A DNA stretch of 63,551 nt, counting the filler, from Phoronis australis (taxonomy: Eukaryota > Animalia > Phoronida): the NCBI GenBank assembly GCA_002633005.1. It is 8 parts of 8 records of this genome, joined end to end, with 100 filler letters (N's around TTAATTAATTAA, not from the genome) between each part and the next. Parts side by side here need not be neighbours in the genome. Positions count along the whole stretch, not along the records: positions 52,275 to 58,430 come from NMRA01002216.1; positions 58,531 to 61,491 come from NMRA01003303.1; 6 more parts are not named here. The stretch is one strand, 5' to 3'. Under the pieces are notes generated by a model, which was not told where the DNA came from, did not search any database, and saw only the letters and a program-made list of their open reading frames with translations. The translations under genes and the position numbers were made by a program. Positions 1-63,551 of this stretch are shown here, piece by piece (position 1 is the stretch's first letter; each line of letters starts with the position of its first letter).

Positions 1-426
1 AAATTTGAAATCCTCTAGGACTGAAGTAAAATCGCGTGCCAGGGTTTTTTGATAAATGGACCAGATTTTTAGTTATTAGACAGAAAGTGACCAAATGACA
101 AAAAGTGGCGTGCTTGCCCCAACTCACACACAAAAAATGCCACAAAATCAAGATCATAATGATTTTATACATATATTTGGTATGGATAAGTAGAATATTG
201 CGTAAGGAAACAGTTGATGATGATCGCTGTGCATTTTGAAAAAAAAATCAAGGTAAAATTGGATTTTTTGAAAATTAAAAAATACGATTTTTTAAAAAAT
301 CGAACTACAAAAAAAACTTTTTTTTTCGATTTTTGTCACTTTCAGAGTCATGTCTAACTAGTTAAAACTCCCTTTTTACTCATTTTAGTTAGAAACCTGG
401 AGATTTGATCAGTGTATACACCTACC
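1..426. mobile_element. End of a non-autonomous TTAA-targeting (Kolobok-like) DNA transposon in an MDM2 intron
   Basis: Ends ...GTATACACCTACC followed by TTAA (427-430). About 170-426 recurs in direct orientation at about 52428-52681, also followed by TTAA. A related inverted terminus TTAA|GGTAGGTGGATACAC is at 9303. Confidence 0.65.
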
Positions 427-525
427 TTAAAGTGATTTCAACCATGTTAGTGCTGAAACTGTGAGGATATATTGCACAATCCATGGCTTGATCACATATT
501 AGATTATAAAGTGAAGGGCATTTAC

Positions 526-618
526 CTGCGGTGATATTTCCAAGTCAGACTCCGAATCACTATCATCTAAATCTGCAAAACAATCCACGTCGCTGTCTTG
601 AAAAGTAACGTATATCTC
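526..618 (-). CDS. MDM2: MDM2-like exon preceding the zinc finger (EIYVTFQDSDVDCFADLDDSDSESDLEISPQ)
   Basis: 93 nt, cttgcag acceptor, CAG|GTAAAT donor; corresponds to human [26 protein letters not shown]. Confidence 0.88.
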
Positions 619-3600
619 CTGCAAGCACAAAAGAACAACGCAAAATAAACCCAAGGTAGAACGCAACATGCAGCAAGCAGACAATCGGGAATTACGTTAT
701 GTTCATTTTCACTGGACAGTTAGTCAAACTGCAGTCAGCCGGAACAATGAATGAAACATGAAAGAAGAATTTGAACACAGTATCGTTCAAAATACACCAC
801 GGAGTCAGAGAGCCACCATCATTTCAGAGAGTGAAAGCCACCCTTACATCACAAACAATTATACTACTTTGCACTCAGTGTAAAATTCTAACGTACACAC
901 CTCTTCATCACTTGACTCCAGAATTTCCGTGTTGGCACCAGAATTCTTGGAGTTGTCCGAATCTACATCATATTCCACAGAGAACCCTCCATCAGACTCT
1001 ATCTCCACATCTTCAAGAAACCAAAGGTCATCCGATGAGCTCTGCACCACGGCCGTTTCATATCCCTGAAATGAAAATCCAAACCTGATTCTCAAGCAAG
1101 AAAAACGGTATTTGTATGCATTGAAATAGGTACGCAAATACAATGAGTAAAACGCATCCCATTACACGAACTTTGGATCTTTTTCAGCAGTATGACAAGT
1201 ACCAAAGTTGAAGACAGGGGTACGATAGGTGGAAATGCACAGGCAATGGAGGTTTAATTATCTGGGGCAGTTGAGTTGCCCCTCGTCATCACAGTTTTGC
1301 CATATACAGGTAGGACTTGTGATGACCAGGGATGGTATGTGAAGAATTAGTGACAATGACGAGTCGGCGAAAACATCTGGAGTTGGCAGCATTGGGAAAT
1401 GATGGCGAGTGTTAAACAGCATAGGAACACTGAGAGAATAAACACTTCCCCAGCTACGGGTTAACCATAGACGATTACAGTCAAGTTTGGCTATTCAATG
1501 AAACAAAAATTTGACTAATAATTAGATGATTCCACTGTAAGATATTCACACCATACCTGTATACTGAGCACTTCACTGGCACTGTCTTCCGATGCCTTAA
1601 CAACAAAATAGAGGGAGCCACTGTCTGAATCACTGCCACAGGTTACGCTCCATGAAGACTTCCTGCCAGCACTCTCCTTATCAGAGGAGTGGTCAGACTT
1701 GCCTGAACACACAAAAAGGTTATAGATTGGGTATCATAGGCAATAAATACATTGCAAAAGGCGTTGACAGGTTGACATTTTGTGTGTCGCTAGATGTACA
1801 ATAACAAGAGTTAAGCCCAGAAAGCATTCAAGATCATTATATCTGGGCACGAGACGGCGAGAGTATTTCGTATGCACCCTTCACATTCAATTCGTTTTGA
1901 AGATCTCGTTTCATCTCATTTACTTCTCTAAGGAGGTAATGTGGACAAGTGGGATAATTGATGCTCCCTTTACTCAAGGTCGTGGGTTCGAGTCCCACTG
2001 TGGTACACTGCTAAACCCTCGAGTCAGGTCTCCAGATCCTCAGCTCGTGTTTCACTACATATTAATGATCAAAGAATAAAAATTGTTCCTGGCTATCAGT
2101 GCAATAGGCCCACATGAGCAGCCTGCGCACGTCTGGTGCAACTTTACCAGACCTCCTGCAATTTCTGGTATTAAATAAAAGAAAACCTTTCTGCTTAAAA
2201 AATAAACGAAGTACCAAATAAAGGAAGTGATTATTATTCGGACGGAGCTGGATTCCGCAAAATGGGAGACAAGCGCACATTTGTATTGAAATTGCAATCA
2301 CAATGCCTACATGATACACGACAATATTCATGCGCGTTAATATTATCACGCACTGGTGCACACTGTGCATCCCAACATTGTTATTGCTGTGAAGCTTTCA
2401 GTTACCACAAAGTTTTACAGTGTGTAAACCTCAAAAAAATATCCAAACTCCACAAACTTCGTAACATCACACCTCAGAAATGGCCGACTGGATTCAAATG
2501 AAATGGACAGATACTATGATTTATGCACTGTTCTATGAAACAAAGTAAGGAACTGTTTTTAAAGTAGTTCCACTTTTGCAAGAGGGGAAATCAGAAATAG
2601 GACTTTCAGGATTTTTATGGAAAGGTTCAAAATAAAATTTGCACAGAAGGAAAAAACACTGAGTTAGAAAAAATGTAACTACAATATTTTAAGACTTCCA
2701 TAAAAAATTCATCAAGTATGTTTTGATACTGACAGTTGTTTTACAAGAAATGTTCTTTTCTCTCTAAATTAAATTTTAGTACAAAGACATGGTCGCATGA
2801 CCCAATTATTGGCAGATTGGTATATTAGGTCAAATCAAATTCTACTGAAACTCTATTTTCAGAAAATATTTTACCGAGCTCAATTCTATAGTTTCGTAGA
2901 TTTTTGGCAAAATGTGCAGACTTGCTAATACGGTTACACATAAAGTTCAAATGCAAGTGCTAAAATTTTGAACGTACCTGACTTCCGTTTCTTTCTCCTT
3001 CGCTTACTCTTCACATTCTTAATACAAGATTCTGATTCATTGGACGCAGCTGTGGTCACGTTTCTACAGTCACCCACCGTCTCTGGGACACTAGATACTC
3101 CAGGAGGCTTCTGAATGAAAACGGCGAAGTTGAATCACATGTGTACGAGTGTATGAGTTCTCATGAAAACAACTTGCCATTATGGCAACACATATTCATC
3201 AGGGCTTGGAATGACCAATGACAAAAAACGCGGAAACTTTTACGGCCCAAATCATGCCCGATAACCAGCCTTTGACATGGTCAATGTGAACCTTTCCGCG
3301 GCAAAAATCGGGAGGACTAAAAAAAAAAAAAAAAAAAAACGTTACCACCATCGGTAGCGTGCGTCTGCATCCTTTTCGCTAGCCCGTCCACTCCCAACCC
3401 ACACAAATTTGGCTGCAGAGCGGTAGCATTTGTCGCCGCGCTTAACAATAACACGAGCCGCCATTGAAAATCACACCACGCTTTACCCAGATGCCCCGGC
3501 AATGTTGACAATTTACGTTCCTCTGAAACATAAAGACTTCCGCTTTCCGAGGTGAACGTCGTCTGCAACGCCGCGGTAAGAAAGGAATTTGCCGTGGAAA

Positions 3601-6600
3601 TTTCATATCAAATCCGATTTTTTTACACGGAAATATTATAAAAAAGCGGAAAGCACATTTCAAAAAAGCAGAAATCCGCGTTTCCGCGGAAAATTCCAAG
3701 CCCTGATTCATTACTGTTGTACAGAATGGGTGTCTAAACTTAAAACAGCGGCAATGTTCTTGTCTGAGGTCTAATTAGTCGTTAACTTTTGAAAACAAAT
3801 CAAAGCAAATTTAGTTTAGTGTTCACCTAATTAGTGTAATTTAACGTAACTTATACCAGAATCTGTGACAGCCATATCACAACAAAATTTTATCAATTTC
3901 AGACAAAAATAGCTACTTGAGTTGTGTAGTTTTGGAAATGTTTTTCCCAATCTGCTACATCAGAGAAATTCAAAACAGCAAATCGATGAAAACGGGACAG
4001 CATGTATTGCTTTTGTTTCGTGATTTCAACCAATCGTCATTCAGTACTAAGCTAATGCACCACTGACATCTTACTTGACTTGTAAAAGCGGGATTCAACT
4101 AAAAACACATTCACTATACCACAGAATGAGTATAATGGTTCTTGGTGGGTTTTTCGCCTACAGCTGCAGCATAAAAGCATAGGTCGTGCTTGCTCATTTG
4201 ACAGGCTTTATAAGGAGTTATCAAAATCTGGGCCAAACTGTTTTTAGTGTTGAAGAATGATATTTTGTTTTTGAGAGCTGGATGGTAAGGTAATCAGTGT
4301 CCTATTAACTGGTCAAAATAGGGTTTAGTATTCCTTTATATTATTTGTCATGTACCCAAAAATAAGAAATTACAGTTACGTTTCACTTGTCTGAAATATT
4401 GTGACCTTAGTTGGCAAGATTGTACCACTCCCTCCTAAAAAGCAGCCATAACTACATAACCAAGTTCATGCCACTTATTGGCACTTCCTCATATTCCAGG
4501 CCTTGGACAGAACAACGACAAAGAAAGAGGAAAAACTTTCAGGTGATGTATCGCTCCACAAATAGACTTGTGTGATAGAAGTATTGTTTGTGCTGTAAAA
4601 TTGAACTGAAATAAACGTTTTTGCATGAATAAAGTCAAAACAATAATGAAAAAGAGACGACAAAAAGTGGAAACTGGAAATCAAATTAGAGGAAATTGAA
4701 ACAAAAAATCCTCATAAAAAGGAGAATTCCAAGACCCAACGTTTAACTCTTACACAGCCAATTTTTTGAATAGCAATTCTCACAAGATGTGACTCTGTGG
4801 ACCATTCAGCAAGGTATGGCCGCTACACAGTGATGGACACGGACAGAAATACAAATCACTGTTTGCCAGGTAAACCAGTCAAGTCAAACAATCCTATATA
4901 TTTATTGTAGCTTTCCTGCAAAACTGATGGTTGCCTCAATGTCACTGGACCTGCTTACGCTAGTCAGACTGCTACTTACTGTATGCGACTCTTTCCACCA
5001 TCCAACAGTATCTTCAATAGTCGAGCTCTTGCGATTTATCAGCCCACTAAAATGTTAAAATGCATGAGGTTTCATATTAATCATTTGACATGCACAATTT
5101 CCAACGAGCATTCCTGTGACCTCGGGGGCTGGTTAGCTTTTTCTGAACACAATACAGGGATGGCAACAGCTATAGCATTTGGTAGAAATGGAAAGAACAA
5201 CTTCAATACTCCCAGCACCCTACACAAACTAACAGAAACGTTCTACTACTACAAGCAAAAGAGAAATCAATGCAAGACAAAATTATTTGTTTTCACAACT
5301 GTCAGTACAACGACTGAGCATAATGGAAACACCTTCGAATTACCAATGTCGGCCAATTCCTTCAACTTACAAGACATCGATGGCAGAGAACTGATCACAT
5401 TCAAACACCTTGCCCAGCTGGTCTGTGGAGCAGTGAACTATCCTGGGGTCTACAGGATCATACAGTTGTTTAGTGCTGATGTACTCTTTCAAGTAGAACA
5501 AGACCTTGAAACACGACAGACATAAATGACAGACTCAGTGTTTGATCTATACGCATTATGTGGAATCTGTACCCGATTTTTCCTAATGAGGTGAAGAAAA
5601 TATCAATGAATGTAGTAAAGGCACAGCTCAGTGTGCCATTGGATGCTATTGATTATTTCAGGGCTTTGAATGAGCTCACAGATTGCTATTGCTTCAAAAC
5701 AGGTTCAACAAGTGGGCTTGTCATAACTTTTATTGACTATCTCAAGCAAAGCGCGATCTCGACAAATAACAAACTGTTATCCTTGGAAATTATTTGTTGC
5801 CTGATCAAACAACATCAGAGGGTTGCTTCTTGATCAGAATGTAGGTTTACAGCAGCATTAACAAATTATTTTCAGAGTTTGTATTTCTGGAGTTGGCTCA
5901 TCACATAAGTAGTCCATAAAAGTTATGTTGCTTTCCCACTAACACTGTAACTCCCCTGTTTTGAGGAGTTTCGATCAGAGGGAAATTTCAAATCCTGGAT
6001 GTAAACCGCCCTAGGAACTCCCATCAGTATATAGGAGTTGTGCCTATGGGTGAAATACTTGAGTAAAACATTTCTTCAAAGGGCCATGAATGTTTTATGG
6101 CAGAAAAATACATTTTTGAGATCACTGTAGGGTGAGATAGATTTCTTGAAGTTATTCGCTTTGACCAGAGTTATAAAACAACAAAAATCTGTAGCGTTTT
6201 ATAATTTTGTTACAAATTGACAATTCTTGCTGTCAGACATTCACTAGTGTCTTTACCATTTCAAAATGTGTTTGTCTCTTCAAACTGCATAATTATATCC
6301 CGTGGCATTGTTTTGTTCTAACTAGTGCATGACTCCATAAAAGTCCTCATACAAGTGTGGTAAATAAATGAGGCTGTACAATTACTCAAATATAATTATC
6401 AATTACATAAAGGCAGTGTACTCAATCATTGTATCTTGTGGAAATATAACATTAATAACATTTCAACTTAATTAATTTTTCATGACTAAAATAAATTACG
6501 AAGCAACATACTTACCTCTTTCATACTAAAAACATTCCCCTCAGCCCCAGTGGTCTTGAGTATTTCCAGGAAATCATCAGTTGGCTTGACCTGAAATAAA

Positions 6601-8766
6601 ACAAAACCTTAGAAACTGGAATCAGTTACCATTTCCAACAGAAATCATTCTACCTCAACAGGACAACTTGTTACTACTGGTGGGAGTTGTGTACACAGAA
6701 AGTCAGTTGGAAACTAAACGAAAGCACTCCGAGGAGCGACACTTGGCGAAATTAACAGAAAAGATGATGATAAAGATGGTGACGAAGATGACGAATATAA
6801 TGATGATGGTGGTGATGATGAACAATACAAGCAATGATAATATTCACATGACGAACGTAGAGGTCAGAAATCAGTAAGAAATAGGCTAGTCTTGAGCGAC
6901 ATTTGGCGAAATTAACTGAAAAGACGACGACGGAGATGATGACGAAGATTACGAATATGATGAAGGTGGTGGCGATGATGAACAAACAACATCGAACTTA
7001 GATGTCATAAATCCGTAAGAAATAAGCTACAGTCTTGTTCAATAGAAGCTAAACCAACATCAAAGCAGAAAGAGCGCCCAACAAAGGAACAGCGCTATCA
7101 GAAAATCTCGAATAATTCAAAACGTATAGGTCCTAGCGAAAAATGGAAAACATCATCTGAAAGCCCATTTCAAAACTCTATCTAAATTGTAAGTATCGCA
7201 TAATTCCACAAAATTTTCGAAAAAAACTGAAATTTTGCCTGTTTTTTTTGAAATTCAAAGTCAAATAACTCAAAAACGGTAAGTTTGAGAAAAAAAATTT
7301 GTTAGAGGTCATTTGAAAGGATATACCTCAGAGGATCCACATGCAAAAAATCACGTCATTTTCTCTTCCCATTTGAAATGGCACTCCGGCACGACTGAAA
7401 ATGGGTCAACATGCCCCAGATCCGCCATCTTGAAAGCAACTTCCGTTTTTTTAGCTATGAATAATAGCGTGTTAAAAGAAACTAATACCTGAAAATGACG
7501 AAGCAATCGGTCTTATAATGCCCCCTTTACAGAAGAAAACGTTTTTACGCCAAAATCGAGGTGCGCATGCGCGATTGCTGATATTTTCGCCATCTTTAAC
7601 CGGAAGTGAACAATTTCTGGAATACTTATAGCGCACTTCCGGTCCTGTACGTAAAAATTGTAGCCTCCAGAAGCATTTGAATCTTAAAATGAAAACAAAA
7701 TAGCTGCCACATCCGCCATCTTGGATCGGATTATGACGAAAAACAATAGGCTTCCACTATTTCCGAAACTAAGTGTTATGTGTAAATTTCGTGATGATCG
7801 AATGAAAATTGCGGCCTGTATCGTGCGAACAAAGAAAAAACTTAGTGACAGAGCAACATACTTGGCGAAATTTGTTTCACCAAGTAATTAATGAACTCAC
7901 AAAGCCTTTTAGTTAGCCTCCTAGACTTTATTGTGTAGTCAACTGGATGATATTGTAATTTGTTATGGAATGGCTCAACCATCTGTCTGTCAGTCTACCA
8001 ATCACAGTAAATCCAGCACTAGCTTGGCAGATCATGCATGCATCTAGGCAAACGCAAAAAAATCAAATTGCCGAGGCAGCAAGGTAGTCAGATCCTTCCA
8101 GAAGTCGTCATCTACTGTCACGTTTCCCAGAGATACACATGTAAAATTCCACAAAAATTACACCATGGGTTTCAAGGTACCTAAACTACACAGTTAACTG
8201 ATTTATAAACACGGTCACGGACGCATGAACACGACTCACGTACCTGCAAACATCGTTCACTGACTCACAAACACGATCCATTCACCAAAATACACGGGAC
8301 ACAGACTCACATTCATGAAGAAACATGGTTAATGGACCGCCAAACACGGTTTACGGACAAAATGTAGATGTCAGCTGACCCAGGTAGCTGATGAGTCCGT
8401 GACCCGTGTTTGGCAGTCCGTTAACTGTGTTTCTTCGTGAATGTGAGTCCGTGTCCCATGTACTTGGATGAATGGATCGTGTTCTGAGAGTCCGTTCCTG
8501 TGTTTGTGAGTCAGTGAACGGCGTATGCAGGTACGTGAGTCGTGTTCACGCGTCCGTGACCGTGTTTGAGTCCGTTAACCATGTAGTTAGGTACCATGGG
8601 TTTAGGTAATACAGCTGTGGTCAATGTGCAACCACATTATGTACATATGGATGCATAAAAATCAACTTACTAATTTGCTTCCAGTACTTGTAATCTGTCC
8701 ATTCGAGGTCGCACCTGAAGTATGAGGACTGACCACAGCAGTAACAGTCGCTTGATTTCTGGAGAC
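526..8766 (-). CDS. MDM2: MDM2/MDM4-family p53 regulator, spliced, partial: join(8766-8671,6590-6516,5504-5371,5046-4980,3110-2978,1702-1557,1065-901,618-526)
   Basis: Manually spliced GT-AG exons join in frame. They give the SWIB/p53-binding domain ([59 protein letters not shown]; cf. human [41 protein letters not shown]), a basic NLS (KRRRKKRK) and the acidic region (SIQGYET..DDLWFLE..FSVEYDVDS..DLEISPQ). Start codon exon not located. C4 zinc finger/RING exons expected left of the window. Confidence 0.93.
901..1065 (-). CDS. MDM2: MDM2-like exon, central acidic domain (GYETAVVQSSSDDLWFLE...FSVEYDVDSD...SSDEE)
   Basis: 165 nt, ttttcatttcag acceptor, GAG|GTGTGT donor; FSVEYDVDS corresponds to human FSVEFEVES. 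Confidence 0.88.
1557..1702 (-). CDS. MDM2: MDM2-like exon, Ser/acidic region (GKSDHSSDKE...SEVLSIQ)
   Basis: 146 nt, tgtgttcag acceptor, CAG|GTATGG donor, phase 1/0. Confidence 0.85.
1932..2007 (+). repeat. Degenerate tRNA-derived (SINE head-like) segment
   Basis: B-box/T-arm GTGGGTTCGAGTCCCAC at 1982-1998 with a decayed A-box upstream; no complete cloverleaf. Confidence 0.4.
2978..3110 (-). CDS. MDM2: MDM2-like exon with basic NLS (KPPGVSSVPE...KNVKSKRRRKKRKS)
   Basis: 133 nt, ttttcattcag acceptor, CAG|GTACGT donor, phase 0/1 compatible with the next exon. Confidence 0.8.
3200..3705. mobile_element. hAT-like MITE with 6-bp TSD
   Basis: TIR CAGGGCTTGGAAT...ATTCCAAGCCCTG; ATTCAT duplicated at 3194-3199 and 3706-3711; internal CCGCGGAAA-type subterminal motifs. 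Confidence 0.85.
4980..5046 (-). CDS. MDM2: MDM2-like exon, end of SWIB domain (FGLINRKSSTIEDTVGWWKESHT)
   Basis: 67 nt, ttttag acceptor, GTAAGT donor. Phase 2 in / phase 0 out bridges the flanking exons exactly. Weak similarity to human TMIYRNL. Confidence 0.65.
5371..5504 (-). CDS. MDM2: MDM2-like exon, SWIB domain part 2 ([44 protein letters not shown])
   Basis: 134 nt, tttcaag acceptor, GTAAGT donor; VLFYL..YI..K.LYD....IV.CS.D.LG..F signature. Confidence 0.95.
6516..6590 (-). CDS. MDM2: MDM2-like exon, SWIB domain part 1 ([25 protein letters not shown])
   Basis: 75 nt, ttttatttcag acceptor, GTAAGT donor; aligns to human [25 protein letters not shown]. Confidence 0.93.
6711..7888 (-). 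mobile_element. Helentron-associated (HINE/DINE-like) non-autonomous element
   Basis: ACTTGGCGAA subterminal motif near both ends, short inverted repeat ACTTGGCGAAA..TTTCACCAAGT at 7860-7885, GCACTCCGAGGAGC hairpin near the other end. Internal two-copy GAT-rich repeat of about 160 bp (6733-7030) and GCCATCTTG core motifs. A related fragment lies at about 14645-14935. Confidence 0.6.
8173..8598. mobile_element. Foldback MITE (near-complete palindrome) with 5-bp TSD
   Basis: Arms of about 190-210 nt are reverse complements; termini CAAGGTACC...GGTACCATG; GGTTT at 8168-8172 and 8599-8603. Confidence 0.85.
8671..8766 (-). CDS. MDM2: MDM2-like exon, N-terminal lid region (VSRNQATVTAVVSPHTSGATSNGQITSTGSKL)
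   Basis: 96 nt, tttag acceptor, GTAAGT donor, phase 0/0, joins in frame to the SWIB exon. Ends like human GAVTTSQIPASEQETL. A (TC)n tract lies just upstream on this strand. Confidence 0.7.
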
Positions 8767-8792
8767 CTAAACATCAAATCAAGCACCACGTT

Positions 8793-8796
<4 letters not shown>

Positions 8797-8861
<65 letters not shown>

Positions 8862-8864
8862 GAG
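8797..8864. repeat. (AG)n microsatellite
   Basis: About 34 AG units with one interruption. Confidence 0.98.
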
Positions 8865-9306
8865 CAAGGGGAAGCAGAAGGTGGAAACAAGGGACAGATG
8901 GAGGTAGGGTAACCTGCTCTAGGGTATCTTGATTTGGGACAAGTCCCAGTATGGTTGTAAACATGGCCACGAAAGCAAAACTCTAGGGCCCTGTCGCACC
9001 AAGCTTTTTCTTAATGGAGCCCAATTGGTCATCATGATGTACAGGCTGAGGACAGGTTTACTTAACAAATACTTTGTTTACTTAGTTCCAACCCAGTTTC
9101 CTTTCATTCAGCTTTAAACTGGTCCCTGGGATATCCAAGGGACAAAGAATGTATATCCAAACAAATCCTTTGTCAACAGTCCTTTTCAACATCAAAGCAA
9201 AACAATCCTAACAATGCATAGGAATTTGCACCAAGCTGCAGAGGGCTAAACACCCTGATGCTGGGACTCCCCCCACAACCACCTGCATAGATTGTGATGA
9301 ATTTAA

Positions 9307-10263
9307 GGTAGGTGGATACACAAAAAAATTAATTTTGACTGTTTTTTACATTTTTATGTCATCCTAATCTTTAACTCTTGATGCACAGTATACTGAAGAA
9401 AAATAAAATCATTCTGAAAATCCAAAGTTGTTTTTTTAGCTATATTTGACCAAGCCTCAGTAAGTCATATGGCTTGAGAGCTCACCAGCTCAGTGATTGA
9501 CAACTGGGGCGGAGCTTATATACAAGGACACTGGCTCTAATCTAACCCTGTCAACAAGCATTGCGTAACCGAGCAATCGAGAGTGATGTACCAGCTGATA
9601 TTGGTGTTGTAGCAAGACCAAAAATAAAACAATTCTATTTTTGACCATGTGAAAGTTGGTAGTGAAATGGTGAACTGGCTCCTGTTCCGAGCCTGAGCCT
9701 GTTTGTCTATCTGCAAAAAAATTAAGTTGAGTACGCCAAGCCCTACCGAAGCCATCACTGCAGTCAGCTTGAGTCCGTGCAGAAATTTGTGCATGTATAA
9801 GAGAAGTCGGTAATATAAGGTCAGGTGTCTTGCGAGAGGACGCTAAGTGTCGACGTGGGTGGTGTTGCACGATTCGGTGAGAGTGCATGCACGCGCTGTG
9901 ACTGAAGACAAGCCGCGCGCGCGACACATGCCGTCTGAGTAGAGTCTTCGCAGATAAACCGTGCTTCTGTGCTGGGAACGCGCCGTGGAGAAACTAGGCT
10001 GTCAAACCCAGAGGATTTTTAACTTGCCACTGGCCGTAACCCAAAGAATTAGAGAAATGACCCAGTGTTCAACATAACAAAAAAATTTCTAGTGCATAGA
10101 TTCAAACGTAACAATGAATTAAAACTCATGATATTATACGATTTTAGAGGAAAGCAATATAAGAAACTTTAGTAACTTGAGAATCTCACCCAAGCGGCGC
10201 TATTTGCGCAGAAAGTGATATTTTCTTATCCCAAAGTCCATTCGGTACAGGCACGTAAAAATG
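9307..10263. mobile_element. Probable Kolobok-like non-autonomous element; left terminus seen, right boundary uncertain (runs toward gap)
   Basis: TTAA|GGTAGGTGGATACAC matches the reverse complement of the terminus at about 412-430. Confidence 0.45.
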
Positions 10264-11646
10264 NNNNNNNNNNNNNNNNNNNNNNNNNNNNNNNNNNNNN
10301 NNNNNNNTTAATTAATTAANNNNNNNNNNNNNNNNNNNNNNNNNNNNNNNNNNNNNNNNNNNNTTCCTTTACTTTAAAACCCGGTCGCATTGTGAGCTCC
10401 TCCAAATTTCATGAAACCCGTACACGCCATTGCAATGGTCAAAATGTTCCCTTGATCAAACCAGTCGTCACTGCGTATACATTTTTAATGGCGATTAAAA
10501 TCGCATCGCGGCACAAGTGACTTGTTGTTCAATAGATAAAAAATGAGTTCGGTATGGCTGCCTGTTTCACAAAAACATAACTTTGTCACCCCATTTTTAC
10601 ACATTCTATATGGAGATTTCACAAAAACTACACACTGGTCGCAAGTCTCCGTTTAGACTCTGTTTAACAATAACATACAAGTTATTCATTAGTGCAGGCA
10701 GGCACGCTGATGCAAAAGCATTGGGCCGGCCGAGTCAAGACTACTCGACCCTGTGCTTGTCAGCATGTCGAGTACGTTTGAACTTTGAACAATTCTACCC
10801 GAGGCAATTTTCATGTATTTGTTCCATATCAAACATGTATCAACACTTGCCTTTAGCCAGCAGAAGTGATAAACTATCTCGTTACAACATGAAAACAATG
10901 AAATAAAACTGATTACAGTTTATCGAAGTCTTTGTTTATTTTTAGTTACGGGTAAAATGATTTTCTGGGCCACATGGCCAGACGGGTGCTAATAAAGTGT
11001 TTTGTGCTGTTTTGTGTCCCCTTCTTCAATCCATCACTTTAGTTCAGTTTGGGTTTTGACATATTTTACAAGCTTTGAATGCGGTGACCCGACCAATGTA
11101 CCTACATTATGAACGATCTTCAAAAATAGACCCTAATGGACCTCAAACATGTCCCGACAATGTGAACACCGTGAAATGGTAACCCTGATGGAGTCAGTGA
11201 AATGATCGGATGCAGTGTTTTGTCCAGGTTTGAATTCTGCTAAAGTGAAATGGCAGAATCGGGTGTTCACGATGACATTTCAAGCCTTCAGAAACGCGTG
11301 GAATACTTCCTCGGAAAACATACCCTAATGGAGTGGCTATTGTGAAAATGGAACATCTTATTACCAATACTGCTGAGAAATATACTCACGACGCGTACCG
11401 CACCCGAAAAATGGTCCTTTCCATTCGTTGCTTTCGCATAAACACCCCACCCCGCCTCTCTTAATTCTTAAAGCAAGTGTCTGCAGCAGGGGTTGTGGCA
11501 ATAAAAATTAACAATTGCATAATGTGTTTGGTCTTTCAAGTTGATAAACAGTGCCATCTATCTAGTCTCTAGTAAAAAGAACCTTTTGGAAATTGTAGAA
11601 CCGCCGAACGAAATCCTTTTGATAATTATACAGCTCTACAAACCAA

Positions 11647-12244
11647 GGGCCCCTTCCAAGAAACTGACTTAAGTTCATTTTTGATTTAAGTCTAATATTT
11701 GTCTCAACTTCCACATTAATTAAGTTAGTCAAAATTAAATATGTTTTTGCATGCTCCTAATTATCCTAATGTTTAGCTGGAACTAAACGACGGTGCTATT
11801 TAAACATCATCTACTACGCTAAAGAAAGTGCAGTTGTATTCAAAAGACAACTTGTATAAAATAATGTGAAAACAAAAAATCTGCAAATAGGTTGTCTTAG
11901 CGCTAATGACGTACCTTTGGGAGCTCGCATATTCCCCAACACCACGTCACGATACTGACCGGACACGGCTGAGTGATATACAGCGGATTATTTTCGACGC
12001 AGTTTTTAAAAACATTTGGCAACGTTCAACCTACTTCATATTCACATGGTCGTTATATGTTGTGTGTTTTTTAATTAATTTGACCAAGCAATCACAGAGA
12101 TAAGGAATTAGCGTGCAAGTCAAACACTTAAGTCAAACTTAAGATTTATTTCTCGTCTTGAGACAAACTATAAAAGTTTTATCTTAAAATTGATCGAAAT
12201 TTAAGATTTATCATAGCTAAGTCAGTTTTCTTGGAACGGGCTCC
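11647..12244. mobile_element. MITE with PIF/Harbinger-like TIRs
   Basis: GGGCCCCTTCCAAGAAACTGACTT...AAGTCAGTTTTCTTGGAACGGGCTCC; inner inverted match TTTGTCTCAA/TTGAGACAAA. Confidence 0.6.
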
Positions 12245-14293
12245 AGACCCAGAGGTCTGCGTGTTATCGGTCTTTGTTTTACAGGTCTGCAGCGGTTTTG
12301 AGACGTCCCGATTCGAAATACCCAAACGCTATGAACTTAAAGCGGTTATTCATGTCACCGTGGACCTTGTCCAAGACAAGACGCAACATTTCCTATTTGA
12401 TATCTTTGAGTAATTCAAAAACTGACGTGCTCTGAAATTGCACTTTTGAATTTGAGACTGAATAATTTGCTATGTAAATCTGTACACATTTAAATTTCTT
12501 GAACTTTCGGAACAAAACATGCTTCAAAGATTTTAAGAACTGGTGGCCCCTGACAAAGGTTTGACGGGCGCCCAAGGCCTAAACATAGCATTGACTCTAG
12601 TCAAAGGCGAAGGGTTTTGAAAGGGCGTCGTCTCGGCTACTGAATAAAGTTAACAGAACTGATAAGTAGGGATCTTGCTCACTTCCAGTTTGAAGGACCG
12701 CTATTTTTTAATTTTATGTTTATAGAGATCGACTAAAAAGGCTAAAAACACGTTTTATAGTAAAAAAGTCGCCAAGTTGACCAAAGAGGCGCATGGTTCC
12801 ACGTTATACGTCCACAATAATAACGTAGTTGGATTGGCAGGGTGGCGGACAATCTTCCTTCCTGGCAGGCAGCAGGTGTGCTCTCTTTAACAACACCCAC
12901 TTCTTTTCTCACCAGCTGAAGTTATTTTCTCATGTGACACAATTGCATTCATACAAATTAATTTATGTTCGGATACTGTTGTGCTCAGTTGCAGTGTACA
13001 GACACATTTGATGCGGTGTAATAGTTGCATAGTTTTAAGTACGCGCAAATTGAGCCTCATCTGTCAGATGTGAAAGGAAATGCGATTTGTGAGAAATGAG
13101 CTGTGTTCGGAAAATTACGGTTTATAAGAAAGGAACAAAGATAGTCTGCAAATAATGTCCAAAAGTAAAAATGCAATGTGCCTATTTAAGTCCTTTTTAA
13201 AGTCGAAAACAATAAGACGACAATTTTGTTGTAACACTCAAACGAAAATGTACTGGAGGTACAAGTTGCACACGTGATTTCTGCATGCACACTTGAGCAT
13301 GCTGTGTAGAATTCTGCCCATTTTGACTCTTATTCTGTTTGGCCCTATTTGCTTCAACGGGTCACGAAATGGTCAACTTCAAGTTAAATATAAAATAAAA
13401 ATGAAATAGTTCATTAAATCAAAGGTAACACCTATGCGATGGATTCTGACCACAGCATAACCACAGAAAACGAGAAGTGCAGCTTGACTTAATCCCCGAC
13501 TCGAATTTTGTGACCGTCGCGAAAATAAATCAAAACATTCGACAGCCGCTACTGTATGAAACGGGGTGTGCCAAGGTGATCTCTCCAAACTTTATCAAAT
13601 CCCTTTTTAAAATCAACAAATAAACGATAAGGTTTGCGTCTCTAGTAGTACGTAAGCCAACGGCATATTCGAGAAAAACAACACTCAGTTTTATATAATG
13701 TAAATTCCCAGCAGCTGATTTGATGATAGTCCAACAGTGATGGGCCTGACATTTGTCTGTTTTTATTGTTGTCGTTGCACTTGCTTACGTTAGTAACGAC
13801 AGACGTTTTGTAATACTCATAGGTAATGGAGCATATTTAGTCATTGAAAGACGAGTTTCTTGGCGTTTATGATGTTTATTCGTTGAAAATACACCAAGTA
13901 TATAATTCTACCGTGCAGGCCATTGTGATTAAATAAAATTAATAATCTCATAAGCGATCAGTATCTTAACCATTGTAATTAAAAATTCACTGAGCACGTG
14001 TTGAGTATACAAAGCTAAAATGCTCTGTATATCTCACGGTTAAATTTGTTCGCTAACATTCATACCTTTACAGTCATTTATGTACACAACTATATAAATA
14101 AATCGCCACAAAAACACAGACGTGTGATGTACTTAACATGGTCACAAATTTTGCCGCGGCAATAATGGACTATTAAAACATAAAAGTACAACCNNNNNNN
14201 NNNNNNNNNNNNNNNNNNNNNNNNNNNNNNNNNNNNNTTAATTAATTAANNNNNNNNNNNNNNNNNNNNNNNNNNNNNNNNNNNNNNNNNNNN

Positions 14294-14641
14294 AGTTACA
14301 TTATTACTGAATGGTAGTCCTAACCTTGACTTTGTTCTTAACGAATTCCTCCTAAGCAACGTTAGCAAATTTTTATATACCGTTTATCAATATTGTTGCA
14401 TCTGATTTCCCTACATGAATCTGTAAATATTTTTGTTTTTATATATCTGTAATAGCATGTCTAAGTATTGGAATACTTATTTTAGATACTACTTAATTGT
14501 ATATATCTCTATGTATATAAGTTTCATTTATGAATTGTTTACAACCCAGATATAATGCTTCGCGGTTTCTGGGTTTGTTATTATTTCTTTGTATGTTCTG
14601 TGTATCCTTCAATAATTATATATCACAGTGAAAAAAAAAAA
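14294..14641 (+). mobile_element. 3' end with poly(A) of the same LINE family as 17466-23052
   Basis: Roughly 95% identical by eye to about 22720-23050; ends in an A11 tail; left end runs into an assembly gap. Confidence 0.9.
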
Positions 14642-15109
14642 CTTACAATATTTCCGCCATCTTTGACAGGAAGTCAACGATTTTCTGCACGCTTGTAGCA
14701 CATGCGTTTCAGTATAATCGTACTGATTTTCAGCTATGTACGTTGAAAAATGCGGCTTCTACGAGCATTTGACTGTGAAATCGAATACATAATGGCCGCC
14801 ACGTACGACATTTTGAATGCGATCATGTCTAAAAGCGATAGGCTTCCAGGACTTTGAGATCTACACGTCGTGTGCAAATTTCGTGAAAATCGGACGAAAA
14901 TTGCGACCTGTAGAGTGATCGTTCTAAGGCTAAGTGTCACTGCTGTGCTGTGGATTGCAACTCTGACGGTAGAAAGTTGGATAAAGTGTACAGATATCTC
15001 TGGATGCGTACATTGCCTTTCAACATGAATCAAAGACAAGCGGAGCAAGTTGATAAAACAAATTCGTTGTTTATTTTGATCCAAACAAAATCCGCTCGCT
15101 TGGTGATGC

Positions 15110-15565
15110 CTTTTTATGCGTCCACATATTTATATGTGCGTGCATATTGCCGTCATTTCTGTCTGGACGTCCGGGCGTCTGGCAGCCGCGACTGTATCTC
15201 CTAAACCCCTTGCAGGATGTTACTGAAATTTGGCGGGTATGTACCTATGGGGTTGACGACAGCGGGCAACGAGTTTCGGACCGACTCCAATACCGCTGTT
15301 CCCCCTGGTGGCATGTTTAGTTGTTTACGTTTGCCTCTGTATCTTGAAAGGTCCTCAACCGATTTTCATGAAATTTGGCACATAGGCATCTATTAATGAG
15401 GTGACACTATCCTTTCGTTTTCGGATGGATTCGAGTTAATTTGTGCCAGATAATGGCCATTTTTACTGTTTTTGAGTCTGTTTTTGGCATCTATCCCTCC
15501 ATCAATCGTTGCTACGTTATTGTAAACCTCATCGAGGCCGAGAGCTTCTTATAGGCACAATTCTT
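15110..15565 (+). mobile_element. Helentron/HINE-like element
   Basis: Starts in a T-run with short inverted repeat TATGCGTCCACAT..ATGTGCGTGCATA, then GTCY-type simple repeat and GAAATTTGGC core motifs. Confidence 0.5.
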
Positions 15566-16383
15566 AAAATAAAGATTCAGTGTAGAACACTTTTCAGCAC
15601 ATTTAGCCTAAAATTTCTGATCAACTTTATTCTTGTGTTTGGTATCGTTTTTGTAGAGAACAAATGTGTGCGTGTGCTCATGCATGCGTGCATGTAAAAA
15701 TGTAGTTAAGCTATCACATACATGTACATGTACGTATAATTGGTGGCAACAAGGCATTATACTGATCTGATGTCATCTTTGTACATCACTGCTTTTGATG
15801 TAGATTTCAGAATATGAAGCGGTTCATCCAATCAGAAGCTGGAGCGACAGCGACGTGTTGGTTCACATCGCCGTTGTTATGTATTTACTCACAACAGGAT
15901 GCCCCGTGAACCAGTAGTGGTTCTACATACGGCTCTGACAGATAAGATATCAACCAACATCCAGGTACCCTAACTGAATTAGTAAGTGCATGAAGTCGTA
16001 TGAATTCAGGTGATTTTTTGCAGTAAACCGATTAACTCCTTTTTAAGGCTATATAGGACCGTAGATTAATGTTCATTGGCCAGCGTATCTCAGTCATTTG
16101 TGAATGAGTTACGGTGTTATATATATGTACAAAGTGAATGAGGGACCAGCATGATCTCATATTGGGCGTTTTCAATAATCCCATGCATGCCAATTACTCT
16201 AATTGTTCACATGGTATACTATCCTACGGGCCGTCATTCATTTCCTCAATGACATTAAGGCCTTCGTGGCCAACTGATCGCAGTATAAAATTCTGATGGT
16301 GGTTTGAACTCATTGTCTGAGTCACTATCTAACCCATCGTATTCATTGCAATCTATCATGTCAAGGTATGCTAAGTTTAGTGT

Positions 16384-17460
16384 ATGATGCATTTCCACAC
16401 AATACTTCAAAAAACCGCAAAATACTTCGAATCCATCCCAAAGCGGAAACTTGTCATTGTTTATTTAATAGAAAGCTATTTACCAAATCCAATAAAATCC
16501 GTCGAGGAACTTAAAAGTAAAAGGGGAAAACAAAAAAAAATGAAATTGCCACCAGGGGGCACAGATTCATTGGAAAGTCATCGTAGTCCGTTGTTAACTT
16601 CACATAAATACACTTACTAAATTTAATCAAGATACTGCAATGGGCTTAGGAGATACAGCTATGGGCGCAAAAGCAAAACTGCCACTAGGAGGTGCCACAG
16701 TAGTCGATGTCGTTGGAAAATCATCATTAACCGTCGTCTTCACACTAAAAACATATATGCTAAGTTTCAAAATTATGCTTTGAGTGGTTTGGTTGGCAGA
16801 GGGGCAGACGTCCAAAACAGACTAGGAAACAATAAAAATGACCCTTAGATGGCGTAAAATATGTCAAATCATCAAAAAAAACGCCGTTTCTGTAATAGAA
16901 AGCTGTTTACCAAATTTCATAAATATCCATCAAGGAACTTCAGAGGAACAGGGGAAAACGGAAAAAAATGAAATTGCCACTAGGTGGCATATCGTTTGTT
17001 GGATCCGTCTGAAAGTCGTCGTCGTCCGCTGTCAACTTCATATAAATACACTTGCTAAATTTAATATAGATCTTGCAATGGGTTTAGTAGAAACAGTCAT
17101 GGGCGCTACTAGGTGCCACTAGGAAGAGCCAAAGTAGTCAAAGTCATCGGAAGGCTATTATCAACCGTTCTCTTCACTCTGAAAGCGTATATTATGTCAA
17201 TTTTCATAATCATTCTATGGATAGTTTGTTTGATAGAGGGCCAGACTCGAAAACAGTAAAAATGGCCACTGGGTGGAACAAAATATCTCAAATACATCCG
17301 AAAATGGGAGGATAACGCCATCTCCCTAATAGATGGTTATGTGCCAAATTTCATGAAATTCCGTTGAGACTGAGCTTTGAAGATACAGAGGTAAATGTAT
17401 AAAACTAGGATTGCCACTAGGGTGCACACCAGTTGTTGGATCCATCCGAAATATGTCGTC
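16384..17460. repeat. Dispersed repeat built from about 430-bp tandem units (HINE core-like); inverted relatives at about 45590-47430
   Basis: AAATTGCCAC at 16543 and 16971, related at about 17408; 16838-16985 is homologous to the reverse complement of about 45960-46120. Confidence 0.7.
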
Positions 17461-17547
17461 ACCTGTTACATGGGCTCATAAAAACCCGTGTTCCATTCAG
17501 AAACTGATGAGGTACACATCTGAATACGGCTGACCGACAAGTCAGAG

Positions 17548-17928
17548 ATGACTGCATGGCAAATTAACCCCCAACAAATCAGCAGATCCCACAGATTCGG
17601 GCCCAAACTACGTAAACATGTAGCTAGAGATTCGCGAAAAGATCGCCCTATCATCTGTAAGTTTGTGTCATATAATACCAGTGCTGCTTTCCTTCACAAT
17701 AGAAGTCTACTCCGCAAACTGAACTTACCATCCCCGATCTACATCAATGAAAATCTCACAAAACAACGGTCCCTTCTGTACGCCCGCTGTCTCCACCTTA
17801 TACAATCAAAGACCATCGCTAAAACGTGGACGCATGACGGTAACGTAACAATACAGCTGCATGATAACAGGATAAAGCATGTTTTCTCAGAAAGTGACCT
17901 TCTAGTGTTAGAAAACTGTGAAGTTTAA
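17548..17928 (+). pseudogene. LINE ORF1 C-terminal fragment (L1/Transposase_22-type RRM-CTD)
   Basis: HR.G, RPII.KF, I.INE.LT and W..DG motifs; 5' part missing. Confidence 0.8.
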
Positions 17929-19347
17929 ATTGTATCCTGCTCTCTCGTCTTATTGTAGTTCACATCCAATTACTCACTGGTGACATCCCTTACTTTGTTT
18001 GCGTTCACTCACCCCACCCCCCATGTCTTGACAGGATCAGGTAATTGTCCTGTCCACTGATACTTATTCAGTTTTCTCCCTTATGTAATACCAGATCACG
18101 CTCAAGTTACCACTCTATCAGTGGCGGTGCACTCTATACAGGTCCGTAGCGATCACAACACCTTATATTGACCACAGGCAATGGTAATGCATCGAATTCT
18201 AAATCTGCATCTAAATCATTCATGTTTGGAGCATGGGTTTTGTTGCTTATTGCCTCTTACTGTTTCCCAGTTGCACCCTTACCAAAAATGTAGTATAGTA
18301 TCTTTGCAACTGCCTACAGTATGCATTAAGGTGGTATTTTTGGTTGTCGTTAAAACATGTTTCCCACATTTTTATTGAATGTGTGACGGAATCGTACATT
18401 GCATGATATTCACATAAGACAATGATTCTTATGTGTGAGCTCGGGCCTTACTGGCTGTCCCTTATATAATTATTATTTCTTTCTGACTGTTGTGTTTCTC
18501 AGAACGTTAATTTTGTGGACAACTCCATAACAATTTGTCTGTCAGGATAAAGTTACACGTCACTGATTTTGTGTGGCATTTCTTTTCGGTCATGTTATTG
18601 ACACCTCTCACTCACTATAATATTGATTTTAATTTCTAGGCACTTGTTCTGTTCTCTGTCAGTCAGGTGCAGAATCTACAACTACATGTGATTTTTGTTG
18701 TGGGTTCCAGAATGATTCCCCATATCATTAATTAGTTATTACTGTTTTAGCTTGCCCGTAAAAATGTCACGTTGAGCACTGTCTGTCACCATAATTTAGT
18801 TTATAATGAGTTTCAAGTTGAAATAATCCCTGTGAAAACTGGTATTTCAATCTGTGAGAAAGTTTACTTCAATTCAGAAGACACCACCGAACACATGAGC
18901 TGATCAGTCATTACTGGGTGGCCTATAGTGGTAAGAACTCATAGCCTTTTATCAATTCTAAAACGTGTTACAGTTAAGTTATCCATAGTGAGAGATCTTC
19001 AATACATCTTTTCGTGTTTTCTTCAGCGAATTTGAGTGTTCAAACTCTTATTTTCCACCTTCTTTTGTCCGTTACTATTTGGTCATATTTCCTCTGTACA
19101 TATCTTTAGGTCAACCATTATCTAGATGTTTTGTATTCACTTGCAACAGAACTAACTGGTTTCCCAAGATTGAATTTATATGTTGTGCTTTTCAACTAAG
19201 TTGCTATTTATGTACCTGTAAGCAAGCCTATGATATAATTTTGTTTTTAAAAATGACTCCCCTAATTGTCCAGACTACCTTCTTCAACTAACAACCCTTG
19301 AATTTTCAACAAGCATTGGTGTATAAATTGTTAAATACGGCTGTCCT

Positions 19348-22300
19348 TTGAGGGCCTGGAGTAGTGTGAGTTTCTCTGGTCTTACAATGTTTTCCCCCTC
19401 ATGGTCACAGTTCAATTCCTCTCACCGGCATCGAATGAGATATCACGCTATGCGGGTTCAGCTTACTGATATGTCTTACTATTGTTTATATAACATCTGT
19501 ATGGATTACGGAATCGTCATTGGCATGTGTCTTCTTTTAGCTGGCGATGTTGAAGAAAATCCTGGGCCTGAAGACAATACTACCTTTAAAATCTTATTTT
19601 CAAATATTAACAGCATTAAATCCAACAATTTCTCCAGATTCCAACTTTTAAAAAACTTTGTTCTGTCTTACGATTATATGATTGTCGCTCTTTGTGAAAC
19701 TTGTAATGTTACCAAAGACGACCTTGATAATGAACTAATTATTCCTGGTTACAGTGTAGCGTATCACAATAACAGTGTCCGTGGTATCATCTCATTCACT
19801 AAAAACACACTCTCATTTAAATTATGTCCTAGCTTAACTTGTCCTCAGTTATGCAACTGCTGGATCGAAATTTATTTCGATCACAAAAAAATTACTATGG
19901 GTTGTTTTATCGCTCACCTTCTCAATCTCCAACTGAAAGAAAACTCTACTTCAAATCCCTAGCCGATCAGTTAGAGGAACTTAACCGCAATAGCGTTAGT
20001 ATAATCATAAATGGTGATTTCAATACCCGAAACTCTACATGGTACAATGATGATCATGACAACACGGCCGGACTACAATTGTTTGATATTTTATTGTCTA
20101 ATGACTGCATACAACTAATTAATGAGCCAACCCGTATCACCGACGTTTCACATTCATGTATTGACCTCTGTATAACAAACAATTTGAGTATCATTGACTT
20201 ATGTTTTGTACTACCTCCTGTTGGCAATTCTGATCACCACACTATCGAAACCACTCTAACACTTAAAAAACCGGTGAAAGAACAACACACAATTCGAACC
20301 ACCTGGGAACATGATCAGGTCGACACCGATAAACTGCGTCAAGATATCACCAACACTGACTGGGATTCCATATTGAACACTGGCTACATTGATGACACTG
20401 TTTCACTCTTCACTAGTACTCTCTATGAAATCTTAAAAAACAACATCCCATCAACTGAAAAGATAATTAAACACAACAGACAACCGTGGTTCAACAGTAA
20501 TGTTAAACGGGCAATCCACAAAAGAAACAGACTTTACAGCTCTTTCAGAAGATCTAACAACACTATAATCTACAACAGATACAAGGAGCAGTCACGTCTG
20601 GTTGGAACTTTAGTAAATCAAGCCAAAGCTGATCACCGACACAAGCTTTTTCAACAAATTAACAGCGCAAGCAAGAATTCCAAAGAATACTGGAACATCA
20701 TCAATAAAATACGCGGCAGTCAACAGCAATCCTCCTATCCTGTCATCAACTATAATGATAACCTAGCCACACGTAGTAGTGACAAGTGTGATTTGTTTCT
20801 CAAATTTTTCACGAACAAAAGCCACATTACACCAACTGAAGTAAGTAACTTTCCTTTTCTTCGTGAACGTTGTCTCAATCAACTGTCTGACATCCCAGCT
20901 AATCAAACTGATGTCCGAAAGTATCTCAATGAAATTGACCCCAATAAGAATGATGGCACAGCTTTAATAAACAGCAAGATGATCAAAATGGTTGCCAACG
21001 AAATTACCATGCCCCTGACCAATCTGTTTAACAAACTTCTTCAGCTAGGCATTTATCCGTCTTCTTGGAAACATGGAATTATGGTCCCTATACACAAAAA
21101 AGGCTCCAAAACTGAAATTTTAAATTATCGCCCAATAACATTACTTAACACCCTGTCCAAAATCTTTGAGACGATCATTGCTCAAAGTATTCTTGCATTT
21201 CTCAAACAAAACAACTTGATCTATCACCGTCAATTTGTTTTTTTTTGCGTGGGAACAGCACCGTGGCAAAATTTGTTGAAATAGTACATGAGATTCATTT
21301 ACATTTTGAGAAGGGCGAGAGTGTCAGGTCCATTTTTTAGATATAGCTTCTGCTTTCGATTGTGTCCCTCACGACCTTCTACTTCACAAACTTTGATCCT
21401 ATGGCATTACTGCTAATCTTTTAAACATGATCACCTCATATCTCTCCGAAAGAACATACAGTGTTCGTGTCGACGGCGTACTTTCAACTTTATCCCCTCC
21501 TGGATTTGTAAACGCAGGTGTACCGCAGGGTAGAGTATTGGGCCCTCTTCTCTTCCTGGTTTATATGAATGACCGGCTTCCTGATAACCTGTCTTGTAGC
21601 AAATACCTTTATGCAGATGACACGGCGCTTTTTTACCCCTTCGCAGGGAGCAGCCCTGAATGTTCTTTGCAGCTTCAACACGACTTAAATAAACTAAGCT
21701 ATTGGTCACAAGAATGGAGAATGAATTTTAAACCAGAAAAAAGCGTTGACCTCACCTTCTCCAAATCTATTAATGCTCCCTTCCTTGTTGACCCGTCTTA
21801 TGACCTTAAACTTAATGATGAAATCATTCCTACAAAACAGTCGCACAGACATCTGGGTATACTGTTAGATGAAAAACTCTCATTCACCCCTCACGTTCGG
21901 GAGCTCGTACAGAAAACTCAGGAACTAATTAACCCACTTAAGCTTGTCTCTTGTCATCTGAATTCTACACATTTAGAAGTTTTGTTCAAATCTTTTGTAC
22001 TTCCACACATTGATCATTGTGATATTATATATCAGTCTGCTATTACGGGTGCACTCCAACATTTGGAGAAGTTACAATATCAAGCCGCCTTACTCATAAC
22101 CGGAGCTTACAGAGGATCCAATAGTGTTAAGGTTTTGAATAGTCTCAAGTGGCCCAAACTGTCCACTCGACGCAATCTTCACATGACCTCATTTACTTTC
22201 AAGGTAATAAACAATGTCAACAACGTGTCTGTCAAAAAAATATTTGATCTATATACTAGACAATGCCATCGTAGTGATTTGAGATCCTCCACCCCTTATG

Positions 22301-22736
22301 CAATTCCTCCGTCGTTCAGTCAGGCATTCAGAAGGTCTACAGTCATGATGTGCATCAACAACTGGAATTCTCTTCCAGTTTCTGTTAAGGAAAGCAACTC
22401 TTTTACGAGTATAAAAATAATTTTAGAACTGTTTTTCATAATTTTGATAACTCAACACCCTTGACTCAATTCTCCCTTACCCGCGATAACGAAATAGCAT
22501 TGTACAGATCAAGATGTGGCCTTTTCCTCAACTCTGATAAGTTCGGGCACAACTTTAGCAATGTCTCTCCAAACTGTAAATGTGGTGACCATCGATCTTA
22601 TCCTCATATTTTCTTCAAATGTCCGCTCATCGAATCCCTGAGAGACTCACTCTTTCGTGCACTCAATGATAACCAATCAATTGTTAACGCTCTCAATTCT
22701 TGTAATAATATCCTACTAGAGTTACATTATTACTGA
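19348..22736 (+). pseudogene. LINE ORF2 (2A-APE endonuclease-reverse transcriptase), broken by frameshifts and a stop
   Basis: ORF pieces 19348-19962, 19839-21284, 21427-22464 and 22461-22736 tile one polyprotein; in-frame TGA near 21394; one shift lies in a T-run at about 21238-21247. Confidence 0.92.
19531..19569 (+). other. 2A-like StopGo peptide LLLAGDVEENPG/P
   Basis: Exact D(V/I)ExNPGP consensus directly upstream of the endonuclease domain. Confidence 0.92.
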
Positions 22737-24999
22737 AAGGTAGTCCTAACCTTGACTTCTTTCTCAACGAATTCCTCCTAAGCAACGTTAGCAAATTTTT
22801 ATGTACCGCTTATCAATATTGTTGCATCCGATTTCCCTACATGAATCTGTACATATTTTGTTTTTATATATCTGTAATAGCATATCTAAGTATTGGAATA
22901 CTTATTTTAGGTACTACTTAATTGTATATACCTTTATGTATATAAGTTTCATTTATGACTTATTTAAAACCCAGATATAATGCTTCGCGGTTTCTGGGTT
23001 TGTTATTTTTTCTTTGTATGTTCTGTGTATCCTTCAATAAATATGTATCACTCTTGTTACTGCATAACAAAAAGTACTGAATGATTGAAAAATTATAATC
23101 AACTGCCATTACAGTTTTAAAGGGAAGTGAACTGTATTGTCAATTTTTGAGTCGTGGGGTATAATCATGATTGGAGCTTCTTTCCATACTTAGAAAATAT
23201 TTTGACGTAAATATTAGAAGACAAATTACTGCAAGTAATCACCTTAGGGATGGTCGCCATCTTTGCTCTGACATATTCTACTAGCTTCAATGGCGACCCG
23301 AGCAGACTAGTGGAATGCAAATCTGTTGACGATTTCACCAGCCCTCACAAGTCATATGTACTAAAGATGTGTATAAAGATGGGTCACCTTTTGTACAAGT
23401 ATGGTACATACTTTTTCGTGGTCTTTCAGTATAAACATGGGTCACACCTTTGAACCATTTGAATAAATATGGACCACAATTTTCAGACTTGCAAGGTATA
23501 ACATGGTTGCAATTTTCAAAGTCCAGCAGCCCTTCCTAACCCCCTAACCGGTTAGGCCTATCAGGTTTGTGCAACGGGGCAGTCAGTAAGTCGAAAGTTG
23601 TCAGCGAGAGGTAATACAATATTCCAAACTGACGTTATGACCTGTTGACCTAGGCCAACGATTGTTATAAACATGAAGTAACTTTATAGCAATTGCTACT
23701 GATATCTTACTTGCACTGTTTTCAGATGATTTGTTTCCTGATACATTTGATGTTTTTCAATTGCTGTCAACGTGTTTCAGCTTAATAAAGTGATACTTAA
23801 TTGTTTATTGTCGCTTTTAATAATAGACTATGATATGAGCTAAGAGCACCATTGTTCACCACATGTTTACTTCCGGACAAACAGTACAGGTCTTCGTTCT
23901 TAAACAACTTGAGGCTGCTGTTACGCGATCATCTGATATTCAATTTTTTACGCCGCGTCATTGCTCCTTATGCTCTTGAATATTTGGTAGTTGTCTAACC
24001 CCTACACAACACCACACTTTTTCATAGACGGCTCTTCGTATGCTAAAAAGTTGTGTATAAGCAGAGGTTCCAAAAAAGTTTTGGTGGTGGCGTGACTCAT
24101 ACCCAGATGTGCACAAATAGGGTTTTACGAAACTTATGAGCCACGTTCATGTGACGAAATCCAGAAGTTATCTTAAGGAAAACGCAAGAGACATGTTAAG
24201 TGCCAGAAACTCAATTCTCTTGTCAGTGAGAGTAATTCCACATCACAAAAATGCCCAAATTCGAGACCCACGTTTAGCACTAAATATATAAGAGACATGT
24301 TTTTTAAAAGCAATTTTCAAAGATCAGTCTTAGAAGTGTCTACACAGCGAATTTCAACTTCAAATATATTCCGATATAGCAGGCAGGTTACGCAACATCT
24401 TGCCACTTGTGACTGGCCTGAAAAGTGGTCTCGGAAATTTCTCCCCTGCTGGAATTTTAAATGTACCTAAGAGTTTCAAATTTCATTTTCTTACTAACCT
24501 TACATGAGTCTTTATGACCATCAATGTCAAACTTTGTCACCAGTTTTCCAAGTTTGATCTTTTGCTGTTCCAAAAGAGCAGTTTTACTGACACGAAAAAA
24601 TGCAAAATATGCCTTTATAGCCAAATAGGTCATATCTAGGTAACCAAAGGTCACTGAGTGCAAATATTGCAGCGGTGTACTTTGGGCCAGGATCCCAACA
24701 CATGCAAAAACTATTAGTTCTGTATGAATTTTTGAGAAAATAGTGATTTTTCATCTTCATATGGTTTTTATATGGAATCAATCTTAACTTTTTTCAGATC
24801 GTTTGAGTCGGTGCAGGTCATCAGGAGAGTCAATGATCGTTTTGACCTCTTTTTCACCGCGCAGAAGATTTGTTCCGCCTACAATCAAGTTATTCACACT
24901 TCGTGGTCTCGCTTGATTGTCTGAGGGAGCTTGAAGTATAGTCTTGTAAGATCATCATTTATGAGCACATACGTTTCTGTAGTTGGGTTTTGTTTTGAG

Positions 25000-25155
25000 C
25001 AGGAGCGGTTCCAGGATTTGAGTTGGGGGGGCAGGGCGGAGTATTACCCAGGATTTTTCCCATCAGACATTCGCACTCCCGAACTGCCAAATGTAATCTG
25101 GGAAAACTTTAGGGGGCGGCCATGGTCTCTTGGCACCCCTCTAAATCCGCCATCG
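25000..25155. mobile_element. Small MITE with 5-bp TSD
   Basis: CAGGAGCGGTTCCAGG...CTAAATCCGCCATCG imperfect TIR; TTGAG at 24995-24999 and 25156-25160. Confidence 0.6.
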
Positions 25156-25645
25156 TTGAGGGCCTTTTTCTTAATTATTTCTGATCATTTGTATCACGTC
25201 TCAATAACTTAACGATAATGAAGAATGAATAGGACATTTGTTCTATGTCGGCTGAGATGATGTATTGCTCTCTACACATTCTGATTAGAATTCCAAGTAG
25301 ACTATTGGTCACTGTTAGGGCCTGGCACTGAGCTCCATTCAGCGATAAGTTCCGGTATTCCGGAGCTCTCTCGCTGATATAGCCGAGAAAGGTATCGAAA
25401 TTTTCTCCCAGACTCCCTTGTTACCCTATTGTACCAACCACGCGCGTTCAAAGCCGACGAATAACATTAAGCCTACTCTAATCGTCTGCACGATTCTGTC
25501 ATTTACGCAAACTCCATTCTGGCGAAGTTGAGTGCGTACGGCCCGATCAGATTACCAGTACGTGAAGCCCTTCAAGCAAATTCAAAATTATTATTACTGA
25601 AACTTAGTTATCATTGTGGTTACTAGTAACAGTAGCTGCAAAAAT

Positions 25646-25970
25646 GTTGTTGTTGTTGTTGTCCATCTTTAGCTTATCTTTAACGGATAGTCTGGGACTG
25701 GACCTTTTCGTCCGGGGGGACTATAACGTTATGTTGCTGTTAGCAGTGTGTTCCTAACAATTCGTTTTTGCTGAAGACTGAGTAGACCGTCAGCTCAGGG
25801 CACTTAGCAATGAACGAGATACCAACGTTTGACCACCCGGGCCCTTAAAGTGCACACCAGTACTATAGAAATGAGTGTCTGCCGGAGTCTTCACTTTGGA
25901 ACTATGTGGCCCCTGGGACACCATCCGAAGGGGGCATGACTGAGCTTGGTTAGATACTCGAGGTACTGGC
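25646..25970 (-). mobile_element. Probable retroposon 3' fragment with (CAA)n tail
   Basis: (TTG)5 at 25646-25661 abutting a more GC-rich segment; no clear head seen. Confidence 0.35.
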
Positions 25971-27069
25971 TAAAACTGATTTGTAATGAACAATCGTGCC
26001 ACACTATGTTTGTTAATCACTTGCTTCCTTCATCACTTTCAATAACTTTATAATTGTCTTTGTGGTTCAATGTCAAGTAAGAAAGATGTGTATTGCTAAT
26101 TGCAGTTCAGATTTAATGGTTTTAATTTTTGATATTTTTGTATAATGTGTCATTGTTATTCGAAACAATACGTCATTTTGCATTTTACGGAACTATAAAA
26201 GGAAAAAACCCGGTTTCTGACAAGACTACAAACAGTATTATTTTCTGATTTTCGTAGAAATAGTCACATATAGCCCAGGAACTGAACCGTGAAAACGGAG
26301 AATCGAGGATAAAAATGGAATTCAACTGAATCAAACAAAATTGGTGTTCAGTACTGTGGAATAATCGCTCATTTTAACCGGTTTTAAATCAGATTTTAGT
26401 GTTCAGTACTTCGACTGTTTAACCAAGGGAGAAACCCCCTCCCGACATTGCCTGCGCTCGGTGCTACGCGCCTCAGATTCGCGCGAATCCTTCACTAAAA
26501 ACGTAGATCTGTGTTGATGTACACGTGTTATGTATGCTACACTTGCCACGAAACGAGATCACCTTGATCATTTTAGGTGCAACTCTTATTTTGATAGCTA
26601 CATCTTGGCTCAGAAGATACCCGCACAAAGCTATTTCGTTCTAAATGATATCGCAAACTTCAAATTGGAATAAATTATGTTAGCGTAGACATTTTCGATA
26701 TGTTGACAGAAAGAAAATTGGATAAGTGTTGGGTCTTATCTCCTTCAGTATTACGGCAGACGTTCGCTTAGTGATGGATCTAGAACTTCTGCTGCCCGGA
26801 GGGTCAGAAGATAACGTTGTTCCCCAAGCCCCCTCTACCCAACACCCAGCATCACGCCAGCTTGGATGCCATCTCTAAGCTGTAGCTATGTGAACACTGC
26901 TTCCGTACCCATCCAATTCCATCAGGGCACAATGGTCACAAATAGACTAGAGTTGTCAAACGTGATCCTAAAAAATTGATAGCCACACAGAAATCTTTGG
27001 TTTGACTTGCTAACCTTAGCACAGTGAGATATACAAAATTCACAGTTATCATGAGCAAAAACAAATTTC

Positions 27070-28658
27070 ATGTTCTTGGGGATTAATTTCCAAGTCAGCT
27101 TACACGATATGGCAGATCAGAATTATTTGACGAATTTGAAAGATATTGAATTAATTTTGAAAAATTGGTCTAAAAGAATTTTGACGCCTTTCGAGAGGAT
27201 TACAGTAATCAAAGCGCTAGCGGTTTCAAAAATTGTACATCTTCTGGAATCCTTGCCACAACCTTTGAAATATATTCTAGAAAAACTGAACTCAATGTTT
27301 TTTAAATACCCCTGGCAAGGTCGCAATGACAAAATTAAGCACTCCCAAGCTGTTTGTAATTACAATGAAGGAGGTATCAGAATGATCAACATGTTTTCAT
27401 TGTGTAAGGCTTTAAAGATTAACATGTTAACAAAATTTGTAAACGGTCAGTCTAAGACTGCCGGTTTCTTTCATCGATTTTTCCTGAATTTAGAAATTTC
27501 GCTAAGTACGGAGTTGACTTTCTCAAGATAAAGTTGCCTAATACTGACAATCACTTCTGGAAAGATTTTTTTGAATGTGTAATCTTCTTTGGAAATTGTT
27601 TGAAGATAAAAAATCAGATTTTCTTAACCAACCTTAATGGTTTAGCAGTGATCTGCAGGCAGGAGGAAAAAGTATTTTCAACAGGAACTGGTGCAATAGA
27701 GGCATAGTCTTTATAAAGGACTTGTTTTCCCCAGACGGTAATATTTTGAACTATAGATTTTTTGTGGATATTTTAGGTATCAAAACGAGCTTTGTGGAGT
27801 ATAGTAGTCTAATTTCATTTATATCTAAGTACCAACAGAAATGTGATATTGATAGAGTTGTTAGTTTTGATGCGCATTGTCCTGTTACGCCACCGATTTT
27901 AATGAAACTGAAAAATGGCGGGAGAGGGTGTCAACATATCTGTACACGATCAAATTATAGTTCCGAAGTCTCAAAGGCGACGTCAAAATGGGTCAACGAA
28001 ATGAACGTAAACACAACTAATTTCTCATGGGAAGATGTTTATTCCCTTCTATATAACACAACAAGAGACTCAAGAATTAGGCGGCTTCAGTTCAGATTCT
28101 TGACGAGAATTTTGACCACTAACTCTTTTTTAAAAATAATTCAACTTACGGATGATGACTCTTGTTCCTTTTGTGAACAATCGAAAGAGACTTTGAAACA
28201 CTTATTTTGGGAATGTGAAACAGTAAATTCATTTTGGACAAGAGTTAATAACGAAATTCTAAACAAAGCAAATCCCCAGTGTGTCGGGACTATCTTCTGC
28301 AACAACATTATTTTTGGTTTTTTTTTGATAAAAAAGAAAATTTTAAAAACATTGTTTTATTATTGGGTAAAAAGTTTATTTATATGCAAAAGTTTGGATC
28401 AAAAAGATTACTTCTAAGTAGATTTTTTAACTTCATCAAAGAATATTATACGAGTGAAAAGTATAATGCTCGTAAGGATTTGAATTTAGAATTTATACGA
28501 AAAGATGGTGTAACTTTGAAACGGTTTTTCTTAGCAGTCAAGAGGATTAGTTATGGGTATGCGCGCGCGTGTGTGTGTGCGTGTCTGTGGTGTTCTTTGT
28601 CTTTTTGTGATATTGTAATGTTTTTCTCATTGCTAATAAATGTATATGTATAAAAAAG
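27070..28658 (+). mobile_element. 5'-truncated Tx1/L1-like LINE, ORF2 3' half, degenerate
   Basis: FLGI..W..R.LT...RI.VIK.L, GG....N and zf-RVT motifs (FRFLTRILTTN..CSFC....ETLKHLFWEC....FW); AATAAA at 28636 then A-rich tail. Confidence 0.88.
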
Positions 28659-31600
28659 AGATATACATAATTCGGGATAAAAACGTTTTCACTATGACGC
28701 TACTGTTCTATATGGGGTTTTGATAATAACGAAATTAGAATACGCAATTAGTGGACTAAAACAAATTTCTTTGAAATACACTGAAATTCAAATAAACACC
28801 TCAACAAAAGTTTGGAAATTTTTGTTCAATAGTGCGTTAATGTGGTTTGTTTCCACTATCGATTGTGTAACGATAGCATATGCTTTCCAAATGTTTGTTA
28901 AAAGTGATGGTGGTGTTGCGCTAATGAATAAATAAGAGTTGTTCTAAGCAAACAGTCGAGTGTGGAATGGTCAGTAACGTGTGGGAGAGAGAAACATTTC
29001 GTCAAGTGTAATGCTTGACCCTGTGTAATCACTGATTCCTGCCTCCGCCTCCAAACATCTTAGCCGACTCTGTGCAGATCAGCAGCAGAAACTGGCGAAC
29101 AGTAAGTATATGTTATTTCTTGCGAAACGGTCGTTTGTTATACACGTAAATTCTCGAGCTACTATTTGTCCGAAAACGACCGCATTATGTTTATACAGTA
29201 CAGATTCTTATATAACTGTTGTAGTGTTCTTCCTATAAACGAGTTGATGTCACAAATTTACACAAAAATTAGTACATTTCGTTGTGTTGTAGTTTTAGAT
29301 AATCGAAACAATTGAAATTTGTTATTCGTATGAATTAAAAAGTTAATGAAAACAACACCCCTAGCTTAGATGTCAAAAGAGACATGTTTTATTTTTGCGT
29401 GTATCTTAGATATAGAGATGGATAGATATATATGTATAAATCCAAAAAGTTCCAATACGAAACAAAAATAATATTTTACACCAGAAAAAAATTCCAATAC
29501 AAAAACACAAATAATGTTTTACACCAGAACATCAGAGTAGACACTTGCCATCCATCACAGTCCCACGAATGCTTCCAGATAGTTTTTTCACGAATGCATT
29601 AAAGTATTAAAGTTCTCACGAGCTGTTTTCTCTCGTGAACCTAATTTCTGTTCTCACGAACGCAACTCGTTCATCATGAAACTTTTGTTTACTAGAAAGA
29701 AAATTTGTTTCGATACACGAAATAATACAGTTCGAGAAAAAGACTTGTGTTCGTGATAAAAGAACAGTGAGTATGACGTACGATCCATGTGGGCCGAAGG
29801 TTGTCTACCACGAGGTATCTTTTATAAATTTACTATAATGAATTAATGTAACAAAACATTCGCCCACTTACCCCGTTTAAAAGTACGATTTTTTAAATTA
29901 GATTTCGAAGGTGCAATAAAATGTTTTTGATCCTTTTTTGAAAAAAAACACACGAAAGTTTAGAGCACTTAGGGCTACAAAAGTTGTCTCAACGTGATTA
30001 TTTATGGGCTTATATAAGTCCGGCAGTTCGTTTTCTTGAGGCCATGCTTAGGGCAAAGAATGACGGGACGAGTCTTCGAAGTCTGTCTTGAATCTCGCCT
30101 TCCGTTCACGAGTATCCATCAACAACTAAAACGCAACTTTTTAAACACGCTTTCTAGTTCAACTAAGAGTAAAAAATGTCAAAAACGACGTAACTTTAGC
30201 TCCAAAATCTTCTCATTCATAAGTTTTACCATAATGTTTGAGACAAAATTAAATCACAAAACTTAAGCCTTTCTTCTAACAATTTTAAGCCAATAAACAC
30301 TTTCAAAATTAGTTTTCAAAACTGAAAGCTTCAGGGTAAAAACGTGCAACCTGAAATAAGAATAGATGCGAATCGGAACTGTGGCCCTTTGAATACAGTA
30401 TTAATATACTAACACAAAACAATTTGTTTTGATATGTATAATGCTTCATGTCAATTTTATTACATTTGTGCTTTATTTAACCGTTTTAAATTTAGTCCAG
30501 AACCGCGATTTCATTGAAGTTAACTTTTTAACGCAATTTGTTGTTGTCACTGTAACTGATCCGTGAAATATTAAAACGACTTCTCACACAACTTATGCCG
30601 ATGGAGAGTCGCTCTGAGACCATGAGCTGACCCCAGACAGTAATTAATATTTACCTATTCATATATTTAATATACGATTAGAAGACTGACATAGTGGTAT
30701 AAGTAGTTCAATATGTAAATATTGAATAAATAAACCTGACACCTTAGAAAAATAATTAAATCGTTGCTACATGTCTTCAAAAATTAGAACATGATAAACG
30801 AGTTGATAGTGTTTAAGAAATGACTATATGTTCATACATGTATATATGTGTAAATGTGTGCGTCTATGTTTGCAAAATTAGCAGTGTTTTTGTGTAATAG
30901 TGCAATATGTATATGGTTATTTACGATGGACATAATTGTAAGAGAAACAGCTCCAGTCATTGCACGGTGAGAAAAATCTGAAATCTTGTTCCTGTCCAGC
31001 AAAAGAGGGTGTGATTATCTTATCTAGAACTAAGATGGTATTTTATTTTCAAAGATGAAAACGTAAACAGTGACTTGCCACGATTGGTTTGTAAAATGGA
31101 GTTTTCAGTATAGGGTTGTAGTCGCGATAAGTAACAATAAAGTATCGTAAGAGATCTGGCGAACGATAATTTCTTATCGGTCTGTTGTTTCGGTTGTGAT
31201 AGCAATTCTAACTCACTAACTTCACTCCGAGATCACGTGATATGCGCGCACAGATCTGACGAATCATTACCGTGTCGCGTCTGAAGCTGTTTTGAAGTGC
31301 TTTTCTATCTCTTCGTTTTTGGATTTATTAATTGTATTGCGCGTTGTTTAGAAGACGGAAGCATGAGGCAACTCGTGCGCTAACATTTGGCCTTTTGTCA
31401 CCCCAATGTTGTAAGCGCGCCTTAGCCAGACTGTGTGCTGAGTAACCCGTCTATTCACAAAACCTCATTAATGAGCGCCGCTCAGCAGCGCTGCTGAAGA
31501 AAACGTATTCGGTATAGTTTCTCTTGTAATGCACCGATTTTAAAAATTCGAAGACGGCTAATATTCATTTTGTGGCTATCCTTATTTGTTGGTTTCGACT

Positions 31601-32054
31601 TTGAAACAGATACGCTAAACAAGTGCGTTGGTTACGACCTTAATCATCTCATCCGATAAACATTCGGCCAAGCCCATGAATAGTCATCAGTTTACTAATC
31701 AGGCCCGTAGGAAGGTAAAAATTATTGGGGGGGCACCGACCCTGGTCGATACGTAACTTCTAATTTCGAAACCACTGCGTTGCACTGGGGTGTATATATC
31801 AACGCTGTAAAACGAACTACTGCAACCACTAGGTACGTTTTGAATTATATGAAAAAATATGTCTACTAATAATAAGGTGTGTAACAGATGCTGTACTTTT
31901 AGAGTTAATTTTTTGTTAAGATTGACTGGAAATTTTTGGAGCAACATACATGCCNNNNNNNNNNNNNNNNNNNNNNNNNNNNNNNNNNNNNNNNNNNNTT
32001 AATTAATTAANNNNNNNNNNNNNNNNNNNNNNNNNNNNNNNNNNNNNNNNNNNN

Positions 32055-32276
32055 TCCACGAATATAGTAATCTTAGGTCTTTTGGGAATTTGTGGCCACC
32101 TGTCGAAGACTTGCACCAGGGAAATTAGCAGTAATAAGGCTTAGCGCGACGACGTATTTTGATAAAAATTCCATCTTTTACCAGTTGTTTACATGCAGAC
32201 AGCCACGCATGCGCAATTCAATCACCACTAGTACAGCAGCGACACCGCGAGGAGAATTCTCCGAATAGCTCCATTC
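32055..32276 (-). repeat. Dispersed repeat copy A (inverted partner of 43693-43914)
   Basis: About 220 bp, near-identical reverse complement of 43693-43914; left end runs into a gap. Confidence 0.9.
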
Positions 32277-32543
32277 TGTGCTAAGAATGTTCCACAGTGC
32301 GTTAATTTATGGTTCTTAAGTTAATAGCCAATAACATGTAAAATAAAATTTCGTCATCGGAATCGCAAAATTATGGGATTCACCTGTTTTAGGCAACCCC
32401 TCAGGTATGTTTTAAAACTCACGGCCCAACCAAGAGACGGCGCTCCCGTCACACACACTAGATGTCGCATTGTACTTGCTTAACCTCAAGATCAGGCTCA
32501 CACTTTCCAAAGGCAAAGGTCTCCGCGGGAAGATAAAGGCGTA

Positions 32544-32665
32544 ATGGGGTGGCTTATCAGTCTTTTATTTGAATACGACACAGCGAAAATTGTCCATATA
32601 GAGAACAAAGCTATCGGTATCATCAATAGAATCATCCAACTGGCCATAGTCACTTATGTTATTGT
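32544..32665 (+). CDS. P2RX4: P2X exon 1 (MGWLISLLFEYDTAKIVHIENKAIGIINRIIQLAIVTYVIV)
   Basis: ATG at 32544 with in-frame TAA upstream at 32481; GTAAGT donor, phase 2. Confidence 0.93.
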
Positions 32666-35600
32666 GTAAGTTGCTGTTAAAGGGATTTGAATACCCTCCA
32701 ATGCTAGACAGTGACCAAAGGGCTCAGTAGAGAGACGGTGAAGCTGGCCTATAGTATAGGCACTTCGTACGCCGGAAGCTTTTCTGCGAATCATGCCTCA
32801 AACTTATTAAAAAGCCAAAGTCACACTGGTATAATCAGCTTTTGAGCACAGAGGGACACCTTAGCCAGGAAGCTAAATTCCTTTCAATTCGAACAAATGT
32901 TCCCGTTATCAAACTTTTTCGCGCAGTCCTTCGTTCATTTACCAAAATGGTTAACTGTCCATCTTTACACTGCGCATCCCAGGGGATATGACATACCGCC
33001 TGCCGTGTGCAGTGTTAAAAATTGCCTGTTTCTGATTTTGGGAACTGAACGAAAGAGTCTGCTCAAAGAAAATTAAAGTTTGATGACGGAAATATTTGTT
33101 AGAGTTCTGGAAAGAATTAAAGACATCAACAGGCTCCCAAGGTGTCCTCTATGCACGAAAGGTACTTATAACAAAGTGACTTTGATTTTTTGTAATCAGT
33201 GTGAGGCATAATTCACCGAAAAACTTCTGGGATATGAAGTGCCTGTAGGAGCTTCACCGTCTCTACTGAGCCAGTTAGAGAGTCGGGGGTCACTGTCTAC
33301 CTCCATGCCAGCCTCGGCTTATGGAGCAACCTAATTCATCTGTAAATAAGTATTTACAGTGCCACGGTGAGACGCAGTAGGCAGAACAGGGTCGACTTGA
33401 ATAATGTGATGAATTTGCAGTGAGTGTAGTAATGTAAGACCTCTCTTAATCACTCGTCTAAGGGCAATTGCTCTTTGGTCGACTGGTTAGGACGCCTGGC
33501 ATTGACGCCAGACAGTGTCAGTGATCGCCATCTCTAGCTGGGCATTTTTAACATTCCTGCACGCACTCCTGCGGGGCACGGTAAAATGCCAATTTGAGCA
33601 ACTCGACGAAGGACTGCTCGAACAAAAAGTTTGATTACGGAAGTATTTGTTCGAGTTGGAAGAAAGTAAGGTCTCCTAAGATGTCTCTCTATGTGCAAAA
33701 ACTACTTATAACTAAGTAATTTTTTTGTTTAAATCAGTCTGAGGCATAATTCGCCAAAAATAATTACTTTACGCAGTTAAAAATTACTTTACTCTGTAAA
33801 TAATTACTTTATGCCATTAAAAGTTAATTTACACTGCAAATAATTCCCTGCGAAATGGAACACAGTTAACTATGGTTAACCATGGTCAACCATTGTACAG
33901 CCATGGTTGACCATGGTTTTAACATTTCTCGTTAAGTTGAAACCATGGTTGACTATGATTGGTTACCATGGTCCGTGGTCCAACTGGTAAATAACCCATA
34001 CACTAAAGCTCAAAGTAGACCAAGGCAACTCCAGTTTGACAAGGTGCGAAATATACTCATTTAGTAAAACATTGAAGTGAATCTTTTCAATGACTATGCC
34101 CCATGAATTAGCTGAGTTTGATATGGAATATGCTTCCACAACAGTGACATTTAAAGGACTGGTTTTTAGTGATGAGAATGGTATTTGAATGACCAGGAAA
34201 CACTACCAGGATAGTGATTATCCAACATGGCCCTGAGAGTTTCGCCAGGTGAACTGGTGTATGAACCGTCTTTTCATTAGACAATCTCCAACTGAGCAGT
34301 CTTGTCCTTCTTCAGAATCTGAACAAGTTTTGCCATTGCTGGCAAACATGAAGATTACTGGCAAAAATTTCTCCACTAGTTCCTTTTTGCCCTACATGTT
34401 GCAGACTTGAAGGTTCTGTTTGTCTAATGGTAGGCGTTCCAGTCCTCTTCAGTGTCTGCACGCTGGACAATCCAATGAGCTTTTCTTCTTCTGAAGAGAT
34501 GCAAGCTCTTTGGTCACCATATCTGGCTATTAGGGTTACCAGTAAGCCTCACCATCCTCATAGAACAGGCAACGTTGATGGCATTAGTCAGCACAGTTGT
34601 AAGATTACTTGCCACCTTCTTAGGTGGCCGCGAGTGACTTGACCCTGGGATGGAGCCGTCAGACCCCTCATGGCGCTTGGAGCCCTGAGAATACTCAGGT
34701 GTTTGAAGCTCCAGATTCTTGAGCTTCTTTTAAAGTCGTCGCTTCCGCTTCTCCTTTAATTTCTCTTTTTTAGAGAGAAAAGGCGTGAAGCCATCAGCAA
34801 CAGACGACACAGCAGAAACACCATTCACTCTGGAGGGAGCCTCCGAGTACACACGAACATGAATGTCTGCAGTTGAAGCCACATTCAATCGTGCTTGGGT
34901 CTGGTCTGTTTAAACCCGACCAGTAGGGATAGAAAAACGCTGATTGTCCATGATTAGATTCGAGTCCGTCTCCACGTTCACCTCATCCACGAGATGGCAA
35001 CAAGGCTTGACCACTAAGTCTTCCCGCATCACAAACTTATAGGATCCAACACTAGGTTCGGCAACTCCCTCTCTCAGTTCCTTCAAAAGGAGGTCGTGTT
35101 TACAACATAAGAGTCCACCCTCACAGATGAGTTATCCCAGGTTTGGTATGTCTACCTCCAGTGCCAGACCCTCACTACTTTTCAGGGCTAATCGTGCTGA
35201 GGCTAGTCCCATAGTACAATAGACGTTACTCTATGCACTGCGGCTGACCCCAGAATTCTTAGCCAGCAAAGCTCCGTGTTGTCTACTGTCGGCCGCAACT
35301 GGTTTAAGACTCAAAAGCCAGCATGGCCAGTCCTCTAGTGTGTTACGTTATGGTCAGTAGTAACTAAAGATGTCGCTACCAGTGTCTTAGTATAGTAGGC
35401 ATGCTCTGTTACCTAATTCCTGTTCCGGTTGATGTTTCATGTACTCTCAATATAAATGCCTTAGTCACAATCGTATCGATCTTCATCTTTGGTCCGAAAC
35501 CAGCATAGAAACACAACATGGTGGCAGCGGCGTGAGACGATCCCACACCTGACGCGGAGACCACCATTTCAACACTGCCTTGTGGTTTTTGCATTTTTTT

Positions 35601-38600
35601 TCACCCTAAATAAACATCGCCATACCGGTGAGTTCTTTCCAATTTACTTTACAATACCCCAACGCCACACCGCCACGATGTCAGACGGAGAGGACAACCC
35701 TCAACCAACGCTCCACAACTCCAATTTACTTGGGGTGAAACCACCCTCTTTTGATTGGAAAACCGACAACTTACCCAAAACGTTCCGAAATTTTAAGAGG
35801 TATTGCAACCTGGTTCTCAGCACTCCTGCGTACACCAGCCAATCGCCAGCGACCAAAGTGAGCTATATACTCTTATGGCTGGGACCCAGATCCCTTGAAA
35901 TTTTTGATTCCTGGTCCCTCACGCCCGAACAGCAAGAAGACCCGACAACAGTTTGGGATCGCTTCGAGAAGTATTTTGAGCCGAAAGCAAGTTTTCGTCT
36001 TTGCCGTTTTCAACTTAGACAGATGACACAAGACAGCAACGAATCTATCGACGACTTCTTTACGCGCCTTCGACTACACGCGGAGAAATGCAACTTCGGC
36101 AACAAAGATGCTACAGACGACGCAATACTTGACCAAATTATCCAAGGGGCAAACTCACAACAAGTTCAGAAGAAACTACTCGAACAAGACCCGGACAAAC
36201 TCAAGCTGAAACATGCTCTTGATATCGCCCGTACGTATGAATGCACCCAAGCACAACTGCAACAAATCGGTCGTCCGACCACGGAAATCCATGCAATCAA
36301 AAGACAAACACGTGAAGAGAGCTCTGCAAAACGCTACACAGATAGAAAACCGACACCCAGCGACACATGTGGAAACTGTGGAAAAGAGCTGCATAGATAT
36401 CGCAGCCAATGTCCGGCTAAGGGACAAACCTGTCACCGATGTGGAAAGGTGGGACACTGGGGAGATGTCTGTCGCTCATCAGGCAACCCGGTTACAAGGC
36501 CCAAGGCTCACCCACCACCCAACCCTCCGCGATTCCACGCTACTTCTCATGTACCCGAGACTGACGAAATCTCGTTTGAAAACTTAGTCTTCGACTCTAT
36601 CGGTCCTGATGCCAAACAAGAGGATTTTGCTGATATTAACATTTGGCACGAACACCGTAAACGTGGTATCCTCAGAGGCAAGGTGGATACTGGCACTAGT
36701 GGTAACCTCCTCCCACTCAGAACCTACAGTCGCATGTTCCCAAACCACTTGACACCGAATGGCAAACCTACCCTGACATCACCGTCAACCTCCCGCCTAT
36801 ACGTATATGGTGGCTCAAACATTACCAATCTGGGAAAGCTCACATTAAAATGCCAATGGGGCCAGAGCAAATGGATGGATGTTGAATTTGTGGTTACAGA
36901 TGCTGATGGTGTTGTCCTGTTTGGCCGCATGATGTGCAATCTCCTGGGTCTTGTGACAATCCACTGTTCAATAGAACAATCAGTCTCCAGGCAACCTAAC
37001 ACTCAAGTCAGCTCAACTGCAGACCTCATCGCCTCGTTCCCAGACCAATTTACAGGTATCGAGAAATTCCCAGGGGTCCAGACGCTGACACTAAAAAAGG
37101 ACCAAGAACCGGTTCGTCATGCCCCAAGAAAAGCACCGATCCACCTACGCGATAAGATTCAGTCTGAGCTCAAACGCATGCAGGACCTCGGTGTGATTCG
37201 ACCAGTCGACATTCCTACAGACTGGGTGTCCAGTGCCACATATGTCGAAAAGAAGAGTGGGGACCTGAGAATCTGCCTCGACCCCCGGGATCTCAACCGC
37301 GCCCTAAAACGTGGACAGCACCACACCCCCACTGTTGAAGAACTCACCCATTTCTTCAACGGCGCGACCGTTTTCAGTAAGCTCGATCTCAAGTCTGGTT
37401 ACTGGGCTATACAGCTGGACGAACCCAGCCAATATCTAACCACGTTCAACACGCCCTTCGGCAGATACTGTTACTGTCGCCTGCCCATGGGCATTGTGGT
37501 TTCTCAAGACGATGGATGACAACCTACAGGGGCTACCCGGTGTCATATCCATTGCCGATGATATCACAGTTTTTGGCAAGGATAAACACGAGCATGACGT
37601 TAACCTTCTGCGCCTCATGAATAGAGCCAAAGAGAAAGGCATGGTCTTCAACAAGGACAAATGCATCATCGGCGAACACGAAATAGAATTCTTTGGGCAA
37701 ATCTATGACCACACAGGAGTACGCCCCGACCCATCAAAGGTACAGGCAATAAACGACATACAGGCACCATCCAACGCGCAGGAGCTTCGTTCTTTCCTTG
37801 GCATGATTACATACATATCTCCATTTATACCAAATCTAAGTGAAACCTCTGCCCCTCTAAGAGCCCTACTGCGAAAATACTCTGATTTCCAATGGCAACA
37901 TGAACAGCAGACCGCATTTGACAATCTCAAGAAAACCAACAAGGAAGCAAGCTAGCTACACTATTTTGACCCGAAGATCCCAGCGGTCATGCAGGTCGAC
38001 GCATCACAGTCCGCTCTAGGCGCGGCATTGACGCAAAATGGTCGACCCATCGCGTTTGCCTCTAAGACGCTCACAGACACAGAGAGTCGTTACGCTAACA
38101 TCGAGCGAGAATTACTCGCCTGTGTTTTCGGCGCAGAACGTTTTCATACATACCTTTTTGGCCAACCATTCCTTATAGAAAGTGACCACAAGCCACTGGA
38201 AATGATTGTGGCCAAGCCCCTGCACAAGGCGCCTGCCAGACTGCAGCGCATGCTTCTGCGTCTACAAAAATATGACTATCGGATCAAATACAGGCCAGGA
38301 CCCGAGATGGTCCTTGCCGACGGATTGTCGCGACTCCCTACTGCCAATGCCCACAAGGAAATTCCACTTGACCTCAGTGTGAACTTTGTACAGTTTTCCA
38401 CCGAACGGTTACAAGACCAGCACGACTCATCCAAGAGATGTAGTTACAAGCAGCCAAACCGTTGGGGCAGAATAATCCCCATTTGACCGTCGAGACAATG
38501 ATAGTCCACCCATTGTCTTATAGTTAGGACCAGTTATCATAGTGTTAAAATTAGGATAGTGTTTCATAGTATTTTTTTTTCTTTCAACAAGGAGGATGTT

Positions 38601-41600
38601 ACGTTATGGTCAGTAGTAACTAAAGATGTTGCTACCAGTGTCTTAGTATAGTAGGCATGCTCTGTTACCTACTTCCTGTTCCGGTTGATGTTTCATGTAC
38701 TCTCAATATAAATGCCTTAGTCACAATCGTATCGATCTTCATCTTTGGTCCGAAACCAGCATAGAAACACAACATAGTGTTTCCGTATCACCGTGCTGGA
38801 GACGGATACTTGGCGCCCCCAGGACAGGATTCGACGGCCAATAGGCACTCAGCTGCAGACAGCCACTTATTCAAGGCTATGGAATGATTCTGATTTACTC
38901 ATCATCATCCCGCTTTTCAAGGCTACCAGCACGCCGAGAGACAGACAGCCACCATTGCCATTACGAACCAACCTTAGGGGATGGTAGGGTGTGTTTGGTC
39001 CGTACTCTACAACTGGTATTAGGTGATGCTGGGTAAAAAAACTTGCAGTTGAAGGAAAGACTGACCACAACCTGTTCGAGCTAGTATACAGTGTTTCTCT
39101 TTTTGAAAATATCGACAACTAAAAAGTACCACATGGTCTCATTATTAAAAAAACATTCTAGAACCAATTATGCTATTTTCTTTGGCCTTTCTTTAATTTG
39201 TGAAAGGAAATGCTACGTAGTAGGTTTGAGATATCTGCAATAATTTAGACAATGAGACTACCAGTATGTATATTCCTGGGTTCCATTTACGTGATGATAA
39301 TAATTGGAACCGAAAAGCCATACCTTGATGTAGTCTGTGTACATATCTCACGGACTTGGTTCACCACCAGGTGCGCCCTCTTTCGCTGTGGAATAAAAGC
39401 AAGAAAAACAACATGGGGGATTCCCTAATGTAGGGGGGAATGCTGTAACAGGTCTGAATTCACCGCAGGGAGATCAAGACCAGGATACCTGTTCAGACTT
39501 GGTCTGTGGACTTGACAATAATTTTAGTTTGTGTCATGTAAAATAGCCTTCATGTAAAATAGCCTGCAAAACACACTGCCTGTTTTTACGGGCCATCTTC
39601 ATAATACTGTTAACAACTCAGTTACATGTCAAACTAAACCTTTTGTGGTTTTGCTAACAGTTACCTAATTAAACTTGTGTGAGTTAACAACAATGGCATG
39701 AATATTTCTCATAATTATGAATACTGTTAACAACTCATTTACATGTCAAACTAAACCTTTTGTGGTTTTGCTAACATTTACCTCATTAAACTTGTGTGAG
39801 TTAACAACAATGGCATGAATATTTCTCATAATTATGAATACTGTTAACAACTCATTTACATGTCAAACTAAACCTTTTGTGGTTTTGCTAACAGTTACCT
39901 CATTAAACTTGTGTGAGTTAACAACAATGGCATGAATATTTCTCATAATTATGAATACTGTTAACAACTCATTTACATGTCAAACTAAGCCTTTTGTGGT
40001 TTTGCTAACAGTTACCTCATTAAACTTGTGTGAGATAACAACAATGGCATGAATATTTCTCATAATTATGAATACTGTTAACTCATTTACATGTCAAGCT
40101 AAACCTTTTGTGGTTTTGCTAACAGTTACCTCATTAAACTTGTGTGAGATAACAACAATGGCATGAATATTTCTCATAATTATGAATACTGTTAACAACT
40201 CATTTACATGTCAAACTAAACCTTTTGTGGTTTTGCTAACAGTTACCTAATTAAACTTGTGTGAGTTAACAACAATGGCATGAATATTTCTCATAATTAT
40301 GAATACTGTTAACAACTCATTTACATGTCAAACTAAACCTTTTGTGGTTTTGCTAACAGTTACCTCATTAAACTTGTGTGAGATAACAACAATGGCATGA
40401 ATATTTCTCATAATTATGAATACTGTTAACTCATTTACATGTCAAACTAAACCTTTTGTGGTTTTGCTAACAGCTACCTAATTAAACTTGTGTGAGATAA
40501 CAACAATGGCATACATATTTCTCATAATTATCAATACTGTTAACAACTCATTTACATGTCAAACTAAACCTTTTGTGGTTTTGCTAACAGTTACCTAATT
40601 AAACTTCTGTGAGATAACAACAATGGCATGAATATTTCTCATAATTGTCAATACTGTCCTCACACAGACAGTTTTTTTGGGTGCAACTGTCTAGTCTAGA
40701 AGTGTTACCTGATATGTACTACTTGTTATTTTATTGCAATCATTATTGCTCAATCTTCAGGTATGCCATCGTCATCAAGAAAGGTTATCAGGAATTTGAT
40801 GATGTAGTTAGTGGTACTAACACCAAACTGAAGGGGACGCTGGTACTAAATGGAACTAATGGAACATGGCGCACCTTAGATGTGGCGGATTATGTTATAC
40901 CACCACAGGTAAGGAACAATGTGGGGTAAAAGGTCATGTATTTTATACCTGACAGCTATAGAAAGTCAAAAGGCGTTACTGACTGTGAATCACTGTGCTA
41001 CAGAATGCCCCTTAATCTTTTGCTGAAAATTTACTATTCACTGAAGTCAGGACTCAGGAGTCATATTTCTAACTTTGCTGTGATTACAGTAAAATCTCAG
41101 CAATTTAAGACACAATACACTGGACATTTGTTGTTTTAAATTCTGACAATATTCTGAAACATAAAGGAAAGATGCCACAAAATCAATGCTTTACCATTTT
41201 CAAATTATGTACCAGAGAAATCAAAAATATTTTGTAAAATAAAAATAAAAAGATACCTTTTGGAAACAAAAAAACCATACCTTGGGTAGAATGTGTACAG
41301 CCATTTCGTCCATATTTCACGGACTCGTTTCACCATTGGGTGCACTCGCTGACGTTCTAGAATAAAACAATAAAAACAGTCTTGGGGATTTGCTAGTGTC
41401 GGGGGAAATCCCGCAACAAATCTAAATACACCACAGGTAAGTCAAGGAATGGGTCTTTGTTAAGACTAGGTCTATAGACTTGAATCTCAATAACTTCTTG
41501 TGTCTTGCATTTCCGCTCAATCCGAGTGTAGATCAATAAAAGTCCTTATCAGAGATCTGGTGGTGTAGGTCTCTGGCATGCTCTTGTACAGCAGTAATAG

Positions 41601-44600
41601 ATTTAAGGTTGGGGTTACACCCAAATAAGTGGAAGCGCAAGATACGAGAGGCTGTAACACTAGTTCATAACAAACCACCAATGTGTTGGCCAGTAGTGGT
41701 TGACTGTTACACTAGGTCATAAGAAACCAGTATTGTGTCGGCCAGTAGTGGTTGACTGTTAAACTATCTCATAAGAAGCCACTTATGTGTCAGCTACTAG
41801 TGGTATAACACTAGGTCATAAGAAGCCAAGAATGAGTTGGCCGTTAGTGGTTGACTGTAACACTATGTCATAAGAAACCACTATTGTGTCGGCCAGTAGT
41901 GGTTGACTGTAAAACTATCTCATAAGAAGCCACTTATGTGTCAGCTACTAGTGGTTGACTATAACACTAGGTCATAAGAAGCCAAGAATGAGTCGCCCAG
42001 TAGTGGTTGACTCTAACACTTAGTCACAAGAAGCCATCAATGTGTCAGCCAGTAGTGATTGGCTGTAACACTAGGTCACAGAATTCCAAGAATGAGTCAG
42101 TCAGTAGTGGCTTACTGAAACACTAGGTCACAAGAAACCAACAATGAGTCAGCCTGTAGTGGTTGATCTGTATCACTAGGTCACAAGAAGCCACCATTGT
42201 GTCAGCCAGTAGTGGTTGACTGTAACACTAGGTCATAAGAAGCTAAGAATGAGTCATCCAGTATTGGTTGAGTGTAACACTGCATACTTCGATAGCTGTT
42301 AAGTCAAAAGTACTCCTTCTAAACACTGTCAATTGGAGATCAGACTGTTGAAATCTTTAATCTTGTTGGAGTATTCCGATAACTAAGTTGCTTCACTCAC
42401 ATACCATCTATACTATGCTCATTCAAAATGTTTCCACTTGCATTATCTCTCCCTTGTTTTCTCTTGTCCCTCCCCTTTGTAATTCTGAACAGGTTGGTTG
42501 GTATAAGAAAGTTTTTTGCTACACTTGTCTGCATACCTGATGAAGGGCAACTCCCATTACGGTTTAAAAGCTATTGTTTTCTAATTTTTACTGCATTTAA
42601 AGAGTTTTGACTTTTTCTACATGATCTTCTGTGCATGACATGTCTGCCAGCGACATACAATCAGCTGAGTCAATAATGGAGATAAGAATCATTTGTTTTT
42701 AGACTGCTAGCGACATGAGAACATCGCCTAAGTAAAACGTCTTTTTAAAAAGATCCAGAGATGCAATAAATCCTTGGCTTAGTTACTACACATAACAGAT
42801 CAGTGTAGTTTCTTAAGGACATACTTTATGGAACTGGAACCAGACCTGCAGGAAGGCCCATACTTCGCTATAAAGAATTTTGCAAGTGTGACCAGGTGGA
42901 GTTGGACTGTCGAGTCATGCATTAAAACCAGTGAACAAAGAAGAGAAGAAAAACAGGCACTTCTTAAAGAACACAGACATCATAGGGCAGCCTCTTCTAT
43001 TGATCAAGACCAAGTATACACCTGTGACAAGTGCAATTATTGAACATGCCGCTCCAAAGTCGGACTTTTTATCCATAGGCGATGCTGCAATCCAACCAAT
43101 GACTGACAGAGGGCGCATATCCGTTGTCTCTCGAGACGGATGGCTGCCAACCATAGATCAGTGCCATATTGTTTCCATTAACTAGATCCACAGCTCATTA
43201 AAGAAGACCTGCTATAAGGAAAAATGCATCATATTTTTCAATTGCTGCTGTCCCATACCGTTGAAGAAACTAATTTGTGTGTTGATACTTTTATTTTAGG
43301 AGCAAGGGGCCTTCTTTGTAATGACCAACTTCATTGAAACAGAGCAAAAACAGAGTACATGTCCAGAGGTCAGTGTAAATAACAAGTGTTGCTAACAGCA
43401 ACTGACTAGAGATGTTGTCTGCCATGCATTACAGATTTTAGTATTGCCATGTTCTTACCAGATAGTGGTATTTTTGTTGTCAGAATTTTTTTGTTCTCAC
43501 TGGACCTACACAACAGTGTTGATGACATTGAACCTTCATGGATTTTTCATCTTACCCTTAAATTTTTTTAAATGCTTTATTTATGTGTCAAAAATATGCA
43601 AGTTATTTTGGATGACTTCGATTCATGTCATCTGTGTGGCAAGTTGATCAGCCGTATTCACTGCTTTAATTTTCAAGGGTTTTGGCAGTTTTGAATGGGG
43701 CTATTCGGAGAATTCTCCTCGCGGTGTCGCTGCTGTACTAGTGGTGATTGAATTGCGCATGCGTGGCTTTCTGCATGTAAACAACTGGTAAAAGATGGAA
43801 TTTTTATCAAAATACGTCGTCGCGCTAAGCCTTATTACTGCTAATTTCCCTGGTGCAAGTCTTCGACAGGTGGCTACAAATTCCCAAAAGACCTAAGGTT
43901 AATATATTCGTGGACAATTGCGGTCAACAGGGTCAACTAACTGACAAAAAGTATGTGGATGCTGAAGCACTGTGTGTGCTCTATGACTATGCAGTTCCAT
44001 TCGGAGACTACACAACATTACTTGGTAAGTTTTTAGCAATCAGTTTCTATCAACATCGTTCGGTGATGCTATCCCCACCAGTTACCCCACTGAATAACAG
44101 GTTTATTGAGAGGAACTAAGTGTTTCTTTTTGGAAACTCACGCGATGCCGGGTAGGCTAGCAGCACATATTCATATTGTCCTGGGTGGGAGTGCTCCCAA
44201 AATAAGAGGTGTATGGTACGTGATGCACAGAAGTCAAGAGTGACTTTTTCACAGCAGTTTCTCTTCAAAACTATGCTGTTTCCAATAAAATTCTCTAGAT
44301 GAGTGTGTTTCCTTATTTTATCNNNNNNNNNNNNNNNNNNNNNNNNNNNNNNNNNNNNNNNNNNNNNNNNNNNNNNNNNNNNNNNNNNNNNNNNNNNNNN
44401 NNNNNNNNNNNNNNNNNNNNNNNNNNNNNNNNNNNNNNNNNNNNNNNNNNNNNNNNNNNNNNNNNNNNNNNNNNNNNNNNNNNNNNNNNNNNNNNNNNNN
44501 NNNNNNNNAAGAATTACCTCACCATGCTCTTTTCCCCAAACATGTATTACCTGTTATTTCCACACATTCAGTTGTACCAAATATTACAACCCCCCATGCC

Positions 44601-47600
44601 AATCCCCCCTCGAGACCTGAATAAGTAATTTAACAAAATGACTTTAAAAATAGCTGTTCCTTTCCAAAGGCTTTGTTCATTGTCTCCAATATTGAAAGTA
44701 GGCTTTGACAACAGATCTGCACTGGATGGTTAGCTGGAGTCAAATGCTAAAAACCAATTTTTGTCCATTCAGGGACGGTGCAGAAGCGATGCATATCCCC
44801 TCTGCACGGTACAAGCCTTCAAACCTAAAAACCAAAGGTTACGTGAAAACTGATGTGATAGATTTCGATTTCAACGTGTAACAGATTTCCAGAAGACATA
44901 TGATAGGGAGTAAACAAATACTAGTCTAATGCAATGGATATTTATCACTCACGTACCCTTTGCCATTGGGATTGGATTGTAATCTTACTGACTCATTAAC
45001 CTGTATCGAGTTGACAGCATAAACATTCAGCATTGATTGATGTAACTGTCACTGATAAACTTTTAGAAATCATTCCAAACAATAATAATGCTTTGATGTA
45101 CGAAAAGATCCCGATTGCTACGTCAAGTATCGTATCACATATCACAACATTCAAAGATTAACCAGACTCTGGCTGGCGACTGACTGCCGCGAAGTCGACA
45201 TCGGCGAGTGCCTCAGTTAACAGGCATCGGTAGAAAAATCATGGAATAATCGTTAAAATAATCACAAACCTTACCTTTGTATGAGGTCGTGCTTACTTCC
45301 TCTCATAGAAGCACCCTTTTTAAGCAATCTCAGATTTAGTTGGCACGGCTGCAAGCCATTTCACCATGTATTTAAAGGGCTCGCGAAATCGAGGCTGTTA
45401 ATCTATCACCACTAGTACACGCACGCCCTCTAGTTATTGTAGATTTTCCGAATAGCCCCATTTCTCTGCAGTGCACGTGTGTATATGGGTGAAATTTTGT
45501 TCTCTAATTTTATGTAGGGTATCAGTCCCTCTCGCAAACAAATTTTGCTTAAGACTATATTTTAGTGGGCCCACTTGTAATATATACATTTTTATGGTAC
45601 AAATAGACATTTCTAGAAGCACACCATTTGCGGTGTATTCGTTGGTTCATTTCAATGCTCCGCGTTGCTCTTGTTACCGTTTTCGTTCTGGTTTTTGACG
45701 TCCGCCCCTCTATCAACTAAACCACTTAAAGGATGATCGTGAAAATTGGCATATAATTATGTTCTTAGAGTGAAGAGGACATTTGTCAATGATTTTCCGA
45801 CTTCGACTTCTGTGGCACCTTTTAGTGGCAGGTATTTCAGCGCTTATAGCTGTATGTCCTAAACCCACTGCAGGATCTTTATTAAATTTTATTAGCTCGT
45901 GTTTTTATTTGAAGTTGACGACAGACCACAATGACTTTCAGATAGATCTGGCGAAGGCTGTATCCCTTAGTTGCAATTTTATTTTTTTCCATTTTCCTCT
46001 GTTTCTCAGACTTTCTTTGATGGTTTTTATGAAATTTGAAAATAGGATGACATTTTGCCATTTTTGGGTGGATTTGACGTATTTTGCGCCATTTAGTGGC
46101 CATTTTATTGTTCTCTAGTCTGTTTTCAGCTTCTGCCCCTCTATCAACCCCTTTCAGGATCAAAATTGGCGTTTATGTTTCTACTGTGAAGAAGTTGGCT
46201 GATGATGGTTTTCGGACTACTCGGACTAGTGGCAGTGTTTTGCGTGTATTACTGTATCTCTCGATCCTTCTGCAAGATCTTTATTTGTATGAAGTTGACA
46301 ACTGACAACGATGACATTTGGATGAAACCGACTACCAATGTTTCCCACTTGTGGTAGTTTTTTCGTTGACCTCTCTATCTTTGAAACTAGTTGTCAAATT
46401 TTAATGGAATTTGATAAATAGGTTTCTATTAAGGAGACGATGACGCCTTCTCATTTTTGGGTGGATTTCACATATTCTGTGCCACTCTGTAGTCATTTTA
46501 AAAATTTTTTTTTTAGACATCATGCTCTATATCCACCAACCGAAAGCGCTTGAAAGATCATTACTAAACTTTGGAGAACTGATGTGTTCTTGAAGAGAAG
46601 ACCGAGGCTGACTTTGATTTTTGGACGCTTTCAGCACTATGCTGACCTCCCTTGAGCCAATTTTATATTTTTCGCCCACTGCTGTATCTCCTTACCCTTT
46701 GCAAGATCTTCCTGAAATTAACCAGATGTATTCCTAATATGGAGATGGCAACTGGTGATGGCCAGTTTCAGACTGATCCAGCTATAGTTGATGTTCTCCC
46801 TACTCTCACTTTTGCCTCAGTCTCCAGAGTTCCTACTAGATGCTTTTTCATGAAATTGAGAGAGCAAATTAATTTTCTATCATGAGACGACAACATCTTT
46901 CCTTTTTGTGATGGATTTGATGTAAACTGCACCAACTACTGCCCATTTTAATTATATTTAGTCTTTTTTCGTCTGCTTTTGTATTTGCCAAACCATCTGG
47001 AGGATCATCATGGAAATTGACAGATGTGTTCTTACAGATGACATGGATTTTTGAACTGGTCCAGCTACTGGGGTGCCCCCTTGCATCAAAGGCTGTGTGT
47101 CCTAAAACCCTTCCAAGATGTTTTGAAATTTTGCTGTCATATTCGTATTAATACGTAGTTATTTGACTGCAAATGGATTGATCCGACAAGTGTTGTGATT
47201 CCTAATGGCAGTTTTTAACATTTGCATCTGTATTTTTGGGGTTCTTTGTTTGATTTTCATACAATTTGGAAAATAATTTTGAGAGACGATGACGTCTTCC
47301 CGTTTTGGTTGGGTTCAATATATTTTGATCCATCTTATTGCAATTTTTATGATACAAATGAACACCTCTAGAAGCACACCATTTGCGGTGCATTTGTGGG
47401 CACATTTTAACGCTCCACCTAGCTGTTTTTTGTATCTTGCATCATATCTTAAACAACTTTGTCATTCTGGACAGGCCAATGAGCTCTCAGAGCTGCTGTA
47501 AGCAAATTAAGAGTTACACTAAATAAATGCTTGCTTGTTGTGTTTGGGTGTCCAAATGCTGAACGGGACGTCAATTAGGACACCATGGTCACCCTGTAGA

Positions 47601-48039
47601 TGAAAGCCTGATGGAGTGGCTTTTATCAACTGAAATCAGGATTTCTTTTAGTTTGAAGTTAGTGAATATTATACATTCTCTTCAATGTTGTATGATATTT
47701 CAGGATCCTGCACTCTCCCAGTGTGTCCCGGGTCATCCAGGCGACTGTGTGCATGGAAGAGCTGTCAAAAATGGCAATGGTAAGGCTTGACACAAATTGT
47801 TGCATGGCATGCTGTCACTTTTAAATGAAAGTACAAAATTCAAAGGTTGTGAAAGTTTTTGGGCTATTTGTGTCCTATTTCCTCCAATTATGATGTATTA
47901 TGTTGTTTTACTAACAAAATCTTCTTTGATTTTTTGAAGGTGTGGAGACAGGAAACTGTGTTAAGTCTGATTTCAATACCAGTCAGCATGTCTGTGAAAT
48001 ACATGCCTGGTGTCCAGTAGAAAAGGACATCACACCTGG
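32544..48039 (+). CDS. P2RX4: P2X purinoceptor (P2X4-like), spliced, 5' part: join(32544-32665,40761-40908,43300-43368,47704-47779,47940-48039)
   Basis: Five GT-AG exons join in frame: FEYDTAK (YxTxK motif), TM1, KGYQ, TKLKG (ATP-binding lysines), DVADYVIPPQ, AFFVMTN, TCPE, CEIHAWCPVE, six head-domain cysteines. The symbol is family-level only, since invertebrate P2X genes are not subtype orthologues. Exon 6 onward not found in the window. Confidence 0.95.
32705..33299. mobile_element. Diverged foldback MITE in P2X intron 1; related half copy at about 33570-33760
   Basis: TAGACAGTGACC..GGCTCAGTAGAGA(GA)CGGTGAAGCT at left versus AGCTTCACCGTCTCTACTGAGCC..GGTCACTGTCTA at right; palindromy continues inward. 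Confidence 0.8.
34000..35335 (-). mobile_element. Highly decayed LOA/R1-like LINE relic, interrupted by the Gypsy element (probably continues 38780-39100)
   Basis: Minus-strand translation of 34395-34201 is RAKRN*WRNFCQ*..AMAKLVQILKK..KDGSYTSSPGETLRAMLDNHYPGS, which resembles the pre-RT region of LOA/R1-clade ORF2. Outer boundaries approximate. Confidence 0.5.
35341..35518 (+). repeat. 5' LTR
   Basis: 178 bp, 2 mismatches versus the 3' LTR. Confidence 0.97.
35519..35530 (+). promoter_or_regulatory. Primer binding site, tRNA-Leu type
   Basis: TGGTGGCAGCGG directly after the LTR is complementary to the CCGCTGCCACCA 3' end typical of metazoan tRNA-Leu(AAG). Confidence 0.8.
35678..38443 (+). 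pseudogene. gag-pro-RT-RNaseH polyprotein with frameshifts; integrase absent
   Basis: ORF pieces 35489-37519, 37494-37955 and 37989-38486. After RNase H (..VQFSTERLQ) the sequence jumps to a pol C-terminal-type peptide RPARLIQEM* ending at 38443. Confidence 0.92.
38597..38774 (+). repeat. 3' LTR
   Basis: 178 bp, preceded by a polypurine tract. Confidence 0.97.
39603..40656. repeat. Tandem satellite, 9 units of 117 bp (units 5 and 8 are 114 bp)
   Basis: AATACTGT starts at 39603, 39720, 39837, 39954, 40071, 40185, 40302, 40419, 40533 and 40650. Confidence 0.97.
40761..40908 (+). CDS. P2RX4: P2X exon 2 (YAIVIKKGYQEFDDVVSGTNTKLKG...DVADYVIPPQ)
   Basis: 148 nt, tcttcag acceptor, CAG|GTAAGG donor. 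Confidence 0.95.
41652..42281. repeat. Minisatellite, about 12 units of 52 bp
   Basis: Unit CTGTAACACTAGGTCATAAGAAGCCA..GTCRGCCAGTAGTGGTTGA with diverged interiors. Confidence 0.93.
42815..43158 (+). mobile_element. RTE-clade LINE 3' fragment
   Basis: ..RW...E..R..YTCDKC then, across a frameshift, CRSKVGLFIHRRC (C2H-type C-terminal finger); 3' hairpin ATCCGT..CTCGAG..ACGGAT. Confidence 0.7.
43300..43368 (+). CDS. P2RX4: P2X exon 3 (EQGAFFVMTNFIETEQKQSTCPE)
   Basis: 69 nt, ttttattttag acceptor, GAG|GTCAGT donor. Confidence 0.95.
43693..43914 (+). repeat. Dispersed repeat copy B (probable DNA-transposon terminus GGGGCTATTCGGAGAATTCTCC)
   Basis: Reverse complement of 32055-32276 with only a few mismatches; element probably continues rightward. 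Confidence 0.9.
47704..47779 (+). CDS. P2RX4: P2X exon 4 (DPALSQCVPGHPGDCVHGRAVKNGN)
   Basis: 76 nt, tttcag acceptor, GTAAGG donor, phase 0/1. Confidence 0.92.
47940..48039 (+). CDS. P2RX4: P2X exon 5 (GVETGNCVKSDFNTSQHVCEIHAWCPVEKDITPG)
   Basis: 100 nt, CTAAC branch point at 47911, ttttgaag acceptor, GTAACT donor, phase 1/2. Confidence 0.94.
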
Positions 48040-48439
48040 GTAACTATTAACTTCATTTTTCCTAAATAATTAATCAACTTTATCTTTGCTATTTCCCAGT
48101 GCTACGATGGATAGACCTCCCCAAGAAAATTTAAAAAGTAGATGTAATTTCATTTGGTACATTTTACAAGCTTCATATTCACAGACAGGACCTCAACTTG
48201 AGCATGTGACTAAAACACGTATTGGTAGTATCTATGAGTAAAGGATTGTTCACAAGACATGTTAACATCGAAGTGTCATCGAATGTGTGATCTCTTTGTA
48301 TGGGGAGTTTTGTATCATTCTATTTTAATCGCCAATTAAAGTTGCGTTAAGAAGAGGACGTGCCAGGACTGAGCTTCAAACTACTCGTTAAAATTGAATT
48401 CTTTGGCTTTATGCACGTACATACAACGAAAAAAATGAA

Positions 48440-50890
48440 CGTTTGTAGAACCGATTAACTGGAATGGGAATATTTGTTAAAAATGATTTGTTTAAAATAT
48501 TTAAAATCGATATTGTTGACAAGTCGTGTGATGGTATATTAGCTTTAAGACTAACTCATATACGCTCAGACTATTGTATATTGTATTTTGTTGCTACTTA
48601 CCACCTGAGAATTCTTCAAGGGGTTGTGATGCGGATAGTTTCTATAGCCATCTATTATGCCAGTTATATTTACATGCAGAAATAGCAGATGACGTTGTTA
48701 TATGTGGAGATTTTAACTCGAGAGTGGGTAACTTGAATGATTACATTCCAGATGTTGATTGTCAAGTAAATAAACGAGTCGTAATTGATAAAGCTGTAAA
48801 TAGTCATGGTAGAAGTTTGATTGATTTTTTGTTAGGGTCTAAAACTTGCATAGTGAATGGTAGGAAAGAGATAAGTAAAGATAACTTCACCTCAATAAGT
48901 CATAGAGGAAGAGCGGTTGTAGATTACTTTATGGTCCCNNNNNNNNNNNNNNNNNNNNNNNNNNNNNNNNNNNNNNNNNNNNTTAATTAATTAANNNNNN
49001 NNNNNNNNNNNNNNNNNNNNNNNNNNNNNNNNNNNNNNGATTTAGTAACTCTATCGATGTGTTTGGGACTAATGCGATGTTTCATGACCCACAATGCTTC
49101 ACTCTTTGTTTATACTGTCAGCTGCTATTAATCATGGCAACCAACATGTTTATATAGTGTACATAATTAATACAAACGGGGGTTTTAAACAATGACTTGA
49201 TTCAACGTCGGACGCAAAGATTTATTTTCCACACAAATACATCAGGGAAAGCCCTGTCGTCAATTATTCAAACAAGAAAGTCGTCTAACCTTTCTACATT
49301 TGTGACATTTGTGGACATGAAAAAAGCTTTTGACTGGACAAACTGTGAAGTTCAGTTTTATAAATCACTGCAAGATAATACTAATGGTAGAATGTACGAT
49401 GCAATTCGTATGATTTACAGAAGTCCGTTGCACTGTATACGATTAAACCGGCACTATGTATATTGGTTGATTCACTCCTGAAAATGGTGTCCGTCAGGGG
49501 GACATTTATCAGCGACACTCTTTGCATTATATATAAATGACTTAGTTCTGGATATTAAAAAATTGGGTAAAGGTGTCCAATGTGGCCCGAACAATATTTC
49601 AGTGCTTCTTTATGCCGACGATATTGCACTTTTGTCTGAGAATGAAAATGACATGCAAGATATGTTGAAGGTTTCAAACAACTGGTGTAAAAAGTGGAGA
49701 ATGGTTGTGAACATGGCAAAAACTAATGTTGTCCATTTTCGAGCTAAGTCTATGCCTACTTAGAAGCAATTTTGAATTTATTTTGAACTGTGTCATCAGT
49801 TATAAATCCTCATACAAATATTTAGGCTCTATTCTGGATCAACACCTTGACTTCAAAGAAAATTTGAATACGTCATCTGAAGCTTCTGGTAGAGAAGATA
49901 TGCTCAACATTCCGTGATAACACGAATCTATAGGATTCGGACGTTTAAAACATTATTTAATTCCTGTGTGGCACCAATTTTAGATTACGGGTCATCTGTT
50001 TGGGGTTACAAAAATTTTGGTAATGATGAAAATATTCAAAACAGAGCTATGCGTTTTTATTTAGGGGTCAACCGATTTACAGCCACTCATGCTGTTAGTG
50101 GCGATATGGGGTGGGACTCCACCGGAAATAGATTTAACTTGAATATGCTGCGTCTTTGGGACAAACTAGTAACCACAGGTGGTGATAGGTTACTGAAGAA
50201 GGTATTTCTATGGGAGTACTCTCTTGGCAGAAAGGGCTGGATAGACGGAATCAAAAATTTGTTTAACATAACTGGCATGCAACTATGTTTTCAAAATTTG
50301 ACTACTTGTAACGTAGTAAACGCTAGAAACAAACTATTTGAATACGCGAAACATGCTTTGGGCTGAGTCTGTTGTAACAAAACCCAAGTTAAGAACCTAC
50401 ATTTTATTTAAGCACGAGTTTGTAACTGACCCGTATGTAAAGATTAATTTATCTCGTTCCGAGCGGTCTCTTCTGGCTCAACTTAGAGCTGGAAATCTCC
50501 AATTGCACTTGGAAACTGGTCGTTATGTAAGCACTTCTGTAAGTGAAAGACTTTGCTTGTGTTGTGATTCTGGTTTTGTAGAGGATGAGCTTGTGTTTGA
50601 TTGTTCTCTTTATAGCTCATGGAGGTCTCTTCTGTTTAATAATGTTTCACTTCAAATCCCGAACTTTCAGATTTCAGAAGATTAGATACGTTAAAACTGC
50701 TATTTCAGTAATTGAACTTAGAGACCGACGCATTTATGGTAGACTTACATCTGAAATCATTGTGTGTGTGGTTAAAGTGACTAATAAGCCCAACAGGGCT
50801 GGGTACTTATCTTTCTTACAAATGTTATACCTATAACTGTTTGATGTAATTGTACTTGTCTTTATAATAAATAAATACTACTACTACTAC
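48440..50890 (+). mobile_element. Degenerate LINE (RTE-X-like) spanning a gap, with (TAC)n tail
   Basis: CYLPP, CGDFNSRVG, NSHGRSL, VVDY (APE); FVDMKKAFD, GVRQG, LLYADD, YKYLG (RT); L.LETGRY..R.C..C...EDE C-terminus; AATAAA then TACTACTACTACTAC. Confidence 0.88.
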
Positions 50891-52427
50891 TTCATGATCT
50901 CTCGTGACCTGTGGCCTATTTTACACCGTCCGTGTGACGTCAGCCGCAGCGGAATGTAGGTCAAGGTGCTCGGTCAAGATTCTCCTTTCTGCGTGCTTCA
51001 GTAGCAATCAGCTCACTGGTTCCCTACGTGCCTCGCCAGCACGCAGGTATCACGCCGTGGCACGCCGATGTAACCTCAGCAGTCATTGGTTAGCTTTACA
51101 ACACCGTGAAAAAAATGGCGGACTGAACGATTTTTAGCCTTGTCATGCAAGTGGGGGCGCAGCCGTGAACAGTATTTCGTTTCTGCAGTGATGTTTAATA
51201 GACGCGTGCTTGAAGCACAGTGTATAATAAACACATTATCTGGCCGATTTAACCGGTGTGTTATTCATACAGTATGAATACAGGACAGTATCGTAAACAA
51301 AAGTCATCGACAGTAGAAACATGCGCAACCATTCACATTTCCTGAACATAAATTTTAACGGCACCGATTTGTCTGTACAACAGACCACATATACACAGTT
51401 TGTTTGCTTAAAGCGCTGCCTGTTGAGAATTCGACTAGCCAATCAGAAATGCCGGTGTAAAAAACTTATCCCTAGGAAAATTAATACCAGCGTTCTGGCT
51501 ACTGACCACATAGCGGCATGCAGGGAACCAGCGAGAGCAGTCAGCCGAGCGCCCATTAGCGATAACTAAATGAGAAACCATGTGATTGATGGGAAGGGCC
51601 ATCTGTTTCTGGTAAAGGTTTTGAATGTGCGGGTACCTTTTGCGATGTAGACACGAGTAACTCATTTTGGTTTTAACAGCTAGCCATTATCCCGTCACGG
51701 TGACGCACAATCCCTTTATTTGGTTAGGGAGGTGCCGTTGGACATCTAAATCAGTTGGCGAACATTTTTATACCATGCAATTCTATGCTTTAAAAGTTCG
51801 TTCTGGGTTTGTCAGTCTCTGGGTAAACAAGATACACCTGAGATAGTTTTCAAAGTTCGTCATTGCCAATACGCTTGCAATATTGTCTAAAATTATGGTC
51901 CTTAGATCACTATACTGTTAATTTCAAGTTTGACAGTATCGTTGGATTTTGCTGTGGCTCAGGAACTCATATGTAGGCACCGAACAGACTGATGAACTGT
52001 TGAAATTATTATTTTTTTAGTTGAGTAGACAAGCTTTTGTAATGTATAAGTTGATTTGTTGTGTTGCGTATCGTTTAATTCAAAGTAAATATTGAGTGTG
52101 GCAGTAACTGTAACAGGGATTTTTAAATCTTTTAAAAAAGACGTACTTTTTGTTTCAACAAAATTTAAATTGNCNNNNNNNNNNNNNNNNNNNNNNNNNN
52201 NNNNNNNNNNNNNNNNNNTTAATTAATTAANNNNNNNNNNNNNNNNNNNNNNNNNNNNNNNNNNNNNNNNNNNNGGGTTGGTCGCTGACTCAGCTAACAG
52301 CCAAAACAAGTTTCTATAAACAAAAACAATTGGCTAGCAAAGAAATAATACCAATAAGTAATAACACTATAAAACTAATGTGCTAAGAATTATATGTATC
52401 ATGAATGTCACAGATTTCATGACAACA

Positions 52428-52681
52428 TATATTTGGTATGGATAAGTAGAATATTGCGTAAGGAAACAGTTGATGATGATCCCTGTGCATTTTGAAAAAA
52501 AAATTCGAGGTAAAATTGGATTTTTTGAAAATTAAAAAATACGATTTTTAAAAAAACGAACTACAAAAAAAAACTTTTTTTCGTTTTTTGTCACTTTCAC
52601 AGTCATGTCTAACTATTTAAAACTCCCTTTTTACTCATTTTAGTTAGGAACATGGAGATTTGATCAGTGTATACACTTATC
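52428..52681. mobile_element. Second copy of the TTAA-ended element seen at 1-426
   Basis: Direct repeat of about 170-426, followed by TTAA (52682-52685). Confidence 0.75.
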
Positions 52682-55631
52682 TTAAAACCAAATAGATATT
52701 GAAACAAAATAGGACTAAAGTGAATTTATTAGATAATTTTCATTTTAAGCAACTACTCTAGCTTACTACATAGCTTATCATGCTAACTAGCTTCCACCGT
52801 AAAAATAGCATCTGTCAATGTAGGTTACCACTGGTTACTGAGTTTAATGTCCAAGTCAAAGCATCCCGACCATACGTTAATCGCATTCAAACTGGAGATC
52901 GATGATTTTCAGAGAAAATGAGAGATAAATTTTACTGAATTAAAGACATCATTTCTATTGAAATTTTGCGTATTACTTTTCATAGCGTATAAATTTCGGT
53001 ATAATGCTGTTTGTTGAACATGCAATTGTTGCCCTTGGTCATTTAAAGTCCTTCTCTCAAACTGCCCATGTGGTTCCAGTATCCGAAAATACTTACTACA
53101 TAAAATCTTATTTTCGACACCCTTTCTTTATATTCTTTTCGCCTTTCTTGCCAAAAGCGATTTTTGAACAGCATTTGACCCTTCTTTCTGTGCGTATGAT
53201 TACCGGTTTCCGTACCCACATTTCCGGCTCAACAGTTCAGGAACTTGTCCTGAACGCCGCCATTTTTTCCTTGTAACTGAATGTGCTATCGCTTGCTCGA
53301 AAAGTCTTCATTATTTTGTTTTATTNGTAATATATCGTGATTCATTTGCATATGTAGTGTATTTATAGTTTGTAGTTAGTGGTCGTTGATTTTTTTTGGA
53401 ATGTTATGCGTACTTAGTATGTTAAAATAACATTGGTGCTAAGTTCCTTACGTAGGTGGGTCGAACCTAGGAACCAATATGGGTCGAACCAATTTTTTTT
53501 GGTTTTATTTTTTTCCTCGTTTTGAAAAAGTACTTCGCTATCATCGGAAAGGTAGTACATTCTACTCAGTAAAAATCGAAAAAGTATCAAAATCGGGGCA
53601 AGCACTGTAAAGTTATTGCAAGTTTTGTGGCGAAATTTGGGTCACTTTGTTTGGATCGCGTCGGCCATATTGGAGGACAGCTGGCACCTGCAATGTCGAC
53701 TTTTGCTGAACTGAAAGGCATGTTCAATCGGCTACTTTGTAATTTGTGAAGATTTAACGTTGATACATTTTGACAAACGTTGATACAAAAAAGAAACTTT
53801 GTTCAATTTTCCTGTTTTTTGAGTTTGTGACCAGCGACCAGTTAGGCCTAAGGGTAGTCTTGGCGCAAAGCTGTATAGGCCAACTAACAAGCTATATTTT
53901 GACTCTTCACTGGTAGCTGGTGACTGAGGCTAACTAAGGTCTGTCGCGGCAGTGTGACACAGGACTAACCAGACCGTAATTTCATGCAAGTGTCTGAGAC
54001 TACCCTTAAATATATGCAGCATTTATCATTTGACCATTTTACTTCGACAAAACAGCTTGCAACCGCATGCCTTTACCGTTCGCCAGTGTCTGGTCTCGAT
54101 CCGCACCGGGTCCGATTGGCTACGGTCCCGAGTCTGGCAAAATATTTTCTGTCAAAATTTATTTGCCGCATTTCTTCAGCAAATTCCATAAAATTGTCCG
54201 TAGTTTGATTTTATCAAAATTAAGGCGCGCTGTCGATTTTTTTATCCCCATTTGCTGGCTGGTAACAGTACAGGCACTGCTCCAGTCGCACTGACGGCGT
54301 TTTCTCGGCCTGGGTTCCTGAATGAATTGTACACTCCGAAACCCTATAGTCGTCCGCCTAAGCATAAAACCGGCTTGTTGTCTTACTCACCCAATTATTC
54401 CACTTCAAAGTTATGATCTGAATAGGACTTGATTTAACTCTCACAAATNTTCTTGGATCCTTATAACGTCTTCTAAGCATGTAATAAGGGTTAACAATGC
54501 GTGAGAGGACTTTAAAATACTACAGGAACTACACAGACGGGAGTCGGACAAGTTCCGCAAAAATTAGAACGATCTGTTCATGATGTAAACCCAGACGGGA
54601 GCCGAACGCTTGCTTGTCCCTGAAAAAACGTCGCCTGGCCGATTTTGGGTGTTTCGGCAGACATTTGCCCAGTTGTCGTGACTTTTCAATTTCAATACCT
54701 CATTGTCTCATCTTCCAACTAATGCCAACTATGCATCTATTCATTATACCACATACTGGGCTTGGTCGTTTTGGCGACCTCGTTTTCCGCTTGGCGACAT
54801 GGGAATTCTTCCCGTCATATTTGGTGAGTTGACCTTATGTTTTTTTCTCAATCCAGGTGATGAGCCACTAATCACTGAAATTTAATCAATCTTAACCCAG
54901 AGGCAATAACGCTAAATTATCTCTTAATTATCTCGGTCAAACACCATCAGACCCTTATCCTGATTTACTGCACTGTGCAACTAAATGTCATCCCTCATTT
55001 CAACTTCAAACTTTCAGATGTCCAAGACAACCTTATGGCAACAATTGTTTACTAGGCCTACTGGCTGTCAGAAATGAATTTAGTGACTAGCAGAATATTT
55101 TAAACAAGTCTGCATGGAACAAACTGTTTACAAGAGGTAATCCAGCCACTGAGTGTTTACAATACAGCTAGTGTTTATATAGCCTGGAGGCACTAAGCAC
55201 ACATATGTAGTAGCAGACAGTGGAGAGTTACAAATAGACACCTTCAGGTTACAAGTAGTTATATTCTTGTCAACTAATGGACCAAGTTCAATCAAGATGA
55301 CATGCAAGTTAGAATCATGTACAAGGCATTCACAACACATAAGATGTGACAATGTGGAACAGGGCAACGGCAGTTATGAAGTCTGATATAACGTGCCCAT
55401 ATTTTGAGAACCAGTTTGATACCATTTATTCAGAGGAGAAAACTGGTTCTCAAAATTCGGGCACATCATATTCGAGCATTACTCAGGGCAGCAGCATCAA
55501 AATCTCACAAATTTAGTGCACACTATGGCGGACAAGTGATTTTTGTTTTCCTTTTTCATGAGAAGCCACATTTTCGAGGTCCAGGCTGTCGCTATACCAT
55601 CGAATGATTAAAAAATTCATGAAACATTTAA

Positions 55632-55789
55632 AGGCGAAGGCAACCTTTTTCCATGTCATTTTGAGCTAAAATAAGGTTGGTTGGTTATCCTAGACATATT
55701 TTTCACTTAATTACAGCTTTTCGTAATTTTATTAATTACTCGTCCGCTTTTCCGGAAGTGACGTTTTAGGAGGCAAGCGCTTCCCGCCA
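55632..55789 (+). repeat. Left TIR of Kolobok element
   Basis: Reverse complement of 57415-57572 with about 4 mismatches. Confidence 0.95.
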
Positions 55790-55965
55790 CTTGGTTTTGC
55801 GTTGAGCTTACTGTGCGAATCTGTTCTATTCTACTTTTGTTTTGTGCTATTTTTCACCAATTGTCGCCACCACTTTCCATCGGCGAGTATTCTGCGGCAA
55901 GATAGGTTAGTAGAGAACTCAACTGCGTTGGATTTAGGGATTGTTTAGTGTGTTGTAAGCTGAAA

Positions 55966-56277
55966 ATGGCTGGAGTCGGTGACCCGTATCACAGTGACAG
56001 TAGTGTGAGTGACGGAGACCTTGTTCACAGCAGTGGTGACGAGGAATTTTTTCACGGACATTCAGTGGGTGGGTACATGTTTGAGCCCGAGTACAACGAG
56101 GCAGAGTACACACAGGCACAGGCAGCTGTTGAGAGAAACGAGGCGGCTACTGAAGACAGACGTGGTGACACATCTTGGTGCAAATGCACTGTGTGCGTTG
56201 TTATGCCTACCTCAATTGAATGCTTGTGCTGTTCCGAGTTCCACATCAATTATCTTTTTGGTCTCTTCCTCCATTAG
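55966..56277 (+). CDS. KolX-like protein, N-terminal half (P2X7 cytoplasmic ballast / Zn-cysteine domain-like), truncated at about 56241
   Basis: Acidic leader, YMFEPE, then WCKCTVCVVMPTSIECLCCSE matching the WCxCxxC..M....E.LCC.E motif. Residues after EF are read-through into antisense transposase sequence. Confidence 0.82.
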   Translation: MAGVGDPYHSDSSVSDGDLVHSSGDEEFFHGHSVGGYMFEPEYNEAEYTQAQAAVERNEAATEDRRGDTSWCKCTVCVVMPTSIECLCCSEFHINYLFGLFLH

Positions 56278-57307
56278 AGTGTATGTGGTATACTTGGCGG
56301 ACCGCCCTGGTGAGTCAGACAAGTTCTCCTTCTCCATGAATTCCGCCACCAACTCGAGATGTTGTGACATGTATGCGTCATTGACAACTGGTATTAAATA
56401 GGAATTCTGAATGTTGTTGAATGTTGTTTTCGAAAAAAAACTTGACTTTTCCAAAGTCCATCATTGTCTTCACCGACTGAAACGTGTTTCCAGTGAAGAG
56501 CACACCACTGGACATGGTTAAGTGGACCTCCGGCATACCACGGACAGAGGAACAACTGTCCCACTTGCCAGAGTGTCCCGTGACACACTCCCACTGGATG
56601 GTGACCTGAGCACCCAAACTGCTTACATTGTGTCGTGTGACTCCCTCGCCACACACCTGGCACCTTCTAAATAGCTCCAACACTTTAGACAAGTCCACAA
56701 TAAACTTATCAAAGTTTGGCTCACCGATCTGTTCACTGGACGACGAACTGTCCTCTTCACTGGGTGTCGAACTGGGCCTGTAATCACTCCCACTACTCAA
56801 TATCGCTGCAGGGCTGCTTAGAGGCTCTGGGCTGGAGAAAACAGCACAGGGCGAATCACTACTGGTTCCAGGAATTGCACGCTCTGGGGTACGTTCGGAG
56901 GCACGGGTGACAGTAGATGAAGTGCCTCCACTGGCTCCAGTCACTGTACTGGCCACAGCTCGCGAGGCTTCTCGCTTCAAAAACGCACTTCTCGGGGGTG
57001 GCGACGGGGCACTGCCGGGAATCAACACAGACGGAATGGCATCCTTCTTCAAGCGTTGTTTCGCGGGGACCTTCATCAGTTCAGCGTACAAATCCCTTTC
57101 GTAATCGGACGGCAGAAAGTGCTTGCCACACACACGGTAATTCTCCACTGCTTTGTACGTTGCGTGGACGGGTAACGCTGCGTTCTTCACACGAACGAGC
57201 CAAGTACGGCGAAGTGTGTCATCCATCGGAAAGCGATGCAAAGGCACTCCCAAAGCGCGCGTGAGCCGATAATTACTACATCCCGGTACGCAGCAACAGT
57301 GTGGCAT
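56237..57307 (-). pseudogene. Kolobok transposase, 3'-truncated: THAP domain, CxxC..C..GH finger, start of catalytic domain
   Basis: THAP (CCVPGC..LHRFP..W..VCGKHF..LKKDAIPSV); CQVC...CVTGH...W. After a one-base shift in the A8 run near 56433-56440 it continues FFSKTTFNNIQNSYLIP..DSPGRSAKYTTYTLMEEETKKIIDVEL. Confidence 0.88.
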
Positions 57308-57414
57308 GTTGACTGACTAGTAAATGAAAGCGAACGACGACGGAACTTAACACAACCGAGGTAGAACAATGACTGACTCGGCAGCTCTCACAGCCAGACT
57401 ATGTGAAAAGAAAT

Positions 57415-57572
57415 TGGCGGGAAGCGCTTGCCTCCTAAAACGTCACTTCCGGAAAAGCGGACGAATAATTAATAAAATTACAAAAAGCTGTAATTAAGTG
57501 AAAAATATGTCTAAGATAACCAACCAACCTTATTTTAGCTCAAAATGACATGGAAAAAGGTTGCCTTCGCCT
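57415..57572 (-). repeat. Right TIR of Kolobok element
   Basis: Reverse complement of 55632-55789. Confidence 0.95.
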
Positions 57573-60500
57573 TTAAGCCATCGAAAATGAAAAACGGAAA
57601 TTCCGAAAATTATTTTTGTGCAAAATTGGTGAGATTTTACATTATTTCTTAAGACGCCCCATGTACTTGTCATAGACAATGCATACATGACTTGGCGCTT
57701 TTCTTTTTCCAGCAGAATTCCCCATGAAAGGATGTATTTTTCACATAATTCCCAATGAAAGCAACTCTTCAAAAAATAGTGATGTTACAAATTAAAACTT
57801 GATGAAATGGCAACTTTTATAAAAATTCTGAACTTCACCACAACAAAAATTAACTCCACTGGGAGCCAGTCTCGTTTCTTCACAAATGGTGAAATCACTC
57901 TTACCTATAGCATCCTTTTTTCAAGAACGCAATGTTTTTCTCACAAGATCGATGTTCATGAGAAAAGAATGCTATCAGTGAATACGCCTGTACAGTTGAC
58001 ACAGAGGAAAACTGAGGGTACCCTAGCTGTAACAGACAGTAGAAGCTGGTATTTATTTTAACAACTAGACAGAGAAATATCATGTGGTCCATGATGTCTA
58101 ATAAAAACAAACTGAACACAGAAATGCAGATAGTGCCTCCTAGTGTATGGCCAAGTTCCAAAAACACTGGGCGCATGACTTCAATCATGACGCATTCTCA
58201 TTTCCAATCCACCACAGCAATCAGAGGGTATAAACTAAGATGGCCTGCTGAACACATCACGCATGATGCATCGATGCACAATTAAAACTTGCTAGTTAAG
58301 AAAACAGAAGCACTTATGTTATTGGCATTGTCTTTAAGCTTTCTCATGCCATCAGGTTCGTTAACGCACGCAATAGGAAACACAGACCTTGGGTGGGAAG
58401 GAAGGACCCAAAATATGGGACAAGGCAAAANNNNNNNNNNNNNNNNNNNNNNNNNNNNNNNNNNNNNNNNNNNNTTAATTAATTAANNNNNNNNNNNNNN
58501 NNNNNNNNNNNNNNNNNNNNNNNNNNNNNNAACCAGGAAATAGTCTCCCTTGGAGTTTTGATAGGTAATATAGCTTGATAGGTTTTATAGCTTGATTTAG
58601 ATTAAGTGACTTGCAATGCTGCATCTGCAATACAGTGTAGTGTGTGATCTAATCTGGGTTGCTTTGGATTCATCAAATTAGAACACAATATGACAGAAAA
58701 GTAAAATTTATTTGATGAAAAAAATTGACAAGGATAAACAAGAAGACAATTTTACTTGATTATTTGAAAACTTTATTATGGTATAGCTGTTACCAACAAA
58801 AAGATGATGAAATTTTGAAAATTTTTGGCAATACAGTGAAAAGGGAAAAATGAATATTTTGGCAATTGATTTTGTTCAAATTTGAGGACACCTTATCGTA
58901 CTTAGTCTATTGTGGACCGTTTGACTTTCTGAACTGTTCAAGTCTATTTTGGAACTGCCTTTTAAGCCCACTATTAAGACCCTGTGCACCGCCCTGGAAC
59001 TGCAATCAGTTTGGGTTATTTTGGGTTATGTAAGGTATCTGGAACAGGTGGTTTAAAAATTTAAATCATATTCCTGAACCACCATGTTGTTTTCAAGAGC
59101 AGGTGCATGGCAGTAAATGTTAAGTGGATGGTGTTTAGTTGGAAGCTTGCTGTGTACTTTGTGTGAATTTAACAGGTATGTGAATACCCCTGGACCACTC
59201 TGCAAAGAGAAGTCCCTATACCTGTAGAAAGCGTATTTACTGTTTTGTTTCTTAGGTATAGTTACCAATGTCATGCAAAGATGATTGCCAAAGTTGATAT
59301 GTTTCCATTTTTCAGTGGTTCTAACATTGTTTGGAATGACCAAAATTTGACATAACATTGAATCATGGTAACTGTAGTATAAAACTAAAAGTGATTATGG
59401 TAAACCTGGATGAGAATTTTAAACGGATTACTTGCTCAAAGTCAAACATACGAAAATGTGTAACCCGTGTAAAAAGTGTGTAAAGCGTGTAAAAATATGA
59501 CATGTTATGTGTCAAACAGGTAAAACTGTTTTGGACTGGGGATAGAGCTAGAAAATTACAGTGAAAAATTCCCGAGGTTGTGACAATGAAAACTGATTAC
59601 TTTATTCAAGGTCGGATCTCATACCAAATGTTAGAAATAGTCAACATTGGTTGTCCCGAGTTTAAGGAGTATGATCATTGACAAGCAATCATCTCCTTTG
59701 GTGCTTCACACTATGGGAATCCATGAATATATTGCGTCTGTGATTATTTGAACTGGCAAGTCTATTTTCAGACTCAGTTTTGTGTTATTCCAGGGTTGCG
59801 ATTATCGTTTTAAGATATAAGAATTGACGGTTTGGCAAACATGTTTATGTAAAATAACTGAAAAATTGTCCTCGGTCTAGCTTCTGGTTAACAATGGTTT
59901 CTAGTAGAGATTGAGTGTGGATCACATCAGCAATTAATCATTACAAGCTAGTGACAAGAGCTTATGAATAAGTCCACATAATTCTATACTTAATTATTAT
60001 TTTGATATTGGGAAATCTTTCTTTTGCTTCACTAATAACTATCGGAAAAATGCAGAAACGTGAAACATCAACACGATGTGTTCAGTCCATTGAAAAACTA
60101 GAAGCCCTTTCATGCTACTGTCAATGTCTTGGGGAGTTGCAGTCAGTGTGAACGATTAACTTTGGTCCTGGATTGAAGGTAACTGTGCCAGTGAGCTTCA
60201 TAGCAAAGAGGAAGATTCAACAGCGGAACGTCCATGCTGCGGTAGGGTATGAATGATCAACTTCGGTCTTATTGAAGTTATCACCAGGGCCATTGTTGTC
60301 GTCAACAAATAAGGGGCAGCATTATCGCTAATATTTTGCTCGAATAATCACCAATCGAATTAGAAATCAGTTTTATGTCAATTATCACAGTGCATGTAAA
60401 TTTTCTCAAATTCTCGCATTAAAATAATTTAAGTGCGCACGGTACGAAAAACCTGCCATTTCTCTGTCTACTTTTAACGGTACTTTATGCATCAGCGCTA

Positions 60501-60609
60501 CCTTGCAATAATTTGGATGACCCCGGTGTCTCCTATCGTTTACTTCCTTGCAGTTAATTACTGAAGCTGGTATGAATAGTTCAGTTAACTTCCAAGTTTA
60601 CACCAATAC

Positions 60610-60730
60610 TCTGCCCCTAACAGAAAGTTTACACCGATGCTTTGCCCCTGACAGAAAGTTTACACTGATGCTCTGCCCATTACTGAAAGTTTATGTGGAT
60701 GCTCTGCCCCTAATGATGCTCTGCCCCTAA
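60610..60730. repeat. Minisatellite, about 4 units of 31 bp
   Basis: CTCTGCCCCTAACAGAAAGTTTACACCGATG repeated with variants. Confidence 0.85.
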
Positions 60731-62534
60731 CCTAGTTAAATGAAAGACCTTTAGACTACCCTTAAATTCCACATAACCAATAAACCAATTATCAATTTGT
60801 AACTTAATGAGGTGGAATAATTTGTTTGGATAAGCATCAAACTACTTTAAGCACATTGGCCAAGTCCACTGCATAGCTAGGCACACAGTGATTTGTATTG
60901 TGCTTGCCTGTTGGAACTACTGTTCCTGAACTAATGCCAGAGTGGGAAATTCATCAAAACAGAGTAAGTGTTAAGTGCCCTTTGCACTTACAAAGTTGAC
61001 AGGGATCAGCTGACATGGAATATAACCAGTTGTTCCAGTGTGTAAACGGACTGACATGGAGCAAATTGACACCGTGGTGACAAATTTTTGCCACCTGTTT
61101 GTGAGGTAGAGCAATTTGCACCCGAACATCTTGCGCCGTGTCAGTTGTAAGTCTAAACGCGAAACTGGAGCAAAGCAGAAAGGATCATCTCTACTGCGCT
61201 TATGCAATGATCTTCATACGGGTTCTTTGTCTCTGCAACTCTCATCATTTGTAAACCTGCGCATGTGCGATCCAGTTTCTTCAGCCTGCAATTTCCGTCT
61301 TGCCACGGTTAGTGAGTTGTGTGTGTAAACGGCCGATTGACACGGGTCAATTTGCTCCGTGTCAGTTGCGCCGGGCCAAAAGTTGATGTCTAAATGGGAC
61401 TTTATTTAGATGTCCATTGATGAGTGCTTTGTTCTTTTCCACAGAGATTTGTACCAAATGTAAAATTGATGACTGTCCAGGGAAGGTTTAGNNNNNNNNN
61501 NNNNNNNNNNNNNNNNNNNNNNNNNNNNNNNNNNNTTAATTAATTAANNNNNNNNNNNNNNNNNNNNNNNNNNNNNNNNNNNNNNNNNNNNAAGTGAAAA
61601 ACAATCTAGTAAACGCCATTTTCTTGCATAATCCTCCGCCTTTTGTAACAAAAAGTCTGTCGTCGATAACCCGCACACGCACGCTCACTCACTCTCATAC
61701 GCAGACGAACTTCAAAACAAACGTCACGTGACAACAACATGTGTGTTCATCCAGAGATTTTTCTCGTGTTGTGGGCTACGATGTAGCGCAGATTTGGACT
61801 TAATCACAATTAATCTGGACTCCACGTGAACTTTAAAATTGTAAAACATAAGGAAGATTTCAGGTAATTTGTTGAGTCGAAACTATATTTTCATTCAAGA
61901 GTTCAAGTGATCCTATTGACGATCGCGATTCAGCGACGCATCAGTCGGCAAGTTTTCGCCCTGTGCACAATTTTTTGAAAAATTATTGTAATTTAACAAC
62001 GGAAGTTGATAGCAATGTACCATAATTTTGTAGAAAGGCTGTCATAGGCTACAACTACGTCACAGAGCGTAAATTTGATGAATACTAGCTTCCGATTTTA
62101 CCCGTTTGGGAAACCGGGTTTCAACTGCCGTAGGCTTGCTACAATAAGCGTACCATCCCCGTGAAATGAATTTTTTAAGCGTTTGTTTGAGCCAATACAG
62201 TATACAGCTTTCCACCAAGGCTAGGTGATGCAAGACATTATTCTTTGTTGCATTATAGTAACTGGTCTTGGCTAATTATCATTTTATGGCCTGGTCATCC
62301 ATTCAGCCAAAAGTAGTTCCAGAGGTGGCTTATCAGCCAATTATTCACGCATGCTGACTCGCAATAGAAGCCTGATAAGAGTGAAGGTGGATAAATGCTG
62401 TGTTCCTACAGTTTCTTGTTTTAGTGGACGTGTTCACGACATGCATGGCATGTCATTTTGTGTGCCAGGCATAGCCAAGCCACTGCAAACTGTCAGTTTG
62501 TTTCCAAGCTTAGAAACCATTTCTTAGCTAAGTA

Positions 62535-62707
62535 AGGATACCAGTTTGTTATATCACAATATTAGCGTCATATGGCAAATACAACCGCGTAATAACCCAT
62601 TTAGTTATCTCACTAGTGAGATAACATTTTGGTGACCGAGGCCGGATTCGAACCCGGGCCTCAAGAGTTGCGAGTCGCCGACTTTACCACTACACCACTC
62701 AGCGGCT
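62535..62707 (-). mobile_element. tRNA-derived SINE
   Basis: Minus strand A-box TGGTGTAGTGGT and B-box GGTTCGAATCC at tRNA spacing, but acceptor stem is poor; tRNA-unrelated body follows; 3' boundary approximate. Confidence 0.7.
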
Positions 62708-62715
62708 GACGTCAT

Positions 62716-62866
62716 CTTTGTTACTGCTGCCATATTACACATAATTCATTTGCTACTGTTATTATAGTACACATAATTCATTTGCTACTGTTGTGATATT
62801 ACACATAATTCATTTGCTACTGTTGTGATATTACACATAATTCATTTGTTACTGTTGTTATATTAC
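62716..62866. repeat. Minisatellite, about 4.5 units of 32 bp
   Basis: TTTGCTACTGTTGTGATATTACACATAATTCA repeated. Confidence 0.9.
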
Positions 62867-63551
62867 AGTATACATTGGTGAACAAGTTACTGCTCATGTT
62901 GAAGTTGAGGACATCAAAAAACAGTTTCTTATAATTAAAGCCAATTGCTTTGCTACTAGCACAAAAAAGGTAAGGCATTTTACCTCATAACATTTAGGCT
63001 GGGAAATTCACATTATGTGTTGACGAAGCAACTATTTTACTGTTAAGACATGACTGCCGTTTTCTTTGAAATATGTTTTATTTCAAATCACCTCGGTTTT
63101 GTTTTACAGAAATGATTAAAGGACATTACTGCATGTTTTCGATCAGATCTTCACAGATTGTCATATATTTCTTCTCAGCCTTCAACTTGAAGCAGATTGT
63201 GCTTGCCAGGAATGTTTCAGAGTAGTGAAAAGCATTGTGTTATAACTATCACTTTCTTTGTCATGTTTTGAGATATTTGGAGTGTCATCAGTTATTTCAG
63301 TTCCTTTGAGTATCTGAATTCTGACGTTTACAGGTTGTACTTCGAGGCACATTCGTGGTTACAGTCGATAAAGACAATGTTGTGAGGTGACTACGGGAAC
63401 CATGTCTGATATGAGGTTGCGCTCTCCTGCCAGGGGATGACGGGACACAACGCCTTTGAACGTCTTGTTTACCGCATTTACACTGGTGTCTCAATCAGAT
63501 TTTTTCCTGGTGGGGAAGCTTTACCTGTGTTAGGTTAAACCTAGTGGTGTC

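What the first reader, a model, noticed from the sequence alone, without database searches (positions are those of the whole stretch)
55628..57576. Kolobok transposon carrying a P2X7-ballast-like KolX ORF, inserted in sense orientation behind exon 5 of a P2X4-like gene
Seen: a TTAA-flanked element with 158-bp TIRs. Its plus-strand ORF has YMFEPE..WCKCTVC..MPTSIECLCCSE, and it lies 7.6 kb downstream of P2X exon 5 on the same strand. Known (from memory): vertebrate P2X7 is thought to have arisen when a P2X4-like gene acquired a cytoplasmic Zn-cysteine ballast domain with a WCxCxxC...E.LCC motif, and Kolobok's accessory protein KolX carries that motif. Inference: this locus independently places both ingredients of P2X7 in one probable transcription unit in an invertebrate, which illustrates how such a capture could start. 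Caveats: the insertion appears to be in intron 5 (ectodomain), not after TM2; KolX is truncated; and the co-location may be chance. It is also an annotation trap, because pipelines may call it P2X7-like.
Basis: partly seen in the sequence, partly recalled or inferred. Interest (0 to 1): 0.85.

Follow-up and report, generated by a model that had tools for sequence, protein, structure and literature searches.

The report
Gutted Kolobok transposon near P2X gene
This is a broken, internally deleted copy of a known jumping gene (Kolobok) whose helper-gene stub resembles the tail of the P2X7 receptor, a link already published; it likely landed in an intron of an invertebrate P2X gene by chance, and the P2X transcripts examined splice to a normal next exon rather than into it.

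Summary
The anatomy is real. A 1,941-bp element (55632-57572) has TTAA on both sides, AG..CT ends and 158-167-bp TIRs. Its plus-strand ORF hits Pfam P2RX7_C, and P2X exon 5 ends 7,593 bp upstream on the same strand. It is a non-autonomous, internally deleted Kol0 copy. The transposase is frameshifted and lacks its catalytic core, and KolX keeps 5 of 7 ballast cysteines. The KolX-ballast-P2X7 link was published by Kojima & Bao in 2022. The locus-specific idea (an incipient P2X-ballast capture) finds no support: all 89 RNA reads crossing the exon-5 donor in three runs continue into one sequence that reads as P2X exon 6. Exon 6 is not in the window and two gaps separate exon 5 from the element, so an intron-5 position is likely (about 65%) but unproven. 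The RNA comes from other samples than the matching DNA runs, and I laid no reads on the element itself. Sense orientation is a coin toss for a two-gene convergent element, and the gene holds other transposons. Ordinary finding and a real annotation trap.

The parts
55628..55631 (.). Left TTAA target-site copy
   Evidence: sequence
55632..55798 (+). Left terminal inverted repeat (158 bp at 3 mismatches; 167 bp at 6), begins AG
55966..56238 (+). 5' stub of KolX (91 codons): YxFEP motif, WCxCxxC and ExxCC; 5 of 7 ballast cysteines, cut off by the deletion
   Evidence: Pfam P2RX7_C E 4.6e-5; alignment with 12 KolX of related elements; ESM Atlas best hit P2RX7_C cluster, 0.94, 214 of 256 features shared, but recognition 1553, below the tool's 2300 mark
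56236..56238 (.). Deletion junction: the last KolX codon overlaps the last aligned transposase codon by 3 nt (possible microhomology, inferred)
   Evidence: tblastn of 5 of 6 transposase homologues ends at 56236, the sixth at 56245; KolX alignment ends at 56238
56239..56277 (+). 12 junk codons plus stop, read through antisense transposase DNA
56236..57307 (-). 5' stub of a THAP-domain Kolobok (Kol0-type) transposase: frameshift at a T run near 56432-56441, a 7-codon gap over the first catalytic-Asp motif, and no second D, DxxH or E region
   Evidence: THAP E 4.1e-15; P0002 52%; tblastn; HMM of 18 relatives covers positions 1-364 of 624
57406..57572 (-). Right terminal inverted repeat, ends CT
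57573..57576 (.). Right TTAA target-site copy
32544..32665 (+). P2X receptor coding exon 1
   Evidence: Pfam P2X_receptor E 3.3e-8
40761..40908 (+). P2X exon 2
   Evidence: Pfam E 6.4e-10; 25 homologues; nearest solved structure P2X4 E 1.8e-8, P2X7 E 1.4
43300..43368 (+). P2X exon 3
   Evidence: RNA joint to exon 4 in 21+23+18 reads
47704..47779 (+). P2X exon 4
   Evidence: RNA joints on both sides; GT-AG and open frame
47940..48039 (+). P2X exon 5; its donor splices to an exon-6-like sequence that is not in the window
   Evidence: Pfam E 1.1e-7; 44+22+23 reads, agreement 1; 0 matches in window
48939..49038 (.). Assembly gap (N filler, true size unknown) between exon 5 and the element
52175..52274 (.). 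Second assembly gap between exon 5 and the element

Best explanation
This is an internally deleted, non-autonomous copy of a Kol0-type Kolobok DNA transposon, keeping both inverted ends and the first parts of its two facing genes (KolX and transposase), that likely inserted by chance at a TTAA site in or just beyond an intron of an invertebrate P2X gene and would be spliced out with that intron. Shown: the ends, the TTAA pair, both gene stubs, the junction, the lesions, and normal exon 5 to exon 6 splicing. Inferred: (1) the parent was a 4-8 kb element with convergent transposase and KolX genes. (2) A deletion of at least about 1.3 kb removed both 3' halves, possibly at a 3-nt microhomology. 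(3) The copy was moved by a transposase supplied in trans, or was deleted after insertion. (4) The insertion is fairly recent, since the TIR arms are 96-98% identical. (5) It has no role in the P2X protein.
For: TTAA pair, AG..CT termini and TIRs match the published Kolobok definition (PMC9587614 background; PMC6004289 passages). The minus-strand ORF has THAP. By eye, its last stretch matches the start of the catalytic core of Kolobok_1_XT and Kolobok_1_BF in Data S5 apart from a 7-residue gap over the first Asp. Of 80 loci fetched with related transposases, 20 show a KolX motif or tblastn hit; the other 60 show none, many being short contigs. The 20 fall into 12 groups: 10 convergent as here, 1 divergent, 1 tandem. 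Ten loci have TTAA-flanked inverted ends 3.6-8.1 kb apart; three of them (one group) have about 155-bp TIRs. The stubs meet at 56236-56238. RNA: 89 of 89 reads past the exon-5 donor agree on one exon-6-like continuation, as does one contig of a fourth run. The same gene carries an LTR retrotransposon in intron 1 and a LINE right after exon 5, so insertions here are routine.
Against: Exon 6 was not found in the window, so the intron-5 position is unproven. Two gaps of unknown size separate exon 5 from the element. The RNA runs are from other samples than the DNA runs that best match the window, so they may not carry this insertion allele. Only about 18-19% of each run was read, and I laid no reads on the element itself. 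No full-length member of this exact family was recovered (one search found none; the nearest long relative is 52% identical). Copy number could not be counted (no genome held), so 'chance' is argued, not measured.
Confidence: 0.86

Rival explanations
1. The element is not inside the P2X gene at all. Exons 6 onward sit in the gaps at 48939 or 52175, or the scaffold is misjoined there, so the element lies downstream of the gene or is unlinked. This rival shares the element anatomy of the best explanation and differs only on position.
For: No exon 6-12 signal in the 15,512 bp right of exon 5 from 17 full-length homologues by tblastn and HMM or from the RNA-derived exon-6 start. Known introns here are 8,095, 2,391, 4,335 and 160 bp, so an intron 5 of more than 15.5 kb would be the largest. 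The gaps are 100-base fillers of unknown true size.
Against: All remaining exons would have to fall in two gaps, while exons 1-5 were all assembled. Intron 1 is already 8 kb and the region is rich in transposons.
Confidence: 0.33
2. Incipient exonisation: a minor P2X isoform splices into the KolX frame and gives a P2X-ballast chimera.
For: KolX is in sense with P2X. Of 14 AG sites in the KolX frame and in phase with exon 5, 11 stay open to the ORF's stop. The published model has P2X7 arising from such a fusion.
Against: 0 of 89 reads at the exon-5 donor dissent (about 3% upper bound if the sampled animals carry the insertion). None of the 14 candidate acceptors has more than 11 pyrimidines in the 18 bases before the AG. 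The product would be TM1 plus half an ectodomain plus half a KolX, with no TM2 and the cysteines outside the cell (inference). The stub lacks the third cysteine cluster and GDP-site region.
Confidence: 0.04
3. The 1.9-kb form is itself a successful non-autonomous family (MITE-like) amplified in this genome, not a one-off deletion. It could still express a THAP-containing truncated transposase that binds the ends and dampens transposition.
For: Intact long TIRs. A 309-codon open THAP frame. A 97%-identical protein record P0001 with 4 substitutions in its first 176 residues shows another allele or copy exists.
Against: Only one copy in the window. P0001 leaves the frame at residue 177, so the open frame is not kept there. 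No expression or copy-number data for the element were obtained.
Confidence: 0.25

Closest known systems
Kol0 (Kolobok0) lineage of Kolobok DNA transposons, type Kolobok-1_XT (Kojima & Bao 2022, PMC9587614: passages, section 10, parts 104-105 of supplement 3 seen)
   Same: TTAA duplication, RR..YY termini, a transposase whose core start matches Kolobok_1_XT and Kolobok_1_BF by eye, and a second gene KolX with the ballast cysteines.
   Different: This copy is 1.9 kb, has lost the 3' halves of both genes, and its transposase is frameshifted and lacks the catalytic residues. I did not find its terminal 10-mer in the paper's four supplements, so the family may be uncatalogued there.
Non-autonomous Kolobok derivatives such as Xenopus T2-MITEs and truncated XKol copies (PMC6004289, passages seen)
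   Same: TTAA target, AGG-type termini, no coding capacity for transposition.
   Different: Longer, with recognisable stubs of both genes. Amplification as a family was not shown here.
Vertebrate P2X7 cytoplasmic ballast (ZCD; Pfam PF20478; PDB 6U9V, 8TR5) and Nanor (Rump et al. 2020, PMC7016195: parts 1-3 of 6 and passages seen)
   Same: WCxCxxC and ExxCC cysteine clusters. The KolX profile hits P2X7 residues 464-529, and a full-length relative hits 461-591.
   Different: In P2X7 the ballast is a whole final exon behind TM2, in frame, with 7-8 cysteines and the GDP site. Here it is a half domain in a transposon, not spliced to P2X in the reads seen, and upstream of where TM2 would be if it lies in intron 5.

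Membership tests
Kolobok superfamily | TTAA 4-bp target-site duplication | tested here: met
   TTAA on both sides; no empty site seen
Kolobok superfamily | 5'-RR ... YY-3' termini with TIRs (unlike piggyBac) | tested here: met
   AG..CT, 158-167-bp TIRs; definition
Kolobok superfamily | Transposase with N-terminal THAP domain | tested here: met
   THAP E 4.1e-15; feature stated in PMC6004289
Kolobok superfamily (autonomous member) | Intact DDD/E triad with C/DxxH signature | tested here: not met
   First-Asp motif falls in a 7-codon gap, the rest is deleted, and there is a frameshift. The copy is therefore filed as a non-autonomous derivative
Kol0 lineage | Second gene KolX | tested here: met
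   5' half only: 8 invariant columns with 12 KolX sequences of related loci; Pfam
Kol0 lineage | Placement of the DDE core in the Kolobok0 clade | tested here: inconclusive
   Visual match of about 30 residues to the Kolobok_1_XT and Kolobok_1_BF rows of Data S5; no tree built, and the core is mostly missing
Ballast / ZCD domain (PF20478) | Three cysteine clusters, 7-8 Zn-coordinating Cys | tested here: not met
   Cluster 1 and the CC of cluster 2 present (5 Cys); the rest deleted (consensus; alignment)
Ballast / ZCD domain (PF20478) | Ballast fold | tested here: inconclusive
   AlphaFold model of the stub has pTM 0.27 and one helix; not used for fold search
P2X7 receptor | P2X channel with TM2 fused in frame to a C-terminal ballast exon | tested here: not met
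   No P2X-KolX junction at exon 5 in 89 reads; junctions from later exons could not be examined
P2X receptor gene (host) | Spliced exons encoding PF00864 | tested here: met
   Exons 1, 2, 5 hit PF00864; five exons GT-AG and in frame, 171 codons, no stop; RNA joints 3-4 and 4-5
P2X4 (orthology) | Orthologue of vertebrate P2X4 rather than of all vertebrate P2X | not tested
   Similarity only: exon 2 is nearest to P2X4 in the PDB and 22 of 25 hits were not named as vertebrate. That invertebrate P2X genes are usually outgroups to P2X1-7 is recalled, not tested

The most novel reading that the evidence does not exclude
The missing P2X exons lie in the gaps left of the element, so the KolX stub actually sits just behind the TM2 exon. 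A minor isoform splices into it and gives an invertebrate P2X channel with a half-ballast zinc-cysteine tail: an independent, ongoing replay of the origin of P2X7.
Probability: 0.02. Interest if true: 0.8.

Novelty: new member of a known kind. Interest (0 to 1): 0.12.

Why it matters
As found, it matters little. It is one more decayed Kol0 copy, and the KolX origin of the P2X7 ballast has been in print since 2022. The practical point is an annotation trap: a PF20478 'P2X7 intracellular domain' hit 7.6 kb behind P2X exons can be merged by gene predictors into a false invertebrate P2X7. If a real P2X-KolX transcript existed, it would be the first non-vertebrate P2X-ballast fusion. Rump et al. 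state they found none outside vertebrates, and my five paper searches found no report of one. It would then make the capture step testable.

Tried and rejected
No whole genome is held, so copy number, enrichment near P2X loci and exons right of the window could not be checked. Word-index searches for longer relatives of the transposase stub (5,625 candidates, 0 hits) and of the KolX stub (89 candidates, 0 hits) found nothing; the tool calls this weak evidence. phmmer of the KolX stub alone against the PDB gave 0 hits at E 10; a profile was needed. AlphaFold on the stub gave no usable fold, so no Foldseek job was sent. I used the two lays on exons 3-5, so the element's own transcription and DNA depth are untested. 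Recalled P2X motifs for exons 6-10 gave only spurious hits right of exon 5. Weak tblastn hits near 51,300 (- strand) and 56,755 were rejected as wrong strand or noise (E above 0.9). The plus-strand ORFs 56009-56398 and 56917-57261 have no Pfam hit and lie opposite the transposase. piggyBac was rejected because the termini are RR..YY and the transposase is Kolobok-type. Earlier scan notes for this genome: none. The KolX alignment of the 2022 paper (Figure S6) is a picture and could not be read.
Full report
Observation. The element runs from 55632 to 57572 (1,941 bp) between two TTAA tetramers, and begins AG and ends CT. The inverted ends match over 158 bp with 3 mismatches and 167 bp with 6. 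A perfect 58-bp TTAA-flanked arm compares with at most 9 bp in 200 shuffles. It is the only such pair found among 443 TTAA sites in the window. The plus-strand ORF from 55966 has the quoted motifs and just passes the Pfam cut-off for P2RX7_C, covering profile positions 54-100 of 192. P2X exon 5 ends at 48039, 7,593 bp upstream on the same strand.

What it missed. The minus strand holds a 309-codon ORF from 57307 with a THAP domain (E 4.1e-15). A search of 1.84 billion representatives gave 1,668 proteins at E up to 0.001, the best long one (P0002) 52% identical. tblastn with six of these shows the transposase continuing in a second frame past a T run near 56432-56441. It lacks seven codons over the first catalytic-Asp motif and ends at 56236 (five of six queries; 56245 for the sixth). 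An HMM of 18 relatives covers positions 1-364 of 624. KolX homology stops at 56238, so the two stubs meet tail-to-tail with a 3-nt overlap. The last 12 codons of the 'KolX' ORF are antisense transposase. I read this as one internal deletion; the lost part is at least about 1.3 kb of coding sequence, judged from homologue lengths (inference).

Related elements. A scan of metagenome contigs with nine closer transposases confirmed 258 of 379 candidate stretches and returned the best 80 loci. 17 of 80 carry the KolX motif, and tblastn with the window's stub hits 19 of 80; together that is 20 loci. The other 60 show none, and many are short or have KolX split by introns, so this is a floor. The 20 collapse to 12 groups at 90% identity: 10 convergent as in the window, 1 divergent, 1 tandem. 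Ten loci have TTAA-flanked inverted ends 3.6-8.1 kb apart, three of them (one group) with 152-156-bp TIRs. All 8 of the KolX frames tested hit P2RX7_C, five above the cut-off. A profile of 13 KolX sequences (the window's plus 12) finds 4 PDB sequences at E up to 10, all P2X7 (E 2.5-3.2e-5). A full-length relative alone hits P2X7 residues 465-591 at E 3.8e-10. The window's stub alone finds nothing in the PDB, and its AlphaFold model is uninformative (pTM 0.27). The ESM Atlas top cluster is P2RX7_C (0.94), though its recognition value is below the tool's mark for strong evidence. Against the ballast consensus of Rump et al. the stub keeps cluster 1 and the CC of cluster 2, i.e. 5 of 7 cysteines. 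It has lost the third cluster and the GDP-site region.

The host gene. Exons 1-5 are 32544-32665, 40761-40908, 43300-43368, 47704-47779 and 47940-48039, all GT-AG, giving 171 codons without a stop. Exons 1, 2 and 5 hit PF00864. Named homologues of exon 2 are mostly mollusc P2X at 53-65% identity. Exon 2 is nearest to P2X4 among solved structures (E 1.8e-8; P2X7 E 1.4), which shows similarity, not orthology. Stranded RNA of the same species label confirms the exon 3-4 and 4-5 joints. At the exon-5 donor, 44, 22 and 23 reads in three runs carry a loose end with agreement 1 in each run, and a contig of a fourth run has the same letters. In frame they read K-A-K-L-E-G-S-K-Y, which lines up by eye with the start of exon 6 in homologues. 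So 89 of 89 reads take one, normal route. There are limits: about 18-19% of each run was read, and the three raw-read runs are one study. They come from other samples than the DNA runs that match the window best, so these animals may lack the insertion. I take 'agreement 1' to mean no dissenting read. Junctions from later exons were not examinable, and no reads were laid on the element.

Is the element inside the gene? Exon 6 is not in the window: 0 matches to its start at up to 3 mismatches, and no credible hit for exons 6-12 from 17 full-length homologues by tblastn or HMM over 3,359 frames. It lies either beyond 63551 (intron 5 over 15.5 kb, the largest of the gene) or in one of four gaps of unknown size. 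Two of those gaps are between exon 5 and the element. I put intron 5 at about 65%. No genome was held and the scan has no other notes on this genome.

Chance. The element carries two convergent genes, so one of them is always in sense with the host, and KolX in sense is a 1-in-2 outcome. The gene region is full of insertions: an LTR retrotransposon in intron 1 (35341-38774, 5-bp duplication; RT and RNase H) and a LINE from about 48530. There is also a THAP scrap in intron 3 and a weak second Kolobok-like scrap at 4785-4850 (E 0.008). I could not measure the family's density, so chance is argued, not computed. Even a hypothetical exon 5-KolX splice (11 of 14 in-phase AG sites stay open, none with a strong pyrimidine tract) would give TM1, half an ectodomain and half a KolX outside the cell. 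That is not a channel with a cytoplasmic ballast (inference).

Mechanism. Shown: ends, duplication, gene stubs, junction, lesions and normal splicing. Inferred: a Kol0 element lost its middle, either before a last jump catalysed in trans or after insertion, and now sits inert, removed with the intron. The 96-98% identical arms suggest a fairly young insertion. P0001 (97% identical, out of frame after residue 176) shows another allele or copy.

What is known. Kojima & Bao 2022 (PMC9587614; I saw the abstract, passages including sections 12 and 16, section 10, searches of four supplements, and parts 104-105 of supplement 3) define Kolobok by TTAA and RR..YY termini. They state that KolX adopts the ballast fold and that P2X7 arose by fusion of a P2X4-like gene with KolX. 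Rump et al. 2020 (PMC7016195; parts 1-3 of 6 and passages) report ballast proteins across Metazoa, never with a P2X architecture outside vertebrates. PMC6004289 (passages) gives THAP, DDE and H2CH as Kolobok transposase features. Five searches found no report of a KolX element in an invertebrate P2X gene; the library lacks most subscription papers and Repbase. Earlier notes of this scan list 19 findings with the words Kolobok, KolX, P2X7 and ballast in at least 6 other genomes. These are unchecked AI notes, used only as leads.

Verdict. This is a new, decayed member of a known kind next to a P2X gene, with no sign of capture. Interest 0.12; the capture reading has a probability of about 0.02.

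Noticed in passing
window 35341-38774: LTR retrotransposon in P2X intron 1, in sense: 183-bp LTRs 98% identical, TG..CA ends, 5-bp target duplication, gag/RT/RNase H frames split by frameshifts.
   Followed up: partly
window 48530-50870: Decayed LINE (endonuclease-RT type, Pfam Exo_endo_phos_2 below cut-off) starting about 500 bp after P2X exon 5 and spanning the first gap.
   Followed up: partly
window 4785-4850: Short scrap resembling the Kolobok transposase first-Asp region (HMM E 0.008), possibly a second, old Kolobok remnant.
   Followed up: partly
window 32055-32276 and 43693-43914: 222-nt inverted duplicate (98%) containing a degenerate THAP-like start. One copy is just upstream of P2X exon 1, one is in intron 3; the intron copy is heavily covered by RNA reads from other copies.
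   Followed up: partly
window 19327-22733 and 27055-28650: Two further LINE remnants upstream of the P2X gene (endonuclease + RT; zf-RVT).
   Followed up: partly
window 39498-40727 and 41603-42320: Tandem arrays of about 117-bp and 52-bp units flanking P2X exon 2.
   Followed up: no
window 62630-62710: tRNA-like sequence on the minus strand by eye, probably a SINE head; ARAGORN calls no tRNA in the window.
   Followed up: partly
L034:30-3745: Compact TTAA-flanked Kolobok element with nested inverted ends and an intronless full-length KolX placed divergently, not convergently, to the transposase.
   Followed up: partly
window gaps (7 of 8): Gaps are 100-base fillers with a 12-base all-frame-stop linker in the middle, so their true sizes and contig order are uncertain.
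   Followed up: no
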